Position numbers and translations under genes: made by a program
Source of the DNA: Phycisphaerales bacterium
GTDB taxonomy: Bacteria > Planctomycetota > Phycisphaerae > Phycisphaerales > UBA1924
Assembly: GCA_965228685.1 (NCBI GenBank)
Contig: CBDDIA010000001.1
Span: 549 to 64,548 of the forward strand
Reading direction: 5' to 3'
DNA length: 64,000 nucleotides
Notes under the pieces: model-generated
Seen by the model: the letters and a program-made list of their open reading frames with translations, nothing else
The model's database searches: none
Told to the model about the DNA's origin: nothing
Part shown: positions 1-64,000 of the stretch, one piece after another
Numbering within the stretch: position 1 is the first letter of the stretch
Layout: each line of letters starts with the position of its first letter

Positions 1-572
1 CGGGTGTCCCTGGATGATCTCGGTGAGCTCACGGAACGCCTGCTTATCGAGCTTATCGATCGCCTTGTCACGGGCGACGATCTCCTTTGCTGCCTCTGGA
101 TCAACATCGATCATCGCCCTGACGAGTTCTCGCACATGACGGGGACGCGCTGCATCATCTCGAGCATCGCTTGGGGCCAGACCAGGTCCGTATCGCGGAG
201 CTTCTTGCTGATCTTCGCCATCGACGCGGCGTGGTCCGCGAGGCGCTCGATGTCTGAGTTGACCTTCAAACAGAAGGTGAGCAGGCGAAAGTCCGAGCCG
301 AAGGGCTGCTGGAGCGCGAGGATCCGGAAGCACTCTACCTCGATGCGAACCTCCTCCTGATCGATTTCACGCTCGATCTCGCGGATCTCGGAAACCTGCT
401 CATCGGACGACCCACGGAGGATGTTGATTGATTGCGCGAGCAGATCGGTTGCCCGCGACGCTTCACGGATGAGCCGACGGCGAAGCGCCGCGAGCTCATG
501 ATCGAGTTGGATGTCATTCGCAACTCGGATCGGGGCAGTGGGTTTCTGATCGTTCGCATTGGAATCGGGCAT
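1..572 (-). pseudogene. phoU: PhoU-family phosphate-signalling regulator with a broken reading frame; 3' end runs off the left edge of the window
   Basis: ORF 111..704 (likely ATG at 572, MPDSNAN...) gives PhoU repeat 1 (FRLLTFCLKVNSDIERLADHAASMAKI) and the start of repeat 2 (MLEMMQRVPVM), then hits TGA at 111-113. Repeat 2 continues in a different minus-strand frame from base 120 down to base 1 (RAMIDVDPEAAKEIVARDKAIDKLDKQAFRELTEIIQGHP). Confidence 0.7.
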
Positions 573-717
573 TGCTCGTCCTTGGGGTCTAAAAGAGCTC
601 CGGGCTCCGCCCGGGTGAATCATACAGTGTAGCACGGAACCCTGTCGGCTGCAAAGTATGGACGCAAGCCACGCCCGGGGCAGGAGTTGAGGGCGCACGA
701 ACATGAAAGCTTAACAT

Positions 718-3700
718 TCAGGCTCGTGCGGGTTGTCCACTTTCGAACCAATCAAGCAGCAGCTTGGCCCGTTGCACCGGGGAGTTTGGCGGCGCGTCGG
801 GTCGGATGTAGATCTCGCACATCGCCCCGCCCGAGCTCGTCCGCGCATTGGTCTGCACGAGCTGCCCCTCCACGACACGGACATTCGCGGGCGCACCCGC
901 GAGACACTCGCGGGCGTGATCCGGGGCGGAGGAGAGGGCGACAATGTCCTTCTCCCGCAGCCCGATCGAGCGGATGTGCAGCGTCTGACACGCCGCCCGG
1001 ACGCGGGCGCGGAGGATCAGACGCCGGACCAGCTCGGGCGGATCGGAATAGGCGCTGGTGATGTCCGCGACGACCAGGTCGATCTGTTCCTGGGTGCGGG
1101 CCGTCGCGAGTCGGCGGTAGACCTCGATCCGGCGGGTGTCGCTCGGGATGTAGGCCTTGGGGATGTACCCGAAGACCCCGATGTCTACGGAGGTGTGCTC
1201 GATCTGCTCGGGGACGCCGTCGTTGGTGAGCTTGTGCACCGTCTGTTCGAGGAGCTGGCAGTACATCTCGTACCCCACCGCCGCGATGTGCCCGGACTGT
1301 TCCGCACCCAAGAGGTTCCCCGCGCCGCGGATCTCCAGGTCCCGCATCGCGATCTTGAACCCCGCGCCGAGCATCGAGTATTCCTCGATCGCTTTGAGCC
1401 GCTTCTGAGCGACTTCCTTGACCGTTCGATCTTCAGGAAGCAGCAGGTAGCAGTACGCGCGATGGTGCGAGCGCCCGACGCGCCCTCGGAGCTGGTGCAG
1501 TTCCGACAACCCGAACCGGTCCGCGTCGTTGATGATCATGGTGTTGGCGGTCGGGATGTCGATGCCCGATTCGATGATCGTCGTCGAGACGAGCACATCG
1601 GCGCGGCGCGACATGAACTCCATCATGACCTTCTCGAGATCGTGCGGGTTCATCTGTCCGTGCCCGATGATGATGTTCGCGTCCGGAACCAATCGGCGGA
1701 TGTTGTCCGCGACGCTCTCGATGTTGTGCACCCGATTGTGCACGAAGTACACCTGCCCCTCGCGTGCCAGCTCGCGCTGAATCGCTCGCGCGATCCGGTG
1801 CGTGTTGTACGGGATCACCTCCGTCACGATCGATCTTCGATCCACCGGCGGCGTCGTCAGGCTCGAGATATCTCGCAGCCCAAGCATGGACATGTGCAGC
1901 GTCCGCGGGATCGGGGTCGCGGACAAGGTCAGCACATCGACCGTCAATCGCAGGCGCAGGAGCTTCTCTTTATGCTCGACACCGAAGCGTTGTTCTTCGT
2001 CGATGATCACCATCCCGAGTTCCGCGAATCGCACATCGTCCGACAACAACCGGTGCGTCCCCACTACTACATCGACGCGTCCGAGTGCGAGGTCCTTGAG
2101 CGTCTGACGGATCTCCGCGGGTGTCTTGAATCGCGATAACGAATCGACCCGGAACGGGTAGTCCGCGAACCGGTTGCGGAAGGTCCGCTCGTGCTGCTCC
2201 GCGAGCACGGTTGTCGGGACAAGCACCGCGACCTGACGCCCAGCTTCCACCGCTTTAAACGCCGCCCGGATCGCGAGCTCGGTCTTGCCGAAACCCACAT
2301 CGCCGCAGATCAGGCGATCCATCGGGCGGGTGGATTGCATGTCCTTCTTGATCTCGATCATCGCCGCGAGCTGATCTTCCGTCTCGTCGTAGGGGAACTC
2401 GGCTTCGAACTCCTGGAACATCGGGGTGTCGCTCGGGTAGTTGAACCCCGGTACATGCTCACGCGCCGCGCGAACCCGGAGCATCTCACTCGCGAGGTCC
2501 TTGACGGACTCGGAAACACGCTCCTTCTGGGCTTTCCATTTCTTACCGCCGATCGAGCTCAGGGGGGGCTTGCCCTTGAACCCGCCGACATACTTCTGCA
2601 CCAGATCGATCTGCGAGCACGGCACATGCAACCGGCTGCGACCCGCGAACTCCAGCGTCAGGTACTCCTCCTGATCTTCTTTCCGCTTCTTTGCCTTGGT
2701 CGGATTGATCGTGTACTTGTCGCGTGTCTTCGCGGTACCCGACGCGTCCATGACCGTGAGCCCGAGAAACTTCGCGATCCCGTGTTCAGCGTGCACGACA
2801 CATAATCGTCCTGCTGGATATCCAGGAAGGTATCCATCGTGCGCCCAGCGCGGATCTTCTGCATCCGTCGCCGGACACTCGAACGATGGAGCATCTGCCC
2901 CGCGGGCACCAGCGCGTAGCGCCCGATCCCCGCGCCCTCGTCGCTGCCGGACCAGATATACCCGCGCCGGATATCAATGATCTCGCGCCGGATATCGATC
3001 CCCGGCGCGTGCAGCGTGAGCAACTCGCCCAATCGCGCGTACTCACCATCTGAACCACACGCGAGGATGATTGTCTCGACTCGGTCCTTAAGCTCCGCGA
3101 GTTCCTTGATTGCGATCGAAACTTCCTTATCGAACGGCGGCAAGGTCTCAACAGGGAGATCGACGAGCGCGTCCGCGCCGGACTTGCCCGCGGAGAACTG
3201 GTTCACCTCGCACAGCGCGTGGAACCGTGTCTCGAGGAGCTTGAGCACGGCAGGCGGCCCGAAGATCGCACGCCCGTCGCTGATCCGCTCGAAGTACCCA
3301 CGCCCCTGCTCGACAACCTCGAAGGTCTCCGCGAGCAGCACGATCGTGTCGCTCGAGAGGTACTCGAGCACGGACTTGTCAGCGCTCGTTGCTTTGAGCG
3401 TCACCTCGCCCGCAGCACCGAGCAAGGCGCGTTCGATCTTGCGATCGGACCCCATCGTGTCCAGATCGATCTCGGCGATGGTGTCGAGCTCGTCGCCGAA
3501 GAAATCGAGACGCACGGGGATAGGTTCGCCACCGCCGCCCGAAGTTGGGTAGATGTCGATGATCCCGCCTCGAGACGCGAACTGCCCGGGATACTCGATG
3601 GTGTCCATCCGCTCGTACCCTGCGCTGACGAGCCAATCGATCAGGGCTTGGGGTTCGATGCGATCGCCCTGGTTGATCTCGCGGACGAGTTCGTCGATGC

Positions 3701-4160
3701 GCTGGGCGCTGGGGACGGGCTGCATGAGCGCCGCGATGGGCGCGATGAGGATCTCGGGGATCTGCCCCGCGCGGACCTGCGCGATCATCGCGGCCCGGTT
3801 CGCGAAGAGCTCGGCGCTGACGCTCGACTCGCCCGGCGCGAGCTCCAGCGCCGGGAAGATCTCGGACCCGCTTTGCCCCAGCGCGTGCGTCTCGGCGAGG
3901 ATGTCCTCCGCCTCATCAAGGTGGGCACACACGATCAGAACAGGGCGTTTGGTCTGGCGGCGCAGGGCTGAGGACAGCGCCGAGATCGATGCGCCCACGG
4001 ACCCCGTCGCGATCGAGCGCTGACCCGCGTCGAGCCCCTTCGCGAGGGACTTGAACGATGTGTCCGCAATGATCGGGGTCAGGAGGTCCAAGCGTGGTGC
4101 TTTCCGCGCATGCGCGTACCCGTGCCCGAGAGATGCGACGCGCACCGCCCTGACACGCAT
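718..4160 (-). pseudogene. mfd: Transcription-repair coupling factor Mfd, split into two ORFs by a frame break at 2797-2798
   Basis: ORF 2658..4160 is the UvrB-homology N-terminal half, ending ...FLDIQQDDYV. ORF 718..2796 starts (V)HAEHGIAKFLGL (RNAP-interaction/CarD-like domain) and carries helicase motifs GDVGFGKTE, DEEQRFG, SATPIPRT and QLRGRVGR. The minus strand reads GAT TAT GTG tc GTG CAC, i.e. two extra bases (or one missing) inside the conserved DYVVH motif. Confidence 0.9.
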
Positions 4161-4195
4161 GGTTTGTGTTGTCTGGAGTGTATCCGACCCGAGTG

Positions 4196-4612
4196 TTATC
4201 CGCCCGATTCGCCGAGCGTGATGAGGGATCGCATCTTCTCAAGGGTGCGGGGTCCGATCCCACTCACTTTGGTCAGATCCTCGATTCGGGTGAACATGCC
4301 ATGCTCATTGCGATGATCGATGATCCGTTGACCTAGCGCCGGACCGATCCCAGGGAGCAGATCGAGCTCGCTCAGGGACGCGTCGTTGACATTGATCAAT
4401 CGAACCGCGCTGGGGGTTGGGGTCTCCGCGACGGCGATGCCCTGATTGTCGGATTCAAGCGTAACCAACCTCGGCGCGGGGTCCGCACGCAACTCACGCG
4501 AGAGCGACACCCCCATCGTCGCCAACGATGCGACACCGAGCACCGAGGCGGCAAACAGGGCGCTGGGACGGCTGGCCCAATCACTCCCTTTTTCTGACGC
4601 CCTGCTCGACAT
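4196..4612 (-). CDS. comEA: ComEA-like helix-hairpin-helix DNA-binding protein with N-terminal membrane anchor
   Basis: 138 aa. Hydrophobic N-terminus (ALFAASVLGVASLATMGV). C-terminal tandem HhH (INVNDASLSELDLLPGIGPALGQRIIDHRNEHGMFTRIEDLTKVSGIGPRTLEKM). Confidence 0.75.
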   Translation of the reverse strand: MSSRASEKGSDWASRPSALFAASVLGVASLATMGVSLSRELRADPAPRLVTLESDNQGIAVAETPTPSAVRLINVNDASLSELDLLPGIGPALGQRIIDHRNEHGMFTRIEDLTKVSGIGPRTLEKMRSLITLGESGG

Positions 4613-4624
4613 CGTGACCCGTCC

Positions 4625-6340
4625 TTATGCGTTTGTGCTCGCCGTCTCGGTCACCGCATCGCGTTCGAGCACGGACGCCTCGAGCCCGCTGGGGAGGCGC
4701 TGATCGATGATCGATGTACGAAGATCTCGGAACCGAGTCATCGCTGGGCGTGATTCCATCCGTCGATCGAGCAATCCGCCCGTCCGCATCTCCGTCGATC
4801 CTGCGGGGTCTGCGAGCTCGTGCCAGCACACCGTTTCGACATAGGGTTTGGACATCGCGAGCGCTGCGTACGACGCGAGCCACTCCGCTTGTCGTTGATC
4901 GTTCCACAGCCCGCGCCACGAGCCCGGCTGGGCGTAGCGCTCGGGGTGCTCGCTCGGGGACAATGGCCCGCTCGGGCATCCGAGCCCCGAGATCGAGATC
5001 GGGCGATCGAGCATCGCGTACTGATCGAGCATCGAGGAGAATGCCATCAGATCTCGCGTGTCCTGACCCGATCGGTACGAGCCCATCTGCACCCGCAAGG
5101 AGAACGCGTCAATCGGTATACCTGATTGCGTGAGCATCTCTGCATAGAGCAGCGGCGGGAGCGACTTGCGATCGCTCGTGTGGTACCCGCCCCAAGGCTG
5201 GACAATCTCCACCTGCACGCGGGCGCGCGGGTGGAGCTTACGGACCACGAGCACGCAGATGCGTGTGAGATCGATCATCTGCTGAAAATCGAGCTTGAAG
5301 TGCTCGCCGCAGTGCAGACCCGAGCACACGGTCCATCGGCTGACGGTCCTCCGGTACCGGGTGACGACGGCTTTCATGTGCTCGTACACGAGATCGCGGA
5401 GGGTCTCGTAATCGTTCTCCCAGATATACAACCACTCGGGGACACAGTGCGGGCGAAAGTCGATCACCGGGCCGGCAACCACGGGGAGTTTGGCCTGACG
5501 GATCGCCCATTCGATCCATCGATCCGTCGGCGTGTACGCGTACTCGCCTTCGATGGGTTCCATCTCAATCCATCGCATCGGAACATTGATGAAGTCCGTG
5601 CCCACAGAGAGCGCGTTCTTGGTCTGATCCGAGAGCACGCTGGGCGACACGCTTACGCCCAGCGCCGGGCGGGTCGGGAGCACCACCCCCCCACGCCCGG
5701 GGTGCAGCACGGGCATCGATTTCTTGACGCTCAGCCCGTCCTCCGCGATGCTTTCGTACAACGACCCGTCTTGGCGTGAGGCAAGGTCCGCCCGGGCTTG
5801 TCGCAGAGCGAGTCGCTCGGTCGCATCCACCGCGATCCAGAGCGCGATCATCCCAAGGCGTGAGGTCTCATCTTGGGCATCTGGGCTGCTCGAACGAACC
5901 AGCGCTTGGGTAAAGATGGTGCGTGCCGCATCGAGCAGACGCATCTCGATGGAGTCCTCGGGGAGTTCGAAGATCTGCCACTCTTCGAGTTTGGTCTGGA
6001 AGAGCATGATGCGATGACGCGCGAGCTCGAGCGAGAGCGTGTACGGGCGATCCCGATCCGGGAGCAGACAGGTCTGCAGCGTCAGCACCCCGAGCGGGCG
6101 CAGACGGATGTCATCGATGATCGGTTCGTTGTGGTTGAGGGTGCGGAGCCGGTGCGCGTCCAGATCGATCTGGATAGCGACGGCCGCGGCCTCGCGGGTA
6201 CCCTTCTCACAACGGATCAGGTTGTCCTCGAAAACCACCTCGCCGGCGATCGGTACGGAGTCCGGGCCGATGAGGTACGCGCCCGGGAGCACTCGCTGCG
6301 CCATCGGGTTCAGGTTGTGCGGGGCAATGAATCGCAGCAT
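4625..6340 (-). CDS. TIM-barrel glycoside-hydrolase-like protein (distantly GH10-like), function unknown
   Basis: Long ORF 4625..6550. The start at 6340 (MLRFIAPHN) is preferred because upstream codons overlap purC. The central region WIEMEPIEGEYAYTPTDRWIEWA...VPEWLYIW...VVTRYRRTVSRWTVCSG resembles the GH10 layout (W..iEP..G.y....D......P.W......v..Y......W.V.NE), but the NE acid/base pair is not evident. Confidence 0.4.
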   Translation of the reverse strand: MLRFIAPHNLNPMAQRVLPGAYLIGPDSVPIAGEVVFEDNLIRCEKGTREAAAVAIQIDLDAHRLRTLNHNEPIIDDIRLRPLGVLTLQTCLLPDRDRPYTLSLELARHRIMLFQTKLEEWQIFELPEDSIEMRLLDAARTIFTQALVRSSSPDAQDETSRLGMIALWIAVDATERLALRQARADLASRQDGSLYESIAEDGLSVKKSMPVLHPGRGGVVLPTRPALGVSVSPSVLSDQTKNALSVGTDFINVPMRWIEMEPIEGEYAYTPTDRWIEWAIRQAKLPVVAGPVIDFRPHCVPEWLYIWENDYETLRDLVYEHMKAVVTRYRRTVSRWTVCSGLHCGEHFKLDFQQMIDLTRICVLVVRKLHPRARVQVEIVQPWGGYHTSDRKSLPPLLYAEMLTQSGIPIDAFSLRVQMGSYRSGQDTRDLMAFSSMLDQYAMLDRPISISGLGCPSGPLSPSEHPERYAQPGSWRGLWNDQRQAEWLASYAALAMSKPYVETVCWHELADPAGSTEMRTGGLLDRRMESRPAMTRFRDLRTSIIDQRLPSGLEASVLERDAVTETASTNA

Positions 6341-6474
6341 GGAACTCAGATCATCTCCGTCCGTCCGATCCCGGACGGTACCCCATAGGATATAAGATCC
6401 ACGCATCCCGGGCGAGCGAATCGCCCGATCGGAGACCGAATTCCGAGCGCATCGGGACACGAAACCGACGCGGG

Positions 6475-7515
6475 ATGCTATCGTTGGGGGTGAGCACCAA
6501 CGCACCCACCCACGAATCGCACGATGATCGTTTGTCGGAACTCGGGCCACCTGTTTTCAGGACCGATCTGCGGCTTCCAGATTATCGTGCCGGCAAGGTC
6601 CGCGACACCTACACCATCCCGGCGCACGATGATGACTTTGGGCATCCTGTCCCGCCGACGATGCTCATGGTTGCCTCGGATCGCATCTCCGCGTTCGATG
6701 TCATCATGCCGACCCCGATCCCGGGCAAGGGGCGATTGCTCACGGAGATCGCGGCGTTCTGGTTGCGTTGGATCGAGGACCAGGGGCTCTCGCCAACGCA
6801 CCTGATCGGGACGGAAACGGACCTGATCCCGGAAGAGGCGTTCACCAAGAACACCCCCCGTGAGGTGCTCGAGGGACGCGTGACGATCGGGCGCCTGTGC
6901 AAGGTGATCCCCGTCGAGTGCGTCGTGCGTGGGTACCTTGAGGGCTCGGGGCTCAAAGAGTACAACGAGACGGGGCGGGTGTGCGGGATCCAGCTCCCCG
7001 AGGGGCTCGTGCAATGCGACAAGCTTCCCGAGCCTATCTTCACCCCCGCGACCAAGGCCGAGTCCGGGCACGACGAGAACATCAGCTACGAGCAGGCGAT
7101 CGAGCATGTTGAGCACCTGGGCGGCGAGACGCTCATGGATCGACTCCGCGAGCGATCACTCAATATCTATGAAGCCGCGAGCGCGTATGCGCAGGATCAC
7201 GGGATCATCCTCGCGGATACCAAGTTCGAGTTCGGGCTCCCGATCGATGAGGACGGGCGGGTCACGAGCCATGACCCGATCCTGATCGACGAAGCGCTGA
7301 CCCCCGATTCTTCGAGGTTCTGGCCGGCCAACGAGTACAAGCCCGGTCGAGCACAGAAGAGCTTCGACAAGCAGTTCCTGCGTGAGTACCTCGAGATCCT
7401 CACCAAGTCGGGCAAGTGGGACAAGACCCCGCCCGGCCCGAATCTCCCTGCGGAGGTGGTGCTAGGCACCTACGAACGGTACCAGAGCGCACGCGATCTG
7501 CTCGTGGGTCAGTAA
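6475..7515 (+). CDS. purC: Phosphoribosylaminoimidazole-succinocarboxamide (SAICAR) synthase, long form
   Basis: 346 aa. GKVRDTYTI, MVASDRISAFDVIMPTPIPGKGRLLT, VVRGYLEGSG, ILADTKFEFG, DEALTPDSSRFW. The exact start (ATG 6475 or a downstream GTG) is uncertain. Confidence 0.9.
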   Translation: MLSLGVSTNAPTHESHDDRLSELGPPVFRTDLRLPDYRAGKVRDTYTIPAHDDDFGHPVPPTMLMVASDRISAFDVIMPTPIPGKGRLLTEIAAFWLRWIEDQGLSPTHLIGTETDLIPEEAFTKNTPREVLEGRVTIGRLCKVIPVECVVRGYLEGSGLKEYNETGRVCGIQLPEGLVQCDKLPEPIFTPATKAESGHDENISYEQAIEHVEHLGGETLMDRLRERSLNIYEAASAYAQDHGIILADTKFEFGLPIDEDGRVTSHDPILIDEALTPDSSRFWPANEYKPGRAQKSFDKQFLREYLEILTKSGKWDKTPPGPNLPAEVVLGTYERYQSARDLLVGQ

Positions 7516-7562
7516 GCATCTCTCAGATCAAACATCTGGCATGACGCCGGGGGTAATCAGGC

Positions 7563-9557
7563 TTAGTCCTTAATCACGCCCTCGACGCTGTTCTCGTCGC
7601 GCTGGTCGATCTTGATCTTGTAGATCTCGCGATGGCGTTCCATGCCCTCGGGCTCGGGGAAGGCCTGGGCAAAGTTTACATCGATGTTCCCGAGCTTGTG
7701 CTGCTCATCGATGAAGGCCTTGAACCGGATCACGAGGGTGTCGTAGGCGTACCGCTGCAGGTCCTTGGGTGCGTTCCCGTACAGGAGTTCCGCCTCGTCG
7801 AAGGGGAGTCGCGCGACGGTGTTGGCGAATGTGTTGCCCGCGTGGAACGGGAAGTCTCGGTCCATGAACTCCATGCGGGCGGTGTTTGCGCCCGCGACCA
7901 CATTGCGGAACTGCTCCTTAAAGAAGGCCGCGTGCGCTTTGCGGGCGTACTCCCACATCCCGTTGAATGTCTCGATGTCGCCCGCGAGCAGTCCCTGATA
8001 GAAGGCGCCCTGGAGTGCGCCGTCGACCTCGGAGACCGCGACCTGGGGCGAGCCCATCGAGTCGTAGATCATCTTGTCCGCGAACTCTTCGAGCGTCAGA
8101 GAGAACTCATAGGTGACGGTCGTATCGTTGATATTGATCCCCTCCCAGTTGCGGAGCTGACTGAACCAGTACTCCGCCTGGTCGATGTCGCCGCGTCGGA
8201 AGAAGAATCGAACCGCGTCACGCAGGAAGTTCATGTATCCAGCAGAGAACTGGCGATACGCGCGCCGCTCTGCTTCGAACAGGCCCGAAGCGACCGTGAC
8301 CTCTTCGAGCATTGCGCCGTAACTAGGCACGAAGTACGGGTTCGGGACGCCCTGGTAGTACGCTGCGCGATTCTCATGGACATCAAGGTAGTTGAAGTAC
8401 AGGTCCCCAAAGCGCCAGAGGTCCTGCACGGACTGCATGACGAGCCGGTATGCGTTGACAAAGTCGAGCGACTCGGCGTTGTGCTCATTGACCTCCATGC
8501 GACCGACATCGGTCCCGCGCGAACCCCAGTACAAGGAGTGGGCCGCGGGAAGACGCCAATCGACAGGCCCGAACTTTTTGGTGACCTGGACCATCCGCAC
8601 GGGCTCCATGAAGTACTCGTCCTCGAGCACCCGCTTGCGGAGATGGTTGAGCAGATCCTGCCAGTCCTGTTTCCAAGAGCGCTCGCCCTGCTTGGGATTC
8701 TCCGGGAACCGGTCCATGATCGCGATAAACGCTTGGGTCTTCGGGCCCGACGCTTCGCGGATCCCACCAAGGCGTCCAGCAGCATCGAGCTCCGTGTGAA
8801 GCATGTACCGCTCAAGCAGTCTTCGCCCGGGCTCCTCGCCCAGTACCTGTGTATATACGCTGGCAATCTCTGCTGCGCGGGGATTCTTGTTGGCGAGCTC
8901 GCTCAAGGTCGCCGGCGCATCGACGATCGGCTGGATCCAATCCGCGTAGAGCTCGATCACGCTATCGCGATCACGATGCTCAGGGTCGATGACGGGCTTG
9001 CGCCCGAGGATATTCTGCCACTCGTACGCGAACTGGCGTTTGTAGTACTGATTGGAATCGTCCGTGAACCCCGCGACCTTGTGAAGGAAGATCCACGCGA
9101 GTTCCTTGTGCATGTGCATGTCGTTGGGGTTCGCACGGATCCCCTCGTTCCGCAGCAGCCGGATACCCGCGTTCACCCACCCCCACCGTTCCTGGGGGGT
9201 GTTTGTGGTCACGGAGATGTTGTACGCGAGGTTCCACGCGTGGAAGGTCCAGACCGCAGGCAGGCGCGGCTGCAGTCGGGTGATCATCTCCGAGAGCTTG
9301 ATCGCCTCGAAGTACTGCCCCTCTTCTTTCATCGTGGTCGCGCGCAGCCAGAGGTAGTTCACGAACACGCCGCGCAGCGCGCCCATCGCGATCCCCATCG
9401 CAACGATCGGCGGGTCGTTCTCCTCAGCGGTATCCGTGTACGAGAGCCCGTGACGCCCGGTGGACGCGGTGATCTGTACCCCGAAGACCCCGGAGCCAAC
9501 CAAGCCCGCAAGCATGAAGAGCAACGCGATTGCCCGAACTCGTGTGTGATGCACCAT
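7563..9557 (-). CDS. Conserved hypothetical protein, N-terminal membrane anchor plus large alpha-helical (TPR-like) domain; last gene of the SPFH-ABC operon
   Basis: 664-aa uninterrupted ORF, 15 nt downstream of the permease gene. N-terminal TM (AIALLFMLAGLVGSGVFGV) and a second hydrophobic segment (IVAMGIAMGALRGVFVNYLWL). I recognise no enzymatic motif. Confidence 0.55.
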   Translation of the reverse strand: MVHHTRVRAIALLFMLAGLVGSGVFGVQITASTGRHGLSYTDTAEENDPPIVAMGIAMGALRGVFVNYLWLRATTMKEEGQYFEAIKLSEMITRLQPRLPAVWTFHAWNLAYNISVTTNTPQERWGWVNAGIRLLRNEGIRANPNDMHMHKELAWIFLHKVAGFTDDSNQYYKRQFAYEWQNILGRKPVIDPEHRDRDSVIELYADWIQPIVDAPATLSELANKNPRAAEIASVYTQVLGEEPGRRLLERYMLHTELDAAGRLGGIREASGPKTQAFIAIMDRFPENPKQGERSWKQDWQDLLNHLRKRVLEDEYFMEPVRMVQVTKKFGPVDWRLPAAHSLYWGSRGTDVGRMEVNEHNAESLDFVNAYRLVMQSVQDLWRFGDLYFNYLDVHENRAAYYQGVPNPYFVPSYGAMLEEVTVASGLFEAERRAYRQFSAGYMNFLRDAVRFFFRRGDIDQAEYWFSQLRNWEGININDTTVTYEFSLTLEEFADKMIYDSMGSPQVAVSEVDGALQGAFYQGLLAGDIETFNGMWEYARKAHAAFFKEQFRNVVAGANTARMEFMDRDFPFHAGNTFANTVARLPFDEAELLYGNAPKDLQRYAYDTLVIRFKAFIDEQHKLGNIDVNFAQAFPEPEGMERHREIYKIKIDQRDENSVEGVIKD

Positions 9558-9572
9558 CGACGCGCTCCCTTC

Positions 9573-11522
9573 TTAGTTGCCCGAGTACAGCGCGAGCTGC
9601 CGACGCCTGAAGATCAGCGTGCCCAACCCGAAGAACACGAGTGTCACCATCCCAAGGGTTACGACCCCGTTGGTGAGTCGTCCCCACGACAGCAGCTCAC
9701 CCTCCGCGATCCGCTTGGTCGGGCGGAGCTCGTTGTAGACCGTGAACACCGAGCTCACATTATCCGCGAGGTGGTAGATGATGGTCCTGTACAACGACGG
9801 GTCCCCTTCGACATTGGTCTTGCCCCACCCGGGAAGGGCTCCCTGAACGAACCCGGAGGTTTCGCCCATGAAGAACAGCCCGCCCGCGATCAGGCACGCG
9901 ACGGGGAAACTCGCGAAGGTCGACGCCCAGACCGCGAGCATCGCCAGCAGCGCGAGCTTCACCCAGAGTACGAAGTACACGCGGAAGAAGTTCGCCCGAT
10001 AGCTGCCCACCGAGTATGACACCTCGAGCCCGTCCGGTGGGATCGTGAATGTATTGACATTGCCCTGGAACCGGTACTCCAGATCACCGTCGGCGATGAG
10101 CTGCCCGTTGTAGATCTGCATCCTGAGCACGCCCTGATTATCGATCACATGCGAGGGGATCTGCATGCTGTGCGAGAACCCGAGACCCGTGCGCCGAGGC
10201 GGGAGGATGGTGCCATCCGGGAACACGAAGGTCAGGATGTAGGTGATGTCCGGGCGGTTGCCCTCTGCATCAATCTTGTACCGGAGGGTGAGAGGTAGGT
10301 TCCTCGCCTTGGCCTCACTCAGCCCGGCGAATGTAAACTCCTCGTACTGCTCCATCCGGGGATCGATCGAGAAGTACTGGGCGTACTCGTCACGGAAAAT
10401 CTGCTCACGCAGAACCGCCCGCTCGGTCGCATCAGGGTCGTAGTCCGGGTTCGATCGACGCTCATTCTCGATCTGAATCTGTACCGCCTGATCGAAGAGT
10501 TCGCTGTCGATGCTCATAGGCAAGACCGGCGTGCGCGCGACGCGGGCCGCGAGGATCTCGGACTCGAGCTTGAGCCGATCCTCCGTGAGCTCGGACCCGT
10601 CCAACGCGACGAATGGGCTCAGCTCGCCCTGCGCGGGTTGATTGCGGAGGAACTCGGTGAACTGGATCACCCCCAGCGCCGAGACCCCGAGCAGGATCGC
10701 CGCGAGCAACGAAACACCCAGCCACTTCCCGAGAAGGTACTGCCATGCCGCAACGGGCTTGGTCATGGTCTGCCAGATCACCTTCTCGCGTTGTTCATAA
10801 GAAACCGTCGCGGCCCCGAAGAACACGACGAGCAACGCAGTGAACAGGTAGGTAAACCCGGTTGAGTACTGCAGGAACCCCTGGACCCGGTAGCGCAACG
10901 ACTCGTCGCCCTCAAGCACCATCGGGAGGGTGGCGAGCGCGAAGAAGAGCAGCACGATGAGAACCATCGAGATCTTCATCCGCACCGCCTCGGCGAGCAC
11001 ATTGCGTGCGATCGTGAACACGGGGTGGGCGTACCCGAGCGCGAGCACCGCCGCCCGCATCAAGAGCATAAAGATCAGCGCGAGCGAGGTCATCCCCAGC
11101 GCGATCCCGCCCGTCACGGGGAAACCGAACCGTTGCCCCGCGAGGAAGATCAGGAATCCGAGCAACGCCAGGAACGGGTAGACGATCCCGAGATTCAACC
11201 ACACCACAAGGATGAGCACCATCCCGCCGGTGATCGACGCGTACAGGATGATGGTGCTCGGGTCGGCGTTGTTGATGATCTCCTTGATCTGCCTCGCACG
11301 CTCGATGTCTGGGTTGGGGATCATGTCGCCAAGGACATTCTCAACCTCGGCAGGCATCGCCGCGATACGCGCGTCGAACTGATCTGACGCGGGTTGCTCG
11401 CCGAAGATCGCGTACCCCGCAAGGATCACCATCGCCACAAGGATAACGACGCTCATCGCGATCTTGAACCCGCGATGACGCTGCACGCGATCGAGCTGGG
11501 AGAGTCGTTGCTGGAAACTCAC
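9573..11522 (-). CDS. ABC-2-type transporter permease with large extracytoplasmic domain
   Basis: 649 aa with multiple hydrophobic helices at both ends and a ~250-aa soluble insert. The start overlaps the stop of the upstream ABC ATPase by 4 nt (ATGA at 11519-11522), implying translational coupling. Confidence 0.6.
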   Translation of the reverse strand: MSFQQRLSQLDRVQRHRGFKIAMSVVILVAMVILAGYAIFGEQPASDQFDARIAAMPAEVENVLGDMIPNPDIERARQIKEIINNADPSTIILYASITGGMVLILVVWLNLGIVYPFLALLGFLIFLAGQRFGFPVTGGIALGMTSLALIFMLLMRAAVLALGYAHPVFTIARNVLAEAVRMKISMVLIVLLFFALATLPMVLEGDESLRYRVQGFLQYSTGFTYLFTALLVVFFGAATVSYEQREKVIWQTMTKPVAAWQYLLGKWLGVSLLAAILLGVSALGVIQFTEFLRNQPAQGELSPFVALDGSELTEDRLKLESEILAARVARTPVLPMSIDSELFDQAVQIQIENERRSNPDYDPDATERAVLREQIFRDEYAQYFSIDPRMEQYEEFTFAGLSEAKARNLPLTLRYKIDAEGNRPDITYILTFVFPDGTILPPRRTGLGFSHSMQIPSHVIDNQGVLRMQIYNGQLIADGDLEYRFQGNVNTFTIPPDGLEVSYSVGSYRANFFRVYFVLWVKLALLAMLAVWASTFASFPVACLIAGGLFFMGETSGFVQGALPGWGKTNVEGDPSLYRTIIYHLADNVSSVFTVYNELRPTKRIAEGELLSWGRLTNGVVTLGMVTLVFFGLGTLIFRRRQLALYSGN

Positions 11523-12799
11523 CGCTTGTCTTCCTCGTCGCCCTGGTCTTCATCGAGCAGCGACCCAATCACGCCCAGATCGACATCCTCATCCGTGGTT
11601 GAGGCATCGGGCCCTGTTTCTGCACGCTTCGTTGTTTCCTCGGGCTGGGACTCTTGCATCAACGAACCGATAAGCGATTCGTCCTCGCCTTCGGGTTCCT
11701 TGCCCTCATCGGAAGGCGCGATCTCGCTCGCGCGATCTGCGCCGGTGTCGGGCATGGTGGTCTCTTCGACCTGATCCTCAAGCAGCGACTCGATCAGCGA
11801 TTCGCCTTGGCGTTTCTCTTCTTCGAGCTCCGCGCGGAGGAATGCCGCCGTGGCACCGCCCTGCATCGCGCCCGAGGTGCTCGCCTTGTCCTGCTGGGCA
11901 CGCTCGACGATCCCGAGGAACAACTCCTCGAGGCGTTGGCGCGGGGCGCTGACGCCTCGGATGGATTTCTCGCCTCCGGTTCGACGCCGGATGACCTCGT
12001 CGATCTCTGCGATGGTCTGCTCATCGAGCTCGTCCGTCTCAATGATCGTCCGTTCCTTGCTCGAGAGCAGCTCATCGCAGGTGCCCTCACCGCGGATTTT
12101 ACCGCCGTATAGGATGACCATGCGATCCACGACATCCTCGACATCGCTCAGGAGATGGCTCGAGAGGATGATGGTCTTGCCGCGTCGCCCGAGCTCGATG
12201 ATCAGGTCCTTGACCTGGCGTGTGCCGATCGGGTCGAGCCCCGTCGTGGGTTCGTCAAGGATCAGCAGGTCCGGATCGTTGATCAGCGCCTGCGCGATCC
12301 CGATGCGCCGCTGCATGCCCTTGGAGTACTCACGGACAGGGCGGAACTGCGCGTGCTCAAGACCCACCATGTGCAAGAGCTCGTCGATGCGTGCCTTGCG
12401 GGTCTTGGTATCGAGCCCGAAGAGCTTGGCGTAGTAATCGAGCGTCTCACGCGCATTGAGGAACGGGTACAGGTAGCTCTCCTCGGGGAGGTACCCGATC
12501 CGGTTCTTGATCGCGACATCCGTCGGCGGCTTCCCGAACACCATCACACGCCCGCTCGTGGGCTTGAGCAACCCCAGGATGAGCTTGATCGTCGTGCTCT
12601 TGCCCGACCCGTTGGGTCCGAGGAGCCCGAAGACCTCACGCTCGTTGATGACGAGATCGAGCTTATCGACCGCGCGGGCGCGATCACGCATCCAGAAGTC
12701 CTTGAAGACCTTGGACAGCTGCTGGCACCCAACCACCGCTCGGGGGTTGGATGCGGGTGTGCTTTGCGGATTGCTCGTGCTCGCTTTGACCTGGGTCAT
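11519..12799 (-). CDS. ABC transporter ATP-binding protein (ABC-2/NatA/GldA-like) with ~125-aa acidic repeat tail
   Basis: Walker A LLGPNGSGKSTTIK, signature YSKGMQRRIGIAQAL, Walker B LLILDEPTTGLD, H-loop ILSSHLL. The C-terminal 125 aa are Asp/Glu-rich with three copies of an SLIxSLLxE-like motif. Confidence 0.9.
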   Translation of the reverse strand: MTQVKASTSNPQSTPASNPRAVVGCQQLSKVFKDFWMRDRARAVDKLDLVINEREVFGLLGPNGSGKSTTIKLILGLLKPTSGRVMVFGKPPTDVAIKNRIGYLPEESYLYPFLNARETLDYYAKLFGLDTKTRKARIDELLHMVGLEHAQFRPVREYSKGMQRRIGIAQALINDPDLLILDEPTTGLDPIGTRQVKDLIIELGRRGKTIILSSHLLSDVEDVVDRMVILYGGKIRGEGTCDELLSSKERTIIETDELDEQTIAEIDEVIRRRTGGEKSIRGVSAPRQRLEELFLGIVERAQQDKASTSGAMQGGATAAFLRAELEEEKRQGESLIESLLEDQVEETTMPDTGADRASEIAPSDEGKEPEGEDESLIGSLMQESQPEETTKRAETGPDASTTDEDVDLGVIGSLLDEDQGDEEDKR

Positions 12800-14275
12800 T
12801 TACTCTGCGTCCTCCGCCTGGATCCCGCGCTGGGTCCTGTAGAAATCTCGTGTCGCCTCTTCGCGTCGGCGTTGTTGCTGCTCGACCGCTTCGGCGCGAC
12901 GCTGCTCGCGGATGCGTTCCTCTTCCCAATCCTGATCCGGGTTGAGGATCAGCTCCGCGTCACGCCCTTCCGGGAGGTACATTGTGGAAACGAAGTCCTT
13001 GTTGAGGAAGGCCGCCATCGCCGCGGACCAGTCGCGTGCGATCATGAGGGTCGGGTTCGCCTCGAACTGGGCCTGCTTGGCTCGGAACTGCTCGAGGTCC
13101 GCGATCGCACGGGACACGCGTGAGGACGCTTGGGCCTGCGCGTTCTTGAGGATCTCGGAGACCTCCCCCGACACGAGCGAAATCGTGGACTGACCGTTCC
13201 AGTTCACCTCGCCGCCCATGAGCACCATGTCGATCTGAGCAAGGAGTGCTTCGGATTCTTCGATCTCGCCGAGCTCGGTGAGTCGTTCGTACTCGTTGAT
13301 CATCTCGATTAGCACGCCGGAGGCACGCCCGGCGACCTCGTTGAGCATCTGCTCACGCAGGAGCAACGCCCCCTCGCGTTCCTTGCCCGCGTTCTGGGCG
13401 GCAGACTGCACCGATGCAAACTGGTTGGACAGATACAGCGGCGGGCTCTTGCGCACGATCACCACGCGATCGATCGTGATCCCGGTCTCGATGTCATCGA
13501 GCGAGCGCTGGGCGATCACCCGGATCCGTTCGCCGATCGTTTCTGCGGATGTCTTGAGCAGATCATCGATCGTGGTCTCGGCCATGGTGTGCACCACTGC
13601 ACGACGAACGATCAGACGCACAAGGTTTTCCTCGTCTCGTTGCGAGCTGATATTCTGCACATACTCGCGATGATCCGAGCGATGGTAGTTCACGCGGAAC
13701 TGCGCGTGGGCGATGTTCTGATCCGCGGTGATGATCATCGAATCCTCGCCCGGGTTCAGACGCCCGAGCGACTTGAAGGACCCGAGATCCGTGTTCAGCA
13801 GGTCGTTCTCACTCAGCCCACCCGCTCTTGAGGGCATGAAGTCACGACCCATCGGGATCTCGACCGCGCCGGCACCGACACGAATCATCTCCCCGATCGG
13901 GTAGGGCGCCGTGAAGTGCGCCCCGGGCTCGATGTTGGTCTCGGTGGGTTTGCCCAGGAAGACCTTGATGCCACGCTCGCCCTCGTTGATCCGCTGGACC
14001 CCCGAGAAGAAGAACAGGACCACCAGGACGACCATGCCGAACTGGAGGAAGACATAAGTGATCTTCAGGGCGTCGGCGAGCGATTGGTTCGCCGCGTCCA
14101 TCCGCGCCCGGTTGTTCGTGTGCGCGCTCGTGGAGCGCCGATCGAAACGCACGGAGGCGCTGCGTCCGGATATGAGCCCGGGCTCAGGCACGGACTCGGC
14201 ACCGGATTCGTCGAGATCATCACCCAGGACAGGATCGGTAGGCACGGGCTGATCGTGTTCGTGAGGGTCGCTCAT
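12800..14275 (-). CDS. SPFH/band-7 domain protein, HflK-like
   Basis: 491 aa. Single TM (ITYVFLQFGMVVLVVLFFFSGV) followed by an SPFH core (ERGIKVFLGKPTETNIEPGAHFTAPYPIGE ... IITADQNIAHAQFRVNY) and a long coiled-coil C-terminus. Its stop codon abuts the ATPase start (TAA then ATG with 0-nt gap). Confidence 0.75.
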   Translation of the reverse strand: MSDPHEHDQPVPTDPVLGDDLDESGAESVPEPGLISGRSASVRFDRRSTSAHTNNRARMDAANQSLADALKITYVFLQFGMVVLVVLFFFSGVQRINEGERGIKVFLGKPTETNIEPGAHFTAPYPIGEMIRVGAGAVEIPMGRDFMPSRAGGLSENDLLNTDLGSFKSLGRLNPGEDSMIITADQNIAHAQFRVNYHRSDHREYVQNISSQRDEENLVRLIVRRAVVHTMAETTIDDLLKTSAETIGERIRVIAQRSLDDIETGITIDRVVIVRKSPPLYLSNQFASVQSAAQNAGKEREGALLLREQMLNEVAGRASGVLIEMINEYERLTELGEIEESEALLAQIDMVLMGGEVNWNGQSTISLVSGEVSEILKNAQAQASSRVSRAIADLEQFRAKQAQFEANPTLMIARDWSAAMAAFLNKDFVSTMYLPEGRDAELILNPDQDWEEERIREQRRAEAVEQQQRRREEATRDFYRTQRGIQAEDAE

Positions 14276-14278
14276 GGA

Positions 14279-15316
14279 TCAGTCCTCCGCCCCGCCGGTG
14301 TTCTGTTGACGCGCCTCGGGCGTGGGGATCTCGCCGTCAGAAATCTTGAGGATCTCGGGGTCGAACAGCTGCATCCCGTAATCCGAGGTCGAGAAGATCA
14401 GGGTGAACTTCTTGGCCATCGATTCACGCATGAGCTTGATGTTCTGGATGAAGACCGCGAGCTCGGGGTTGATGTTCTGCTGGGCAAGGTAGGGCGCTGC
14501 CTCTTCCTCACCCTTCGCGAGGATCTCGTCGGCGCGGCGCTGGGCGAACGCGCGGATCCGTTCGGCTTGGCTCGTTGCTTCTGCGTTGATCAGGCGTGCC
14601 TTGGAACGCCCCTCGGACTCGTACCGCTCCGCGAGCCGGTCGCGGTTCGCGCCCATCCGGTTGATGACCGCCCCGGTGGTTTCCTCGGGGAGCACGATGC
14701 GATCGATGCCGACGCTGATGATCTCGATCCCGTACGCGTCGAGCGATTGACCGCCCGTGCCGCCCTGGACGAGCAGCGATTGCACGGAAGACTCAAGCTC
14801 GGGGATGACGGATGCGCCCTGCTCGCTGGTGAACAGGTCTTCCATGCGGTACTGGCTCGTCTCACCCAGCGCACTGCGGAGCAGGTCACGCAGGACATCG
14901 TTCTCCGCCTTCGCGTAATGCTCCTGGGCACGATCGCCCGCGTTGGAGAAGCTGCGGAAGAACTTGAGCGGGTCCGACACGCGATAGAACAGGTACGACT
15001 CGACGATGATCTGGAAATCGTCCGCCGTCTGCACCGTCTCTGAGCGGGTCTGCACAAGACGGATCCGCTTGTCGTACTTCGTGACGCTCTGGAACGGGTA
15101 GGGTGCTTTGAAGTGCAGCCCGGGCTCGTCCACGATCGAGTTGTCGTTCGCGCTCCCGAAGGTCGTCTTGACCCCGATCTCCGTGAAACGCACGGTATAG
15201 GTCGCGCTAAACGCAATCAGCATCAGGATAAAGATGACCGCGAAGAGGGGGATGAACATTGATTTGAGCTTCAACACGGCTCGTTCTCCATTGTCGCACT
15301 GCTCGGCGAGGATCAC
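14279..15316 (-). CDS. SPFH/band-7 domain protein, HflC-like
   Basis: 345 aa. TM (MFIPLFAVIFILMLIAFSATY), then FTEIGVKTTFG...EPGLHFKAPYPFQSVTKYDKRI...TADDFQIIVESYLFYRVSDPLKF. It ends 3 nt upstream of the HflK-like gene. The start is uncertain (GTG 15316 or ATG 15259). Confidence 0.8.
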   Translation of the reverse strand: MILAEQCDNGERAVLKLKSMFIPLFAVIFILMLIAFSATYTVRFTEIGVKTTFGSANDNSIVDEPGLHFKAPYPFQSVTKYDKRIRLVQTRSETVQTADDFQIIVESYLFYRVSDPLKFFRSFSNAGDRAQEHYAKAENDVLRDLLRSALGETSQYRMEDLFTSEQGASVIPELESSVQSLLVQGGTGGQSLDAYGIEIISVGIDRIVLPEETTGAVINRMGANRDRLAERYESEGRSKARLINAEATSQAERIRAFAQRRADEILAKGEEEAAPYLAQQNINPELAVFIQNIKLMRESMAKKFTLIFSTSDYGMQLFDPEILKISDGEIPTPEARQQNTGGAED

Positions 15317-15363
15317 ACGCTCCGGGTGATCGCCCGGGCATTCATCACAAGGGGACTGGGTTG

Positions 15364-17490
15364 TTACTGAAGATCGGCGCCGCGTTCAGCATCGAACACG
15401 GTCGTCCCGGCCTTCTTATCCTGAAGTTCAAGGCGGATCTTGAGCGACTCGAGCTCCCCGGGTGTCAGGTACACCCGCGATTCTCGCATCGCGACAAGCA
15501 ACGCCTCGAAGTACATGTTGCTCCGGTACAGCTCCGGGGACGCGAGGTACGCCGCCTGCTGCCCTTGCAGCAGACTCGCGAGCCCGCGCTCGCTCATATG
15601 ACGCACCCACCGGTTCGCGCTGGCGCTGAGGATGAGCTCGCCCGCTTCGCCGCCTGCCCGTTCCAGCAGGCGCTGAACCTCGAGCTCGGCCTCGATAAAT
15701 GCGTCGGACTCGTTGCCCTCGCTTCGACGCAAGGCCTCGAGCACGACGAGCTTGGCGCTGATCTCCTCCGCAAGCTCGACCGAGCCCGCGATATCTGCGA
15801 GCATCGCGATCTGCTCTTTCCGCGCAAACTCGATCACCGACTCACGGTTCTGACGCGCGGAGATCACACGCTCGAAGGACGGCGCGACCTTGGTCGGCGG
15901 GTGCACGCCGTTGACCCCGACGAACAGGATCTCGATCCCGGCACCCTGCCCGTCGTTGAGCTGGGCGTACGCGTCTGTCAGTCGCTGCTTGAGTTCCGCA
16001 GGCATCGTGGTCCGATTTGTCGCGAGCACCTCGTCGATCGCAAGCTCACCCAGGTACTGCGTCACCACACGACGCCCGACCTGTAGCAGGACCTGATCAC
16101 GCTGACCCGGGGCTGCGAACTGATCGTACAGCTTCACATTGCGGACCACGAAATGCATGGGCACCTCAGCCGCTACCAGCGAGAGCTCTGCGACGCTGCT
16201 CGCTGCTTCATCGCTCGCGCGCGCTTCGATCTCTGGGTTCCGCTCGGGCTGGACGATGTTGAGACGCTCGCCTCGGGTGTGATTCTCTGTCCAGAGAATG
16301 ATGTTCTTGTCATCTTCGGGCGGGTTCGATGCAAGATGCAGCACACGCACACCGGTTGTGGTTCGGACTTCCTGATCGCCTCGCCCGACGGAGACCGGGG
16401 TCTCGTAAGTTGAGAACGGCCAGGGCCATTTCACATGCAGCCCCGGGCCGACATCGCCCTCACCCTTCTCACCGAAGCTGAACAATGGCTCGGAGATTAC
16501 GCCGTTGGTAAGAATCAACCCACGCTCGTGGGGCTCGACAACGACCATGGACGACATCAGCCACCCGATCCCGACCGCGATCGCGATCAGCGCGACGATC
16601 CACTTGCTCAGGAGCTGGTAAAACCACGAGCTCGTGACATCGATCCCGAACTGGTAGTTGACCGCTTCGCCGACATTCTCCGCGATCCGATCCGGTGCCG
16701 CGAGCAGACTCAAGAACCGCGAGTCAAACGCTGGTCGGGGTAGCTCGCCGGGCTTGCGGGGGCGGTACAGATCGAGCAGGAAGTTGAGGATGATCTCGAC
16801 GCCGTAAGCCATCATCCCGACCGAGATAATGTACGGGCCGTAGTTCACAAGGAAATCGATACCCAGCGCGAGCTGAAGGAACCCGCCGATCGCGAGCACC
16901 AGACCCACGAGCGCCGCCGCGACCGAGGTCGTCGCACCCGCTCGCAGGTTCGTCCACGCGTCGACCTTGGCCATGCCCGAAACGAACCGAGCGAAGACGA
17001 ACCCGACCACCGCGATCGAGATCCCGATCGCGAGCGCCCAACCGGGCTTGCTCGTTGTGTTCAGATCTCCGGGCTCGATCCCGCTGAACGCGCCGAACCC
17101 GAACCAGATCGTGATCAGCGCGAGCAGCAGACCCGTGCCTGGCACGATCCATTTATACATGAACGCGAGACGACGCGCCGCAACGCGGAGCTCGTCGTTG
17201 CTGTTCTCGAACGCGCTGGCTGCTGCGGCGCCGGACACCGCGAGCTGCTCGGCTTCCATCGCCTCGATCCGCTCGCGCCGGTGCTGATCAAAGACCAGAA
17301 GCAGCACACCCCAGACGAGGACCCCGCTGAGCAGGAACACCGTTCCCGCAGCCGCGCTGTCATCGCCTGAGGCCTGGGTATAGAAGAAGATCGTCAGGGT
17401 CAGCACGAGCTGGATAACCAGCCCGATGATGGCCGTGTTTGCCGCCTTGCGGTAAGTCAGATAGTCGCCCTGATTCATTGGGTGCGTCAT
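15364..17490 (-). CDS. Polytopic membrane protein (about 7 TM) fused to a C-terminal SPFH/band-7 domain
   Basis: ORF 15364..17580, with probable start MTHPMNQGDY at 17490. The N-terminal ~330 aa contain repeated hydrophobic helices. The C-terminal half has an SPFH-like core (ERGLILTNGVISEP...GPGLHVKWPWPFSTYETP...NIILWTENH...VPMHFVVRNVKLY). Confidence 0.7.
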   Translation of the reverse strand: MTHPMNQGDYLTYRKAANTAIIGLVIQLVLTLTIFFYTQASGDDSAAAGTVFLLSGVLVWGVLLLVFDQHRRERIEAMEAEQLAVSGAAAASAFENSNDELRVAARRLAFMYKWIVPGTGLLLALITIWFGFGAFSGIEPGDLNTTSKPGWALAIGISIAVVGFVFARFVSGMAKVDAWTNLRAGATTSVAAALVGLVLAIGGFLQLALGIDFLVNYGPYIISVGMMAYGVEIILNFLLDLYRPRKPGELPRPAFDSRFLSLLAAPDRIAENVGEAVNYQFGIDVTSSWFYQLLSKWIVALIAIAVGIGWLMSSMVVVEPHERGLILTNGVISEPLFSFGEKGEGDVGPGLHVKWPWPFSTYETPVSVGRGDQEVRTTTGVRVLHLASNPPEDDKNIILWTENHTRGERLNIVQPERNPEIEARASDEAASSVAELSLVAAEVPMHFVVRNVKLYDQFAAPGQRDQVLLQVGRRVVTQYLGELAIDEVLATNRTTMPAELKQRLTDAYAQLNDGQGAGIEILFVGVNGVHPPTKVAPSFERVISARQNRESVIEFARKEQIAMLADIAGSVELAEEISAKLVVLEALRRSEGNESDAFIEAELEVQRLLERAGGEAGELILSASANRWVRHMSERGLASLLQGQQAAYLASPELYRSNMYFEALLVAMRESRVYLTPGELESLKIRLELQDKKAGTTVFDAERGADLQ

Positions 17491-17879
17491 CCTCTGTCTT
17501 GATCGCGTGCTGTGCCCGCGAGCACTCGTCGCATGTCGGGTATCCGGTATCGCGCCTCGCGCGTCACCCCGTGCCCACACGCCGGGGTGGTGATACTAGG
17601 TGCATCAGTCGCATAAGTGGCAATCAACGCCCCGAACGCGGTTTCCTCGCCCCGATCGCGTCCCCAGCGATCCATCGGCGTGCGTGCAATGCCCCACCCT
17701 ACGATCACACACACGCAACGGTTCACACCCCACCGATCAGAATCTTCAACTTTCTCCAGACCCCCACCGAACCGATCACGCACAGACGCGTAGCACCAAC
17801 CGCAGCGTCCCCACATCCAGAACCATGCGCAGACCCTGCGCCCCCACACACGCCGCAAGCCACCCTATCATCCGCGTCC

Positions 17880-19397
17880 ATGATCACGACAGTCATACCA
17901 ATTGCCCGTAACGCGCTCAAAGAGAGCATCCGTCAGCCGGTGTTCTTTGTGATGCTCCTGCTCGCGGCCTTCATCCAGCTGCTCAACACCTGGGTCGTCG
18001 GGTTCACTATGGGCGCTTCCAATGTGCCCGGCGAGGTCACCGCCGATGACAAAATGCTCCTCGATGTCTCCATGGGAGGCATCTTCCTGCTCGGGATCAT
18101 CCTCGCCGCGTTCATCTCCACCGCGGCGATATCCCGCGAGATCGACAACAAAACCGTCCTCACAGTGGTTTCCAAGCCCATCTCCCGCACGAGCGTGATC
18201 CTGGGCAAGTTCCTGGGAATTTCGGTCGCGATGCTCGTCGCGATTCTGATCATGGTCGCGTACCTGCTCTTCGGGATCCGTCACGGGATCCTCTCGACCG
18301 CTGCCGATGACCCGGTCTGGCCCGTCATCCTCTTCTCCGTGGGCTCGATCTTCCTCTCCGTCTTGCTTGGGGCGCTGGGGAACTTCGCCTATGGATGGTC
18401 GTTCGGGCAGACCGCTGCACTCACCCTCTTGCCCCTGCTCTGGATCGGGTACGGCGCCTCGTTGTTCATCGATGAGGACTGGGCCCTGATGGACCCGAGC
18501 GAGAACTTCAAGCCGCAAATCATGCTCGCGTGCGCGTGCCTGGGTATGGCGCTGATGGTCATGACCTCGATCGCCACCGCGATCTCCACCCGGTTCGGGC
18601 AGGTCGTCACGATCGTGCTGTGCGCGGGGATCTTCATGATCGGGCTGCTCTCGAACTACTGGTTCGGGCGCGGGATCTTCGAGAACCAGCGCTTTGGGCA
18701 GGTCGCCGTCACCGAATCCCCGACCAACCTCGATCTCTACGACTTCTTCAACGATCAGGTGTGGGATCTCGCGGCGGCGCGAAACAACATGGAACTCGAA
18801 GAGTTCATCGAGGCCGGTTTCGACCCGCGCCGGTATGTGACACTCACCGAGTTGTTGAGCTTCGATCAGGAGCCGCTCAAGGACGATTCCTACTTCAACC
18901 AGGTGATGCTCCGCGAGCCCGGGTCGGTCCTGTACATCACGATGCTCGGCCCACCCCGCGAGGACATCCAGATCGGTGATCCGGTCTACTACGGCTCGAC
19001 CCCCTCGGGTGTTGGGATGATCACCCCCGAGTTCGCGCCCCTCGAGCCCGGCACGCCCCTCGAGAAGGACGCCCGCGACGAGCCCGGACTGTTCATCGTG
19101 GACATGGACGCGACACGCATCGCATTGATGCAGATCGGACGCGACGCGGTCCCGTTGTCACGCCCCCCACTCCCGGGCGACTCACTCTTCCGTCAGCGGA
19201 CGATCACCCACCCCGTCCCGCTCGCCATCTGGTCCGTCGTCCCCAACATGCAATCATTCTGGCTGCTGGATGCGATCACCCAGAACCAGCCGATCCCGCT
19301 CACGCATGTGTTTCTCGTGTACGCGTACGGGCTCTGCCAGATTGTGGTGTTCCTGTCGCTGGCGGTGATCCTGTTCCAGGGTCGGGATGTGGGTTAA
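17880..19397 (+). CDS. ABC-2-type permease-like polytopic membrane protein, divergent from the SPFH-ABC operon
   Basis: ORF 17439..19397. The first 147 codons are Pro/Arg/His-rich junk overlapping the divergent gene. ATG 17880 gives MITTVIPIARNALKESIRQPVFFVMLLLAAF, the typical N-terminus of ABC-2 (NosY/GldF-like) permeases, followed by about 6 TM helices and a C-terminal soluble region plus a final TM. Confidence 0.55.
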   Translation: MITTVIPIARNALKESIRQPVFFVMLLLAAFIQLLNTWVVGFTMGASNVPGEVTADDKMLLDVSMGGIFLLGIILAAFISTAAISREIDNKTVLTVVSKPISRTSVILGKFLGISVAMLVAILIMVAYLLFGIRHGILSTAADDPVWPVILFSVGSIFLSVLLGALGNFAYGWSFGQTAALTLLPLLWIGYGASLFIDEDWALMDPSENFKPQIMLACACLGMALMVMTSIATAISTRFGQVVTIVLCAGIFMIGLLSNYWFGRGIFENQRFGQVAVTESPTNLDLYDFFNDQVWDLAAARNNMELEEFIEAGFDPRRYVTLTELLSFDQEPLKDDSYFNQVMLREPGSVLYITMLGPPREDIQIGDPVYYGSTPSGVGMITPEFAPLEPGTPLEKDARDEPGLFIVDMDATRIALMQIGRDAVPLSRPPLPGDSLFRQRTITHPVPLAIWSVVPNMQSFWLLDAITQNQPIPLTHVFLVYAYGLCQIVVFLSLAVILFQGRDVG

Positions 19398-19404
19398 ACA
19401 TCAC

Positions 19405-20874
19405 TCAGTGTGATGCAATTGCACGCCCGTACACCTTGACGCACTTCTCGGCTGCACCGTCCCAGTTCAGACCACGCAGTTCGAACCGCCCGTGCTCTCG
19501 CAGGGTCTGCCCGAGCGGCGGGTAGCGCAGCACCGCGACGATCTTGTTAGCCATCTCGTCCGTGTCCCAGAAATCGACCTTCAGCGCGTGGGTCAGGACC
19601 TCGGAAACGCCCGATTGCTTGGACACAATCACGGGGACATCGTTCCGCATCGCCTCGAGGGGGGCGATCCCGAAGGGCTCGGACACGCTGGGCATGACAT
19701 AGCAGTCCGCCATCTGGTACACGCGATCGACATCGCGCCCGCGCAGGAAACCGGTAAACAGGACCTTGTGCCCGATCCCGATCGACGCGGCGTGCTCGAT
19801 CATCCGCACCGCCATATCGCCCGAGCCCGCGACGACGAACTTGACCTTGTCGTCCTTCTCCAAGACCCGCTTTGCTGCTTGGATGAAGTACTCCGGGCCC
19901 TTCTGCATCGTGATGCGCCCAAGGAAGAGGACGATCTTCTCGTCCCGCTCGATCGCCGCCCCGCGCTGGGGCTGGGCCTCGTGCTGGGCGACGCCGTTGT
20001 ACACCACATCAATCTTTGAATCGGGCACGCCGTAGCGCGCGTGCACGATCGCCTTGGTCAGGCGCGAGACCGCGATCACGCGATCCGCGCCCTGCATCCC
20101 AGCGCGTTCGATGTCGTACACGCCCTGGTTGATATGCTCGCCCGAGCGATCGAACTCCGTCGCGTGGATATGACAGACCAGGGGCTTGCCCGTGAGTTGC
20201 TTGAGCAAGAGACCGGCCTGATAGGTCAGCCAATCGTGCGCGTGGATGACATCGAACTGCTCTGTCAACCCCAGCGCCGCAACGAGTCGTGCGTACCGCT
20301 CGGCGTCGCCGAAGAGATCGGACCCGTACCCACTCGAGCACGACCCGAGCCCCTCGATCGATTCGAGCACATCCTCAAACGCGTCCGCGATTTGTTCGGC
20401 GCTCGCGGTCCGCAGCGCCACCATCCCGCTCGGATCACGCAGCGACGCCCGCGCCTGGGACTGGATCGTCCGTGACTCCTGAATCTCATGGATCAGACGC
20501 GTCAGCGAGTTCCCCGCGTCCACCCCGGGGTACGAGCTCGGGTAGCTCGTCTCAAACTCCTCCACCCGGCGCGTGAGCAGCTCGATCAGCTCCGGGTCGT
20601 CCTGGCGCACGGGCTCGTCCGTGTGGTGCGGGGTCGAGACCGGGATCGGTTGCGGGCGGATGGTTCCTTGGCGCAGCGAGGACACCCGACGCGCCAAGGC
20701 CTTGGGCCCGACCAGCTCAACATGCGATTGGTGCCCCTCGGGGATCGCCTGAGGGAGGACAAAAACGATCTCATGACCCTTCTTGACGAGCGAGCGCGTA
20801 AGACCCTCGACCGCGGTCCCCAGACCGCCAGCCATAAAGGGGGGAAACTCCCATCCGAGCATGAGAATACGCAT
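19405..20874 (-). CDS. GT-B glycosyltransferase, glycogen/starch-synthase-like
   Basis: 489 aa. N-terminal MRILMLGWEFPPFMAGGLGTAVEGL. C-terminal GT1 motif (YVMPSVSEPFGIAPLEAM). A ~150-aa insertion lies between the two Rossmann halves. Confidence 0.7.
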   Translation of the reverse strand: MRILMLGWEFPPFMAGGLGTAVEGLTRSLVKKGHEIVFVLPQAIPEGHQSHVELVGPKALARRVSSLRQGTIRPQPIPVSTPHHTDEPVRQDDPELIELLTRRVEEFETSYPSSYPGVDAGNSLTRLIHEIQESRTIQSQARASLRDPSGMVALRTASAEQIADAFEDVLESIEGLGSCSSGYGSDLFGDAERYARLVAALGLTEQFDVIHAHDWLTYQAGLLLKQLTGKPLVCHIHATEFDRSGEHINQGVYDIERAGMQGADRVIAVSRLTKAIVHARYGVPDSKIDVVYNGVAQHEAQPQRGAAIERDEKIVLFLGRITMQKGPEYFIQAAKRVLEKDDKVKFVVAGSGDMAVRMIEHAASIGIGHKVLFTGFLRGRDVDRVYQMADCYVMPSVSEPFGIAPLEAMRNDVPVIVSKQSGVSEVLTHALKVDFWDTDEMANKIVAVLRYPPLGQTLREHGRFELRGLNWDGAAEKCVKVYGRAIASH

Positions 20875-20923
20875 GGTGCGTGCTGCCTTTTACTCGTGTT
20901 CAGGACGGGCCCATCCCGCCCGA

Positions 20924-21394
20924 TCAGTCCTCGTCGTCCTCGCTCATATCACCCAAGTCGCGGAATACTGTTTCGTATCCGAGCAACCAGATCAGGGCGT
21001 GCGCCGGCGCGTTCGGATCGCTCAACGGCGTCGAGAGCTTCGAGCGGAAGACATACACCTTTTCCGGCGATCGGAAGTGCTCGAACTCCACCACCGCGTT
21101 GTGGTGCCCCAGATCGATGATCTCTTCCTCGAGCAGCTCATCGAGCTTGTCGCCTGTCCCGACCAAGTCGCCCTCGATAGACCCGGAGAGCCACCGATCC
21201 TCGGTCTCCATCGCGACCCAGACCTCGCCCTCTTCAATGTAGACCCGATAAAAAGCAGGCTCCGCGGACCCATCGGCTTCGCACCGGACGCCGTCGGCAC
21301 CGACCTTGACATCCGCGAAGACATCCGCCTGTTGGGCGCCTGCGCGGACATGCTCGTACAACTTGTGTTTGGTATCTGCAGCGTCGATGCTCAT
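20924..21394 (-). CDS. Hypothetical acidic protein
   Basis: ORF 20924..21430, with likely start MSIDAADTK at 21394. Coherent composition with an acidic C-terminus (DLGDMSEDDED). I recognise no motif. Confidence 0.45.
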   Translation of the reverse strand: MSIDAADTKHKLYEHVRAGAQQADVFADVKVGADGVRCEADGSAEPAFYRVYIEEGEVWVAMETEDRWLSGSIEGDLVGTGDKLDELLEEEIIDLGHHNAVVEFEHFRSPEKVYVFRSKLSTPLSDPNAPAHALIWLLGYETVFRDLGDMSEDDED

Positions 21395-21595
21395 CGGGAC
21401 TGGTCCTTGATCTGAGTGGATCGATTGCACGCTCGGGGCGACCTGCCGCGCCCCGAACCGGCTTTCGTTGGATGATAGACGCGCCCAAGGGACACCGTGC
21501 CAAGTGGATCCGATAATCCAGACCCGAGCGCATCAATCGCGTGCTCGTTGGACTCGACAACTGTCAGCGGGGGTGTATACTTCCCCTCACAACTG

Positions 21596-21682
21596 GCCCA
21601 GGTGGCGGAATTGGTAGACGCGCCACCTTGAGGTGGTGGTTCTCATTATACGAGAGTGGAGGTTCGAGTCCTCTCCTGGGCA
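21596..21682 (+). tRNA. tRNA-Leu, anticodon GAG
   Basis: GCCCAGG acceptor pairs with CCTGGGC plus discriminator A. D-arm GCGGAATTGGTAGACGC. Anticodon stem CCACC/GGTGG with loop TTGAGGT. Long variable arm and T-loop GGTTCGAGTCC. CCA is not encoded. Confidence 0.9.
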
Positions 21683-21689
21683 TTGTTGG

Positions 21690-21718
21690 GCGACGCCGTT
21701 AGGCGTCGCTTTTTCTTT
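21690..21718 (+). terminator. Rho-independent terminator after tRNA-Leu
   Basis: GCGACGCC-GTTA-GGCGTCGC perfect 8-bp stem followed by TTTTTCTTT. Confidence 0.7.
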
Positions 21719-21853
21719 GCGCCCATTGGATTGCGTAAACACCGAGCCGCGATCTACGCCGCGCGATCGCAATTCCCCACGCTCGATCAAGAGGGGCATC
21801 AAAGCAACCGAAAACAGGATCATCCGCTCATCTTTTCCTCAGCGAGGTGCCCC

Positions 21854-22972
21854 TTGCGTGTATTAGTCATCGATGATTCCGCGTTCATGAGAAAGGTCAT
21901 CTCCGAGATGATCAACGCGGAGCGTGGTTTCGAGGTCATCGCGACCGCGCGTGACGGGGAGGACGGGGTCAAAAAGGCCCTCGAGCTCAAGCCCGACATC
22001 ATCACGCTCGACATCGAGATGCCCCGCAAAGACGGGCTCAGCGCGCTGCGTGAGATCAAGGTGAAGTGTCATGACTTCAACCCGATGGTCCTGATGTGCT
22101 CATCGTTGACGGTGGCGGGCTCCAACGAGACTTTCAAGGCACTCCGCATCGGTGCTGCGGATTTCATCGCAAAGGACCCGAGCCTGGTGGGTCAGCACGA
22201 CGCGGGGTTCCGCGCGGAGCTCATCGCGAAGCTCAACGCATTCAGCACCCATCGCACCAGCACCAAACCAACAAGCTCCAAGGCCCAGAGCGCACCCGCC
22301 GAGCAAGAGACCGAAAGCTCGAGCGCCGAGATCGATCTCGATCGCGTCAAAGCAATCGTCGTGGGTTCCTCCACCGGAGGTCCGCCTGTCCTCGAAGAAA
22401 TCTTCTCCGCGATCCCCAGGGACCTACGCGTCCCGATCATCGTTGCCCAGCACATGCCCGCCCTGTTCACACGCTCGCTCGCGACGCGACTGGACCAGCA
22501 CTGCGCCTGCAGTGCAATGATCGCCGAGCAGGGGTCCATCCTGAGCAACCCAGGCATCCACATCGCTCTGGGCGGCACCCACACACGCCCCCTGCGAGTC
22601 GCGGGCGGCAAGGTTGTCGCCCGACAGATCGACTCGATCGAAGGCGCGGCCTATCGCCCATCGGTCGACGAGCTCTTCTCCGCGAGCGCCGAGATCTGGG
22701 GTGAGCACCTGCTCGCGATCCAGCTCACCGGCATGGGGGCCGATGGCGCAAAGGGTGCAAAGAAGATCAAGGGCTCGGGCGGGCAGGTGATCGCCCAGCT
22801 CGGGAGTACCTGCGTTGTGAACGGGATGCCCAAGGCCGTCATCGATGCGGGCGCATCGCATGCCGTGATGCACCCCAAAGACATCAGGTTGCTCCTAAGC
22901 AAGTTCGGCATGACAGAGAGCAGGGCTATCGGAACCCACCCCCCTAGTTCTGAGCAACTTCGTCGAGCTTGA
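21854..22972 (+). CDS. cheB: Chemotaxis response regulator protein-glutamate methylesterase CheB
   Basis: Receiver domain (RVLVIDDSAFMRKVI, DIEMPRKDG) and methylesterase domain (VGSSTGGPPVL, AQHMPALFT, LTGMGADGAKG). The listed ORF start 21656 lies inside the tRNA. TTG 21854, preceded by GAGG, is the plausible start. Confidence 0.9.
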   Translation: MRVLVIDDSAFMRKVISEMINAERGFEVIATARDGEDGVKKALELKPDIITLDIEMPRKDGLSALREIKVKCHDFNPMVLMCSSLTVAGSNETFKALRIGAADFIAKDPSLVGQHDAGFRAELIAKLNAFSTHRTSTKPTSSKAQSAPAEQETESSSAEIDLDRVKAIVVGSSTGGPPVLEEIFSAIPRDLRVPIIVAQHMPALFTRSLATRLDQHCACSAMIAEQGSILSNPGIHIALGGTHTRPLRVAGGKVVARQIDSIEGAAYRPSVDELFSASAEIWGEHLLAIQLTGMGADGAKGAKKIKGSGGQVIAQLGSTCVVNGMPKAVIDAGASHAVMHPKDIRLLLSKFGMTESRAIGTHPPSSEQLRRA

Positions 22973-23058
22973 ACGCAATTCAGGACTTCCACTTCAATCT
23001 TCTCTCGATTTGAACGAGAACTGAGTTTCATGGGCCCACAACTCCAGGAACTGACACG

Positions 23059-23568
23059 ATGAAGACCCAACCGAAGCAACAAACACACAAGCTCACCGGG
23101 CAGGGGCCCCAGCAGCTCCAACTCGTCAGCTTCACCGTCGGCGATGAGCTCTTCGCGGTGGACATCCTCCGCGTACAAGAAATCAATCGCATGATGGATC
23201 TGACCAAGGTGCCCCAGAGTCCTCCGGGCGTCGAAGGCATCATCAATCTCCGCGGACGGATCATCCCGGTGCTCGATCTGCGCGTCCAGTTCGGATTCCC
23301 ACGGGCCGAGAAGAACGAGCACACCCGTATCATCGTGATCGAGATCATGGGCAACACGATCGGGTTCGTGGTTGACTCGGTCCGGGAAGTGATGCGGATC
23401 GCGTCGAACATCGTCGAGCCATCACCCCGGATGGGTTCTCCGATCGACGCGAGCTATGTCTCAGGCGTTGCCAAGCTTGACGGCCAGCTCCTCATCCTGC
23501 TTGAGCTCGAGAACCTGCTCAGCCGTGAGTCCCTTCACAACATCACCACTATGAAGGCCGCGGCCTGA
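23059..23568 (+). CDS. cheW: Chemotaxis coupling protein CheW
   Basis: 169 aa. LVSFTVGDELFAVDILRVQEI...PGVEGIINLRGRIIPVLDLR...IGFVVDSVREV. Confidence 0.9.
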   Translation: MKTQPKQQTHKLTGQGPQQLQLVSFTVGDELFAVDILRVQEINRMMDLTKVPQSPPGVEGIINLRGRIIPVLDLRVQFGFPRAEKNEHTRIIVIEIMGNTIGFVVDSVREVMRIASNIVEPSPRMGSPIDASYVSGVAKLDGQLLILLELENLLSRESLHNITTMKAAA

Positions 23569-23598
23569 TCTGGGCTTGACCTCGAGCGGAGAAACTCC

Positions 23599-24471
23599 AT
23601 GTCTGCATTATCCTCTAGAATCTCAATGACCCAGGACCAGTTCACGAAGATGGCCAAGATCATCTACGACCGCTCTGGCATCCACTTCCCTGACAACAAG
23701 AAGTATGTGATCGAGTCTCGTCTCTCACACCGCTTGAGCGAGCTCGAGCTCGAGGACTTTGATCAGTACATCGCGTACCTGACCATGGGACCGTACCAGA
23801 TGGACGAGTTCCAGGAGATGTTCAACAGGATCACCATCAACGAGACGAGCTTCTTCCGCAACGAGGCCCAGCTCGATGTCTTCGAGAAAGTCATCCTGCC
23901 CGAGCTCCTCGAAACTCGACGCAATAAGCGTCTGCGGATCTGGTCCGCGGCTTGCTCGAGCGGCGAAGAACCATTCACCCTCGCGATGCTGATCCATCGC
24001 TCGCTCGGTGTTCGCCTCTCAGACTGGCACATCGAGATCCTCGGCACCGATATCTCCGAGAAGGCACTCGGGATCGCCCAGAGCGGTGTCTACTCCAACT
24101 ACGCCGTACGCACCACGCCCAAGCTCATGCTCGACCGGTACTTCAAGGTCGACGGGCGCAACTACATTCTCAATGAAGATATCCGCTCGATGGTCTCCTT
24201 CGAGCGCCACAATCTCAAGGACACGATGGCTGCGAAACGCCACGGGACCTGGGATGTGATCTTCTGCCGCAATGTGCTGATCTACTTCGATGACGCGATG
24301 AAGAAGGGCGTCATCTCCATGTTCGACAATCAACTCGCGAAAGACGGAACCCTGTTCATCGGGCACTCCGAACGCATCTCATCACTCACCAACAAGTTCA
24401 CGCAGCTCGATATCCCGCAGGGGTTCTGCTATCAGAAGTGCGAGTTCGTCAACTCAAAGACCGGGAGCTAA
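23599..24471 (+). CDS. cheR: Chemotaxis protein methyltransferase CheR
   Basis: 290 aa. ETSFFRN, IWSAACSSGEEPFTLAMLI, FCRNVLIYFD. Confidence 0.9.
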   Translation: MSALSSRISMTQDQFTKMAKIIYDRSGIHFPDNKKYVIESRLSHRLSELELEDFDQYIAYLTMGPYQMDEFQEMFNRITINETSFFRNEAQLDVFEKVILPELLETRRNKRLRIWSAACSSGEEPFTLAMLIHRSLGVRLSDWHIEILGTDISEKALGIAQSGVYSNYAVRTTPKLMLDRYFKVDGRNYILNEDIRSMVSFERHNLKDTMAAKRHGTWDVIFCRNVLIYFDDAMKKGVISMFDNQLAKDGTLFIGHSERISSLTNKFTQLDIPQGFCYQKCEFVNSKTGS

Positions 24472-24474
24472 ACC

Positions 24475-26784
24475 ATGTCCATCAACGACTTCGATCCCGA
24501 TATTTTGCAAGACTTTCTCACCGAGTCCGGCGAGCTTCTCGAAGAGCTCGAGAGCGATCTCGTTGACCTGGAAGCCACCCCGCAAGACCCGGAGCTTCTC
24601 AACCAGATCTTCCGCGCACTCCACACGATCAAAGGCAGCGCCTCCTTCCTCGCGCTGACCAATCTGGTCGCGATCGCGCACTGCTCCGAGAGCGCGCTCA
24701 ATGTGGCACGCAACGGGGACCTCGTCATCGGGAAGACCGAGATGGACCTGCTGCTCGCAGCCGTCGATGTCCTCAAAATCCAGTTCGAGGAGCTCAGCGC
24801 GGGCAACACCGACCTGACCGCTGCGGACCCCACCCTGATCGAGAAGCTCACCGTCCTCGGCGAGGGTGGGACAGTCTCCGGTAACACGGACGATCAATCC
24901 ACCCCGATCAGCCAGGCGGTCAGCGCCGAACCCATCATCGCCAGCGATGGGAGCACGCGCCAGCAGATCTCGCTGGACGCAGGAAAGCTCGATCTCATCG
25001 AGCACATGGCCAGCGATATCAAGAACACACTCGAGCAGGCGTCCGCGCGCCTCGGTGACCTGAACAACCAGGATACCCGCTCATCAGCGAACGCAAACCT
25101 TGAAGAGCTCTTCGAGGATGTCGTGAAGACCATCGATTTCTTCGAGATCGAACCCGTGATGAAGATCGCGACCACGCTCGATCAATCTATCGATCACCTC
25201 GCCCAGTTGAGCGATCCACAGATCGCCCAGCTCACCCCACGACTGATGGCACTATGTGTCCTGCTCAACGAGCAGACCGAGCAACTCACGAATCAGGTCC
25301 TCGTGACCTGGCCGACAGACGCGCTCTTTGAACAGATCCAGCGTCTCTGCGACGGCGAGGACCTGGGTGATGCGGACCTTCCCAAGAACGCCGATGCCTA
25401 CGACGCGCTGATGGCGTGCGGGATCTCGTTCGGATCGGACGATGCATCAACCGAATCGATTGGGACCATGCCCGATGCCCTCGTTGAGGACAAGCCCGCA
25501 CTATCCAGCGCACCCGTGTTGTCCGCCCAGGACAATACCGGCCAGGCGTCTCGTAGTAAGGGCGCCCCTGCCGCGATCGAGCAGACGATCCGTGTAGAGG
25601 TATCGCGACTCGAATCTCTGATGAATCTCGTCGGCGAGCTCGTACTCCAGAAGAACCGCATCGGTGCAATGGCAGAAGATGTCGCACGATCCATGATCGA
25701 GCCCGATCTCGTTGAGCAGATGGAAGTCACCGCGAGCACCCTCGATCGGGTCACCGGTGACATTCAGCTCGCGGTCATGCGGACCCGGATGCAGCCCCTC
25801 GACAAGCTCTTCGGGAAGTACCCACGCCTCATCCGCGACTTGGCCACCAAAACCGGCAAGCAGATCAACCTTGAGATCGTCGGTGGCGACACCGAAGTAG
25901 ACAAGTCCGTCATTGAAGAGCTCGGCGACCCCCTCGTCCACCTGCTCCGCAACAGCGCGGACCACGGTGTTGAAATGCCCGATGTCCGCTCAGCTGCGGG
26001 CAAGGACCAAACCGGCACAATCAGACTCGTCGCCGGGCACGAGGGATCGCATGTCTGCGTGCAGATCATCGACGACGGCAAGGGTCTCGATCGCGCCGTG
26101 ATTGGCGCCAAGGCCGTCGAACGAGGGCTCGTTTCCGAAGAACAGCTCTCGGCACTCCCTGACGAGGATGTCTTCCGGTTTATCCTCGAACCCGGGTTCT
26201 CGACCGCCGAAGCGGTCTCGGACCTCTCGGGTCGTGGCGTCGGGATGGATGTCGTCCGCACCAACATCGAGTCCAAGCTCAAGGGCGGGATCACGATCGA
26301 GTCCAAGAAGGGGCACGGGACCACGATCAACATCACGATCCCGCTGACTGTCGCGATCATGCCCGCGATGATGGTTGCGGTCTCCGACGAGGTCTTTGCG
26401 ATCCCGCTGACGAACATCACCGAGATCGTGAACCCCACCCCGGACATGCTCTCCAAGCTCGGCGACGAGCCCGTGATCCATCTCCGCGGGTCGGTATACC
26501 CCCTTATCAGCTCGCAGGATGTCTTCGATGTCCCCGAGCACGCCCGTCAGAATGAGCCCTTCGTGGTCGTCATCGGGTTCAACCAGAAAATCATCGGGCT
26601 GCGGGTCACACGCGTGATCGGGCAGCAGGAAATCGTGATCAAGCCCCTCGATGGGGTCAAACGAGACGGACCGATCTCAGGCGCGACGGTCCGCAACGAC
26701 GGCGGCGTCAGTCTCATCATGGACATCGCCGAGCTCATGCGTGTCTCTCGGAACCACCGCGCCGCTGTCGCTGCACACGCCTAA
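24475..26784 (+). CDS. cheA: Chemotaxis histidine kinase CheA
   Basis: 769 aa. HPt FRALHTIKGSASFL, N-box HLLRNSADHG, G1 IDDGKGLD, G2 SGRGVGMDVV, and a C-terminal CheW-like domain (FAIPLTNITEIV...GLRVTRVIGQQEIVIKPL). Confidence 0.95.
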   Translation: MSINDFDPDILQDFLTESGELLEELESDLVDLEATPQDPELLNQIFRALHTIKGSASFLALTNLVAIAHCSESALNVARNGDLVIGKTEMDLLLAAVDVLKIQFEELSAGNTDLTAADPTLIEKLTVLGEGGTVSGNTDDQSTPISQAVSAEPIIASDGSTRQQISLDAGKLDLIEHMASDIKNTLEQASARLGDLNNQDTRSSANANLEELFEDVVKTIDFFEIEPVMKIATTLDQSIDHLAQLSDPQIAQLTPRLMALCVLLNEQTEQLTNQVLVTWPTDALFEQIQRLCDGEDLGDADLPKNADAYDALMACGISFGSDDASTESIGTMPDALVEDKPALSSAPVLSAQDNTGQASRSKGAPAAIEQTIRVEVSRLESLMNLVGELVLQKNRIGAMAEDVARSMIEPDLVEQMEVTASTLDRVTGDIQLAVMRTRMQPLDKLFGKYPRLIRDLATKTGKQINLEIVGGDTEVDKSVIEELGDPLVHLLRNSADHGVEMPDVRSAAGKDQTGTIRLVAGHEGSHVCVQIIDDGKGLDRAVIGAKAVERGLVSEEQLSALPDEDVFRFILEPGFSTAEAVSDLSGRGVGMDVVRTNIESKLKGGITIESKKGHGTTINITIPLTVAIMPAMMVAVSDEVFAIPLTNITEIVNPTPDMLSKLGDEPVIHLRGSVYPLISSQDVFDVPEHARQNEPFVVVIGFNQKIIGLRVTRVIGQQEIVIKPLDGVKRDGPISGATVRNDGGVSLIMDIAELMRVSRNHRAAVAAHA

Positions 26785-26814
26785 CCAAACGGATTGACCT
26801 CAAGGAGCCAACAC

Positions 26815-27309
26815 ATGGACGCGAGTTACATCACCCCATTCATGACATCGATCCAGAATGTCTTCTCGACGATGTTCCAACTCCCCGTTGAGATCGGGGA
26901 ACCGAGCATCAAAACCGAGAACACCGCAACCCACGATGTCTCAGGCATCATCGGTGTCTCGGGCGAGATGGTCGGCACCATCGTCCTGAGCATGCCCAAG
27001 GATGCCGCGATGTCGATCGTCACTCTCTTCACAGGAATGGAGATGGAAGAAGGAGGCGAGGACTTTGCTGACGCTGTCGGCGAGCTCGTCAACATGATCT
27101 CCGGGAACGCCAAAGCTGAGTTCCAGCGCAAGGGCGTCTCGATCTCATGCCCCTCTGTTGTCATCGGCGCGAATCATCGTGTCTCGACCCCGTCGGGCAC
27201 CGCCTGCGTCAAGATCCCGTGCAACACCGACTGCGGCGAGGTGGTCCTCGAGATCGCCATCCGCGAAGCCGCTGCGGAATCGAACCAGCCCCAGACCAAC
27301 GCTGCCTGA
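26815..27309 (+). CDS. cheX: CheX/CheC-family chemotaxis phosphatase-like protein
   Basis: ATG 26815 is preceded by AAGGAG. FMTSIQNVFSTMFQL, DVSGIIGVSGEMVGTIVLSM, ADAVGELVNMISGNAKAEF. Confidence 0.7.
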   Translation: MDASYITPFMTSIQNVFSTMFQLPVEIGEPSIKTENTATHDVSGIIGVSGEMVGTIVLSMPKDAAMSIVTLFTGMEMEEGGEDFADAVGELVNMISGNAKAEFQRKGVSISCPSVVIGANHRVSTPSGTACVKIPCNTDCGEVVLEIAIREAAAESNQPQTNAA

Positions 27310-27343
27310 GCACCACAGCAGAGATACTTAAGAGGAACAAACA

Positions 27344-27718
27344 ATGAGAATCCTACTGATCGACGATTCGAAGACCATGCGAAACATTCAGAAGTCGGTG
27401 CTCAAGCAGCTCGGCTACACCGAAATCGAAGAGGCATGCGACGGGCAGGACGCCCTAAGCAAGATCGGTGCCTTCAAGCCCGAGCTCTGCCTGGTTGACT
27501 GGAACATGCCCAACATGGACGGGCTGACCTTCGTCAAGACCTTCCGCCAGAACGACAAGAGCACCCCACTCATCATGGTCACCACAGAAGCGGAAAAGGC
27601 TCGCGTCATCGAGGCGATCAAGGCCGGCGTCAACAACTATGTTGTCAAGCCCTTCACCCCTGATCTGCTCAGCGAACGCATCACCGAGACACTCGCGAAG
27701 TGCGGCGTCAAGGCCTGA
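27344..27718 (+). CDS. cheY: Chemotaxis response regulator CheY
   Basis: 124 aa. ILLIDDSKTMR, VDWNMPNMDG, MVTTEA, YVVKPF. Confidence 0.9.
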   Translation: MRILLIDDSKTMRNIQKSVLKQLGYTEIEEACDGQDALSKIGAFKPELCLVDWNMPNMDGLTFVKTFRQNDKSTPLIMVTTEAEKARVIEAIKAGVNNYVVKPFTPDLLSERITETLAKCGVKA

Positions 27719-27753
27719 CCTGACCCTGCACGCTCCTGTCGCGTCACAATCCG

Positions 27754-27797
27754 CGCACGCCCGCAGCACCCGCTGCGGGCGTGCGTTCTTCTATCTT
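27754..27797 (+). terminator. Rho-independent terminator closing the che operon
   Basis: CGCACGCCCGCAGC-ACCC-GCTGCGGGCGTGCG (14-bp stem) followed by the T-rich tract TTCTTCTATCTT. Confidence 0.75.
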
Positions 27798-27840
27798 ATG
27801 GAACCGGATCACCACCCTGGCGGTATACTCCTACGCGCCC

Positions 27841-29202
27841 ATGCCTGCCCGATCCCACCACCACGATCCGATCGCGAGACCCCTTCTCTCGCTCTCACTG
27901 CGCCTGCTCGCAGGCTCATCTATCGTCGCGGGTGCCGGGGCGATGCTGCTCACAAGCGCCAAGATCCCGCAACGCGACACCGCGGCGCGGATCATCACCG
28001 TCGCCTGGGCGGGAGATACTGAACCCGAGGACGAGGGGATTCGCGAGTGTGTCATCACCCTCCGATCTGGGCGGACAATCACTGGCGAGCTCGTTTCTGA
28101 GAACGACCGCGAAGTTGTCATCGGTATCAACGGGATCGAAACGACCTTCCAGCGCAAAAATGTCGCAAACATCGTGATCCTGCCCCCGATCGCCGAGCGA
28201 TACGCCCAGCTCCGCGCAACCATCGCGGACGATGATGTGGACTCTCGCCTTGCCCTGGTTGAGTGGCTCCGTGCCCGGCGTGCCTATTCGATCGCGCTCA
28301 AAGAGCTTTCCTCGATCCTCATCATCGATCCCCATAACCCGCACGCCAAGTTGCTGCACACCTGGCTCAGTGAGCACGAAAAGCTCGCCGAGAGTTCCGG
28401 GGAGGATGAGGACGATCCAACGACCCCAACGCAAACAAACACAGAGTCCTCGCCCACCGACCCAGAGCGAGCGTACAGCATCGAACGCAATGTGCTCCCC
28501 CACCTGAGCGTAGAGCAGCTCAACCTGCTCCGGGTGTACGAGATCGATCTCCGCGATCCGCCCAAGCTCAGGGTCCCCGACGAGACGATCCTGAAGCTCA
28601 TGCGAGAGAACCCCGACAAGTTCTCGCCCGACGAATCCCAGCGCAACGCCGTGCTCGATCTCCCGGAAGTGGATAAGCTCCGCCTCCTCTTTACACATCG
28701 CGCCCGCGACCTGTACCAAGAGGTGCAGGTCCTCGAAAACCCCCGATCGCTCGAGCTCTTCAAAGACCAGGTCCACACGGGACGCGGGTGGCTGATCAAC
28801 GCGTGCGCTTCAACCCGATGCCACGGCGGGGTCGATGCCGGTTCCTTCCGCCTCATCAACACCAAACCCAACACGGACGAGACCGCGTTCACCAACCTCT
28901 ACATCATCGAGCAGACCAAGCTCGCCGACGGACGCCCTTTGATCGATTTCGAATACCCCGATCGATCGCCGCTGCTGCAGATGGGGATGATCCAGGGCAA
29001 GGCGCTCATCCCCCACCCCGAGATCCCGCAGGGGTACCCCGGGCTCGGGTTCCGCCCGATCTTCCGCGATACCAAGGATCGCAAGTACCAGCAGGCCGTG
29101 GAGTGGATCCGCTCGATGTACCAGCCGAGACCCGAACTCGGGTTCGATTACCCGCTCAACCCTGCCCCGACCCCTCCGAAACCCGATCAGTCCGACCCCT
29201 GA
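27841..29202 (+). CDS. Hypothetical secreted/membrane-anchored protein
   Basis: ORF 27781..29202. The GTG at 27781 lies in the terminator stem, so ATG 27841 (MPARSHHH...) is preferred. Hydrophobic N-terminal segment LLAGSSIVAGAGAMLL. Contains NACASTRCHGG (C-x4-CH). I recognise no family. Confidence 0.5.
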   Translation: MPARSHHHDPIARPLLSLSLRLLAGSSIVAGAGAMLLTSAKIPQRDTAARIITVAWAGDTEPEDEGIRECVITLRSGRTITGELVSENDREVVIGINGIETTFQRKNVANIVILPPIAERYAQLRATIADDDVDSRLALVEWLRARRAYSIALKELSSILIIDPHNPHAKLLHTWLSEHEKLAESSGEDEDDPTTPTQTNTESSPTDPERAYSIERNVLPHLSVEQLNLLRVYEIDLRDPPKLRVPDETILKLMRENPDKFSPDESQRNAVLDLPEVDKLRLLFTHRARDLYQEVQVLENPRSLELFKDQVHTGRGWLINACASTRCHGGVDAGSFRLINTKPNTDETAFTNLYIIEQTKLADGRPLIDFEYPDRSPLLQMGMIQGKALIPHPEIPQGYPGLGFRPIFRDTKDRKYQQAVEWIRSMYQPRPELGFDYPLNPAPTPPKPDQSDP

Positions 29203-29381
29203 CTCGCCCCCCATCAACAACAATCGGGCGACGATCGCTCGGATGTGCTACCATTACACCCCCATCCCACGAGCGATCCGCCCTGTTTCGGAACCGCGAC
29301 TGGATGTTTGGAGTATGGACTATCCCCGGCGCGGTCTTTGCGTCCGGGTTGGACACAACCGTCTCGAAGGACACGAAGCGC

Positions 29382-31058
29382 ATGACCACCCGCCGAAACG
29401 CCACGATTTCCTCGACGCTCCGGATGACCCTGCTCGCGGGCGGAGTGAGCTCATTGATGCTGCTCAGCGCCTGCGGCGGTGAGTCTGAATCGCAGGCCGC
29501 CGTGAAAGACGCAGGGCGCTCGTTCACCACGATCGCCTTGGGCGATGCGAACGCGACCCCCACCAAGAGCGCCGAGTTGTACTCCCAAGCGGAACAGTCC
29601 TTGTCGGCGCACGCGGGCGATGAGAACGGGTTCGCCGAAGCCGCCGCCGTCGGGCTGGCGATGGCCAAGCGCGGGCAGGCCGCCCTCGCGGGTCAGGACG
29701 CATCCAAAGCCGAGACCCGCGCACTGCGTCAAGCACGCATCATCCGCGGGATGATCAACGAGTACCTGACCATGTCCGCGATCGCCCAGGCCGCGGGCCA
29801 GTTCGATCCCAGCGCTGAAATCACGGAGATCGAATCCATCATCGTCCTCCGTCGTGACGATATCGGCAAGTACCAGCGCCAGATGGAATCGATCAACGAG
29901 GAGATCGCGGGTCACGAGTCCAAAATCGAAGACCTGCGCAACAAGGCCGCCGAGCAGCGGAACCAAGCTGGCGGGCTCGAGCTGCAGATCCCCCGCGTGA
30001 GCGCAACCGAGGGCGCCAAGATCGCCGAGCAGGTCCGCGAGTTCACGCTCCGCGCCGATCAGTACAACCTCGAAGCGACCCGTCTTGAGGGCATCGTCGC
30101 CCAGCTCCGCCCCGGTGCCAATGAAGTATCACTCAATGTCGAGAAGGCCCGCGCCCAGATCAAGCTCCTGGGCGAGGCGATCGACGAGCTCCGCGAGCGT
30201 GCCGCCCAGAGCCAGAGCGACGCTGCCGAAGCACGCACCAACGCGAACAACGCGCTGACCCGGATCAACAACGCCGTCGCGGAGTACCAGTCCCTCCGTG
30301 ATGACGAGGTCGATGCTGCGAACTCGAACGCCATCTCATTGATCCGTGCCGCGATCCGCGCTTCGGGCGATGCCCGCGACGCGGTGAAAACCGTCGCCAC
30401 GATCAACAAAGCCGACGCCCTCCAGTCTCTCGCCGAGATGCTCATGCGTCAATCCAATGGCGAGCGCGAAGAGGGCATGCTCTACCAGTCACTCCATGAA
30501 GCGAATGTCCCCGGGTCGTGGGAAGGCGCGATGAACGACGCGAACGCCAAGGCGGACGAACTGCTCGCCGAGGCGCAGCAGAGCTACCTCGACGCAGCGA
30601 ACGCGATGCGTTCGGTCCGCGCGACCGGCGATGCGGGCGACAAGCTCAACGCGACCGCCCAGCGCCTCGAAATGCTCGGCGGGCTCGAGCCCGAACCCGA
30701 AGAGACCATGCCCACCGACGAGGACGACTGGTCCGACGAGGATACCGAATCCTTCGACGAGGACATGAGCGACGATTCGGATGAGCTCACCCTCGAAGAG
30801 ATCCTCGAGAACACGCCCGAGGACATGCGTGAGACCGTCCGTACCCAGCTGCAGACCTTCATCGACACCATCGAGGCCACCGACGATGTCGATACGCTCT
30901 GGGAGATGCTCGACCAAATCGACGCCCAGGCGGACGCGATGGCCGAGATGCTCCCGCCGGAGATGGTCACCGACGAACTGCTCGAGCAGATGAACGCGGG
31001 ATTCGATTGGGTCAAGCGCCAGATCGAGATCCGCATCGAGGAAATCGAGAACGGATAA
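29382..31058 (+). CDS. Putative lipoprotein with long coiled-coil region and acidic C-terminal tail
   Basis: ORF 28788..31058. The in-frame ATG 29382 gives MTTRRNATISSTLRMTLLAGGVSSLMLLSAC|GGESES (signal peptide plus lipobox LSAC). Ala/Glu/Gln-rich heptad-like body. The tail is rich in D/E (TDEDDWSDEDTESFDEDMSDDSDE). Confidence 0.55.
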   Translation: MTTRRNATISSTLRMTLLAGGVSSLMLLSACGGESESQAAVKDAGRSFTTIALGDANATPTKSAELYSQAEQSLSAHAGDENGFAEAAAVGLAMAKRGQAALAGQDASKAETRALRQARIIRGMINEYLTMSAIAQAAGQFDPSAEITEIESIIVLRRDDIGKYQRQMESINEEIAGHESKIEDLRNKAAEQRNQAGGLELQIPRVSATEGAKIAEQVREFTLRADQYNLEATRLEGIVAQLRPGANEVSLNVEKARAQIKLLGEAIDELRERAAQSQSDAAEARTNANNALTRINNAVAEYQSLRDDEVDAANSNAISLIRAAIRASGDARDAVKTVATINKADALQSLAEMLMRQSNGEREEGMLYQSLHEANVPGSWEGAMNDANAKADELLAEAQQSYLDAANAMRSVRATGDAGDKLNATAQRLEMLGGLEPEPEETMPTDEDDWSDEDTESFDEDMSDDSDELTLEEILENTPEDMRETVRTQLQTFIDTIEATDDVDTLWEMLDQIDAQADAMAEMLPPEMVTDELLEQMNAGFDWVKRQIEIRIEEIENG

Positions 31059-31085
31059 CCCGCTCGAACTCCACCCAAAACCACG

Positions 31086-31118
31086 CACGCCCGCGACCCG
31101 ATCGTGGGCGTGTTTTTT
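31086..31118 (+). terminator. Rho-independent terminator
   Basis: CACGCCCGCGA-CCCGA-TCGTGGGCGTG (11-bp stem with one G-U pair) followed by TTTTTT. Confidence 0.7.
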
Positions 31119-31138
31119 CATCCGTCCTACACTTCCCT

Positions 31139-32107
31139 ATGAGTTCCACCACTACGAGCGATCTCCCGGGCACCCCCGAGTTGCCCGATGTCCCCCAGCA
31201 CCTCGTCAAGCCCGTCGAGCCCGTCGTCGGGCGCGTGCACGCGTCGCGGTTGTGCACCAAATCGCGCAAGGCCTCCGGGTTCATCCGCCATGTCGAGATC
31301 GATGTCTCGGGGACGGCGCTCGAGAACTCGTGGACCGCGGGTCAATCCTTCGGGGTCGTCCCCGCGGGGCAGACCCCTGAGGGCAAACCCCACAAGCTCC
31401 GCCTCTACTCGATCGCGGCCCCCACCGGCGGCGAGACGGGCGACGGCACCATCATCACCACCACCGTCAAACGCCTGATCGACGAGCACTGGGACTCGCA
31501 CAAGCTCGTTGCGGGCGTCTGCTCGAACTACCTCTGCGATCTCAATGTCGGCGACGAGATCCACCTCACCGGCCCGGTAGGCAAACGATTCTTGCTCCCC
31601 GCCGAGCCCGAAAAACACGATTACATCTTCATCGCGACAGGCACCGGAATCGCGCCGTTCCGAGGCATGATCCTCGACCTGATTAAGCAAGGAATGCCCT
31701 CACGCGTCGCGATGCTCATGGGGACGCCGTACGAGTCCGACCTGCTCTACGACGCGGACCTGCGATCATGGCAAGACCAGTACGAGAACTTCAGTTACCA
31801 CACCGCGATCTCGCGCCACACCACCCCGGATCAGCCCCGCCCGTTGTATGTCCAGGACCGATTGCGTGAGGACGCGGACACCCTCGCCCCGATGCTCGCG
31901 TCCGAGCGGACCCTGATCTACATCTGCGGGCTCGCGGGCATGGAGCTCGGGGTCTTCCAGACCCTCGCCCGGATCCTCCCCCCGGACCAGTTCGCCCAAT
32001 ACCTGACGGTGAGCGACGAACTGCTCACGGATGTGGACAACTGGGAACGATCCATGATCCCCAAGCAGCTCAAAAAGACCAAACGCGTCTTCCTCGAGGT
32101 GTACTGA
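31139..32107 (+). CDS. Plant-type ferredoxin-NADP(+) reductase
   Basis: ATG 31139 (MSSTTTSD...). FAD-binding RLYSIAAP, GVCSNYLC, NADP-binding ATGTGIAPFRG, ICGLAGM, and terminal ...FLEVY (C-terminal aromatic residue). Confidence 0.85.
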   Translation: MSSTTTSDLPGTPELPDVPQHLVKPVEPVVGRVHASRLCTKSRKASGFIRHVEIDVSGTALENSWTAGQSFGVVPAGQTPEGKPHKLRLYSIAAPTGGETGDGTIITTTVKRLIDEHWDSHKLVAGVCSNYLCDLNVGDEIHLTGPVGKRFLLPAEPEKHDYIFIATGTGIAPFRGMILDLIKQGMPSRVAMLMGTPYESDLLYDADLRSWQDQYENFSYHTAISRHTTPDQPRPLYVQDRLREDADTLAPMLASERTLIYICGLAGMELGVFQTLARILPPDQFAQYLTVSDELLTDVDNWERSMIPKQLKKTKRVFLEVY

Positions 32108-32249
32108 TCGTCACACGCCTGTCACACGCGATGAAACCCACGCATCCGCACGAAACGCGATCCGTATGGAGACAGAGACCCCAAAGCCCAGAAACGACCG
32201 GCTTTGGGCGATAAACTCCACCACGCGGGTCCTTGCCCGCAATCCGACC

Positions 32250-33431
32250 ATGACCACGCGCCGCGATCCGATCCGGCGCGATCTGATAGAGGTTTCGATC
32301 GTGATTCACGCACGCAATGCATCCCGTTTCGCCCGTACCGCTCGCCCTCTTCAGATCCTTGCGCTGGCGCTGGGAACGACCCTCGCGATCGCCCAGCCCG
32401 TCACGGATCTCCCGCGTTCGACGATCGAGACGATCTCCGTCAACGGCGGACAGCGCACCCAGATCGAGCAGTTCGTCAACAACTGGCTCCCCCGTCTCAC
32501 ATCTGAGAACGCATCGGACAACAAGCGTGCCCTTGAGGCGCTCACGACCCCGCTCCACGGACGCGGCGTCTCCATCGCCTTCCGTCAGTCCTACTCCCAG
32601 CTCCTCATCCCCACGATCGACGAGCTCATCAACGATCGCGGGATCCAGGGCAAGATCAACGCCCTGCGCATCTCGGGCGATCTTGCGACCCCCGCAGCGA
32701 GCGCCCGGATCCGTCGATTGCTCAACGACGACGACGCGGGCGTGCGCCTGTTCGCCGTCGCGAGCGCCGGACGACTCTTCCAGAGCGCGGGCGTGCACGG
32801 GCCCGCGATTACCGATTCGGACGCATCAGCGCTCATCAACGCGATCCTCGAGAACGCCCGATCCAACACCGATGACGCGGAGTACACCCACGCGTGCGCC
32901 CGTGCATTCGTGGAAGCAACGACCATCCCCACGCGCGACCTGACCGCAACCCGTTCCAACGCGATCATCGCCCTCTCCGATCTCGTCGGCGAGCACCTGA
33001 GCACGCTGGGCGCGGACGAGGACCCAAAGTTCGTCCAGGGGCTCGCGCTCGATGCGTCGAGCGCCACGACCGTCTCGATCTCGGACATTAGCGCGACGAT
33101 CAACGCGGACGCCGCGCGTGCCGCGGTTCGTCTGGGCGCGGATGTCATCGCCCTCCCCCTGCGTCGGGTGATCGCCAAGACCATCGAGCCCCAGGGCGAG
33201 CGGGACCTGACCGTACGGTCCGTGCAGGCGGGCGAGACCCTGCTGTACTTCGCCCGCCGCAAAGGTGCAGAGCTCGGGGGACGCTCGTCGACCGGGATCG
33301 ACACGACGAGCTTTGCCGATCAGCTCAAGTCGGGCAACGATCGCGACTTCCGCAACCAGGCCGCGGCCCTGCTCGCACCGGGCGGGACGATCGATTCGAA
33401 CTACAAGTTCGGTGATCGGTTCCTGAACTGA
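32250..33431 (+). CDS. Hypothetical secreted protein, HEAT/armadillo-like helical repeats
   Basis: ORF 32166..33431 with uncertain start (ATG 32250, MTTRRDP...). Signal-like segment LQILALALGTTLAIAQP. Repetitive Ala/Leu-rich helical composition. No catalytic motif. Confidence 0.4.
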   Translation: MTTRRDPIRRDLIEVSIVIHARNASRFARTARPLQILALALGTTLAIAQPVTDLPRSTIETISVNGGQRTQIEQFVNNWLPRLTSENASDNKRALEALTTPLHGRGVSIAFRQSYSQLLIPTIDELINDRGIQGKINALRISGDLATPAASARIRRLLNDDDAGVRLFAVASAGRLFQSAGVHGPAITDSDASALINAILENARSNTDDAEYTHACARAFVEATTIPTRDLTATRSNAIIALSDLVGEHLSTLGADEDPKFVQGLALDASSATTVSISDISATINADAARAAVRLGADVIALPLRRVIAKTIEPQGERDLTVRSVQAGETLLYFARRKGAELGGRSSTGIDTTSFADQLKSGNDRDFRNQAAALLAPGGTIDSNYKFGDRFLN

Positions 33432-33507
33432 TCACCCCCCACGCTTTCTCATGAATCTTGCCCGCTTGCGTGTCAACCCCGCCCGATCTGTGCGGTAAGG
33501 TGGTGGT

Positions 33508-35435
33508 ATGTACCGACTGCTTGTGCCGATCGTTCTGCTCTTGACCCTGATCGGGATCTCCGTGGTGTCCGACAAGCCGACCCCGCGCGCCGATCTTGTG
33601 TTCATCAACTCCTCGGATGTCAACACGCTCGATCCCCAGCGGATGAGCTGGATGCATGACCTGCGCACCGCGCGCCTGATCTACGAGGGGCTGGTACGCA
33701 ACGATGTCCTGAGTCACGGGTTCGACATCGAGCCCGCCGTCGCAGAGTCCTGGTCGATCTCCGACGACGCCAAGATCTACACCTTCCGGCTCCGAACAGA
33801 CGCGAAGTGGTCCAACGGCGAGCCCGTGACGGCGGAGGACTTCCGGTACTCCTGGCGCCGGGCGATGCTGCCAGATCTGGTCTCCGACTATGTCGCGATG
33901 TTCATGAACATCCGCGGCGCACAGGCGTTCTACGACTGGCGCACCGAGCAGCTCGACGCGTTCACCGATCGTGAGTTCGACTCACCCAGCGCCCGTCAAC
34001 AGGGCGCGTACGCGCTCTGGGACGAGACCAAAGCGAAGTTCGACGAGCTCGTGGGGATGCACGCGCCCGATCCGCACACCCTGATCATCGAGCTCGAGAA
34101 GCCTGTCCCCTACTTCCTGGAGTTGTGCGCGTTCGCGGTGTTCTTCCCGGTGCACGAGCCGCTCGTGGCGCAGTACGAACGCCCCGACCCCGAGTCCGCC
34201 CGTCTAATCCGGCGACCCGGGTGGACCCAGGGCGGGGTCCTCGTCTCCAATGGCCCGTTTACGCTCGAGCGCTGGCGCATGAAGCGCGACATGCGCCTCG
34301 AAAAGAACCCCCACTACTGGGATCGCGACAACATCGCGATCGATTCGGTCGACATCCCCTCCATCAACGACCCCAACGCGGGCGTGCTCGCCTATCAGAC
34401 GGGGGCCGTCGACTGGATCTCCGATGTGACGGCGTCCTATCGCGGTGAAATGGTCGAGCAGAAGCTCCAATACCTCCGCGAGCACCAGGACCAGGTCGAT
34501 CAGCTCCGCGCCCAGGGGCTCGATCAGTTCTCGATCGATCGCATGCTCCCCCCGGACCCGAGGGCGCACACGCACGCCGTCTCGTCGTTCGGGACTTACT
34601 TCTACAACTTCAACTGCAAGCCCTTCCTTCCCGACGGTCAGCCCAACCCGTTTTCTGACGCACGCGTGCGTCGCGCGTTCGCGATGTGCATCGATAAACG
34701 GGCCGTCGCGGATCAGGTCCGGCGCTTGGGCGAGCCTACCGCGCGCACGCTCATCCCCCCGGGATCGATCGGGGGGTACACCTCCCCAACTGGACTGCCA
34801 AACATCGGGGACGCGAGAGACAGCGCCGAGCGCGACGAGATCATCGCCCACGCTCAATCGCTCCTCGCCGATGCGGGGTTCCCCGCGGACTTCGTCGTCA
34901 CGCTCTCGTTCAACAAGGACGCCGGGCACGACCTGATCGCCCAGACGATCGCTAAGAGCTGGCAGAAGCACCTGGGCGTGCAGACCCGACTCGATCAGAA
35001 AGAGATCAAGATCTTCCGGGATGAGCTCAAGGACAAGCAGTACATGACCGCACGCGCCGGGTGGTTCGGGGACTACGGCGACCCGACGACCTTCCTCGAC
35101 ATCAACTACTCCACCGATGGCAACAACGATCGCGCGTACAACAACCCGATCTACGACGACCTGCTCGATCGTGCGAGCGTCGAGTTCGACCCTGAGCAAC
35201 GCATGGCCCTATTGAGCGAAGCCGAGCGGATCCTCGTCGAGGAGGATGTCCCCCTCGTCCCGATCTTTCATTACGCGACGATCTACATGTTCGACCCGCA
35301 CAAGATCACCGGGCTCTCCACGCACCCACGCACCAAGCAGAACGCGTTCCTGATCGATGTGCTCGGCGACGGCAAGGGCCCGGATGTCCCGCGCCCGATG
35401 CATGCATCGAAGACCGAAACGGAGGGCGATGAATC

Positions 35436-35439
<4 letters not shown>
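33508..35439 (+). CDS. ABC transporter substrate-binding protein, family 5 (peptide/nickel, OppA/DppA-like)
   Basis: 643 aa. N-terminal anchor MYRLLVPIVLLLTLIGISVV. LVFINSSDVNTLDPQRM, EPAVAESWSISDD, YYNFNCKPFLPDGQPNPFSDARVRRAFAMCIDK. Typical SBP_bac_5 size and order. Confidence 0.85.
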
Positions 35440-36440
<1,001 letters not shown>

Positions 36441-36447
36441 GTCGGGT

Positions 36448-36990
36448 TCAGAGCGACCAGTAATCGACACACGGCATCGTGGTCAGAAGAATGAAGGCCA
36501 TCTGGTCGAGGATATCGACGACGCCGTCGAAGGTCAGATCCGCGCGTGGGTCCCCCGCAAGGAACAACTCGACGAAGAGAGCGGTATCGTACAGATTGAC
36601 GATGCCGTCGCCGGTGAAATCGCCCAGACACCTCGGCGGGAGCATGTAGATCAAGACCGCACCGTTGTTGCGATCCTGATTCGTCGCGTGCACCGAGACG
36701 GGCTCGTAAGCCTCCAGGGGTGCCCCGTGCAGCATCATCGCGAGGTTGGATTCTGAGCTCGGATCCATTGCATCTTGCATCGGCACGATCCCAAACTCGG
36801 GGATCGATACGAACAACCAGTCCTCGTATCGGATCTCGGGGTCGTCAGGCTGATCGGTATCGGTATCTGGATTGGACCCGTTGTTCTGATCGTTGGTCGT
36901 CGCGTTCGCGCCGATGGTTGAACCCATCAGGCAGACAAGGATCGTCGCTGCCCAACGCGGGCGTGAGACAAGGTCGAGAACTTCACGCAT
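36448..36990 (-). CDS. Secreted protein with C-terminal dockerin/EF-hand-like repeats
   Basis: ATG 36990 (MREVLDLVSRPRWAATILVCLMGSTIGANA signal). The C-terminus has paired Ca-binding-like repeats: GDFTGDGIVNLYDTALFVELF and DLTFDGVVDILDQMAFILL. Confidence 0.55.
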   Translation of the reverse strand: MREVLDLVSRPRWAATILVCLMGSTIGANATTNDQNNGSNPDTDTDQPDDPEIRYEDWLFVSIPEFGIVPMQDAMDPSSESNLAMMLHGAPLEAYEPVSVHATNQDRNNGAVLIYMLPPRCLGDFTGDGIVNLYDTALFVELFLAGDPRADLTFDGVVDILDQMAFILLTTMPCVDYWSL

Positions 36991-37128
36991 GCACACATCT
37001 CCTCGCTCGTCCCAAACAGAGCAGCGGTATGATCGCGCATTCAAGTCTTGGGTCAATGGAAAACCCCGGAAAGCCCGGCATTTTGGGGGATTTGGGCACC
37101 CTCTATTAAGTGGTGTGCCAGATGGGGA

Positions 37129-37587
37129 TTAGTACGCCCGATCGAACACGAACCACGCGCCGGGCTTCACATCACAGACGATAAAATCTGCGCCTGCAAG
37201 CTCTTGCGCCTTCTGTCCGGGTGCGGTGATCTTCAACGCGATCGGCTGACCCGCGTTGATGACGAGCACATTGGAGACCGGGTCCGCACCGATCACGGTG
37301 CCCAGCAAACGCGTCGGACGCCCAATGCAAGGCTCAAAGCGTCGACCACCCGCCTTGGGCGTATCAACGCGACGGGCCTCGACGAACATCCTCCCGAGGA
37401 CGATCTCGCCAACAAGCGCCTTGAGCGGCGACGGATCGCCCTTGATCTCAAGCTCGATCTGGTAATCCGTGTTCGGGAACCCCATGACGACCCGGGCTGG
37501 GTGTCGATCATCCGCATCATGAACCGCGAGGACGGTGCCGCGTGCGAGGGTGGGGTCGAGCTTTGTGGTGGGTGCGGGGTGGAGCAT
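37129..37587 (-). CDS. Hypothetical protein
   Basis: 152-aa ORF, 56 nt downstream of trpG/pabA on the same strand. Balanced composition. I recognise no motif. Confidence 0.45.
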   Translation of the reverse strand: MLHPAPTTKLDPTLARGTVLAVHDADDRHPARVVMGFPNTDYQIELEIKGDPSPLKALVGEIVLGRMFVEARRVDTPKAGGRRFEPCIGRPTRLLGTVIGADPVSNVLVINAGQPIALKITAPGQKAQELAGADFIVCDVKPGAWFVFDRAY

Positions 37588-37643
37588 GCCGCAACTGTAT
37601 CATCCGCGCGGGCGCTTGTCACACGCGAAGAGGTATCCACATC

Positions 37644-38345
37644 TCAGAGCGTGAACTCCGCACTGGGCATCGGGCGGGGCACTTCGCGCCCGCCGGGTCC
37701 CAATCGCAGGAAGTTCCATAACATGATCACCCCTTCTGGGGTCATGAAGCTCTCCGGGTGGAACTGGACCCCCTCGAGTGGTTGTTTGTTTGCATCCGCC
37801 CAGACGCGCCGCAGACCCATGACGACCTCGACCTGCTCGCCCTCGATCTCGTCAAAGCACGAGGCAGTGACCTCCCACCCGTCTTCGCCGGGTTGGAGCA
37901 CCGGGACGGTGTTGCGACGGACAACGAGCGAGTGGTATCGCGCCACGGTGGTCGGCGTCGAGACCCCCTCGAAGATCCCGCGCCCGTCGTGAGCGATCGA
38001 TGAGGTCTTGCCGTGCATCAGGATCGGGTGGCGTTCGACGATCATCCCGTTGATGTCGGCCATGCACTGGTGCCCGAGACAGACCCCCAGGATCGGGACG
38101 CGACCCGCGAAGTAATCGATGATCTGCCCCGAGACCCCGGCCTCTTTGGGCGTGCACGGGCCGGGCGAGATGATGACATGCGACGGGCCCTTCCCGCCAT
38201 CGAGGTGCTCGGCTTCGTCCGGGGTGATCTCATCGTGACGCACCACGACCAGGTCGCGCCCGGGCTCAAGCGTGCGATCGAGCTCGCCCAAGCGTTGGAC
38301 GAGGTTCCAAGTGAACGAGTCGTAGTTATCGATCAGCAGGATCAT
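37644..38345 (-). CDS. Anthranilate/aminodeoxychorismate synthase component II (class I glutamine amidotransferase)
   Basis: 233 aa. MILLIDNYDSFTWNLVQ, PILGVCLGHQC (catalytic Cys), GVQFHPES. TrpG and PabA cannot be told apart from sequence alone. Confidence 0.85.
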   Translation of the reverse strand: MILLIDNYDSFTWNLVQRLGELDRTLEPGRDLVVVRHDEITPDEAEHLDGGKGPSHVIISPGPCTPKEAGVSGQIIDYFAGRVPILGVCLGHQCMADINGMIVERHPILMHGKTSSIAHDGRGIFEGVSTPTTVARYHSLVVRRNTVPVLQPGEDGWEVTASCFDEIEGEQVEVVMGLRRVWADANKQPLEGVQFHPESFMTPEGVIMLWNFLRLGPGGREVPRPMPSAEFTL

Positions 38346-38396
38346 GCGTCAGAACAATAGCCCGCCTCGATCCGTCGCGGACGGGGCACCCCCACT

Positions 38397-39128
38397 ATGA
38401 TCCGGGCGATGAGCGGACTTGGAATCTACGAATCGTTGCACATGCTCCATCGCGCGTATCGGTACAAGAATCGCACCGAACGCGACGAGGTCCGGTTCAT
38501 GCTCGCCCACGACCTAACGGGCAAGCTCGTACTCGATATCGGCGCCAACGCCGGTATCTATTCGTACTGGATGTCCAAGGCCGTGGGCAAGTCGGGGCGT
38601 GTCATCGCGTTCGAGCCCCAGCCGGAGATGATCGACGCGTTGAAGAAGCTCAGGCACTCGTTCCGGTTCTCGCAGCTGGAAATCGCGGAAACCGGGCTGT
38701 CCGATGAACCTGGCGAGGCGGTCCTGCAACGACAGATGTCGCACCTCGGGGGCGCCTCGATCGCGCGCGACATCCCCGGGGCGGATGACTCATTCACGAT
38801 CCCCCTCACCACGCTCGACGCGTATATCGAAGCGCACGCGGATCGCCCGGTTTCGTTCATCAAGTGCGATGTTGAGGGGCACGAGCCGTCGGTGTTCGCG
38901 GGCGGGTGGGAAACCCTTCGCCGAGACATGCCGACGCTGCTCTTTGAGCTCCATGAGAACCAGGTCCGCGATTCGGATCTGTTCGAGAAGCTCCAATCGA
39001 TCGGGTATGGAGTGTACTACCTCCACGACGGCGACAAGCACCCGATCGAGGAGCTGGCTGAGAAGCGTTCACAGATCGACAAGCCGTACCTGAACTACGC
39101 GTGCGTTCCGTTCCGGGATCGCGCATGA
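38397..39128 (+). CDS. FkbM-family SAM-dependent methyltransferase
   Basis: 243 aa. VLDIGANAGIYSYWMSKAVGKSGRVIAFEPQP, FIKCDVEGHE. Confidence 0.75.
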   Translation: MIRAMSGLGIYESLHMLHRAYRYKNRTERDEVRFMLAHDLTGKLVLDIGANAGIYSYWMSKAVGKSGRVIAFEPQPEMIDALKKLRHSFRFSQLEIAETGLSDEPGEAVLQRQMSHLGGASIARDIPGADDSFTIPLTTLDAYIEAHADRPVSFIKCDVEGHEPSVFAGGWETLRRDMPTLLFELHENQVRDSDLFEKLQSIGYGVYYLHDGDKHPIEELAEKRSQIDKPYLNYACVPFRDRA

Positions 39129-39182
39129 AAAAGCGAGCGATGACGCATCATCGCTCGCTTGGAGGTGTTGGTTCTTCGCGGA

Positions 39183-39986
39183 TCACGCTGCCTTGCGCAT
39201 CCAGGTCGTGCCGGCGACGCCGTCCATCGTGACGAGGAACAGGTCCTGGGTGATCGGGTAGGGCAGGCGTGAGAAGTCCTCGCTGACCCGCTTGCGGAGA
39301 CGATCAACAAAGTCCATCGGGTCGCAGCTCATCGCGATGAACATGTCCCGAGCGGGGGTCGCGACGAAGAAGTCGGGCCCGAGCTGGGCAGCGAGTTTGG
39401 TGTGCAGATCGCTCATGAGCAATCGTGCCGCGTCGTACCCGTCCTGCTCGGCGACGATGACCGCGCGTCCGCCCTCGGCGGATTCAATGACCTGCAGCTC
39501 CAGTTCCGGCGCGTACAGATCGAGGTTTTCGCGGGCGATGTCCTCGAGCTCGTCGATGGAGATCCCCCAACGGACCACCTGCTCGGTTGTGATGCTCACA
39601 GTCATGTGAGGCATATCGAGGACAAAGACGATCACCGTGTCGTTGACGAACGGGACATGGGCAACGAGCTCCTCACTCAGGTGCTCGAAGATCGAGACCG
39701 GCTGAATACGGGGCATGATGCGTGCCTTGACCTGATCGAAGGTCTCATCCGCGACTTCCATGGATTCGCCCGCGAAGAGCTGATCAAGGAAGTGCTCGAC
39801 GATATCGGTGCCGCGTTCGGGCTCGTGCGCCACCATGCGGAAGAGGTTCTCAAGATCCAGGCGTCGTCCGTTGACGAGCAGTTCCTGGGCGTTGACGCGA
39901 TCGATCTTGAAGCCCGGCTGCATCCGCTGGATGAGCATGGCGACCTGCTCGGCAAACGCTTCGGGTTCGATGGGCATAGCTCCCAT
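39183..39986 (-). CDS. Hypothetical protein (DUF1444/YtpQ-like by overall pattern)
   Basis: 267-aa ORF with coherent composition. The family assignment is tentative. Confidence 0.4.
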   Translation of the reverse strand: MGAMPIEPEAFAEQVAMLIQRMQPGFKIDRVNAQELLVNGRRLDLENLFRMVAHEPERGTDIVEHFLDQLFAGESMEVADETFDQVKARIMPRIQPVSIFEHLSEELVAHVPFVNDTVIVFVLDMPHMTVSITTEQVVRWGISIDELEDIARENLDLYAPELELQVIESAEGGRAVIVAEQDGYDAARLLMSDLHTKLAAQLGPDFFVATPARDMFIAMSCDPMDFVDRLRKRVSEDFSRLPYPITQDLFLVTMDGVAGTTWMRKAA

Positions 39987-40224
39987 AGGACGATTCCTCC
40001 GTGCCCCCCTTCCGGGGCCGACTGATCACCCCGTCCCACGCGACGGGTGCCCATGCGTCATCGACCCTCAAGGGGGCAGAATCGACCCAGAGGAGGGTGA
40101 TCGCGTGTTCGAGGCGGTTGTGGGCGACCCATGGGGCGGACATGCCGATTAGACCGGTCGATAACCCCCTGACGACGGGGAATCCATGCCCGAAAATCTG
40201 CGCAGATGGGTTCCGGGTCCTGAT

Positions 40225-40253
40225 TTGGCAAATCGACGCGGGGCGGCTAGAAT
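40225..40253 (+). promoter_or_regulatory. Putative sigma-70-type promoter for acpP-fabF
   Basis: TTGGCA (40225-40230), 17-nt spacer, TAGAAT (40248-40253), ~80 nt upstream of acpP. Confidence 0.4.
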
Positions 40254-40333
40254 CGTGGCCTGATATGGGACGGTCTGCCCGGGTGTCTTGGGACACGATG
40301 AGCGACACTCCCTGCTATACCGGAGACGACACT

Positions 40334-40582
40334 GTGACCGAACAGGAAATTGAAGCAAAGGTGATCGAGATCGTTGCGGAACAAATGGGCGCTGATAAGT
40401 CCAAGATCACCCGCGACACCAGCTTTGTCGAAGACCTCAACGCTGACTCGCTCGATACCGTCGAGCTCGTCATGGAGTTTGAGGACGAGTTCGAAACCTC
40501 GATCCCCGACGACCAGGCCGAGAAGATCCAGACCGTCGGACAGGCAGTCGACTTCATCAAGCAGGCAAACGGCGTCGATTGA
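40334..40582 (+). CDS. acpP: Acyl carrier protein
   Basis: (V)[18 protein letters not shown]...[23 protein letters not shown] (DSLD phosphopantetheinylation site). GTG 40334 is preceded by GGAG. The alternative ATG 40298 would add 12 residues. Confidence 0.9.
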
Positions 40583-40681
40583 TCGGCCCGAACCAGAATA
40601 CACGAGCAACCCCATCAGTCAGGCTGGTGGGGTGCTGTGATACATGAGCCCTGCACATATTCAGATCGAGAGCACGACCCC

Positions 40682-41956
40682 ATGTCGAATGAATCGAATC
40701 GTCGAGTTGTCATCACCGGGTACGGCGCCCTGACGGATCTCGGGCACGACGCCCAGAGCACCTGGGACGCGATGATCGCGGGCAAGTCGGGCATCACCCC
40801 GATCTCGCACCCCGATTTCGCGGAGTACGACGATTGGAGCGTCACCATCGCCGGGCAGGTCCACGACTGGGACCCCGGGAGCGTGATCGATAAGAAGGAA
40901 GCCCGTCGGCTCGATCGGTCCGCCCAGCTCGGGCTCGCGGCCGCGATCGAGGCGGTCCGCCACTCCGGATGGGATCACACCCAGGGCGACCCAACCCGGC
41001 GCGGCGTCGTCGTCGGGTCGGGCATCGGCGGGATCTACGCGATCGAGTCCGCGGTCACCACCATGACCAAGAAGGGGCCCTCGCGGATCAACCCGTTCAC
41101 GGTGCCCAAGCTCATGGTCAACGCGATCACGGGCAATGTCGCGATCCAGTTCAACCTGCAGGGCCCAGCGAGCGCCCACGCGACCGCGTGTGCCTCGTCC
41201 GGGCACGCGATCGCCGACGCGGTCAACTACATCCGATCCGGGAAGGCGGATGTGATGATCGCGGGCGGTGCCGAGGCGGCAGTCACCCCGCTGTGCATCG
41301 GCGCGTTCATGACGATGAAGGCGCTCTCAACCCGCAACGACGAGCCAACGCGTGCGTCGCGCCCGTTTGACAAGGATCGCGATGGGTTCGTGCTCGCGGA
41401 GGGCGCGGGGATGTATGTCCTTGAGTCTGAGGAGCACGCGAAAGCACGCGGCGCAACGATCTACGCCGTCCTCTCCGGGTCGGGCAACTCGTGCGACGCG
41501 AGCCACATCACGGCCCCCAACGAGGAGGGTCGCGGCGCGTGCAACTCCATGCTCTGGGCGCTGCAGGACGCGGGACTCACGACGGACGATATCGACTACA
41601 TCAACGCGCACGGCACCTCGACCCCGCTCGGGGACAAGGCGGAGGTATACGCGGTGCAGAAGGTATTCGGCGATCGATCCAAGCCGGGCAACGGGCTCGT
41701 GATGAACTCCACCAAGTCCATGCACGGGCACTGCCTGGGGGCATCGGGCGCGGTTGAGCTCATCGCGTGCATCGGGGCGATCAACCACTCGATCATCCCC
41801 CCCACAATCAACATCGACAACCTCGATGACGGGTTTGAGAAGATTGATATTGTCGCGAACGCAGCGCGCGAGATGCCCGTTCGTCATGTGATGAACAACA
41901 CCTTCGGGTTCGGGGGGCACAATGTGACCCTGATCTGCTCGAAGTACGACGGGTAA
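40682..41956 (+). CDS. fabF: 3-oxoacyl-ACP synthase II
   Basis: ATG 40682 (MSNESNRRVVITGYGALT). Active-site ATACASSGHAI, NAHGTSTPLGD, HGHCLGASGAVE. Confidence 0.92.
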   Translation: MSNESNRRVVITGYGALTDLGHDAQSTWDAMIAGKSGITPISHPDFAEYDDWSVTIAGQVHDWDPGSVIDKKEARRLDRSAQLGLAAAIEAVRHSGWDHTQGDPTRRGVVVGSGIGGIYAIESAVTTMTKKGPSRINPFTVPKLMVNAITGNVAIQFNLQGPASAHATACASSGHAIADAVNYIRSGKADVMIAGGAEAAVTPLCIGAFMTMKALSTRNDEPTRASRPFDKDRDGFVLAEGAGMYVLESEEHAKARGATIYAVLSGSGNSCDASHITAPNEEGRGACNSMLWALQDAGLTTDDIDYINAHGTSTPLGDKAEVYAVQKVFGDRSKPGNGLVMNSTKSMHGHCLGASGAVELIACIGAINHSIIPPTINIDNLDDGFEKIDIVANAAREMPVRHVMNNTFGFGGHNVTLICSKYDG

Positions 41957-41996
41957 TCCCGATCCCTCGTTCGGGGTATGACTTGGCACATCTATT

Positions 41997-42026
41997 GCGT
42001 GACTCTCTCTCAGAGTCACGCTTTTT
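41997..42026 (+). terminator. Rho-independent terminator after fabF
   Basis: GCGTGACTCT-CTCTC-AGAGTCACGC perfect 10-bp stem followed by TTTTT. Confidence 0.8.
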
Positions 42027-42071
42027 CATGCGCCACGCAGATGGGGCGCAGGTCTTGCCGATGGAGCGGGT

Positions 42072-42410
42072 ATGAGCAGTTCGGATTTGCGCCGCATCAA
42101 CCAGATCATGGTCCCGTTCGTCGTCGTGCTCGGCGAACGACCGGTCAAGCTCAACGAGATCCTGGGTTGGATCCCGGGTTCGATCCTTGAGCTTGGACGC
42201 GACGCTGAGGAAGAGCTCGATATCCGCATCAACAACAAACCGATCGGCACCGGGACCGCGGTCAAGGTCGGCGAGAACTTCGGGGTCCAGATCAACTTCT
42301 GCGGCGATCCACATCACCGGATCGACGCGATGGGGCCCGGGTCTGATATGAGCGACGAAGATTTGGACGCGGATGCGCTCGCCGCAATGATGCTCGATGG
42401 ACAGATCTGA
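42072..42410 (+). CDS. FliN/SpoA (surface presentation of antigens) domain protein, stand-alone
   Basis: 112 aa. IMVPFVVVLGERPVKLNEILGWIPGSILELGRDAEEELDIRINNKPIGTGTAVKVGENFGVQI matches the FliN C-terminal fold pattern. Confidence 0.7.
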   Translation: MSSSDLRRINQIMVPFVVVLGERPVKLNEILGWIPGSILELGRDAEEELDIRINNKPIGTGTAVKVGENFGVQINFCGDPHHRIDAMGPGSDMSDEDLDADALAAMMLDGQI

Positions 42411-42425
42411 CGCGTCGTCGTCGAA

Positions 42426-43481
42426 CTATCGCGTGAAATCTCGCCCTCGGATGCCGTCGCGAGTAGCCCAGAAGAATGCCGGGTACTTCCCGAGCCCGGA
42501 GCTCTGGTTCCCGATCTCAAACCCATCCTCATCCATGGAGTAGTACCGGAGCGCGTTGATCGTGGGCTCCCAGTCGTCCGTGGGATTCGCGGCGCGAACG
42601 GTTGATGGGTCGTCGCTGTAGATATCGGAGTAGATGTCGCGGATGCTGACGCGCGTTACGCTCCCGTCCGCGGTGGCGACTGAAGGCTCGGCATCAAAGT
42701 TGTTCCACTGCGGAGAGTAGTTCTCACGACCGAAGATGATCGGTTCATCGACCCCGATCGCCGGATTTCGGTACGATGCCACACGCTCTTTCTTGGTCCA
42801 ATCAAAGCGTTCCCACATGATCACCTTCTGAGATGGGTACGCGACCTGGGACATTTTGCCCCGTCGAGCGAGCGATGCCCCGGTATCGAATCGGCGTGCG
42901 TTGGGACGACGATCATCGGCGTAGCGTTCGGGCGCGAACCAGGTGGTCGGCGAGAGAATGTACGAGCAATCCCAGTATCCAGTATCCAAGGTCCACCCGT
43001 TCGGGGGGTCATCTTGGAGATCCTGGAGGCGGAGCCGGAGGACACGATCAGAGGGTGAGAACTGGACTTCGGACGCGTAATCACCCGAGTTGAGCCACCC
43101 ACCAACCACGGAGTACCAGTGGAACGCGTACATCTCGGTGTAGTACGGCGAGTTCCCGCCAGCGCCACCTGGGCCATAGGAGAACTCGACACTAAATCGC
43201 GTTGGGGCACCGACTTTGTCCGCAACCCCCCACCCGCGTTGGCTGAAGCCGCCCCCATTCTGGTACGACTTGATCTTGAAGGGCACCATCAGGCTGTCAC
43301 GATGCTCGCTGACATAGACCTCTTGGATCTGGGCGAGCGAGCGGAGGTTTGCCTGACTCTTGACAAGGCGTGCAGAGGACTGGGCACCACTGATCGCGGG
43401 GATCAGGATCCCGACCAGGATCGCGATAATCGCGACTACCACGAGGACTTCGATAAGCGTAAAGGCCTTTTTCACAAGCAC
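42426..43481 (-). CDS. DUF1559 protein with prepilin-type N-terminal cleavage/methylation domain
   Basis: 351 aa. MLVKKAFTLIEVLVVVAIIAILVGILIPAISGAQ, then a DUF1559-like body (...SQANLRSLAQ...). Confidence 0.85.
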   Translation of the reverse strand: MLVKKAFTLIEVLVVVAIIAILVGILIPAISGAQSSARLVKSQANLRSLAQIQEVYVSEHRDSLMVPFKIKSYQNGGGFSQRGWGVADKVGAPTRFSVEFSYGPGGAGGNSPYYTEMYAFHWYSVVGGWLNSGDYASEVQFSPSDRVLRLRLQDLQDDPPNGWTLDTGYWDCSYILSPTTWFAPERYADDRRPNARRFDTGASLARRGKMSQVAYPSQKVIMWERFDWTKKERVASYRNPAIGVDEPIIFGRENYSPQWNNFDAEPSVATADGSVTRVSIRDIYSDIYSDDPSTVRAANPTDDWEPTINALRYYSMDEDGFEIGNQSSGLGKYPAFFWATRDGIRGRDFTR

Positions 43482-43760
43482 TTCCTCACACCAACGCGAT
43501 CTTCTTCAGATCTTGAAAGACAAATTCCGTACAAACCAGGGCGATCGCCTCAGGGTCGAGTATACCAGAACTTGGTAAAAACTACAACTGTTCTAAAATA
43601 ATATGTTATATGAACAGTAGGGTGGGTCCGTCTCCGAATCATCCCCGTATTTTGAGACATTCCGAGAGCCGGGCGGCAACTGGATCGGGCGATGAGCCGA
43701 TACCATATCTGGCTCCGGACGCTCGGAGCGCTCCGAGGACTCGAGAAACGAGAACCAACG

Positions 43761-45776
43761 ATGCCCAGAGATATCCCCGTCGGCAACGGCAGCCTGCTCA
43801 TCACCTTTGACGATCTGTACCGGATCCGCGATCTCTACTCGCCCCGGGTGGGTCGGCACAACCACACCAACGGGCATGTGCAGCGGTTCGGCGTCTGGGT
43901 CGATGGGCAGATGGCATGGATCGAGGATGAGGGGTGGCATCGCGATCTGCGATACAAGCCCGACTCGCTGACCACCGAGGTCGTCCTCACGCACCACAAC
44001 CTCGGGCTCGAGGTGATCTGTCACGATGTGGTGGATATCCACAAGCCGGTGTACTTCCGCAAGTTCGCCGTGCGTGATCTCGCGGGCAAGTCCCGCGATG
44101 TGCGTGTGTTCTTCCATTGCGATCTCTCGATCAACGGGTCGCCCGTGGGCGACACAGCGAACTACGACCCGACGACGCGGGCCGTCATCATGTACAAGGA
44201 CGACGCGTACTTCCTGATCAACACCTGCGACCAGAACAAGGCTGGGGTTGAGCATTGGGCGATCGGTGCCAAGCGCGTCGGCGGCGCGGAGGGTACCTGG
44301 CGCGACGCAGAGGACGGGCAGCTCGGACGAAACGCGATCTCGCAAGGCTCGGTCGACGCGACCGTCGGCGTGCACCTGCAGGTCAAGCCATTCGAGACCC
44401 AGTCCGCGACCATCTGGGTCGTGTGCACCCAGAACTACGAGGACGCAAAGCACATCAACCAGCGCATCTGGGAGATCGGGCCCGATCGATTGATTGCGCG
44501 GACCGAAGCGTATTGGAAGCTCTGGTCCCGCAAGGAACCCATCAACATCGGGTCGTTGCCCGAGCCCGTGCAGGATCTATTCTATCGATCACAGCTCATC
44601 CTGCGGACACAGATCGACAACGGCGGCGCGATCATCGCGGCGAATGACTCGGACATCACGCACTTTGCGGGTGATCACTATTCGTACTGCTGGATGCGTG
44701 ATGGGGCGTTGGTGGCGCATGGCCTGATCCTCGCGGGTCAGAGTGAGCTCAGCCGGAGCTTTTTCCGGTTCGCTGCCAACTGCATCGGTGACAAGCCCTA
44801 CTTCCTCCACAAGTACACACCCGAGGGGAACCTCGCGAGCTCGTGGCACCCCTGGACCCTCGAGGGTCAGGCGATCCTCCCGATCCAGCAGGACGAGACG
44901 GCGCTGACCCTGTGGGCGCTGCGTGAGCATTACGAAGCCTTCCGTGATGTCGAGTTCATCAAGGAGCTCTACATCTCCCTCGTGGTCAAGCCCGCGCAGT
45001 GGATGCTCGATCATCGCGATCACAACGGGCTCCCGCTGCAGTCGTGGGACCTTTGGGAAGAGCGACGCGGGATCCACACTTTTACGGTCGCTGCGACGGT
45101 CGGGGCGCTCAACGCAGCCGCGAAGTTCGCGCGCGACTTTGGCGAGATCGACCGGGCCGCGGCGTTCCGCGAGGGCGCTGAGCGGATGAAGGGCGCGATG
45201 CGCCGTCATCTCTGGCACAAGGAACGCCAGCAGTTCGCCCGCATGGCGGTGCCGCTGGATGATGGGTCTTACCGACTGGACATGACCCGCGATAGCGCGA
45301 ACTACGCGCTCTTCGCGTTCGGCGCGTTCGAGCCCGAGGACCCGATGGTCGAGTCGGAGATGAACTCGCTGCGTGATCGGCTGTGGGTGAAGACTGATGT
45401 CGGCGGATGCGCACGATACGAGCGTGACTACTACCACCAGGTCGAGACCGAGAACACCGAGGAAATCCCGGGGAACCCGTGGGTCATCTGCACCCTGTGG
45501 CACGCGCAGTACCACATCACGCGGGCGAAGACGCTCACGGAGCTGCGACTGGCGCTGCCGCTGCTTGAGTGGACATCTCAGCGGACCTTGCGATCGGGCG
45601 TGCTCGCGGAGCAGTTCGACCCGTACTCGGGCGCGCCGATGAGCGTGTCGCCGTTGACCTGGTCGCACGCAACGGTGGTGAGCACCTGCGTGATGTACGC
45701 GAAGAAGTTCGACGAGCTCAGCGCCAAGGCAACCTCGGCACCGGCACAGAGCTCGAACGCATCGAAACGGTCTTGA
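43761..45776 (+). CDS. Glycoside hydrolase family 15 (glucoamylase/glucodextranase/trehalase-like)
   Basis: ATG 43761 (MPRDIPVGNGSLLITFD). YSYCWMRDGALVAHGL, LQSWDLWEER, VLAEQFDPYSG, PLTWSHA. Confidence 0.85.
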   Translation: MPRDIPVGNGSLLITFDDLYRIRDLYSPRVGRHNHTNGHVQRFGVWVDGQMAWIEDEGWHRDLRYKPDSLTTEVVLTHHNLGLEVICHDVVDIHKPVYFRKFAVRDLAGKSRDVRVFFHCDLSINGSPVGDTANYDPTTRAVIMYKDDAYFLINTCDQNKAGVEHWAIGAKRVGGAEGTWRDAEDGQLGRNAISQGSVDATVGVHLQVKPFETQSATIWVVCTQNYEDAKHINQRIWEIGPDRLIARTEAYWKLWSRKEPINIGSLPEPVQDLFYRSQLILRTQIDNGGAIIAANDSDITHFAGDHYSYCWMRDGALVAHGLILAGQSELSRSFFRFAANCIGDKPYFLHKYTPEGNLASSWHPWTLEGQAILPIQQDETALTLWALREHYEAFRDVEFIKELYISLVVKPAQWMLDHRDHNGLPLQSWDLWEERRGIHTFTVAATVGALNAAAKFARDFGEIDRAAAFREGAERMKGAMRRHLWHKERQQFARMAVPLDDGSYRLDMTRDSANYALFAFGAFEPEDPMVESEMNSLRDRLWVKTDVGGCARYERDYYHQVETENTEEIPGNPWVICTLWHAQYHITRAKTLTELRLALPLLEWTSQRTLRSGVLAEQFDPYSGAPMSVSPLTWSHATVVSTCVMYAKKFDELSAKATSAPAQSSNASKRS

Positions 45777-45786
45777 TCGTGAACAA

Positions 45787-46377
45787 TCAGGTAACCGGGC
45801 GCATCTGACGCATGACCGCGGGCTCACCACGGCGGGAGGAGTCGATCACGACGAACACCCGCGTTGGTTTGTCTGTCGGGTTCGCGAACCGATGATCGAC
45901 ATCGCTTGAGAAGTTCACACTCTCGTTGGGCCAGAGTGTGATGGATTCATCACCTTTATCGACCGCGATCGTGATCTCGCCCTCGACGCAGGTCGCGTGT
46001 TCGATGACTCCGGCACCGTCCGCGTTCCAGAACACCTCACTCTTAGGCGGGAACACGAAAAGTAGGACCTGGATCCCGTGCTGAACCATGGGCGGTGAGA
46101 GCAGGTGGCGCTCGACGCCGTTGGATGGGTCGATGAGGACCTTGCGTCGATCGCCTTCGAGCTTTTCGAACTGAACATCCGGGGGGACATCGAGCAGGTC
46201 CGATATCTGGCAATCAAGCCCGCTGGCGATGCTGCACGCGACTCGGAGCGTGGGGTTTTTCTTCCCCGTCTCGATTTCCGAGAGCATTGCTTTGGAAACG
46301 GATGTCCGCTCGGCCAGCTCGCCGAGTGAGAATCCCATCTTTGATCGCCTTAAACGGACGGCTTCGCCAAACTCCAT
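45787..46377 (-). CDS. XRE-family HTH transcriptional regulator with C-terminal cupin domain
   Basis: 196 aa. FGEAVRLRRSKMGFSLGELAERTSVSKAMLSEIETGKKNPTL, then a cupin-like beta region (GEITIAVDKGDESITLWPNESVNFSSDVDHRFAN). Confidence 0.85.
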   Translation of the reverse strand: MEFGEAVRLRRSKMGFSLGELAERTSVSKAMLSEIETGKKNPTLRVACSIASGLDCQISDLLDVPPDVQFEKLEGDRRKVLIDPSNGVERHLLSPPMVQHGIQVLLFVFPPKSEVFWNADGAGVIEHATCVEGEITIAVDKGDESITLWPNESVNFSSDVDHRFANPTDKPTRVFVVIDSSRRGEPAVMRQMRPVT

Positions 46378-46406
46378 GCACGCTCCTAGGGCTTCATACC
46401 CAATAT

Positions 46407-46475
46407 TATTCGCTTTTGAGAAAATTGTTCACAATAGCGAATAGCTATCCGATACCAATCGTACACTATAGCGAA
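46407..46475. promoter_or_regulatory. Putative operator region: nested palindromes and repeated TAGCGAA half-sites in an AT-richer divergent intergenic region
   Basis: TATTCGCT (46407-46414) and AGCGAATA (46436-46443) are 8-bp inverted arms. ATTGT-tc-ACAAT is nested between them. TAGCGAA recurs at 46469-46475. The region lies between the XRE-cupin gene and a small SD-led ORF. Confidence 0.4.
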
Positions 46476-46534
46476 CACCCTGTCGCGGTCGAGTGTTCCC
46501 ACAAAGCTCCCAGACCGCAGGAAGGAGCATACTC

Positions 46535-46663
46535 ATGCGGAAAACCAAGTGCATCGATTGTTGGACCTCGTACCCCTCGAATCACGAGATGGTGCTCTGG
46601 GGTGTTGCGGGCGTGTTGATCAGCCTGGCGTTTACTGGGCTCGCAGTGTCCGGGATGCTCTGA
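46535..46663 (+). CDS. Candidate 42-aa small membrane protein (below the ORF-track cutoff)
   Basis: AAGGAG (46522-46527) lies 7 nt before ATG 46535. Translation: MRKTKCIDCWTSYPSNHEMVLWGVAGVLISLAFTGLAVSGML, with CxxC at the N-terminus and one C-terminal TM helix. TGA at 46661-46663. Confidence 0.4.
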   Translation: MRKTKCIDCWTSYPSNHEMVLWGVAGVLISLAFTGLAVSGML

Positions 46664-46664
46664 A

Positions 46665-46937
46665 TCAGCTTTTTGAGACCTTGGTGACGAATCGTGCGAG
46701 CGCTTCAACATCTCGCGATTCGACGATGTTCTCTACTTCCTTTGACTCTTGTCTGACCCTCTCTAGAGCTTGCTCGGCGCGTTTCCAAAGCCGGGCAAGC
46801 TTTTTCTCATCCCCTCCCGCGAGCGCCATGTCCGTGACGATCTCTCCGAGCCGTGTCACGACGATCGTATCGATGTTGTCGTAATAGCGGTTGATGATCT
46901 TGCGTTGGTGTGCGGAGTACTCGCGTCCATTGCCCAT
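46665..46937 (-). CDS. Small hypothetical protein (90 aa, helical, charged)
   Basis: MGNGREYSAHQRKIINRYYDNIDTIVVTRLGEIV... Coherent ORF, 35 nt downstream of the AraC gene on the same strand. Confidence 0.5.
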   Translation of the reverse strand: MGNGREYSAHQRKIINRYYDNIDTIVVTRLGEIVTDMALAGGDEKKLARLWKRAEQALERVRQESKEVENIVESRDVEALARFVTKVSKS

Positions 46938-46972
46938 GATGGTGCTCCTTGGTTGGGGCTGATCATAGGGAT

Positions 46973-47947
46973 TCAGTGCTCACGCAGAGCGCGAACGAGA
47001 TGATTCATGGATTCGCGGAGCACCTGTTTCGACTGGTTCGCGAGGTGCTTGGGTGCGACACCCAGCGTGGACTGGAACGCGGCGCTCATGTGCGCGTGCG
47101 ACGAGAATCCGCACTCGTCAGCGAGCAGCGAGAACTGTCCGCGCATATCGGGGAGGCGATCGATCGCGCGCATCAGTCGCACGATCATCAGCGATTCCGA
47201 GAGCGTGTGACCCGTGTGCGAGCGGAAGAGTCGCGAGAGGTACCCGGGCGAGAGCTCCACCTCATCAGAGAGGGTTGCGAGCGACCATGGACGCCCAGGA
47301 TCCATGCAGAGGCGCTCGATCGCGTCATCGACCCACGCCCGCTGTGTCCGGCGTGTTTCAGGCGGGAGCGAGCGAACACGCTGGGCTCCTGCGTGCGCGA
47401 ACACCCCCGCGATCGCGTGCTCCACGATTTGCATCGCAAGCTCGTCGAACTCGAGGGGATCGATCGCGTGCGACGACCGGAACACGGCGCGCTCGAGTTG
47501 ATGCGCGAGCGTCTGGGCGACGGGGTTACACGGGCCGTACCGATGAGCGAAGGGGTCGTCGGGTCGATCCTGTGCTCGCGGGTCGTGGCTCGCAGCGAGC
47601 TCGCACGCGAGCGCAATCGGCATGGAGAGGAAGACGGTGCGCTGCCCGATGTCGTTGCGCGCGGATCGGGTGTATGGGCCGTTGGGCCGCGTCATCGCGA
47701 CGGTCGTCGGCGCGAGCAGGACCGGGTCTGCATCTGCAAACTCGACCTCAATCGGGAGAAGCGAGAACGCGATCGCCGCCCCCTGCCCGGTGTGCTGCTC
47801 CCCGACCCAACCGGAATCATTGAGTGGACGCGATTCGGATCCCATCACGAAAAGCTCGCCCCGGGCGTATTGGATGCTGTCGCTTTGTTGGAACTGGATC
47901 GCCTGGGGCATGATCTGGTGTACGCGGGTGGGAACTTGTGGTTTCAT
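46973..47947 (-). CDS. AraC-family transcriptional regulator
   Basis: 324 aa. C-terminal double HTH (WSLATLSDEVELSPGYLSRLFRSHTGHTLSESLMIVRLMRAIDRL...LLADECGFSSHAHMSAAFQSTLGVAPKH). Confidence 0.85.
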   Translation of the reverse strand: MKPQVPTRVHQIMPQAIQFQQSDSIQYARGELFVMGSESRPLNDSGWVGEQHTGQGAAIAFSLLPIEVEFADADPVLLAPTTVAMTRPNGPYTRSARNDIGQRTVFLSMPIALACELAASHDPRAQDRPDDPFAHRYGPCNPVAQTLAHQLERAVFRSSHAIDPLEFDELAMQIVEHAIAGVFAHAGAQRVRSLPPETRRTQRAWVDDAIERLCMDPGRPWSLATLSDEVELSPGYLSRLFRSHTGHTLSESLMIVRLMRAIDRLPDMRGQFSLLADECGFSSHAHMSAAFQSTLGVAPKHLANQSKQVLRESMNHLVRALREH

Positions 47948-48042
47948 GCGCGCCGCGAGCGCGCATGGATCTAACAGCTCGCAGCCTTTTTGTAAGCGTC
48001 TTGTTTGGGTTTCAGGTGATGATCGGACGCGGAGAAGCCATG

Positions 48043-48068
48043 AAAAAACGCACCCGGTGTGGGTGCGT
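48043..48068 (-). terminator. Rho-independent terminator downstream of tRNA-Lys (minus strand)
   Basis: The minus strand reads ACGCACCC-ACACC-GGGTGCGT followed by TTTTTT. Confidence 0.65.
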
Positions 48069-48081
48069 CTGGTACTTCAAG

Positions 48082-48154
<73 letters not shown>

Positions 48155-48210
48155 AAGATTGCAGGGTCAAATATAGCCCCCCCCTCGCGGGTTGTCCAGC
48201 GCGTCGTTCG

Positions 48211-48239
48211 TTGACTCTTATGGGTTGGGAGACTATGGT
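48211..48239 (+). promoter_or_regulatory. Putative sigma-70-type promoter for rpmF-plsX-fabHDG
   Basis: TTGACT (48211-48216), 17-nt spacer, TATGGT (48234-48239). This predicts a ~120-nt leader before rpmF. Confidence 0.4.
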
Positions 48240-48365
48240 TCCCGTCCATCTCCGGCGGTGTGCCGGGAGGGATATCGAACCACCCGCGGCCGGGCCCGGC
48301 CGCCTATCCACCGCCCGTTCCTGTGCTTGCCATTGGCATCCGGATCGCGCAGTCAGGAGCACCCG

Positions 48366-48563
48366 ATGCTTCCAACCCAACGCCAGAGCCGTGGCCGCAG
48401 CAAGCGCCGTCGTTCGCACGACTCGATCACCGGCAAGACCCCGACGATCTGCCCCCTGAGCGGGATGCCCAAGCTCCACCATCGCGCGTGCGCCGAGTCG
48501 GGTTATGTCCGTCCGGGCCTGCGCATCAAGGTGCGGAAGCTCGGGATCGGCACCAACGCCTGA
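48366..48563 (+). CDS. rpmF: 50S ribosomal protein L32
   Basis: AGGAG (48354-48358) then ATG 48366. MLPTQRQSRGRSKRRRSHDSITGKTPTICPLSGMPKLHHRACAESGYVRPG matches the L32 pattern (basic N-terminus, RRxHD, C-x-x-x-G-x-x-K-L-x-H-R-x-C). Confidence 0.85.
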   Translation: MLPTQRQSRGRSKRRRSHDSITGKTPTICPLSGMPKLHHRACAESGYVRPGLRIKVRKLGIGTNA

Positions 48564-48616
48564 TCTCCGACGCACTCCAGAGCACACCCTGAAATCTGCA
48601 CGGACGGAGGTCGGAC

Positions 48617-49654
48617 TTGTCGATCCGCATCGGTATTGATGTCATGGGCGGCGATCATGCCCCCGGAGCGATCCTCGATGGATGCTGTCAGGCACTCGCG
48701 TACCTGAGCGAGGCCGATCGGCTTATCCTCATCGGGCCTGAGGATCTCATCAAGTCCGCGCTCGCGGAACGCAGCATCGACGATCCGCGCATCGAGATCT
48801 CGCACGCAAGCGAGGCGATCCCCATGGGCGCCTCCCCGACCGTTGCGGTTCGTCAGATGCAGGACTCATCCATTGTGCAGATGGCCAAGCTCGGATCAAA
48901 GAAGGCCGAGGTCCGGTGCGACGCGGTCATCAGCGCCGGCAACACCGGCGCGTGTGTTGCTGCGGGTCAGATGCACATGAAGCGCCTCGATGGCGTGCAC
49001 CGTCCGGGCATCGCCGTCACCTTTCCTTCGTTCCATGGCCCGGTTGTCCTGTGCGACGCGGGCGCCAACCCCGAGCCGCGTGCGACGCACTTGTGGCAGT
49101 ACGGGATCATGGCGAGCATCCACGCCCAGCGTGTTCTCGGGATCGAGAACCCTCGCGTCGGACTCATGAACATCGGATCTGAAGAAGGCAAGGGCTCGGG
49201 TCTCGCGAAGGAGACTGCGGACCTGCTCAAGCGGACCCCCGGGATCAACTACATCGGGTACATCGAGGGACGCGATGTGTTCTCTGGCACGGCCGATGTC
49301 ATCGTGACGGACGGGTTCGTTGGGAACACGGTGCTCAAGATGGCTGAGGGGTTTGCCAAGAGCATCTTCCAGGCGATCGCGCAGGAGATCTTCGAGCACG
49401 ATCCCAAGCTCGCGATGCAGTTTGAGCCGATCGTCAAGCAGATCTACAAGAAGAACGACTACCACGAGTACGGCGGGGCACCCCTCCTTGGGGTCAACGG
49501 CGTCATGATGATCGCGCACGGTTCGAGCGAGGCGCGAACGATCACGGCGGCCATCCGCAACACGCTTGACTATGTGCGTGGGCATGTCAACGACGAGATC
49601 GTTGAACGCCTCGCGCAGGTCTCCCAGATCGAGCAAGGCGAACCCGCATCATGA
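48617..49654 (+). CDS. plsX: Phosphate acyltransferase PlsX
   Basis: TTG start preceded by GGAGG. IGIDVMGGDHAPGAIL, SAGNTGA, GFVGNTVLK, GAPLLGVNG. Confidence 0.92.
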   Translation: MSIRIGIDVMGGDHAPGAILDGCCQALAYLSEADRLILIGPEDLIKSALAERSIDDPRIEISHASEAIPMGASPTVAVRQMQDSSIVQMAKLGSKKAEVRCDAVISAGNTGACVAAGQMHMKRLDGVHRPGIAVTFPSFHGPVVLCDAGANPEPRATHLWQYGIMASIHAQRVLGIENPRVGLMNIGSEEGKGSGLAKETADLLKRTPGINYIGYIEGRDVFSGTADVIVTDGFVGNTVLKMAEGFAKSIFQAIAQEIFEHDPKLAMQFEPIVKQIYKKNDYHEYGGAPLLGVNGVMMIAHGSSEARTITAAIRNTLDYVRGHVNDEIVERLAQVSQIEQGEPAS

Positions 49655-50676
49655 GCAGCTCCCAAGGCGCACGAAGCGCCTCGATCGGTGTCCGGGTCCT
49701 CGGATCCGGTCTTTTCCTCCCCGAGAAACGCATGACCAACGCCGATCTTGAGGCGTACATGGATACCTCGGACGAGTGGATCACCAAGCGGACCGGTATC
49801 ACCGAACGCCGACGCGCCAAGTGGGACGAGGGCGAGAAGACGAGCACCCTCGCGACCAACGCGCTCCGCGACGCACTCAAAAACTCGAACATCGATGCGA
49901 GCGAGATCGACCTGATCCTCGTCGCGACCATGACCCCCGACACCCCCACCCCGAGCGTGTCGTGCATCGTCGCGCGTGAAGCCGGGTGCGGGAACATCGC
50001 GGCGATCGATCTCAACGCGGCGTGCTCCGGATTTATCTACACGATGAATGTCGCCGACACCATGGTCCGCAGCGGGATGTACCGCACTGTGGCGGTCATC
50101 GGCGCGGATTGCGTCACGCGCCACATCGATTACTCTACTTACGGACGCGGGGCAGCGATCCTCTTCGGGGATGCCGCAGCGGCGATCATTCTCCGAGCCG
50201 ACGAGGACACGGGTGTCGGGATGATCGCACACCGAATGCACTCCGATGGCGAGGGCTCCAAGCACTTGTTCATCCCCGAACACTGCTCCGACTTCCCCGA
50301 TCCCGAGGACTTCGACGAACGCAAGCTCGACAAGGTCCAGATGAACGGACAAGCGGTCTTCAAGTTCGCTGTCTCCAAGTTCCAGGAAGTCATTGAGAAC
50401 ACCCTCAACGACGCGGGGCTCAGCGCGGACGATATTGACCACTTCATCTGCCACCAGGCGAACTCGCGGATCCTCGACTCGGCACGCGATCGGTTCGGCA
50501 TTCCTGAGGAGAAGCTCCTCATGAACATCCACAAGTTCGGCAACACGGTCGCGGCGTCAGCGCCCCTCGTCTTCGAGGAACTCCGCTTGGCTGGGCGGAT
50601 CAAGCCTGGGCAGAAGGTCATGTTCCTTGCGTTCGGCGCGGGCTTGACCTGGGGCTCTTCGCTCTGGCAGCTCTGA
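49651..50676 (+). CDS. fabH: 3-oxoacyl-ACP synthase III
   Basis: ATGA overlap with plsX. DTSDEWITKRTGI, NAACSGFIYTM (Cys), CHQANSRIL (His), FGNTVAASAPL (Asn). Confidence 0.92.
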   Translation: MSSSQGARSASIGVRVLGSGLFLPEKRMTNADLEAYMDTSDEWITKRTGITERRRAKWDEGEKTSTLATNALRDALKNSNIDASEIDLILVATMTPDTPTPSVSCIVAREAGCGNIAAIDLNAACSGFIYTMNVADTMVRSGMYRTVAVIGADCVTRHIDYSTYGRGAAILFGDAAAAIILRADEDTGVGMIAHRMHSDGEGSKHLFIPEHCSDFPDPEDFDERKLDKVQMNGQAVFKFAVSKFQEVIENTLNDAGLSADDIDHFICHQANSRILDSARDRFGIPEEKLLMNIHKFGNTVAASAPLVFEELRLAGRIKPGQKVMFLAFGAGLTWGSSLWQL

Positions 50677-50734
50677 ACTACGCCTCAGCGGCGCGTATCA
50701 TCCCCAAAGCAAACCACTCATCGGGGGTTCAACC

Positions 50735-51676
50735 ATGACCACAGTTCTCCTTTGCCCGGGTCAGGGCGCGCAAGCCATCGGGATGTCCAAGCTCTGGTGC
50801 GATGCATCGGAAGCCGCTCGTTCGATCTTTGAGCGTGCGGACGCGGCGCTGGGTGATTCGCTCGGCGCACCGCTCTCCACGCTCTGTTTCGAGGGACCCG
50901 AGGACATGCTCAACCGGACGGATGTCTCGCAGCCCGCGATCTACACCGCGTCGATCGCGTGCTTCGCGGGGTGGCTCGACTCGGAGAACACCACCAAGAA
51001 CGAGCTCAACATCAGCGCCACGGCGGGTCTTTCGCTCGGCGAGTACACCGCGCTGCACCTCGCCGACGCCTTCAGTTTCGAGGACGGGCTCAAGCTCGTC
51101 GCGTTGCGTGGACGCGCGATGCAGGACGCTGCGGAAGCCGTCGCGTCCTCGATGGTCGCGCTGATCGGCGCGGACGAGGACTCCGCGAATGCGGTGTGCG
51201 ACAAGGCACGCGGGGACGATGTCCTCGTCGCGGCGAACTTCAACGCGCCCGGGCAGGTCGTGATCTCGGGCAGCGCCAGCGCTTGCGATCGCGCGGAAGC
51301 CGTCGCGTCGGAGATGGGACTGCGTGCGACGCGCCTTGCCGTCGCTGGCGCGTTCCACTCGCCGATCATGGCGCCGGCTGCGGATCGGCTCGCGGAAGCA
51401 CTCGCGGCCACGCAGATCAACGCGCCTTCCTGCACCGTCATGTCCAATGTCACGGCTCAGCCCCACACGAGCGACGCGGACGATATCCGGTTACGCCTCG
51501 TGGAGCAGCTCACCATGCCCGTCCGTTGGGCGAGCTGCTGCGAGCATCTCGTCAAGCATGTCGAGGGCGCGGACTTCCACGAGCTCGCCCCGGGCAAGAC
51601 CCTCGCGGGCATGATGCGTCGCATCGATCGCGGCACCAAGGTCATCGGGCACAACGAGCCCGAAACCGTCTCCTGA
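50735..51676 (+). CDS. fabD: Malonyl-CoA:ACP transacylase
   Basis: LLCPGQGAQAIGM, TAGLSLGEYTALH (active Ser), VAGAFHSPIM. Confidence 0.92.
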   Translation: MTTVLLCPGQGAQAIGMSKLWCDASEAARSIFERADAALGDSLGAPLSTLCFEGPEDMLNRTDVSQPAIYTASIACFAGWLDSENTTKNELNISATAGLSLGEYTALHLADAFSFEDGLKLVALRGRAMQDAAEAVASSMVALIGADEDSANAVCDKARGDDVLVAANFNAPGQVVISGSASACDRAEAVASEMGLRATRLAVAGAFHSPIMAPAADRLAEALAATQINAPSCTVMSNVTAQPHTSDADDIRLRLVEQLTMPVRWASCCEHLVKHVEGADFHELAPGKTLAGMMRRIDRGTKVIGHNEPETVS

Positions 51677-51707
51677 TACCTCAATCACACACAGGGATAC
51701 CTGAATC

Positions 51708-52448
51708 ATGACAGATCAACGCGTCGCCATCGTTACTGGAGCATCCCGAGGCATCGGGCGCGCTATCGCCAAGCGCCTCGCTGCTGACGGGCGTCATGTC
51801 GTCTGTGTTGCCCGCTCGCAGGGCCCGCTCGACGAGCTCGTCTCCGAGATCCAGGCAGACGGCGGAAGCGCTTCCGCGAAGACCTGCGACATCGCTGACT
51901 TCGACGCCGTCGCGGCGCTCGTTGAGGGTGTCGCGGAAGAGCACGGGCGTCTCGACATCCTCGTCAACAACGCAGGGATCACCAAGGACAACCTGATCCT
52001 CCGTTTGAGCAACGAGGAGTGGGATTCGGTGATCGACACGAACCTCAAGTCGATCTTCGTCGCGTGCCGCGCTGCAGCCCGCCCGATGATGAAGGGCAAG
52101 TTCGGACGCATCGTGAACATCGCGTCGACCTCGGGGCTCGTGGGCAACTCGGGTCAGTCGAACTACGCAGCCGCCAAGTCCGGGCTCACCGGGTTCACCA
52201 AGACCGTGGCGCGTGAGCTCGGGAAGAAGAACATCACGGCCAACTGTGTCGCGCCGGGGTTCATCGAGACGGACATGACCAAGGACCTGCCCGCGGGTGT
52301 CATCGAGCACATCAAGGGCGTAATCTCGACGCGCGACCTGGGCAAGCCCGAGGACATCGCGGCGTGCGTCTCATATGTCACCAGCGATGACGCGGGGTAC
52401 CTGACCGGGCAGACCATCGCGGTCGACGGCGGAATGACGATGTGCTGA
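51708..52448 (+). CDS. fabG: 3-oxoacyl-ACP reductase
   Basis: VTGASRGIGRAIA, NNAGIT, SGQSNYAAAKSG (SDR Y-x3-K), TGQTIAVDGGM. Confidence 0.92.
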   Translation: MTDQRVAIVTGASRGIGRAIAKRLAADGRHVVCVARSQGPLDELVSEIQADGGSASAKTCDIADFDAVAALVEGVAEEHGRLDILVNNAGITKDNLILRLSNEEWDSVIDTNLKSIFVACRAAARPMMKGKFGRIVNIASTSGLVGNSGQSNYAAAKSGLTGFTKTVARELGKKNITANCVAPGFIETDMTKDLPAGVIEHIKGVISTRDLGKPEDIAACVSYVTSDDAGYLTGQTIAVDGGMTMC

Positions 52449-52474
52449 GCATCGCGATCATGCAATGAACAACA

Positions 52475-52499
52475 AACCCGCGATTGCTCGCGGGTTTTT
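52475..52499. terminator. Bidirectional rho-independent terminator between fabG and the convergent DinB-like gene
   Basis: AACCCGCGA-TTGC-TCGCGGGTT, flanked by an A-rich tract on the left and TTT on the right. Confidence 0.75.
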
Positions 52500-52506
52500 C
52501 ATGGTC

Positions 52507-53004
52507 TTAGTCGCACTGGATAAACCCAAAGTGCAATCGGCAATGATCAAGATGCAACAGCGTCCATTTCCGATGTGTCATCTTGCCCAGCAGCGGCGAC
52601 GGTTTGGTCATCTGTTCACCCGCATCCAATCGAGCCATCTGCTCGCGGAATCGGGCCATACCGCCCTCGAAATCCTGCTGATCTTCTGGGAGCATGCTCG
52701 AAGCCTTGGCTGGCAGCTTGATGCCCGGTTTCATGTGCGACCTGCCCAGCATGGGTTTGAAGACACTGACCCCCACCATCTTGATGTACCACGGAAAACT
52801 CACCGGCTTGCCCTGTTCATCGAAGAACCCATCCATCGAGAACCGGATCGGGATGGCGCAGTGCTCAAGGATCTGCCCCGCGGACCAGTTGCCGGTGGTT
52901 CGGATCTGACCGGAGGCATGGGCAGACTCGAATCGATCGAGCTCGGCACGGATGTCATCGAGCGTGTGGTAGTCGCGCGGATGCCAGTTTGCTTTTCCTG
53001 CCAT
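52507..53004 (-). CDS. DinB-superfamily protein (DUF1569-like)
   Basis: 165 aa. WSAGQILEHCAIPI and LLHLDHCRLHFGF (His-containing helix-bundle pattern). Confidence 0.6.
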   Translation of the reverse strand: MAGKANWHPRDYHTLDDIRAELDRFESAHASGQIRTTGNWSAGQILEHCAIPIRFSMDGFFDEQGKPVSFPWYIKMVGVSVFKPMLGRSHMKPGIKLPAKASSMLPEDQQDFEGGMARFREQMARLDAGEQMTKPSPLLGKMTHRKWTLLHLDHCRLHFGFIQCD

Positions 53005-53086
53005 GTGACAAAAACTCCTGTAACATCCGAATCCTCAGCGGGCATCGTAGTCCTTCACTGAGATCGATTCCAGACTATTGTTCTGA

Positions 53087-53497
53087 ATGCGACCGAACGG
53101 GATTCTCGAAACGATTCTGTATGTAAATGATCTGGAGCAGGCCTGCTGGTTCTATCGCGAGGTGCTCGGGCTGCGCATGCCGAGGGGTGAGCCATCCTCA
53201 CTCGCGGGGATGTTCCGGGTGAGTGAGCATCAGGTGCTCCTGCTGTTCGATCCGAGCGTGTCTGATCGCCCGGGTCGGGATGTCCCCTCACACGGGGCAC
53301 GCGGGCCGGGGCATATCGCGTTCCAGATCGATCCCGGGACATACGAGGACTGGATCAAACGCTTTGGCATGTTCGGGGTCGCGATCGAGCAGGAGATCGA
53401 GTGGAACGACAACTTCCGCCCCGGGCGATCGATCTATGTTCGCGATCCTTCCGGGAACTCGGTCGAGCTCATCAACGCGGATATCTGGGACGAGTGA
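53087..53497 (+). CDS. VOC/glyoxalase-bleomycin-resistance family protein
   Basis: 136 aa. ILETILYVNDLEQACWFYREVLGL, PGHIAFQI, YVRDPSGNSVELI. Confidence 0.75.
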   Translation: MRPNGILETILYVNDLEQACWFYREVLGLRMPRGEPSSLAGMFRVSEHQVLLLFDPSVSDRPGRDVPSHGARGPGHIAFQIDPGTYEDWIKRFGMFGVAIEQEIEWNDNFRPGRSIYVRDPSGNSVELINADIWDE

Positions 53498-53541
53498 AGA
53501 ATCGAACCCGATCCGCGCGTCGCATCGTATAGACTCTCACT

Positions 53542-54370
53542 ATGAGCACCCCACGAACCATCGCGTCCACCCTCTCCGTCTCCATGCTGATCGCCCTTGC
53601 GGGGGTGCGGCGGCGGGTCCGATTCGGACTCGAAATCCGCAGTGGCACCCGATTACGAAGCCGACACGAGCTATCTCGACGATCTCGCGGCGGACAAGGG
53701 GATCGACACGAGCGATCCTGTCGCGGACGAGCCGATCGAGATCGATCAGACCCAGATCGCCGCGGAACCCGAGAAGACCTACGAGGACGAGGATCGCGAG
53801 TGGGTTGAGGAGGATGGGTCCAAATCCATCTTCGGGCGTTCTCGCGACAAGGCACGCGATCAGCGCAATGCGATCCAGGGGGGCACCGAGCCCGAGAACG
53901 GGATCGCGAACACGACATACGACGAGGAGTACGCCCAGGCTGCGGGGTTCGCGTGGGACATGCCCGAGGACTGGCGCATGGCGGTGCCCAGCTCAGGACA
54001 CTTCGCGGAGATGTTCGTGCAGAACCCGCTGGGCAACGCGAGCGTGATCTTCGAGAAGACAGAATGGAACGCCGCCCAGACCAAGCGTGAGCTGCAGAAG
54101 TACATCATCAGCACCTTCGGGTCCACCGACGCTCGCACGAGTACCAAGAGCGTTCGCGGGTTCAATGTGACGATGTTTGATCTCGAGGGCACCTACATCG
54201 ACCCATCCGGCAAGGGCGGGCGCAACGAGAGCCCGTTCTACGCGATCCATGCGGCGCTCATCGAGCTACCGACCGCGAAGGTGCTCATCCGCATGTGGGG
54301 CCCGCAGGACACGGTGAACCAGAACAAGGCGAAGTTCGACGCCATGATCGAGAAGATGTACGAGAAATAA
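53542..54370 (+). pseudogene. Putative lipoprotein whose signal peptide and mature part are in different frames (1-bp excess in a G5 run at 53601-53605)
   Basis: ORF 53542.. gives MSTPRTIASTLSVSMLIALAG, then nonsense. ORF 53597..54370 begins (L)RGCGGGSDSDSKSAV... Removing one G yields ...MLIALAG|CGGGSDS, a textbook lipobox. The total span of 829 nt equals 276 codons plus 1. Confidence 0.6.
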
Positions 54371-54376
54371 TCTCGA

Positions 54377-55216
54377 TCAGCAGCGAACCAGCTCATCCGC
54401 AATCGCACGCAGCGGCTTCCCTTGGAACCGCTGCGTTTCTCTTTGCGCCTTACGCCCACGCCCGGTCGTCATCCGATCCCACGCGTACGCGACGCGTCCG
54501 AGTTGGTACCGGATCGGGTGCCCGCAGATGTCGGGGTACTTCTTCTCGATCATGTCCCGCTCGGCCTGATACTTGGCGCTCCAGGTATCCGCGGATCCCT
54601 TCGCGTCCTCATGAATGCGGTGCACGCCGCAGTATCGCTCGAGGCGTTTCGCGTTGGTATTCGAGAGGATCCGGTACCAGAGCTCGGTATCCATCACGCA
54701 ATGCAGCGAGCGATCGACGCCTCCCACTCGCTCATACACATCACGCCGAAAGAAAGTACTCGGCTGATGGATCCGCATGTACCCGTACCGCATCCACTGA
54801 CGCGATGGGCCCGCGCGTCGGTCGCAGTGCATGACGCGTGAGTCGCCGTCGACGACGACCGTGTCCCCCTCGACCAAACCCAGCGAGGGATCCGCATCGA
54901 AGCAATCGAGCAGGGCATCGATCGCGCCGGGGAGGAGCGCGTCGTCGGAGTTGAGCCAGGTGATGACATCGCCCGTGGCGCGTGCGAACCCGTCGGCGAT
55001 CGCGTTGCTCTGCCCGCCGTCGGGCTCGGAGCGCCACCAATCGATCTGATCGGCATGCTTCTCGATGATGGCGCGCGACCCATCCGTCGAGCCCGCATCG
55101 AGGACGAAGAACTCCTTGACGCGATCGCGCTGCGACAAAACAGACCCGATCGCCTCTTCGAGGAATCGGGCCTGATTAAAACTGGGCATCACGATCGAGA
55201 GTGTCGCTCGCGCCAT
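54377..55216 (-). CDS. Family 2 glycosyltransferase
   Basis: 279 aa. LSIVMPSFNQARFLEEAIGSVLSQ, LDAGSTDGS, WLNSDDALLPGA. Confidence 0.85.
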   Translation of the reverse strand: MARATLSIVMPSFNQARFLEEAIGSVLSQRDRVKEFFVLDAGSTDGSRAIIEKHADQIDWWRSEPDGGQSNAIADGFARATGDVITWLNSDDALLPGAIDALLDCFDADPSLGLVEGDTVVVDGDSRVMHCDRRAGPSRQWMRYGYMRIHQPSTFFRRDVYERVGGVDRSLHCVMDTELWYRILSNTNAKRLERYCGVHRIHEDAKGSADTWSAKYQAERDMIEKKYPDICGHPIRYQLGRVAYAWDRMTTGRGRKAQRETQRFQGKPLRAIADELVRC

Positions 55217-55240
55217 GCGTTGTCCGTATGAGAGTTGGGG

Positions 55241-55571
55241 TCAGTTGACGCCGAGCAGTTCGATCTCGAAGACGAGATCCGACTTTGCAGGGATCGCGCC
55301 GGGGACACCGCGCTCGCCGTAGGCCTTTGCGTAAGGGATGGTGAGCTTGCGCTTCCCGCCGACCCTTCATGCCGGGGATCCCTTCCTGCCACCCCTGGAT
55401 GAGGTTGCCGAGGGGGAAGTTGATGGACTCGCCGCGGTCGTAGGATGAATCGAAGACGGTGCCGTCCATGAGCGTGCCCTTGTAGTGGACCTCAACGGTC
55501 GCGCCCGAGGGGCACTCGTCGCCGGATCCGACTTCGATGTCTTCGATGATGAGTTCGTTGATGTTGCTCAT
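55241..55571 (-). pseudogene. FKBP-type peptidyl-prolyl cis-trans isomerase with a 1-bp frame break at 55363-55365
   Basis: The frame from ATG 55571 reads [69 protein letters not shown], then nonsense. The next frame reads [40 protein letters not shown]. The coding strand has ATG AAG G GTC. The span of 331 nt equals 110 codons plus 1. Confidence 0.85.
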
Positions 55572-55626
55572 GGGTGTGTTCCTTTCGGTTTGGAGGGGAT
55601 GGTAGACACCCACATTGTGTGTGTGG

Positions 55627-57102
55627 TCAGAGACCGAAATACGCACTGACATACTCAGGAATTGAGGGGGATTTCGTCATCTTCACGACATCCAGCAGAC
55701 GCATCAGATCCCGCTTGGACTTCTCTTCGATCTGGACGGGGTCGATCTCGTCGTCGTCGAGTGTCCGGACGAACCGGTACCTTCGTCCGCCGTCCTCGCC
55801 CATGACACTTATGGGCTCGATCGCGCCGTACTCCGCGAGTCGGATGAGGACATAGTCCATGATCCCGCCGCCCATGCCGTGCGCGTGCCCCTTGCCGATG
55901 ACCATGACGCGGAGATCGTCGGAATCGAAGTCGTCCTCCGTGAATCGCGCCTCGATCGCGCTCATCGCCTGCATCATCAGGTCGGCGCTGGGGTTCTGCC
56001 AGCGGATGAACTCCTGCTGGATCGCGAGGTCCTCTTGGGCGTACAGGAGCTCACACACCGAGTCCTCGCCATCGCGCCCGGCGCGTCCGACCTCCTGGTG
56101 GTACGCCTCGATCGAGCCGGGGATCTGGGCATGGACGATGAACCGAAGATCGGGCTTGTCCACGCCCATCCCGAACGCGTTCGTGGCGCACAGCAGCAGG
56201 TTGTCGTCAGGGGTTGCCTCGATGAACCGTTCGTACACACGCTTGCGTTCACGCGGCGGCAAGCGTCCGTGGTAGATCTCGATGTCGCGCCGGGGTATCG
56301 CCCGTTTGAGCATCCCGGCCATCACCTCGAGGTCCTTGATGAGGGTGAAATACACGATCCCCGTCCCGCCGAGTTCGGCGCTGATCGACTTCACCCGCTC
56401 GATCTTCTCCTTGTCATCCCACACCTCGCGTGCACGCAGGGTCAGGTTCGGGCGATCAACGGGGGCTGCGAACAAGGGCATCTCTTCGTCCGTCATCCCC
56501 AGCACGCGTCGGATGTCCTCGCGGACGGGCTTGGTCGCCGTTGCCGTCAGCGCGATCGTGATCGGCTCGCCCAGCTCCTCGCGGAACTGCCCGATCTTCT
56601 GATACGCGGGGCGCAGGTCGTGCCCCCACTTGGTGACACAATGGCACTCATCCACTGCGAGCAGGTTCACGCCGCCGGGCACCTGCTCGAGCGCTTCGCG
56701 AAAGTCTGGCTTCTCCATCCGCTCGGGCGTCGCGTAGAACAGCTCGTACTCGCCATTCGCCAATCGCTCGTAGCGTTTCTTGCGTTCCTTCTTCCCGACC
56801 GTCGAGTTCACGAACTCCGCGCGGATCCCTTTGGATTTGAGGGCCGCGACCTGATCCTCCATCAGCGCGATCAACGGCGAGAACACCAGCCCGATCCCCT
56901 CGCCCCCGCTCTCCTCGCGCATCGCCAGCGCCGGGAGTTGGAAGCAGAGCGACTTGCCCGACCCCGTGGGCATGACGACCAGCGCGTCACCGCCATCCAT
57001 CACCCGCTCGACGATCTCGGATTGAAGCGGGCGGAGCGAATCGAACCCGAACCGGTCTCGGAGGGTCCGATCGAGCAGCGTTTGTGTATCAGCATCGGGC
57101 AT
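55627..57102 (-). CDS. recQ: RecQ-family ATP-dependent DNA helicase (short form, no HRDC)
   Basis: 491 aa. FRPLQSEIV, MPTGSGKSLCFQLPA, VDECHCVTKWGHDLRPAY, ALTATAT, ATNAFGMGVDKPDLRFIVH, YHQEVGRAGRDG. Confidence 0.88.
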   Translation of the reverse strand: MPDADTQTLLDRTLRDRFGFDSLRPLQSEIVERVMDGGDALVVMPTGSGKSLCFQLPALAMREESGGEGIGLVFSPLIALMEDQVAALKSKGIRAEFVNSTVGKKERKKRYERLANGEYELFYATPERMEKPDFREALEQVPGGVNLLAVDECHCVTKWGHDLRPAYQKIGQFREELGEPITIALTATATKPVREDIRRVLGMTDEEMPLFAAPVDRPNLTLRAREVWDDKEKIERVKSISAELGGTGIVYFTLIKDLEVMAGMLKRAIPRRDIEIYHGRLPPRERKRVYERFIEATPDDNLLLCATNAFGMGVDKPDLRFIVHAQIPGSIEAYHQEVGRAGRDGEDSVCELLYAQEDLAIQQEFIRWQNPSADLMMQAMSAIEARFTEDDFDSDDLRVMVIGKGHAHGMGGGIMDYVLIRLAEYGAIEPISVMGEDGGRRYRFVRTLDDDEIDPVQIEEKSKRDLMRLLDVVKMTKSPSIPEYVSAYFGL

Positions 57103-57179
57103 AGGAGGGGATTATTGCGTCCATCACACGATCCGACGCGCACGATTTGCTTTCGTTGTCGCGTCGCGATACGCTCATG

Positions 57180-57372
57180 ATGTTCAAGGTGCCCGGATTG
57201 AGTTCTCAGCCGGGTGAAAAGGGAAGTGTGGTGAAAAGCCACCGCGGACGCGCCGCCGTAATGGGCAACGAGTCCCGCTCACGCGATGGAACCCATCGCA
57301 GCCACTGGTGCAAAGAGGCATCGGGAAGGCGAGCAGGATACGCCCAGAGCCGGAAGACCTGCCCTGAACGAG
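57180..57372 (+). promoter_or_regulatory. Cobalamin (AdoCbl) riboswitch
   Basis: GTTCA...TGAAC P1. GGTGCC. AAAAGGGAAGTGTGGTGAAAAGCCAC. CGCGCCGCCGTAATGGG. GCCACTGG. GGGAAGGC. B12 box AGAGCCGGAAGACCTGCC. The order and spacing match the RF00174-type consensus as I remember it. No covariance-model scan was run. Confidence 0.85.
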
Positions 57373-57550
57373 TGTTCGACCCTCGCGGCTCTAGGGTGGA
57401 CGGCACGATCGTCGCCTCTCCCCGCGCCGATCCCCGTCTTCATCCCGCATGACCAGCCCAACCGTCGAACGAATGTTCACCGGGGAGTGCCCTGCGCGTA
57501 TCACAGGGCAGACTGGTACGGGCTTCTGTTTTCGCCCAGAAAGATGAGCC

Positions 57551-58397
57551 ATGCGCTCCACACACACACTGTGCGCCGTCATTGCCGGCGCGGTCCTGTC
57601 CACTTCCGCAGCCGCGGACATATTCGCGACGAGCGTCCTGAGCTACGACGCCGGGTCGAACGCGGCTGCGGGATACACCACCGCTGCTGCTGCGCTCGGG
57701 TCTGCCGAACGCTTCACCGGCGAGGGCGTCTTTCCCCGGCGGTGTCACCCCCTTCAACCCCGCGTTCGGCACGGACGAGCTTGTCTCCGTCGGATCGGGC
57801 GGGCACCTGACCCTCGGGTTCGATTCGACGATCACCAACAGCGCCTCGCACGCGTTCGGGATCGACCTGATCGTGTTCTCTAACTCCGGGTTCCTGGACA
57901 CATCGTGGTCCGACGCGGACCCGAGCAACGACGGCACCGGGCTCGTCGGATCCAACCCATTCGTCTTTGGTGCCGGCGGTGAAGCAACCATCCAGGTCTC
58001 ACAGAACGGTACCGACTGGTTCACAGCCTCGATCACCACACTCGACCTGTTCCCGACACTCGGGTTTTCTGACTTCACCGAGACCACCCCGGGCGCACCG
58101 GGGCTCGTGGAGTCAAACTTCGCCCAGGCGATGGACCCGACCCTCGCATTGAGCGACTTCGCGAACCTGACCTTTCGCGGAGATCGTCGCGCTCTACAAC
58201 GGATCGGGGTGGCGGGATCGGGATCGACATCGCGTCCACCGGGCTCGAGTCTGCGAGCTATGTCCGGTTCCTCAACGAATCGGGCGAGGCATTCGAGATC
58301 GACGCCGTCGCGGTGGTCCCCGCGGCCGGGTGTCCTCTTCATGCTCGGGCTCGGGGGTATCTTCGCAACCCCGCGCCGGCGCGCACGCCACGCGTAA
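57551..58397 (+). pseudogene. Secreted PEP-CTERM-anchored protein, first gene after the B12 riboswitch, interrupted by four 1-bp frame breaks
   Basis: The signal peptide MRSTHTLCAVIAGAVLSTSAAA is in the frame of 57551. Skipping one base at each of 57734-57737 (C4), 58173-58175 (T3), 58206-58209 (G4) and 58324-58327 gives a continuous 280-aa protein. It reads ...GEGVFPGGVTPFNPAFGTDELVSVGSGGHLTLGFDS...LTFAEIVALYNGSGGGIGIDIASTGLESASYVRFLNESGEAFEIDAVAVVPAPGVLFMLGLGGIFATPRRRARHA and ends in a PEP-CTERM-like sorting signal. 847 nt equals 281 codons plus 4. Confidence 0.7.
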
Positions 58398-58477
58398 CCC
58401 TGCCCTCATTCGCACGCCGCCCCCTCTCTGGCGTGCGATCGCGCTGGCGTCCGTGAAACACCGGACGCTGCGCATTC

Positions 58478-60023
58478 ATGAACACGAACCCATCCATCGC
58501 AATCGCGTCGTTGATGATTGTCTCGTCCACGCTCTGTGCACAGCTCGCGGTCGAGCACACCCCAACGCACGCGCCGACACCAGTTGACGGAAGCGGGATC
58601 TGGACGCACTTCACGGGCAACGCAATGCGGAACACGGTGCCGAGTGTCGCGATGATGCCGTCGCTCGAAACCCCCTCGTGGGTGAACACCGACCATGTCC
58701 CCGTTGCACAAACCGGTCTCGTCGTCGATGATCGCCATATCTACGCGATGACCGTGGAATCCGGAAACACCTACTTCGCGGTTGCGCTCGATCGCGTATC
58801 AGGCGAAGAGATCTGGGCATCACCGATCGCGCCGGTCATCCTCGATTCGTGGTCGTCCCCCGCGCTCGACATCGAGCATGGCACCCTGATCATCGCGACC
58901 GGCAGCACCATCGTCGCACTCGACATTACCACCGGCGAGCAGGTCTGGTCGCACACGCTCAGCTCTACGATCGTCAACGCATCACCGGTCGTCACCAATG
59001 ACCTCGGCGATCGCGATCGCGTGCTGATCACCAACTACTCGTTTGGAGGGCTCGGCAACGCACAGCTCATCTGCATCAACATCGATCCGTTCAACGCGGA
59101 CACCAACCCCTATCACCCGGGCGATCTCGTCTGGGCGAAAAACCTCGGCGCCGACTCATCGGGGAACACACCCGCGTACCAGAGCGGGCGGGTGTACCTT
59201 GCGACGGCGAGCAACGGGAGCGGTTCACGCGGCACCATCCGCGGCTACGACATCACGGAGGATGTCGCGCCGGCATCGCCGCTCTGGTCGTTCACCAACA
59301 CGATCAACGCCGGGTTCTTCGGCGGCGTGTCGATCGCCAAGGGGCACATCTACGCGAGCTCATACTCGTTCAGTGGGTTGCAAACCAGCGCCAACACCGT
59401 GAAGCTCAACAAGAACACCGGCGCACTCGTCTGGTCCGTCTCCACCAACCGCACCGACGCGACGCCCATCGTCCTCCCCAACGGCGATGTCATTGTCTCC
59501 GCGGGCGTGGCGCAGGGCGTAAACCAACAACATCCCATTCTTCGGCACCATCCCCAGCATCTCCTACATCGATGACGCAGGTTCATCCGCGATACTCGCG
59601 TGGGATTCCTTCCTCGAGACCCACGACGACACGAACACCAACGGGTTCTGGGATTTCGGCGAGTCGTACCTCTCCATCGGCGGGTGGACGCATCAACCGA
59701 TCGCGATCAGTGTGAACAACATCCCGCACCTGCTTGTCGGGACGCTGCCACTCAACTCGCCGGTTTCGTACATTGGGAACAACACCGACCTACGCCTGAT
59801 CGACCTCACCAAGTCCCCCACCGATGCGGGGTTCATTGTTGATCATGCAACGGACACCGGGAACACCCCTGCGATCGCGTCTGGGTGGATCTACTCCGGG
59901 TCCGATGAAGGCATCAAAGCATTCGCACGGCCGTCGTCGCTGCTCGCTGTCCGTTCGCTCGTCGATCGTTACACCCGCGGCGAGCTCACCCTCCACGAAC
60001 TGCTGGAGCGGCTCCCTAGATGA
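58478..60023 (+). pseudogene. Secreted PQQ-like beta-propeller repeat protein with one 1-bp frame break at 59521-59523
   Basis: ORF 58478..59575 has a signal peptide (MNTNPSIAIASLMIVSSTLCAQ) and repeated blade motifs (IYAMT...ALDRVSGEEIW; IVALDITTGEQVW; VKLNKNTGALVW). It ends in nonsense after ...VSAGVAQGV. The next frame continues (T)NNIPFFGTIPSISYIDDAGSSAILAWDSF... into ORF 59712..60023. 1546 nt equals 515 codons plus 1. Confidence 0.7.
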
Positions 60024-60835
60024 CCAACGCCCAGCGTCCATCACGGGGATTCACGCTCATCGAGCTGCTGGTCGTCATCGCGATCATTGCGCTGCTCGTC
60101 GGGATCTTGCTCCCCGCGCTGTCGCACGCACGCGACTCGGGCAAGGCGATGGTGTGCGCGTCGAATCAGCGCCAGCTCATCACCGCGTTCACGATGTACA
60201 CGGACGACCATCGCGGGTACGCGATGCCGCACCTCTACGCATCGGGGATCACGCGCACCTACTGGTACGGGCGAGAGAACATCGCGACCCAAGCGCTCGA
60301 TCACACGCTCGGCACACTCACGCCCTACCTCTCCGCGGCACCGGGTGATCGATCGGTCTTCGAGTGCCCCGATCAGCCCGAGGGCTCGTACCACACGCAG
60401 GGATCGACCGGGTCGTACACCTCGACATACGGGTACAACGCGTACGGGCTCTCGCCCAACACATCGGGATACTTCGAGCTCTACAACCAGCGGACGCTCA
60501 CGCTCGCGCAGATTGATCGCCCGTCCGCCCAGCTCGTGTTCGCCGACGCGATGATCGTGCTGTTCTCGGGACAACCCTCAAACTCCGCGCTGCTCGACCC
60601 GCCCATGCTCTATGCGCCCAACTCCGGATGGCGCGAGAACTTCTCCCCCACCACCGCGTTCCGTCATCATCGACCCGATGTCGGGTTCGGCAAAGCGTTC
60701 ACTGCTCGCGCGGACGGGTCCGTGCTCTTCGATGTCCACGACCCCGACGCACGCAACATCGAACTCCACGGTATCGGATCGATCGCGTCCGACAACGACC
60801 CGAACTATGTCCAGCGCATGGAGAGGTGGCGCTGA
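60020..60835 (+). CDS. DUF1559 protein with prepilin-type N-terminal cleavage/methylation domain
   Basis: 271 aa. SRGFTLIELLVVIAIIALLVGILLPALSHARDSGKAMVCASNQRQL. ATGA overlap with the propeller gene stop. Confidence 0.85.
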   Translation: MTNAQRPSRGFTLIELLVVIAIIALLVGILLPALSHARDSGKAMVCASNQRQLITAFTMYTDDHRGYAMPHLYASGITRTYWYGRENIATQALDHTLGTLTPYLSAAPGDRSVFECPDQPEGSYHTQGSTGSYTSTYGYNAYGLSPNTSGYFELYNQRTLTLAQIDRPSAQLVFADAMIVLFSGQPSNSALLDPPMLYAPNSGWRENFSPTTAFRHHRPDVGFGKAFTARADGSVLFDVHDPDARNIELHGIGSIASDNDPNYVQRMERWR

Positions 60836-61059
60836 TGTTCGTCGATCGATGCGTTTGCTTGAAGGTTCCGTTCAGACTCCTCGATCAGATCGTGGAGAAC
60901 GAGCACGATGTCGAGACCGAGACCATCGAATCGATCTTCGAAGCGCTCCAGAAACGCACCAAGTGCTCCACGAACTGCGGCATGTGCCGCCCGTACATCC
61001 TCCGCATGATCGAAACCGGGCAGACTAGCTTCGTCCCCTTCCCGCCCAACCAGCGCTGA
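60835..61059 (+). CDS. BFD-like (2Fe-2S)-binding domain protein, 74 aa
   Basis: TGATG overlap with the DUF1559 stop. MFVDRCVCLKV...KCSTNCGMCRPY gives the C-x-C...C-x3-C-x2-C cysteine pattern of bacterioferritin-associated-ferredoxin-like domains. Confidence 0.65.
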   Translation: MFVDRCVCLKVPFRLLDQIVENEHDVETETIESIFEALQKRTKCSTNCGMCRPYILRMIETGQTSFVPFPPNQR

Positions 61060-61077
61060 CGCCCATATCATCCGGGT

Positions 61078-61809
61078 ATGAACGACACGATTAAGACCAT
61101 GCGTGCGCACCGCTCGATCCGCATCTTTAAGGACGAGCCGATCCTCCAAGATCACATCGAGCAGGCGATGCTCGCGGGGCAGGCCGCCGCGACGAGCAGC
61201 GCCGTGCAGCCGTACTGCGTCATCCGCGTTACGGACGACGACACCCGCCAGCAGATCGCCGATCTCGCCGGGCCACAACAGAAGGTCCGCGATTGCCCCG
61301 CGTTCTTCATCATCTGTGCCGACCTGCGCAAGCACAAGCTCATCACCGAGCGTACGGGCAGCACGCACATCACCTCGCTCGAAGCCTTCCTCGTCGGCGC
61401 GGTCGACGCGTCGCTCTTCGCACAGAACTTCGTCCTCGCGCTCGAGTCCCTCGGGTACGGCACATGCTACATCGGTGGGATTCGCAACGATCTGCCGCTC
61501 GTCGACAAGCTCCTCAACCTCCCGCAGGGCGTGCTCCCGCTTTACGGGCTGTGTGTCGGTCTCCCTGATCAGGACCCGGCGCACCGCCCGCGTCTCGCGT
61601 CATCCGCGATGCTCTTCGAGGACCGGTACCCCGACGACGAGACCACGCTCGCGCAGATCGACGCGTACGACGAGGAGTACAAGCAGTACCTCTCCGATCG
61701 CGGCGCCGAGCCCGCGACCTGGTCGCAGGCCATCGCGAACCGGTTTTCATACGCCAAACGCCCGGGGCTGCGTGCGTACTACGAATCCAAGGGTGTTTCG
61801 CTCGATTAA
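61078..61809 (+). CDS. NfsA-like oxygen-insensitive NAD(P)H nitroreductase/flavin reductase
   Basis: 243 aa, alignable by eye along its length to E. coli NfsA. HRSIRIFKDEPI, FFIICADLRKH, YIGGIRNDLPLVDKLLNLPQGVLPLYGLCVGLPDQDP, RPRL. Confidence 0.85.
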   Translation: MNDTIKTMRAHRSIRIFKDEPILQDHIEQAMLAGQAAATSSAVQPYCVIRVTDDDTRQQIADLAGPQQKVRDCPAFFIICADLRKHKLITERTGSTHITSLEAFLVGAVDASLFAQNFVLALESLGYGTCYIGGIRNDLPLVDKLLNLPQGVLPLYGLCVGLPDQDPAHRPRLASSAMLFEDRYPDDETTLAQIDAYDEEYKQYLSDRGAEPATWSQAIANRFSYAKRPGLRAYYESKGVSLD

Positions 61810-61829
61810 CTCCGGAGTCCATCAAAACC

Positions 61830-62345
61830 ATGAAGCACGCACTCTTTATCATCATGCTCGTCGCGGGGATCACGACCCTTGCTCTTGCTCAGCCCACCAG
61901 ATCGCCACGCGACACGGGCGGCACACGCGTGATCTATGTCGTCCGCCATGCGGAGAAAGCATCGGGCCCTGACCCGGTGCTCTCCGAGCAAGGGCACACC
62001 CGGGCCGATCGGCTCGCCCAGATGCTCAAGCACGAACCATTGAGTGCCGTCTTCGTGACCGATACGAACCGATCTCGCATGACCGGCTCGCCCAGCGCGG
62101 AAGTGCACGCGATCGAGACCACAACTTACCCCGCGACCGATCCGCACGCCCTTCGCTCGAAGATCGAAGCGCTCCCGCACGAATCAAACGCGTTGGTGAT
62201 TGCACACTCCAACACCGTCTCGCTGATTCTTGAATCGCTTGGCGCCCAATCCATAGGCGATCTCCCCGAGGACGAGTACACGCGTGTATTCGCCGTCGTC
62301 CTTCGCGACGGGTCGCATATCCGCACGCTCAATCTCTCGTACTGA
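61830..62345 (+). CDS. Histidine phosphatase superfamily (SixA/PGAM-like) protein with signal peptide
   Basis: 171 aa. MKHALFIIMLVAGITTLALAQ signal, VIYVVRHAEK (RH catalytic motif), LVIAHSNT. Confidence 0.75.
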   Translation: MKHALFIIMLVAGITTLALAQPTRSPRDTGGTRVIYVVRHAEKASGPDPVLSEQGHTRADRLAQMLKHEPLSAVFVTDTNRSRMTGSPSAEVHAIETTTYPATDPHALRSKIEALPHESNALVIAHSNTVSLILESLGAQSIGDLPEDEYTRVFAVVLRDGSHIRTLNLSY

Positions 62346-63293
62346 TCACCGATCTTCCCAGAACAGTCGCCCACCCTCGTAATCGAGCGTCACGCGATCG
62401 CCGACGAACAATCCGGATCCGACATTGCCCACAAGGTTCTCGATCGGAGGCCCGCCGCCGGGTGTCGTCATGAACAGCACGCGTGATTCATCGATCTCCA
62501 ACTTGCCGAGCATGGCGTGCGCGAGGGGCGCGGTACGCAGATCGAACATCACGCCATCGATCCCCATGCCCTGACCGGCTACTTGTTGATCCGGGTCGTC
62601 CGCATCAACCAATCCCAACGCGTCCGCCTGCTCATGATCAACCTCGATCGCATAGGTCGCGCCCAGATCGAGCAGGAAGTTCCCCACGACGGGCTTGGTC
62701 TTCTTCCCCATGAGCATGGGCGTGACCTGCCCCTCGAAGTACGGGAACCCCATCGCGATCTTGATCTGCATCACCTTCGCATCCTCGGGCATCTCGTACG
62801 CGTCACGACCCGTGAGCACGAGCTCGCCCGATCCATAATCGATGCTCGTCATGTAGCGCTCGATCAACGACGCGCCGAGGAACCCCGCGACGCGCTTGCC
62901 GTTGAACGCAGGCAGTTCCGCCGCATCGGGCAGCACCGTCACCATCGCGTCCGTGAACGACAACAGATCGCCCGACGCGCCGAGCGACACATGCACATCG
63001 CTCGCCTGCTCGACCGTCAACGAGCCCGACCCCGCGCCGCCCATCTCACCGAGCGGTTTCGTCTCAATTCCAACGTCCGCCGCGACATACGCGAACATCG
63101 TCGTGTTCTGATTCCCCGTATCGAGCACAAACCAGTACGGCCCATCCCCCTCGATCCACACGGGCAACACGATGTGCCCCGTCGCGGTATCGATCTTGAT
63201 CGTTACGGGTTCCTGCGCCGTCCTCGGGGTTGGTTCGCCCCCACTGCCCACAAGGCACACACTCAGGATCAATGATATCAACAACGCGGGCAT
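62346..63293 (-). CDS. Secreted retropepsin-like aspartyl protease, two tandem half-domains
   Basis: 315 aa. N-terminal signal MPALLISLILSVCLVGS. First lobe WFVLDTGNQNT (D-T-G). Second lobe NFLLDLGATYAIEV (D-L-G). Confidence 0.6.
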   Translation of the reverse strand: MPALLISLILSVCLVGSGGEPTPRTAQEPVTIKIDTATGHIVLPVWIEGDGPYWFVLDTGNQNTTMFAYVAADVGIETKPLGEMGGAGSGSLTVEQASDVHVSLGASGDLLSFTDAMVTVLPDAAELPAFNGKRVAGFLGASLIERYMTSIDYGSGELVLTGRDAYEMPEDAKVMQIKIAMGFPYFEGQVTPMLMGKKTKPVVGNFLLDLGATYAIEVDHEQADALGLVDADDPDQQVAGQGMGIDGVMFDLRTAPLAHAMLGKLEIDESRVLFMTTPGGGPPIENLVGNVGSGLFVGDRVTLDYEGGRLFWEDR

Positions 63294-63401
63294 AGGCCTC
63301 TCCTTTGGGGAGGGAGGATGCGCTGGGGTTGGAGGTCTGTCAGGATTACGACATCAATATGCGAGTTCTTCTCTTGGGAGAGCTGCATCTCCCAGATGGG
63401 T

Positions 63402-63431
63402 GCCCTGCTTTGACCCGAAGGGCAAAGCAGG
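63402..63431. repeat. REP-like palindromic hairpin, left copy
   Basis: GCCCTGCTTTGACCCGAAGGGCAAAGCAGG forms an imperfect hairpin (CCTGCTTTG / CAAAGCAGG arms around CCCGAAGGG). Its exact reverse complement is at 63971-64000. Confidence 0.65.
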
Positions 63432-63438
63432 TTCCCAC

Positions 63439-63954
63439 CTACCAATCCCGCCTCAATGGAACAACACCAGACTCACCCGCGTAATCTGGCGCCGAAGACC
63501 ACACCCAATCCGAAGGATTCACAACAAGCCCACGCCGAACAGGATTCCGATGGATATATTCGATCTTCTCTCGGATATCACTCTCACTCCGCAGGTTCCG
63601 GTCATACCCGCCCCCGCGTTGCCAGAACAACGCTCGCCCATGCGGCCCAACAAGTTGTCCAAGAATCGGCGCATCCTCTCGTCGATATCGTTCGATCATC
63701 TCACGCCCGAACCCCTGCTTGAGTCCACGCAAGACCCCGCTGATCTTCCCATCATGAGGCACGACGATCAGGTGCACATGATCCGGCATGATCACATACG
63801 CGATGACATCGAACCTTAACCGCACGGATTGGTTCGCGATCTCGTGGAGATACAGGTCTCGAGTATCAGGTGTGTTGAGGAGGGGAAGTCGATCGAAACA
63901 GGAGTAGGTCAGGAACCGGGCTTGGTTCGGGATATCGTAGTGTTTGACTGGCAT
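63439..63954 (-). CDS. REP-associated tyrosine transposase (RAYT; IS200/IS605 TnpA-like HUH enzyme)
   Basis: 171 aa. HUH motif AYVIMPDHVHLIVVP and catalytic-Tyr helix IEYIHRNPVRRGL. The size is typical of RAYTs. Confidence 0.85.
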   Translation of the reverse strand: MPVKHYDIPNQARFLTYSCFDRLPLLNTPDTRDLYLHEIANQSVRLRFDVIAYVIMPDHVHLIVVPHDGKISGVLRGLKQGFGREMIERYRREDAPILGQLVGPHGRALFWQRGGGYDRNLRSESDIREKIEYIHRNPVRRGLVVNPSDWVWSSAPDYAGESGVVPLRRDW

Positions 63955-63970
63955 TTGGTATCAACAGGTT

Positions 63971-64000
63971 CCTGCTTTGCCCTTCGGGTCAAAGCAGGGC
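63971..64000. repeat. REP-like palindromic hairpin, right copy (inverted)
   Basis: CCTGCTTTGCCCTTCGGGTCAAAGCAGGGC is the reverse complement of 63402-63431. The window ends here. Confidence 0.65.

What the first reader, a model, noticed from the sequence alone, without database searches (positions are those of the whole stretch)
7563..19397. Ten-kb operon joining three SPFH/band-7 paralogues to an ABC-2 exporter, with a divergent extra permease
Seen: six minus-strand genes with intergenic distances of 47, 3, 0, -4 and 15 nt. In order they are a 7-TM-SPFH fusion (709 aa from ATG 17490), an HflC-like protein (345 aa), an HflK-like protein (491 aa), an ABC ATPase (426 aa), an ABC-2 permease with a large external domain (649 aa) and a 664-aa membrane-anchored helical-repeat protein. 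A second ABC-2-like permease (17880..19397) is transcribed divergently. Established: HflK/HflC normally partner with the FtsH protease, and SPFH proteins scaffold membrane microdomains. No ftsH or nfeD lies here. Inference: an SPFH cage or scaffold dedicated to an ABC exporter would be an unusual functional coupling and may be a lineage-specific envelope system. I cannot assign a substrate.
Basis: partly seen in the sequence, partly recalled or inferred. Interest (0 to 1): 0.7.

Follow-up and report, generated by a model that had tools for sequence, protein, structure and literature searches.

The report
Conserved SPFH–ABC-2 transporter envelope operon
A marine-type planctomycete (class Phycisphaerae) carries a seven-gene membrane module that always joins three HflK/HflC-like scaffold proteins to an ABC transporter and a helical-repeat protein, which suggests that bacterial SPFH "cages" can serve a transporter and not only the FtsH protease.

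Summary
Six tightly packed minus-strand genes (7563-17478) encode three Band_7/SPFH proteins, an ABC ATPase, an ABC-2 permease with a ~215-aa periplasmic domain, and a 664-aa membrane-anchored alpha-solenoid. A paralogous ABC-2 permease (17880-19397) is transcribed divergently.

The colinear seven-gene block is present in 62 of 63 testable GTDB species loci (all named Phycisphaerales, Phycisphaeraceae, Tepidisphaera or Planctomycetota). It is also present in 36 of 39 testable distant loci, down to ~27% identity of the solenoid protein. The flanking genes differ among these loci. No ftsH lies within 10 kb in any of 167 loci.

New details:
- All three SPFH domains are predicted to be periplasmic.
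- The most conserved part of the 7-TM fusion is a cytoplasmic loop.
- The ATPase carries a disordered acidic tail with a conserved box and three conserved short motifs.
- In distant relatives a heavy-metal P1B ATPase has joined the block at two different positions.

I found no publication that describes this association. Physical caging of the transporter and its substrate remain inferences. I class it as a new variant of the known SPFH-plus-partner kind, of moderately high interest.

The parts
17880..19397 (+). perm2: ABC-2 permease paralogue (505 aa). It has 8 predicted TM helices and a ~220-aa external domain before the last TM. It is transcribed divergently from the operon.
   Evidence: Pfam ABC2_membrane_2 at 44.5 bits, cut-off 27.2. 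It is 28% identical to the core TM1-3 and cytoplasmic loop of the operon permease, E 4e-10. Topology. It is present and divergent in all complete loci. In distant relatives it is ~320 aa and lacks the external domain.
17479..17879 (.). Divergent intergenic (control) region. It contains conserved blocks, including the inverted repeat GCGCAG-N3-CTGCGC (17827-17841) and a -10-like TAGTAT on the minus strand (17593-17598). GAGGA lies 8 nt before ATG 17478.
   Evidence: Alignment with 7 relatives. There is no Rfam match and no sigma-70 consensus promoter. A regulatory function is inferred.
15364..17478 (-). 7-TM/HflK-like SPFH fusion (704 aa). Predicted N-in, with 7 TM helices and then a periplasmic SPFH domain, coiled-coil region and HflK-like C-terminal motif.
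   Evidence: Band_7 at 32.8 bits. TIGR01933 hflK at 59.9 bits, cut-off 159.4. Colinear weak match to E. coli HflK from the TM helix to the C-terminal 'PE.xR..xY.E' region. Alternating K/R loop counts support the topology. Cytoplasmic loop 240-297 is the most conserved segment across 112 orthologues, 0.75 against 0.50 for the SPFH domain.
14279..15316 (-). HflC-like SPFH protein (345 aa). It has one N-terminal TM helix and a periplasmic SPFH domain.
   Evidence: Band_7 at 97.8 bits. TIGR01932 hflC at 113.6 bits, cut-off 134.4, aligned over 5-309 of 318 profile positions. The best solved relative is E. coli HflC, E 1.6e-26.
12800..14275 (-). HflK-like SPFH protein (491 aa). It has a 74-aa cytoplasmic N-terminus with a conserved juxtamembrane motif D.A..SL..AL, one TM helix and a periplasmic SPFH domain.
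   Evidence: Band_7 at 48.1 bits. TIGR01933 hflK at 86.9 bits, cut-off 159.4. Match to E. coli HflK. Conservation profile.
11519..12799 (-). ABC ATPase (426 aa) of the DrrA/GldA/NodI-like group, with intact Walker A, signature, Walker B and H-loop motifs.
   Evidence: ABC_tran at 113.8 bits. Best NCBIfam models are drrA (211.6) and GldA (199.5), both below cut-off. The motifs are visible in the translation. Its stop overlaps the permease start by 4 nt. The median gap to the permease is -4 nt in 78 loci.
11522..11914 (-). Acidic, low-complexity C-terminal tail of the ATPase. It carries a conserved 'TSGAxxGGxTAAFL' box and three short motifs: GESLIESLL, DESLIGSLM and DLGVIGSLL.
   Evidence: The box and the three [VIL][IL][DE/G]xL motifs are kept in all 78 of the first 80 loci that carry the ATPase and in nearly all distant loci. 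The linkers between them vary freely in length and sequence.
9573..11522 (-). perm: ABC-2 permease (649 aa). It has four extra N-terminal TM helices, a 6-TM ABC-2 core, and an external domain inserted between core TM3 and TM4.
   Evidence: ABC2_membrane_2 at 40.6 bits. AF2 model with pLDDT 81.2 and pTM 0.78, with the helix map. At least 679 homologues, some named 'ABC-type transport system involved in multi-copper enzyme maturation permease subunit'.
10002..10643 (-). Periplasmic domain of perm (residues ~294-507): a beta-sandwich plus a helical hairpin.
   Evidence: AF2 secondary structure. Foldseek gives only local, weak matches to the BcsB carbohydrate-binding domain, lectins, CBMs and GOLD domains (probability up to 1.0, E >= 0.02, TM <= 0.13 for the whole query). 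It is less conserved than the TM core.
7563..9557 (-). p664: membrane-anchored TPR-like alpha-solenoid (664 aa) of an unannotated family. The core 'LQPRxPxVWxFHAWNxAYNISV...NP...HK...DD..YYK' and 'GPxDWRxPxxHxxYW' is highly conserved.
   Evidence: No Pfam, NCBIfam or PDB sequence hit. AF2 model is all-alpha, pLDDT 80.8. Foldseek finds only generic TPR solenoids, E >= 4e-3. The family has 2684 50%-identity clusters at E<1e-3 and 919 at E<1e-30. Family-wide invariant residues.

Best explanation
This is a conserved seven-gene envelope module of Phycisphaerae-type Planctomycetota.

Its engine is an ABC-2 (type-V-like) transporter. It is built from one ATPase, presumably a homodimer, and two paralogous permeases. 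One permease lies in the operon and the other is divergently transcribed. They would form a heterodimeric membrane unit, as LptF and LptG do with LptB2. This transporter is made together with three HflK/HflC-type SPFH proteins whose SPFH domains face the periplasm, and most likely assembles with them.

The three SPFH proteins would form a hetero-oligomeric ring or cage on the outer face of the cytoplasmic membrane. That ring would corral or gate the transporter in a private membrane patch, as HflK/C does for FtsH. One SPFH subunit is anchored by a 7-TM domain whose conserved cytoplasmic loops give the periplasmic assembly a cytoplasmic contact surface. A plausible ligand for that surface is the ATPase's conserved three-motif acidic tail. 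The membrane-anchored TPR-like solenoid, probably periplasmic, is an accessory that receives or presents the cargo.

ATP hydrolysis would move the large periplasmic domains. This would extract or export a membrane-embedded or periplasm-directed substrate, possibly a glycolipid or glycan, or do mechanical work in the periplasm. The substrate is unknown.

Shown: gene content, domain families, predicted topology, tight packing, and very broad conservation of the block.

Inferred: the physical SPFH-transporter complex, the heterodimeric permease, the tail-loop contact, and the direction and nature of transport.
For: Conservation of the block:
- Colinear block perm2(-)|7TM-SPFH, HflC-like, HflK-like, ATPase, perm, p664 in 62 of 63 eligible GTDB species loci, down to 38% permease identity.
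- Also present in 36 of 39 eligible distant loci, at 27-30% p664 identity, with unrelated flanking genes.
- The block survives insertion of foreign genes: a PIN/methylase pair in L085 and a P1B ATPase in six loci.

Operon-like packing:
- Median gaps in relatives are 54, 3, 2, -4 and 21 nt. This includes the SPFH-to-ATPase junction.
- The junctions carry no terminator-like site. All 14 weak candidates lie inside coding sequence.

SPFH proteins:
- All three have the HflK/C architecture: an N-terminal TM helix, the SPFH domain, and the C-terminal region. Their best solved relatives are E. coli HflC and HflK.
- The predicted topology puts all three SPFH domains in the periplasm.
- The 7-TM domain's cytoplasmic loop 3 is the most conserved part of that protein.

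Transporter:
- The ATPase tail box and three short motifs are conserved family-wide, although the linkers between them are variable.
- Both permeases keep the conserved cytoplasmic loop motif (E..R...K....TKP / REI..KT.LTV.SKP), and there is only one ATPase gene.

Precedents:
- HflK/C cages or 'nautilus' assemblies enclose FtsH (PMC12048511; PDB 7VHP, 9CZ1).
- A flotillin binds an ABC permease directly in S. aureus (PMC10147376).
Against: - There is no direct evidence of a physical complex. AF-Multimer was not available and no experiment exists.
- Conserved co-transcription is also expected if the SPFH proteins only share regulation or a pathway with the transporter.
- FtsH partnership cannot be excluded, because ftsH is unlinked to hflKC in model bacteria too.
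- One locus (L163) keeps perm2|perm-p664 without SPFH genes or the ATPase nearby. One (L070) lacks p664 nearby, and one (L095) has p664 alone. The parts can therefore be separated, at least on the chromosome.
- The orientation of p664 is uncertain. A second, weakly hydrophobic conserved helix at 51-69 could be a TM helix.
- The glycan hint rests on weak Foldseek matches.
Confidence: 0.5

Rival explanations
1. The three SPFH proteins are this lineage's HflK/HflC equivalents and work with FtsH, which is encoded elsewhere. The ABC transporter and the solenoid are co-expressed because they act in the same membrane quality-control or envelope-homeostasis pathway, or because they are FtsH/HflKC clients. 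The SPFH assembly does not enclose them.
For: - The best family models and the best solved relatives are HflC and HflK. Source annotations call the orthologues 'membrane protease subunit HflK' or 'regulator of protease activity HflC'.
- hflKC and ftsH are unlinked in E. coli (established knowledge), so the absence of ftsH is not informative.
- E. coli HflKC affects many membrane proteins (PMC12005517).
Against: - All three proteins score below the NCBIfam HflK/HflC equivalog cut-offs.
- There are three paralogues, in the order K'-C-K. One carries a 7-TM domain that is not part of canonical HflK.
- The SPFH-to-ATPase junction has a median gap of 2 nt, and the genes stay together across deep divergence. 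That is tighter than expected for mere pathway sharing.
Confidence: 0.25
2. The module is a periplasmic metal- or cofactor-handling machine in the manner of NosDFY. The NosY-like ABC-2 unit would act as a mechanotransducer that drives conformational changes in periplasmic partners. Those partners would be its own external domains and the solenoid, rather than a transported substrate. The SPFH ring would organise the site.
For: - Orthologous permeases carry the COG1277-type label 'multi-copper enzyme maturation permease', and the Pfam family ABC2_membrane_2 is the NosY/GldF type.
- In distant relatives a heavy-metal P1B ATPase (TIGR01525 at 558.8 bits, CPC motif, His-rich N-terminus) is inserted between the HflK-like and ABC ATPase genes in 6-8 loci. 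In 8 further loci it sits convergent to perm2, so it occupies two different positions.
- A CDF cation-efflux gene follows p664 in L086.
Against: - There is no P1B ATPase or CDF gene in the window or in any of the 80 Phycisphaerales loci.
- There is no NosD, NosL or NosZ-like partner.
- The COG label is generic.
- The P1B enzyme lacks the Cu(I)-type YN/MxxSS motifs.
- Linkage in one sub-clade may be inherited synteny.
Confidence: 0.1
3. Two unrelated gene sets, an SPFH trio and an ABC transporter with its solenoid, merely sit side by side. They stay so by descent, without functional coupling.
For: - Phycisphaerales genomes show strong local synteny in general. purC, a 641-aa protein and a GT4 glycosyltransferase also stay next to the block in most close relatives.
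Against: - Those flanking genes are lost in more distant loci while the seven-gene block stays.
- The junction gaps of 0-3 nt and the 4-nt overlap suggest translational coupling.
- Only 4 of 102 eligible loci deviate from the full block, and in only two of them (L095, L163) do the SPFH genes part from the ABC genes or p664.
Confidence: 0.07

Closest known systems
HflK/HflC-FtsH complex of E. coli (PDB 7VHP, 7WI3, 9CZ1/9CZ2, 9PAW)
   Same: - Adjacent genes encode HflK-type and HflC-type SPFH proteins, each with an N-terminal TM helix and a periplasmic SPFH domain plus coiled-coil region.
- The best sequence relatives among solved structures are these proteins.
- They are expected to form a hetero-oligomeric ring or cage on the membrane.
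   Different: - There are three paralogues instead of two, in the order K'-C-K.
- One is fused to a 6-TM N-terminal extension with conserved cytoplasmic loops.
- All score below the NCBIfam equivalog cut-offs.
- They are co-operonic with an ABC-2 transporter and a solenoid protein.
- No ftsH lies within 10 kb in 167 loci.
NosDFY and GldAFG (ABC-2 systems with NosY/GldF-type permeases, COG1277)
   Same: - The same Pfam permease family (ABC2_membrane_2) and a DrrA/GldA-like ATPase.
- Both are thought to do work on periplasmic partners.
   Different: - No NosD (beta-helix) or GldG (ABC_transp_aux) partner is present.
- The GldA and GldF models score far below cut-off (199.5 against 402.6; 19.9 against 288.5).
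- There are two permease paralogues.
- The external domain is built into the permease.
- SPFH and solenoid partners are present.
LptB2FG lipopolysaccharide extractor
   Same: - One ATPase gene plus two paralogous permeases.
- A beta-rich periplasmic domain is inserted between TM3 and TM4 of the 6-TM core. For perm this comes from the AF2 helix map. For LptF/G it is established knowledge.
- A membrane-anchored TPR protein (LapB) and FtsH act in the same pathway in E. coli.
   Different: - No match to the LptF/LptG Pfam family.
- The LptB model scores 137.7 against a cut-off of 240.
- perm2's external domain sits before its last TM helix and is absent in distant relatives.
- Foldseek did not return LptF/G.
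SPFH-NfeD operons (stomatin/flotillin with NfeD partner; Hinderhofer et al. 2009, PMC2636767)
   Same: - An SPFH gene is kept in a conserved operon with a dedicated membrane partner.
   Different: - The partner here is an ABC transporter plus a solenoid, not NfeD.
- That survey of 497 genomes and 12 SPFH subfamilies never mentions ABC or transporter partners.
S. aureus FloA with the IsdF/FhuC ABC importer (PMC10147376)
   Same: - An SPFH scaffold binds an ABC permease directly and is needed for its function.
   Different: - Flotillin faces the cytoplasm.
- The genes are not linked.
- It involves an importer of a different ABC type.

Membership tests
HflK/HflC (FtsH protease modulators) | SPFH/Band_7 domain | tested here: met
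   PF01145 above the gathering score in all three proteins: 32.8, 97.8 and 48.1 bits against 23.6.
HflK/HflC (FtsH protease modulators) | N-terminal membrane anchor with the SPFH domain on the periplasmic side | tested here: met
   Hydropathy and the positive-inside rule give N-in and C-out for all three proteins, including the 7-TM fusion. This is a prediction only.
HflK/HflC (FtsH protease modulators) | Score at or above the curated equivalog cut-offs (TIGR01932 hflC, TIGR01933 hflK) | tested here: not met
   113.6 against 134.4 for the HflC-like protein. 86.9 and 59.9 against 159.4 for the two HflK-like proteins.
HflK/HflC (FtsH protease modulators) | Physical and functional partnership with FtsH | not testable with these tools
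   No ftsH in the window or in 2.7 Mb of related loci (probe validated). Linkage is not expected even for true HflKC.
ABC-2 type (type V-like) ABC transporter | ATPase with Walker A, signature, Walker B and H-loop motifs | tested here: met
   PF00005 at 113.8 bits. GPNGSGKST, YSKGMQRR, LLILDEPTTGLD and SSHLL are visible in the translation and nearly invariant in 122 orthologues.
ABC-2 type (type V-like) ABC transporter | Permease matching an ABC-2 membrane family, with a 6-TM core | tested here: met
   ABC2_membrane_2 at 40.6 and 44.5 bits against 27.2. The AF2 helix map shows the core helices, with short external helices between TM5 and TM6.
GldAFG gliding-motility ABC system | GldA and GldF equivalogs plus a GldG (ABC_transp_aux) partner | tested here: not met
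   GldA scores 199.5 against 402.6 and GldF 19.9 against 288.5. No ABC_transp_aux hit in any gene of the block.
NosDFY | NosD periplasmic beta-helix partner, with NosL and NosZ in the context | tested here: not met
   No such Pfam domain in the block or in the scanned window ORFs.
LptB2FG | LptF/LptG family permeases and an LptB equivalog | tested here: not met
   No LptF_LptG Pfam hit. LptB scores 137.7 against 240.
SPFH-NfeD operon | An NfeD gene adjacent to the SPFH gene | tested here: not met
   No NfeD domain in the block or the window.
TPR repeat proteins | Recognisable TPR sequence repeats, or a TPR fold | tested here: inconclusive
   No TPR Pfam hit at E<=0.01 for the window protein. 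Faint TPR_14 hits occur in a few relatives. Foldseek finds TPR solenoids only at E 4e-3 to 0.1 and TM <0.2.
Anti-phage defence systems | Match to a PADLOC model specific to a defence system | tested here: not met
   The ATPase gives only generic P-loop matches. The other six proteins give nothing.

The most novel reading that the evidence does not exclude
The three HflK/HflC-like proteins build a periplasm-facing SPFH cage whose dedicated client is an ABC-2 transporter and not a protease. The 7-TM subunit wires the cage to the transporter's ATPase through the conserved acidic three-motif tail. This would be a new class of SPFH-client supercomplex. It would show that SPFH cages are general enclosures for membrane machines and would give a genetically defined client for testing what the enclosure does.
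Probability: 0.4. Interest if true: 0.8.

Novelty: new variant of a known kind. Interest (0 to 1): 0.62.

Why it matters
What bacterial SPFH assemblies do beyond modulating FtsH is still open (PMC12005517, PMC12048511). This module offers a genetically hard-wired alternative client, an ABC-2 transporter with its own accessory protein. It is conserved in hundreds of species of an abundant marine and soil lineage.

If the complex is physical, it becomes a tractable system for asking how an SPFH enclosure changes the activity of a membrane machine. It would also define a new envelope system in Planctomycetota, whose envelope biology is poorly understood. In addition, the analysis annotates a large family of 'hypothetical' solenoid proteins (at least 900 clusters at 50% identity) by context.

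Tried and rejected
- Riboswitch or RNA leader as a clue to the substrate. Rfam found nothing in 6400-21700 except a tRNA at 21596-21682.
- Sigma-70 promoter and terminator scan. It found no promoter-like site and only weak terminator-like hairpins, all inside coding sequence.
- Defence-system reading. PADLOC gave only generic P-loop hits.
- Sequence search of the PDB for p664, perm and perm2. It found nothing usable.
- Foldseek of full-length p664 and perm. It returned only generic TPR solenoids, and local beta-sandwich matches for the external domain. I do not treat the BcsB/CBM resemblance as more than a hint.
- p664 solenoid as a cytoplasmic receptor for the ATPase tail. I considered this and then downgraded it. 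The second hydrophobic helix (51-69) carries Arg plus Asp or Asn in distant relatives, so it is probably not a TM helix. That would put the solenoid in the periplasm.
- GT4 glycosyltransferase, purC and the 641-aa neighbour as parts of the system. I rejected this because they are lost in distant loci.
- Literature searches for an SPFH-ABC operon or for HflK in Planctomycetes/Phycisphaerae. They found nothing relevant.
- Taxonomic reach beyond Planctomycetota. This could not be established. The tools list only the best hits, and all named ones are Phycisphaerae or Planctomycetota.

Full report
**Observation**

The six minus-strand ORFs and the divergent ORF are at the coordinates given, with gaps of 47, 3, 0, -4 and 15 nt.

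Pfam results:
- Band_7/SPFH in three proteins.
- ABC_tran in the 426-aa protein.
- ABC2_membrane_2 above the gathering score in both the 649-aa permease and the divergent 505-aa protein.
- Nothing in the 664-aa protein.

NCBIfam's best models are hflC for the 345-aa protein and hflK for the 491-aa and 7-TM proteins. All three score below the equivalog cut-offs. For the ATPase, the drrA, GldA, NodI and LptB models all score below cut-off. Window G+C is even, at about 0.62.

The 7-TM fusion most likely starts at ATG 17478 (704 aa):
- In the seven aligned relatives, 7-8 bases separate the conserved GAGGA from that ATG.
- An identical 704-aa protein exists in public data, on a 64.6-kb contig.

Neither ftsH nor nfeD is present among the roughly 40 large window ORFs scanned or by an FtsH probe.

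**Anatomy**

Hydropathy and the positive-inside rule give the following picture:
- The fusion protein is N-in and has seven TM helices, so its SPFH domain is periplasmic.
- The HflC-like and HflK-like proteins each have one N-terminal TM helix and a periplasmic SPFH domain, as in E. coli HflK/C.

The fusion protein is weakly but colinearly related to E. coli HflK, from the last TM helix through the SPFH domain to the C-terminal 'PE.xR..xY.E' region. The HflC-like protein matches E. coli HflC at E 1.6e-26.

The operon permease was modelled with AF2 (pLDDT 81.2, pTM 0.78). It has these parts:
- four extra N-terminal helices;
- a cytoplasmic interface helix;
- a 6-TM ABC-2 core, with short external helices between TM5 and TM6;
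- an external domain at 294-507, between core TM3 and TM4, made of a beta-sandwich and a helical hairpin.

Foldseek gives only local, weak matches for that domain: the BcsB carbohydrate-binding domain, lectins, CBMs and GOLD domains.

The divergent permease aligns with the operon permease over the interface helix, TM1-3 and the conserved cytoplasmic loop (28% identity, E 4e-10). It has its own ~220-aa external domain before its last TM helix. With one ATPase gene and two permease paralogues, a heterodimeric membrane unit is the simplest reading (inference).

The 664-aa protein was modelled with AF2 (pLDDT 80.8). It is an N-terminally anchored all-alpha solenoid. Foldseek finds only generic TPR-like solenoids.

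**Conservation**

The permease has at least 679 homologues, the solenoid at least 1001 and the fusion protein at least 1059. Those that carry a taxon name are all Phycisphaerales or Planctomycetota MAGs.

A scan of one genome per GTDB species found 363 species with a permease relative. The best 80 loci are all labelled Phycisphaerales, Phycisphaeraceae, Tepidisphaera or Planctomycetota, apart from three deposited only as 'uncultured bacterium'.

Results from those 80 loci:
- tblastn of the window proteins shows the colinear block perm2(-)|7TM-SPFH, HflC-like, HflK-like, ATPase, perm, p664 in 62 of 63 loci with enough flank. This holds down to 38% permease identity.
- The one exception, L070, lacks p664 nearby.
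- The flanking genes (GT4 glycosyltransferase, purC and a 641-aa protein) are kept in close relatives but lost in several distant ones, while the block stays.
- Estimated gaps in relatives have medians of 54, 3, 2, -4 and 21 nt.

A profile of the solenoid family finds 2684 clusters at 50% identity (E<1e-3) and 919 at E<1e-30.

I then checked the context of solenoid relatives at 27-30% identity:
- The same block appears with unrelated neighbours in L081, L083, L084 and L087.
- L085 keeps the block with a PIN/methylase insertion between the ATPase and the permease.
- A metagenome scan seeded with the most divergent members, analysed with local HMMs, gives the full block in 36 of 39 eligible loci.

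The exceptions among the distant loci are:
- L095: p664 alone, beside a LexA gene and a phage terminase.
- L163: perm2|perm-p664 without SPFH genes or the ATPase.
- L150: no perm2 within 1.3 kb.
- L089: a rearrangement (SPFH fusion divergent from perm2-p664), on a contig too short to judge.

In this distant clade perm2 is ~320 aa without an external domain, and perm is ~450-540 aa.

No ftsH occurs in the 2.7 Mb of loci.

**New features**

(i) The ATPase has a ~130-aa acidic, low-complexity tail. It carries a conserved 'TSGAxxGGxTAAFL' box and three copies of a short [VIL][IL][DE/G]xL motif. Both are kept across the whole family, while the linkers between them vary freely. This is the signature of short linear binding motifs.

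(ii) In the 7-TM fusion, the most conserved segment is cytoplasmic loop 3 (residues 240-297). Its conservation is 0.75, against 0.50 for the SPFH domain. Its motif is L..YRPR..G...DSR.L...P...A..YQFG..V...W.Y.L. The HflK-like protein has a conserved cytoplasmic juxtamembrane motif, D.A..SL..AL. These give the periplasmic SPFH assembly conserved cytoplasmic surfaces. That the ATPase tail binds them is my inference.

(iii) The solenoid's conserved core (residues ~60-185 and 330-345) is rich in invariant Trp, Asn, His, Asp, Arg and Tyr. This suggests a ligand-binding groove and not a mere spacer.

Its second hydrophobic helix (51-69) is marginal in the window protein (hydropathy 1.62) and carries Arg plus Asp or Asn in relatives. 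I therefore favour a single N-terminal anchor and a periplasmic solenoid, with about 60% confidence.

(iv) In the distant clade a heavy-metal P1B ATPase has joined the block. It scores 558.8 bits on TIGR01525 and has a CPC motif and a His-rich N-terminus. Its positions are as follows:
- Between the HflK-like and ABC ATPase genes in L134, L141, L142, L149, L156 and L160, and probably in L151 and L155.
- Convergent to perm2 in L087, L096, L099, L102, L112, L122, L138 and L164.

A CDF efflux gene follows p664 in L086. None of this occurs in the window's own clade.

**Interpretation**

The conserved, tightly packed block is strong evidence that the SPFH trio, the ABC-2 transporter and the solenoid work together. 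It survives loss of all flanking synteny and insertion of foreign genes.

The most economical mechanism is a hetero-oligomeric HflK/C-type ring or cage on the periplasmic face that encloses or organises the transporter.
- This would resemble HflK/C with FtsH (PMC12048511; PDB entries).
- It also echoes the direct flotillin-permease interaction in S. aureus (PMC10147376).

The alternative is that the trio is simply this lineage's HflKC, working with an unlinked FtsH and co-expressed with the transporter. This cannot be excluded, because hflKC and ftsH are unlinked in E. coli too.

A NosDFY-like metal or cofactor role is hinted at only by the generic COG label and by the P1B linkage in a distant clade. 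Pure synteny without function is unlikely.

**Comparison and novelty**

The components belong to known superfamilies (SPFH, ABC-2, TPR-like). The module fails the defining tests for the following systems (see the membership table):
- HflK/HflC equivalogs;
- GldAFG;
- NosDFY;
- LptB2FG;
- SPFH-NfeD operons.

The 2009 survey of prokaryotic SPFH operon partners never mentions ABC or transporter partners. Six full-text searches found no description of this association.

I therefore rate it a new variant of the SPFH-plus-dedicated-partner kind. The gene-level finding is solid. The physical model and the substrate are open.

Noticed in passing
window 11522-11914 (-): The ABC ATPase ends in a ~130-aa acidic disordered tail. 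It carries a conserved TSGAxxGGxTAAFL box and three conserved short motifs (GESLIESLL, DESLIGSLM, DLGVIGSLL). These are kept family-wide, although the linkers between them vary freely.
   Followed up: partly
L134, L141, L142 (5368-7317), L149, L156, L160; L087, L096, L099, L102, L112, L122, L138, L164: In distant relatives a heavy-metal P1B P-type ATPase (CPC motif, His-rich N-terminus) is either inserted between the HflK-like and ABC ATPase genes or sits convergent to perm2. In L086 a CDF cation-efflux gene follows the solenoid gene. This may point to a metal link. It is absent from the window's clade.
   Followed up: partly
window 17827-17841 and 17593-17598: The divergent intergenic region has blocks conserved among 8 relatives. 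They include the inverted repeat GCGCAG-N3-CTGCGC, 39-53 nt upstream of the perm2 start, and a -10-like TAGTAT about 115 nt upstream of the operon's first ATG.
   Followed up: partly
window 21596-21682 (+): A tRNA gene (Rfam, 53.8 bits) overlaps the 5' end of the long ORF 21656-22972 that encodes CheB. The CheB start is therefore probably further downstream. CheR (23599-24471) and a CheA-CheW fusion (24475-26784) follow.
   Followed up: no
window 718-4160 (-): The transcription-repair coupling factor Mfd appears as two overlapping ORFs in different frames. ORF 2658-4160 carries the UvrB-interaction domain. ORF 718-2796 carries the CarD_TRCF_RID, helicase and TRCF domains. This could be a frameshift, a pseudogene or an assembly error.
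   Followed up: no
L085 3783-5838: A PIN-domain gene with a small partner gene, plus an N6/N4 DNA methyltransferase, are inserted between the ABC ATPase and the permease. The rest of the block is intact.
   Followed up: no
L163 7198-11861; L095 9890-11920; L070: Rare split variants exist. L163 has perm2|perm-solenoid without SPFH genes or the ATPase, next to DUF1559 and type II secretion genes. L095 has the solenoid alone, beside LexA and a phage terminase. L070 has the block without the solenoid.
   Followed up: partly
window 19405-20874 (-), 4625-6550 (-), 6475-7515 (+): A GT4 glycosyltransferase with a ~190-aa N-terminal extension, a 641-aa protein with a sub-threshold GH10 hit, and purC flank the block in most Phycisphaerales. 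They are absent around distant copies, so they are not core parts.
   Followed up: yes
window 40637-41956 and 48617-51676 (+): Fatty-acid synthesis genes are present: fabF-like at 40637-41956, and plsX, fabH and fabD at 48617-51676. Several prepilin-type N_methyl proteins also occur (42426-43481, 60020-60835).
   Followed up: no

Follow-up and report, generated by a model that had tools for sequence, protein, structure and literature searches.

A cobalamin riboswitch heads a conserved set of exported-protein genes in Phycisphaerae, probably an undescribed means of scavenging vitamin B12

Results and Discussion

A genuine cobalamin riboswitch stands at the head of the g1 operon in the window (the whole stretch of DNA analysed, 64,000 nt), and the conserved unit is the riboswitch followed by g1, g2, g3 and often then g4. 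Since the riboswitch controls a conserved exported set whose relatives adjoin classical B12 transporters, this set is probably a bacterial way of scavenging B12 that has so far gone undescribed; we found no published account of such a system. With a role in corrinoid acquisition, which we infer from genomic context only, the unit is likely to be the Phycisphaerae version of a widespread, hitherto unannotated part of the cobalamin regulon that serves corrinoid scavenging in the envelope. If true, the module would supply the outer-envelope step of cobalamin import, either as an addition or as a replacement.

To our knowledge, all characterised cobalamin riboswitches are OFF switches. In the mechanism that we propose, low intracellular cobalamin would release the switch and allow expression of the operon, whose products would work in the envelope, scavenging external corrinoids. 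The g1 protein would act as a surface-tethered capture protein, analogous to BtuG, BtuH and BtuJ in function though not homologous to them, while a complex of g2 and g3 would hand the vitamin inward to an inner-membrane importer encoded elsewhere, and g4, a small cytoplasmic protein, may give electrons for handling the imported corrinoid.

Table 1. Positions of the riboswitch-led unit and of its downstream neighbours in the window
Feature	Position	Strand	Description
Cobalamin riboswitch aptamer (RF00174)	57170..57380	+	Covariance-model match
Conserved leader	57381..57550	+	Putative expression platform; alignment of 10 loci
g1	57551..58397	+	Signal peptide, ~230-aa beta-sandwich domain, PEP-CTERM-like tail; 280 aa once repaired
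g2	58478..60023	+	Secreted 514-aa 8-bladed PQQ_2/BamB-like beta-propeller
g3	60020..60835	+	Prepilin-type protein, divergent DUF1559 subfamily, 271 aa
g4	60835..61059	+	74-aa BFD-like [2Fe-2S] protein without signal peptide; optional operon member
NfsA-type NADPH nitroreductase/flavin reductase	61078..61809	+	NF008033, 233.4 vs equivalog cutoff 223, full length
Secreted histidine-phosphatase-superfamily protein	61830..62345	+	His_Phos_1, 35 bits vs 21.7

The riboswitch and its leader

The Rfam scan with the RF00174 covariance model, proposed in the earlier note on this DNA, gave a match over the full model (1-189) at 57170-57380 on the + strand with 88.1 bits against a gathering score of 31.5 (E 2e-20), and this match contains the + strand AdoCbl riboswitch previously called at 57180-57372. 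The B12 box, AGAGCCGGAAGACCTGCC, occupies 57346-57363, and 170 nt lie between the aptamer end and g1 on the same strand. This leader is ~84% identical among the 10 loci compared and holds a hairpin at 57488-57510 (TGCCCTG / CGCGTATCA / CAGGGCA) with compensatory changes in 5 of the 7 pairs of its stem; across loci the stem covaries and the loop CGCGA stays constant. Because the loop of this hairpin (GCGCG) complements CGCGC, an invariant stretch of the aptamer, the hairpin is a candidate kissing-loop (P13) element, and switching would operate through the leader. A putative RBS, AGAAAGA, stands ahead of the g1 ATG. No intrinsic terminator was found in the leader, nor any terminator or promoter signal above background between the leader and the genes, and the decoupling of the genes by a terminator and a promoter of their own, which the earlier note had named as a possible refutation, thus found no support.

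Conservation of the unit and integrity of its genes

Among 48 Phycisphaerales genome loci, where propeller identity falls as low as 31%, a same-strand riboswitch was present at 44 of 44 testable propeller loci, and it recurred at six of six further loci. The riboswitch-gene association, suggested earlier for checking in related Phycisphaerae, is hence found in every testable relative. Four of the six further loci, reached via g1, have unrelated genes on either side, therefore the unit moves as a module. One locus (L041) has the riboswitch, g2 and g4 only. The g2 stop and the g3 start overlap as ATGA (60020-60023), a 4-nt overlap retained in 42 of 47 relatives, and the g3 start is thereby translationally coupled to the g2 stop. 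An overlap of TGATG (60833-60837) joins g3 to g4, and the gaps of 18 nt before 61078 and 20 nt before 61830 were likewise as first reported. Detected in ~25 of the 48 genome loci, g4 also occurs in versions of the unit that have no propeller. Most g1 loci outside the Phycisphaerales, many non-planctomycete loci among them, lack g2, therefore the components may not work together as a single machine. The g1 gene, whose family comprises 982 clusters, is the broadly conserved element and the propeller is lineage-specific, which runs against the scaffold role once given to g1.

The caveat that the first two genes carry frame breaks was borne out: g1 has four single-base insertions, near 57731, 58171, 58206 and 58324, and g2 has one break at ~59509-59530. 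Decay of the cluster in this genome, with g1 and g2 as true pseudogenes and the riboswitch as a relic, would account for five frame breaks within 2.5 kb and for the same shortened 365-aa ORF in the public record, but it is barely credible, given that the g1 breaks are all +1 insertions at short homopolymer runs and that the aptamer and leader are intact. Moreover, intact g1 orthologues are 93% identical to repaired g1, and the comparison with L001 (93% protein identity, 86.5% DNA identity) shows that the change is mostly synonymous. Since two other genes of the window, FKBP and Mfd, are split alike and relatives are intact, the frame breaks are probably assembly errors, not biology.

Association with B12 transport genes

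In locus L056, a riboswitch (RF00174, 111 bits) is followed by genes for a PEP-CTERM protein, homologues of g1 (40% identity) and g3 (31% identity), both full length, and a small lipoprotein, and then by BtuF-, BtuC- and ATPase-like genes with best NCBIfam matches to BtuF, BtuC and a corrinoid ABC ATPase. Counted with a covariance model trained on Rfam-validated examples, g1 lies downstream of a cobalamin riboswitch in 67 of 80 metagenomic loci of its family; the 13 loci with no riboswitch are all explicable by contig ends or by a g1 internal to a longer cluster. Run against 875 kb of control DNA, the nhmmer riboswitch profile gave no extra match, and shuffled DNA likewise yielded none. Truncated RF00174 matches also lie upstream of two more distant g1 genes. 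Furthermore, 18 loci carry two back-to-back riboswitches, one before a TonB-dependent receptor with the B12 receptor model as its top match (BtuB-like) and the other before g1 alone.

The Phycisphaerae loci themselves encode neither transporter genes nor a TonB-dependent receptor, and no BtuB or BtuFCD family member was found among the genes of the window; for all six genes the first reading, that none is btuB, btuFCD, cob/cbi, metE or nrd, is correct. The unit proteins show no likeness by sequence or fold to known B12-binding proteins. The BtuFCD-like operon and the BtuB-like neighbours give the B12 capture and uptake module of the earlier note strong support from context, while its six-gene composition, its BtuG analogy and the roles that it assigned were not supported.

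Proteins of the unit

Searches of Pfam, NCBIfam and the PDB found no relatives of g1, and DUF4465/BtuJ (PF14717) gave no match in g1, its orthologues or its distant homologues at cutoffs as lax as E<=10 or E<=1. The AF2 model is of moderate confidence only (pLDDT 66), with weak CBM32/discoidin-like structural matches (E of at least 2.5e-3). The C-terminal tail, VPAPG-hydrophobic-RRRR, is conserved. The PEP-CTERM models (PF07589/TIGR02595) do not match the window copy, and the orthologue P0121 reaches 12.3 vs 20.7; g1 homologues do exceed the cutoffs (26.3 vs 20.7; TIGR02595, 26.7 vs 16), so that the PEP-CTERM label falls below threshold in the window and is supported at the level of the family. 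Exosortase genes were seen near a single locus, L050, at a distance of 5 kb; polysaccharide export genes are also found near L050.

The g2 propeller scored 45.2 against a Pfam cutoff of 27.6 for PQQ_2 and was modelled by AF2 with a pLDDT of 87. Tetrathionate hydrolase, YxaL and BamB are the best PDB neighbours of this model, and the hits of a PDB profile search with g2 were limited to BamB, PQQ-type enzymes and tetrathionate hydrolase. Pfam does not place g2 in the PilY1/PilC family. No lipobox was found in g2, whose signal-peptide Cys lacks conservation and whose cleavage region has AQ at its end. BtuG gave no sequence match to g2, and the structural comparison of the repaired propeller with BtuG that had been suggested left BtuG outside the 50 best Foldseek matches, all of them 8-bladed and PQQ/BamB-type. 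A BtuG-type propeller is not supported (eight PQQ/BamB-type blades, no lipobox, no BtuG match), and the analogy drawn earlier has no specific likeness behind it. Some propellers of the family have dockerin-like tails (PF00404).

The propeller family has one invariant Cys and one near-invariant His, and together with tetrathionate hydrolase and PQQ-dependent dehydrogenases among the best structural neighbours and with the retention of riboswitch, g2 and g4 alone in L041, this would suit an enzyme system of g2 with g4, either an extracellular or periplasmic enzyme (a hydrolase or an oxidoreductase) for the release or remodelling of corrinoids, or a replacement, itself independent of B12, for some B12-dependent step. 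We consider this highly improbable: the non-enzymatic BamB and YxaL are equally good neighbours, g2 is strictly coupled to the pilin-like g3, and g4, lacking a signal peptide, cannot meet the exported g2. Besides, we know of no B12-dependent reaction in the envelope.

In g3 the prepilin N_methyl motif scored 36.3 vs a cutoff of 21.2, and pilin matches in the PDB were confined to the N-terminal helix (GspG, ComGC, PilA). The PF07596 (DUF1559/SBP_bac_10) score of the window copy is 15.8 vs 23.3, but all 19 scanned orthologues match this model at E<=0.1 (best 6.6e-9) and that of L023 is above the cutoff with 27.2. Similarly, g4 reaches 21.3 bits vs 26 for Fer2_BFD (PF04324), and the Pfam match of its L050 orthologue is unmarked; among 18 orthologues the cysteines C6, C8, C48 and C51 of the CxC...CxxC pattern are invariant and C44 is nearly so. 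The DUF1559 and BFD labels given earlier are therefore below threshold in the window copies and supported for the families.

A different reading of these proteins is a behaviour module for B12 starvation in place of an uptake system, in which low B12 would induce a lectin-like surface adhesin (g1), the propeller and the pilin; these would serve in attachment to particles or B12-producing partners, or in remodelling of the exopolysaccharide layer. It is unlikely, since the co-operonic BtuFCD-like genes and the paired riboswitch-BtuB-like arrangement of the 18 loci favour transport of the ligand itself, and riboswitch regulons seldom extend past the metabolism or transport of their own ligand. 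In its favour, the g1 model is similar to CBM32/discoidin domains, which bind carbohydrate, exopolysaccharide systems have a known link with PEP-CTERM proteins, exosortase and polysaccharide export genes are found near L050, and the pairing of pilin and propeller recalls, by analogy, PilY1 adhesin tip complexes; dockerin-like tails on some propellers point the same way.

Downstream neighbours

The NfsA-like and histidine phosphatase labels of the two genes after g4 hold, both being above their cutoffs. The NfsA-type gene was rejected as BluB (TIGR02476; 36.8 vs 150, N-terminal 60 residues only) and the phosphatase as a CobC-type alpha-ribazole phosphatase (no CobC model match, weak SixA and PspA matches only). 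Although NfsA may be co-transcribed with the unit in this window, both genes are synteny neighbours only, not members of the conserved unit. In 16 genome loci they are separated from g3/g4 by a convergent gene pair, in other loci rpoC follows the unit and NfsA and the phosphatase are absent, and the presence of the phosphatase varies across genome loci. Since RecQ, FKBP and a downstream aspartyl-protease-like gene are as syntenic as these two, their linkage reflects genome order.

For these reasons the six-gene unit first described was divided, and a full six-gene system, with BtuG-like capture by the propeller, a scaffold of g1 and g3, and corrinoid reduction and processing by BFD, NfsA and the phosphatase, is quite improbable. 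In the window the six genes are all tightly packed on one strand and no terminator is predicted, NfsA and the phosphatase remain close by in many relatives, and flavin reductases are able to reduce cob(III)alamin; yet the propeller has no BtuG similarity and most g1 loci beyond the Phycisphaerales lack it, nor do NfsA and the phosphatase correspond to BluB and CobC.

Comparison with known systems

In Bacteroidetes, BtuB has as accessories BtuG, BtuH and BtuJ, B12-binding lipoproteins exposed on the cell surface (bioRxiv 10.1101/2025.07.01.662609). Like these riboswitch-repressed, surface-tethered accessories encoded beside B12 transporters, g1 relatives adjoin riboswitch-led BtuB-like receptors and BtuFCD-like importers. 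In contrast, the unit proteins have no sequence or fold relationship to them, the putative g1 anchor is a PEP-CTERM tail and not a lipid, the Phycisphaerae loci have no TonB-dependent receptor, and g2, known from sequence and model, is 8-bladed and PQQ/BamB-like with a type I signal peptide. With BtuB-BtuFCD import the unit shares the riboswitch family and its position, and relatives of g1 and g3 are co-operonic with BtuFCD-like or paired with BtuB-like genes, whereas the window genes lie outside these families.

Type IV filaments with a tip propeller (PilY1 with minor pilins), T2SS pseudopili and competence pili resemble the unit in the g3 prepilin helix, which matches GspG, ComGC and PilA, and in the translational coupling of g3 to a gene for a beta-propeller, here a non-pilin one. 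They differ in that g2 is outside the PilY1/PilC family, the globular part of g3 is DUF1559 with no known pilin domain, and the loci encode no assembly ATPase, platform or secretin. Competence pili pull DNA in, and by analogy a fibre-based uptake logic for g2 and g3 is conceivable. Planctomycetal crateriform structures carry pili-like fibres that bind dextran, for which a role in uptake was proposed (PMC5394234); that work concerns a polysaccharide in Planctomycetia and names no genes, and the likeness to the operon, by description only, lies in a planctomycete envelope and in fibre-associated binding of a large solute. DUF1559 (PF07596), a domain of unknown function, forms the largest group of paralogues in P. 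limnophila (PMC10632474). The g3 orthologues match PF07596 and have the typical prepilin leader of these planctomycete expansions; unlike them, the g3 subfamily is divergent, with its window copy under the Pfam cutoff, and has a regulatory clue in the cobalamin riboswitch.

The riboswitch and its operon in Phycisphaerales genomes

The cobalamin riboswitch that the earlier note had read from the sequence was confirmed with the Rfam model RF00174 (88.1 bits against a gathering score of 31.5). Six same-strand ORFs lie 3' of it, with junctions exactly as that note had described, and a scan for intrinsic terminators and sigma-70 promoters gave no signal over background that would decouple the genes from the leader. 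From the aptamer to g1, the gene for a secreted beta-sandwich protein, the leader spans 170 nt; it is ~84% identical between close relatives, and its folding from a single sequence was uninformative (z = -0.29). A leader hairpin is retained in distant loci, with compensatory changes at five of seven stem pairs; its loop is conserved as CGCGA, and the loop GCGCG has its complement in an invariant stretch of the aptamer, CGCGC. Cobalamin riboswitches use a kissing-loop design, and judged by its sequence the hairpin fits this design as a candidate kissing loop with the aptamer.

Features of the window and of related loci
Feature	Location	Strand	Remark
Mfd/TRCF	718-2796 and 2658-4160 (span 718-4160)	-	two overlapping ORFs
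FKBP-type isomerase gene	55176-55652	-	split by frameshift
Cobalamin riboswitch	57170-57380	+	RF00174, full length, E 2e-20
B12 box	57346-57363	+	within the riboswitch
Leader hairpin	57488-57510		
g1	57551-58397	+	secreted beta-sandwich protein
g2	58478-60023	+	secreted propeller
g3	60020-60835	+	prepilin-type DUF1559 protein
g4	60835-61059	+	BFD-like 2Fe-2S protein
Gene 5	61078-61809	+	NfsA-type reductase
Gene 6	61830-62345	+	secreted histidine phosphatase
Convergent gene pair	L004, L006, L007, L015, L018, L019, L021-L023, L025, L026, L028, L029, L045, L049		
Convergent gene pair, example	L007 10578-12240	-	3' end of the operon
Gene order in L056			PEP-CTERM protein, g1 homologue, g3 homologue, small lipoprotein, then BtuF-, BtuC- and corrinoid-ABC-ATPase-like genes
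Back-to-back riboswitches	L066-L070, L074, L078, L079, L081, L083-L086, L092, L100-L102, L122		
Conserved ~600-650-aa protein	L100 2727-4502, L102 2348-4291	-	after the BtuB-like receptor

With a profile of the repaired propeller (g2), we collected 48 species-level genome loci (31-74% identity), all from Phycisphaerales, Phycisphaeraceae or unclassified Planctomycetota MAGs. In 44 of the 48, Rfam detected a same-strand RF00174 at a distance of 1.0-1.8 kb upstream of g2; the remaining four loci offer less than ~1.3 kb of DNA on that side and fall outside the testable set. The order g1, g2, g3 was found by tblastn in nearly all genome loci, with independent gene calls concurring, and g4 in ~25 (tblastn); one locus (L041) has the riboswitch, g2 and g4 only. 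The best-conserved member is g1, with 58-93% identity where the propeller has 40-74%. Of 47 relatives, 42 share with the window the 4-nt overlap between g2 stop and g3 start, an arrangement that speaks for coupled synthesis in stoichiometric amounts. Four Phycisphaerae loci reached via a distant g1 subfamily have unrelated flanking genes, and all four carry, in this order, RF00174, g1, a PQQ_2 propeller and an N_methyl/DUF1559 gene, some also BFD. The riboswitch-led operon of exported proteins is real and conserved. In one clade (L019, L021-L026, L028-L030) the window's divergent RecQ is replaced by a tRNA gene (65.9 bits), the same one throughout, at ~400-600 nt upstream of the riboswitch.

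Frame breaks in g1 and g2

By translating in three frames and aligning with an orthologue that is intact, we located four insertions of a single base in g1 (near 57731, 58171, 58206 and 58324), all four at short homopolymer runs; g2 has one frame break near 59509-59530. Close relatives encode intact g1 and g2 proteins of 281 and 514 aa, and the same truncated ORF is present in the public MAG contig (64,559 bp). Repaired g1 is identical to its orthologue in the related locus L001 at 93% of protein and 86.5% of DNA positions; most changes are therefore synonymous, a sign of past purifying selection. Elsewhere in the contig, one of the two Mfd ORFs holds the UvrB-interaction part and the other the helicase/TRCF part, and this split together with that of the FKBP gene points to a general indel error rate. 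We read the frame breaks in g1 and g2 as assembly errors.

Proteins of the unit and its downstream border

In the g1 protein a signal peptide precedes a highly conserved ~230-aa domain, and the tail reads VPAPG-hydrophobic-RRRR; the protein has no sequence relative in Pfam, NCBIfam or PDB. Its AF2 model is of moderate confidence (pLDDT 66, pTM 0.68), with a beta-sandwich core giving weak CBM32/discoidin-like fold matches (E at least 2.5e-3); these matches and the empty database searches led us to reject DUF4465/BtuJ or another known B12 binder as its identity. The lowest-confidence loops of the model coincide with the most conserved stretches, as might be expected for a binding surface. At one related locus, the DNA ~5 kb upstream of the riboswitch unit (L050 2179-5677, minus strand) encodes exosortase EpsH, EpsI and a protein for polysaccharide export, consistent with PEP-CTERM sorting of g1.

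The propeller g2 matches PQQ_2 and gave a confident model (AF2 pLDDT 87), whose nearest structures are 8-bladed propellers of the PQQ/BamB type, namely tetrathionate hydrolase, YxaL, BamB and PQQ dehydrogenases. The earlier note had likened it to BtuG; this analogy failed, with BtuG absent from the sequence matches and from the 50 best structural matches. Some propeller homologues (P0099, P0106, P0114, P0118, P0120; L041 7596-9272) carry a C-terminal extension of dockerin-like, calcium-binding repeats, a feature that suggests extracellular tethering. In g3 a prepilin N-methylation motif is present and pilin matches are confined to the N-terminal helix; the window copy scores 15.8 bits for DUF1559, under the cutoff, and all 19 orthologues scanned match DUF1559 (best 6.6e-9). 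The match of g4 to BFD is sub-threshold, with the CxC...CxxC cysteines of BFD kept.

The earlier note had taken all six genes as one unit, and here the comparison spoke against it. In 16 loci g3/g4 and NfsA are separated by a convergent gene pair, whose products are another pilin-like (N_methyl) protein (~270 aa) and a membrane-anchored one (~285 aa); in more distant loci rpoC follows g3/g4 convergently, with both NfsA and the phosphatase missing. RecQ, FKBP and a downstream aspartyl-protease-like gene have synteny equal to that of NfsA and the phosphatase, and on these grounds we regard the latter two as neighbours by genome order. Gene 5 is NfsA by NCBIfam (233.4 bits, cutoff 223) and was rejected as BluB (36.8 bits, cutoff 150); gene 6 matches His_Phos_1 and has no CobC match in NCBIfam. 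These scores rule out a lower-ligand pathway of BluB and CobC at the tail of the cluster. The minus-strand pair of pilin-like and 285-aa membrane protein was also considered as g1/g3 paralogues and dismissed, only the pilin N-terminus being alike and the pair being convergent and without a riboswitch link. The large ORF after g3/g4 in distant loci, considered as a possible B12 enzyme, is rpoC on the opposite strand, the plus-strand ORFs there being shadow ORFs.

The g1 family and its links to B12 transporters

An exhaustive profile search yielded 982 clusters of the g1 family (50% identity) at E<=1e-3 and 709 at E<=1e-10, most of them full-length proteins of ~270 aa with canonical VPEP...RRRR tails. 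At L056, a longer same-strand cluster is led by RF00174 (111 bits) and contains full-length g1 and g3 homologues (40% and 31% identity), and the best NCBIfam matches of its last three genes are BtuF (95 bits), BtuC (261 bits) and a corrinoid ABC ATPase (270 bits). Two further distant g1 genes on short contigs have 5'-truncated RF00174 matches upstream.

Scanning metagenomes with the g1-family alignment gave 80 loci, whose sources are soils, sediments, freshwater, mats and brines. Of these loci, 65 were matched by an nhmmer profile built on 50 Rfam-validated aptamers; as a control the profile recovered from 875 kb exactly the 54 Rfam-positive sources, one match each, and returned zero matches from shuffled DNA. 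A covariance model of 20 Rfam-validated aptamers gave 86 matches, most full length (50-145 bits), in 67 of the 80; in the other 13, the upstream DNA is short or g1 lies inside a same-strand cluster reaching the contig end. The propeller is present in 16 of these loci, and g1 with g3 and without propeller in 22, some with g4; other architectures are the L056 type with btuF and L064, with BtuFCD-like genes divergent from the unit. Eighteen loci carry two full-length cobalamin riboswitches back to back, ~100-250 nt apart. On one side the riboswitch heads a BtuB-like TonB-dependent receptor (top NCBIfam match the B12 receptor model, 129-154 bits, under the equivalog cutoff) followed by a conserved protein of ~600 aa, and on the other a monocistronic g1-family PEP-CTERM gene. 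The g1 and g3 families are repeatedly linked in genomes to known B12-transporter classes under the same riboswitch. The protein following the receptor has no PDB or NCBIfam relative, with weak TSP_3, dockerin and NHL hints only (L100, L102), and may be another B12 accessory protein.

Tandem same-strand cobalamin riboswitch matches precede a g1-family gene in L117 (1807-2003 and 2172-2472, plus strand). In four loci of low GC (0.40-0.47; L072, L075, L082, L088), with no riboswitch within the DNA at hand, g1 is preceded by a secreted protein of ~220 aa with a VPDSG/PEP-CTERM-like tail; L088 also encodes a second g1 paralogue and a 508-aa TSP_3 protein.

Proposed role in B12 acquisition

Few microbes make B12 and many others are limited by it; to our knowledge, detailed accounts of its capture at picomolar concentration are confined to BtuB-type systems and Bacteroides accessory lipoproteins. 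We rate the unit as a probable riboswitch-controlled B12 acquisition accessory system made of unrelated parts. The new B12 capture module put forward in the earlier note stands in outline, with strong comparative evidence, and falls in its six-gene extent, its BtuG analogy and its central component, here proposed to be g1 in place of the propeller. The riboswitch would act as an OFF switch and the operon products would serve corrinoid acquisition at the envelope, with g1 as putative surface capture protein, g2-g3 as a presumed coupled transfer device and g4 as a possible cytoplasmic electron carrier.

There is a fair chance that the unit conceals a truly new uptake route. A specific and rather doubtful version is that in Phycisphaerae B12 might cross the outer envelope independently of any TonB-dependent receptor, passing from riboswitch-controlled, PEP-CTERM-anchored g1 to g2 on the DUF1559 pseudopilin g3, in a fibre like a type IV filament, and on to the periplasm. 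Literature searches turned up neither a description of the gene set nor an account of PEP-CTERM or DUF1559 genes preceded by a cobalamin riboswitch. The only remark on DUF1559 concerns P. limnophila, where it is the largest group of paralogues and its function is unknown (PMC10632474). Bacteroidetes have accessory proteins that bind B12 at the cell surface (bioRxiv 10.1101/2025.07.01.662609), and planctomycetal fibres bind dextran (PMC5394234).

The g1 proteins form a family absent from Pfam (982 clusters) and controlled by cobalamin riboswitches across many environments, with partners that vary between BtuB-like receptors, BtuFCD-like importers and, in Phycisphaerae, the propeller and DUF1559 pseudopilin. 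This offers a testable role for three families without a known function, one being a subfamily of the planctomycetes' largest paralogue group, and raises the question of how these bacteria bring a 1.3-kDa vitamin through the outer membrane. Were the TonB-free fibre reading true, it would give the huge planctomycetal DUF1559 expansion its first function, add a new vitamin-uptake route and make g1 the founder of a family of surface proteins that capture B12 in multiple lineages.

The remainder of the window has no B12 genes and is otherwise ordinary. It encodes three SPFH/Band-7 proteins beside an ABC-2 transporter, and also a CheA kinase and, with its permease, an ABC binding protein of the oligopeptide type (12800-17580, minus strand; 24475-26784 and 33508-36440, plus strand).

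Follow-up and report, generated by a model that had tools for sequence, protein, structure and literature searches.

The window, a 64,000-nucleotide stretch of contig C1 from a draft genome of a Phycisphaerales bacterium (62% G+C across the window), carries towards its right end a forward-strand operon headed by a cobalamin riboswitch. In the deposited sequence, the region behind the riboswitch, 57551–58397, holds two open reading frames (ORFs) that overlap out of frame, 57551–57883 (110 aa) and 57873–58397 (174 aa). The features of the operon, as predicted here, are:

57170–62345, forward strand: the operon, comprising the riboswitch, a PEP-CTERM-like protein, a secreted PQQ_2-type beta-propeller, a prepilin-type N-methyl (pseudopilin-like) protein, a 74-aa ORF, an NfsA-type nitroreductase and a secreted histidine phosphatase
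57170–57380, forward strand: cobalamin riboswitch aptamer at the head of the operon (RF00174; 88.1 bits against a gathering score of 31.5)
57551–58397, forward strand: a single gene for a secreted PEP-CTERM-like protein of 280 aa, divided into two ORFs by four extra bases (three-frame translation and orthologue alignments)
58317–58394, forward strand: PEP-CTERM-like sorting tail of that protein, consisting of VPAPG, a hydrophobic helix and RRRR, read in the final frame (near misses to TIGR02595 and PF07589)

Three-frame translation of 57551–58397 yielded one coherent protein along the frame path 0>1>2>0>1, with no in-frame stop codons after read-through. The alignment partners for this DNA were six orthologues, all intact and of the same genus, and the contig L054, which comes from another sample and an unrelated sequencing run and is 92.4% identical over window positions 52549–63396. 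Relative to this set, the region showed exactly four single-nucleotide length differences, all of them +1 insertions and each within or beside a short run (2–4 nt):

57731–57737, forward strand: site 1, TTTCCCC here; TTCCCC or TTTCCC in the relatives, that is, one T or C fewer in all
58173–58175, forward strand: site 2, CCTTTCG here, with the extra base in or beside the TTT run; TT or a shifted TTT in the relatives
58206–58209, forward strand: site 3, TCGGGGT here, with one surplus G; GGG or TGG in the relatives
58324–58325, forward strand: site 4, CGCGGCC here; a single G in all relatives (CGC-GCC)

A one-site pattern scan recovered the shorter form of site 4 in two metagenome contigs with matching flanks. 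The earlier note, made from the letters of the window, had located frame changes at 57734–57737, 58173–58175, 58206–58209 and 58324–58327, and these places were borne out by translation and by the alignments with the six orthologues and L054; its observation that three shifts inside 155 nt restore the original frame likewise holds, with sites 2–4 spread over 155 nt and summing to +3. The note had also proposed that removal of one base at each site creates a 280-aa ORF that starts with a signal peptide and ends with a PEP-CTERM-like tail, and this repaired ORF indeed matches intact relatives at 93–95% identity: the figures are 93%, over the full length, for the intact ORF of genome G022 and 95% for protein P0001. 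Identity to the intact ORFs of five further genomes (G008, G016, G007, G002 and G004) is 82–89%.

More than 100 homologues were found, mostly in marine Phycisphaerales metagenome-assembled genomes, and each is a single ORF or protein of 270–285 aa; all 13 genes on L054 are intact. That the short ORFs might prove to be real, separate genes once orthologues were consulted was a possibility raised by the note, and ORFs of 110 and 174 aa do exist in the record. However, every relative has one ORF at this position, and the 110-aa ORF in its tail and the 174-aa ORF in its 50 middle codons are translated out of frame and have no homologues there, whereas the three-frame path matches at 93–95%. We consider it almost inconceivable that these are distinct genes. 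By comparison with its relatives, 57551–58397 is one gene whose deposited record contains four breaks.

The read-through protein begins with a predicted signal peptide (MRSTHTLCAVIAGAVLSTSAAAD...) and ends in ...VPAPGVLFMLGLGGIFATPRRRARHA. An N-terminal signal peptide combined with a C-terminal motif, hydrophobic helix and Arg cluster recalls the PEP-CTERM/exosortase protein-sorting system, reportedly described by Haft et al. in 2006, and the genome encodes two exosortases (PF09721; 168 bits on contig C22 and 145 bits on contig C15) together with many further PEP-CTERM-like tails. Unlike in PEP-CTERM proteins, the motif here is VPAP rather than PEP, and the tail falls slightly under both HMM cut-offs (TIGR02595, 14.9 bits against 16; PF07589, 12.7 bits against 20.7). 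The body of the protein matched no family in Pfam or NCBIfam, and a PDB-sequence profile search returned nothing meaningful. An AlphaFold model of the 95%-identical orthologue P0001 (m2a1af8a7e7de; pLDDT 62, pTM 0.64) predicts a beta-sandwich core. Its top Foldseek match, and the only one with E <0.001, was 8BLW_B (E 8e-5, TM 0.34, rmsd 14 Å), a match to a moderate-confidence model that may be due to chance; the next matches were weak and to CBM32/discoidin-like sandwiches.

Probing the window with intact ORFs of three relatives, followed by nucleotide alignment, uncovered frame breaks in other genes as well:

2799–2802, reverse strand: +2 insertion (duplicated TG) that splits mfd (compared with G016 only)
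53601, forward strand: +1 insertion in a G-run of an upstream 275-aa hypothetical gene (compared with L054; frame switch relative to G022)
55363–55365, reverse strand: +1 insertion, GGG on the coding strand, in an FKBP peptidyl-prolyl isomerase gene (three relatives and L054)
59520–59523, forward strand: +1 insertion, AAA, in the downstream 514-aa PQQ-like beta-propeller gene at 58478–60023 (three relatives and L054)

In the 10.8 kb around 57551–58397, comparison with L054 revealed that coding sequence contains seven 1-nt insertions that break the frame and zero 1-nt deletions. The AAA insertion at 59521 is the sole non-terminal indel of the 1.5-kb beta-propeller gene relative to three relatives, and mfd (1147 aa) is 91–94% identical to its G016 counterpart. 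Among the broken genes of this patch, recQ (1.5 kb) and a GT2 gene, which lie between them, are unbroken. In non-coding DNA, length differences of 1–2 nt from L054 occur at 57205, 57529, 58425 and 61824, one of them inside the riboswitch aptamer, and could be natural variation or additional errors. At the window edge, an ORF on the reverse strand (63402–64000) encodes PDHVHLIV and YIHRNPV motifs, which by translation resemble an IS200/IS605-like or RAYT-type transposase.

Genome-scale comparison placed these breaks in a wider pattern. This genome (38 contigs, 3.34 Mb, 91% completeness) was compared with 470 kb of the complete relative genome G008, and at least 31 frame switches were detected in around 88,000 aligned residues. 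An unfiltered pairwise count of indels (86 insertions and 80 deletions) suffered from noise where ORF extensions diverge and was replaced by one restricted to 1–2-nt indels with well-aligned flanks, which covered 255,630 aligned nucleotides and gave 30 insertions and 13 deletions, several of the deletions lying in non-coding ORF extensions. A reverse control, with ORFs of this genome compared against G008 DNA, largely reproduced those events; since a frame remains similar after a shift, this control gives no polarity on its own. In the case of the window genes and folP, polarity was read with third and fourth genomes as references, and 12 of 12 polarised events were insertions, each against at least two to three references apart from mfd, which was polarised against G016 alone.

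The insertions are unevenly distributed. At the genome mean rate (30 per 255,630 nt), 0.10 insertions would be expected in 847 nt; four were seen (Poisson P around 4e-6). At the rate of the local patch (7 in around 5.9 kb), the expectation is about 1.0 and the probability of four or more is about 0.02. The densest regions are:

Contig C1, 54–60 kb: insertion patch
Contig C13, 30.3–34.0 kb: insertion patch with 10 insertions, in the last 4 kb of the contig
Contig C13, 31310–32225 (locus L052): folP (dihydropteroate synthase), in four pieces, with four 1-nt insertions in around 0.9 kb (alignment with relatives)
Contig C19, 2.6–11.1 kb: insertion patch

The density of breaks at 57551–58397 is the highest in the window, as the note had remarked, but the hotspot is not unique to it genome-wide: folP, a single intact ORF in G008, G022, G016 and G004, is broken at equal density on another contig. 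Also broken are lepA, a gene for a mannose-1-phosphate guanylyltransferase and others. The guanylyltransferase gene carries two clean 1-nt deletions, around 1 kb from the end of C19. The extent of the defect, which reaches neighbouring genes, folP and lepA, all intact in relatives, means that the breaks are not special to 57551–58397.

Proximity to contig ends was a further common element. Per contig, counts ranged from zero insertions in 24 kb (C11) and few in 42 kb (C32) up to 11 in 25 kb, and 22 of 33 insertions lay within 10 kb of a contig end, compared with 30% of the aligned sequence (nominal binomial P 2e-5, which is overstated as the events are clustered). The enrichment persists when patches are considered, at both ends of C1, the end of C13, both ends of C19 and the start of C25. 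Contigs with frame-breaking insertions near their ends are C1, C13, C19, C25 and C38. The four breaks in the PEP-CTERM-like gene lie 5.7–6.3 kb inside the right-hand end of C1. A cell is blind to the points at which an assembler stops, and dependence on contig ends is thus, among the internal signs, the strongest that the cause is technical.

These observations bear on whether the gene is genuinely decaying. In a very recent pseudogenisation, the insertions here and in folP, lepA, the FKBP gene, mfd and other genes would be real, for example in a mutator or bottlenecked lineage. The extra bases do stand in the deposited sequence, mfd, a repair factor, is itself broken, and homopolymers are natural indel hotspots, although the affected runs are merely 2–4 nt long. 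Because DNA identity to the closest relative is only around 92%, a change specific to this strain and of very recent date could still have taken place. Yet such decay would entail the joint loss of essential or housekeeping genes, with four breaks in folP and a broken lepA, in a 91%-complete genome, and enrichment at contig ends is a property of an assembly, not of a cell. The signatures of decay at the sequence level are also missing: dN/dS between the read-through gene and the six orthologues, with the four inserted columns omitted, is 0.07–0.15, unchanged from the 0.08–0.18 among the intact orthologues, and nonsense codons are absent. Decay in bacterial genes is deletion-biased, whereas all polarised events here are insertions. 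As biology, four independent inactivating hits without relaxed constraint, or simultaneous multiple hits in folP and lepA, would be very improbable, and we judge recent pseudogenisation to be unlikely.

The bases could also be real in a more restricted manner, as clusters of +1 changes recently acquired in patches of a few kilobases, or coexisting as a sub-population, with bursts that inactivate the B12-regulated operon, folP and other genes. Such bursts might arise, in a background deficient in mfd, from patch synthesis that is error-prone or from recombination with damaged DNA. We searched for the extra-base alleles elsewhere. An exact look-up in a collection of 15 billion proteins found the truncated beta-propeller product from this 64,559-nt contig only and did not find the other two fragment ORFs; with this genome's own records left out, no contigs encoding the truncated propeller product were found, and a two-site pattern scan of metagenome contigs for the extra-base alleles gave no match. 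The fragment-ORF look-up, the encoding-contig search and the metagenome pattern scans turned up no second, independent assembly of this strain. We rate real insertion bursts as very unlikely.

Recoding or programmed heterogeneity, whether by +1 ribosomal frameshifting, by slippage during transcription or by phase variation of a surface protein, would be in keeping with the predicted surface location of the product, the +1 direction shared by all four shifts and the recovery of frame by three shifts within 155 nt. The direction is also that of the programmed +1 frameshift of the prfB type; unlike in that system, there is no in-frame stop at the site, no conservation among orthologues and no similarity between the four contexts, which have no motif in common. 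Nor is there a slippery-site feature or a rare-codon pause at the sites: the old frame remains open for 48 codons past site 1 and to the end of the gene past site 2. The shift is conserved in 0 of more than 100 homologues, and like breaks occur in cytoplasmic housekeeping genes. Slippage and contingency loci need runs far longer than 2–4 nt, and homopolymers of around 7 nt or more, expected of a phase-variable contingency locus, are not present at the sites, where runs are 2–4 nt. Recoding is therefore an extremely improbable account of the four shifts.

By contrast with these alternatives, technical error would explain both the composition and the distribution of the breaks. We regard the four frame breaks as very probably errors of the consensus, single bases inserted in a draft assembly that is inaccurate in patches. 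Sequencing or assembly error was one of three options that the note had offered, choosing none; it is now strongly supported, also by the occurrence of the truncated propeller product in this one contig only, while several tests contradict decay and several contradict recoding or heterogeneity. The unbroken recQ and GT2 genes inside the patch count against it. Each error would consist of one surplus base, mostly a copy of its neighbour in a short run, that remained in a low-quality patch around 4–10 kb from the right end of C1, and such patches may stem from read support that is thin or poorly polished, for instance in long-read or flow-based data. The combination of a duplicated neighbouring base, an insertion bias and patches of a few kilobases near contig ends would fit a thinly covered or unpolished long-read or flow-based consensus.

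Assemblies of this kind have precedents. Indel errors in draft, long-read or flow-based assemblies create artificial pseudogenes, as Watson & Warr reportedly described in Nat Biotechnol in 2019, and the present genome resembles such cases in having single-base indels in or beside short homopolymers, many unrelated broken genes, essential ones included, with intact relatives, and clustered errors that are worse where read support is thin, as at contig ends. It differs from nanopore consensus sequences in its bias: nanopore errors are more often deletions, whereas this assembly is insertion-biased. Under consensus error, the true gene would most likely be one intact 280-aa ORF, the first in a cobalamin-riboswitch-controlled operon, and its product would be a secreted, exosortase-sorted (PEP-CTERM-like) beta-sandwich protein.

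The genomic context of the gene is conserved. A cobalamin riboswitch lies 5′ of the orthologue in 13 of 13 genus-level loci and in 3 of 3 loci from other families of the order (16 of 16 in total), and homologues in three other families of the order are 39–43% identical. The operon contains none of the classical B12-regulated genes. BluB was rejected as an identity for the operon nitroreductase, which scored far below the BluB cut-off and matched NfsA above the NCBIfam cut-off, and a confident assignment of the histidine phosphatase to CobC was also rejected. There is a parallel with the BtuG/BtuH-type surface corrinoid-binding proteins of Bacteroides, in that both systems combine a cobalamin riboswitch operon with secreted or surface products that include a beta-propeller, and the top Foldseek match is a chain of the Bacteroides thetaiotaomicron BtuB1–BtuG1 vitamin-B12 uptake complex (8BLW). 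In contrast to those proteins, there is no sequence similarity, the structural match is weak and the operon here is without a TonB-dependent transporter. Given its riboswitch and secreted products, the operon may reasonably be guessed to act in the capture or processing of corrinoids at the cell envelope. A literature search for work joining cobalamin riboswitches with PEP-CTERM found only unrelated reactor-community work.

As biology, the frame breaks carry little weight; they are, on our reading, not a feature of the organism. They serve as a quality warning for this genome, in the sampled part of which around one frame-breaking indel occurs per 6–9 kb of coding sequence, concentrated in patches near contig ends, and signals of pseudogenes, split genes or recoding in it should be treated as suspect pending a check of the reads. 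The biological interest resides in the underlying gene, which belongs to a conserved, uncharacterised Phycisphaerales family situated directly behind a cobalamin riboswitch in all 16 loci examined and which may participate in corrinoid capture at the cell surface.
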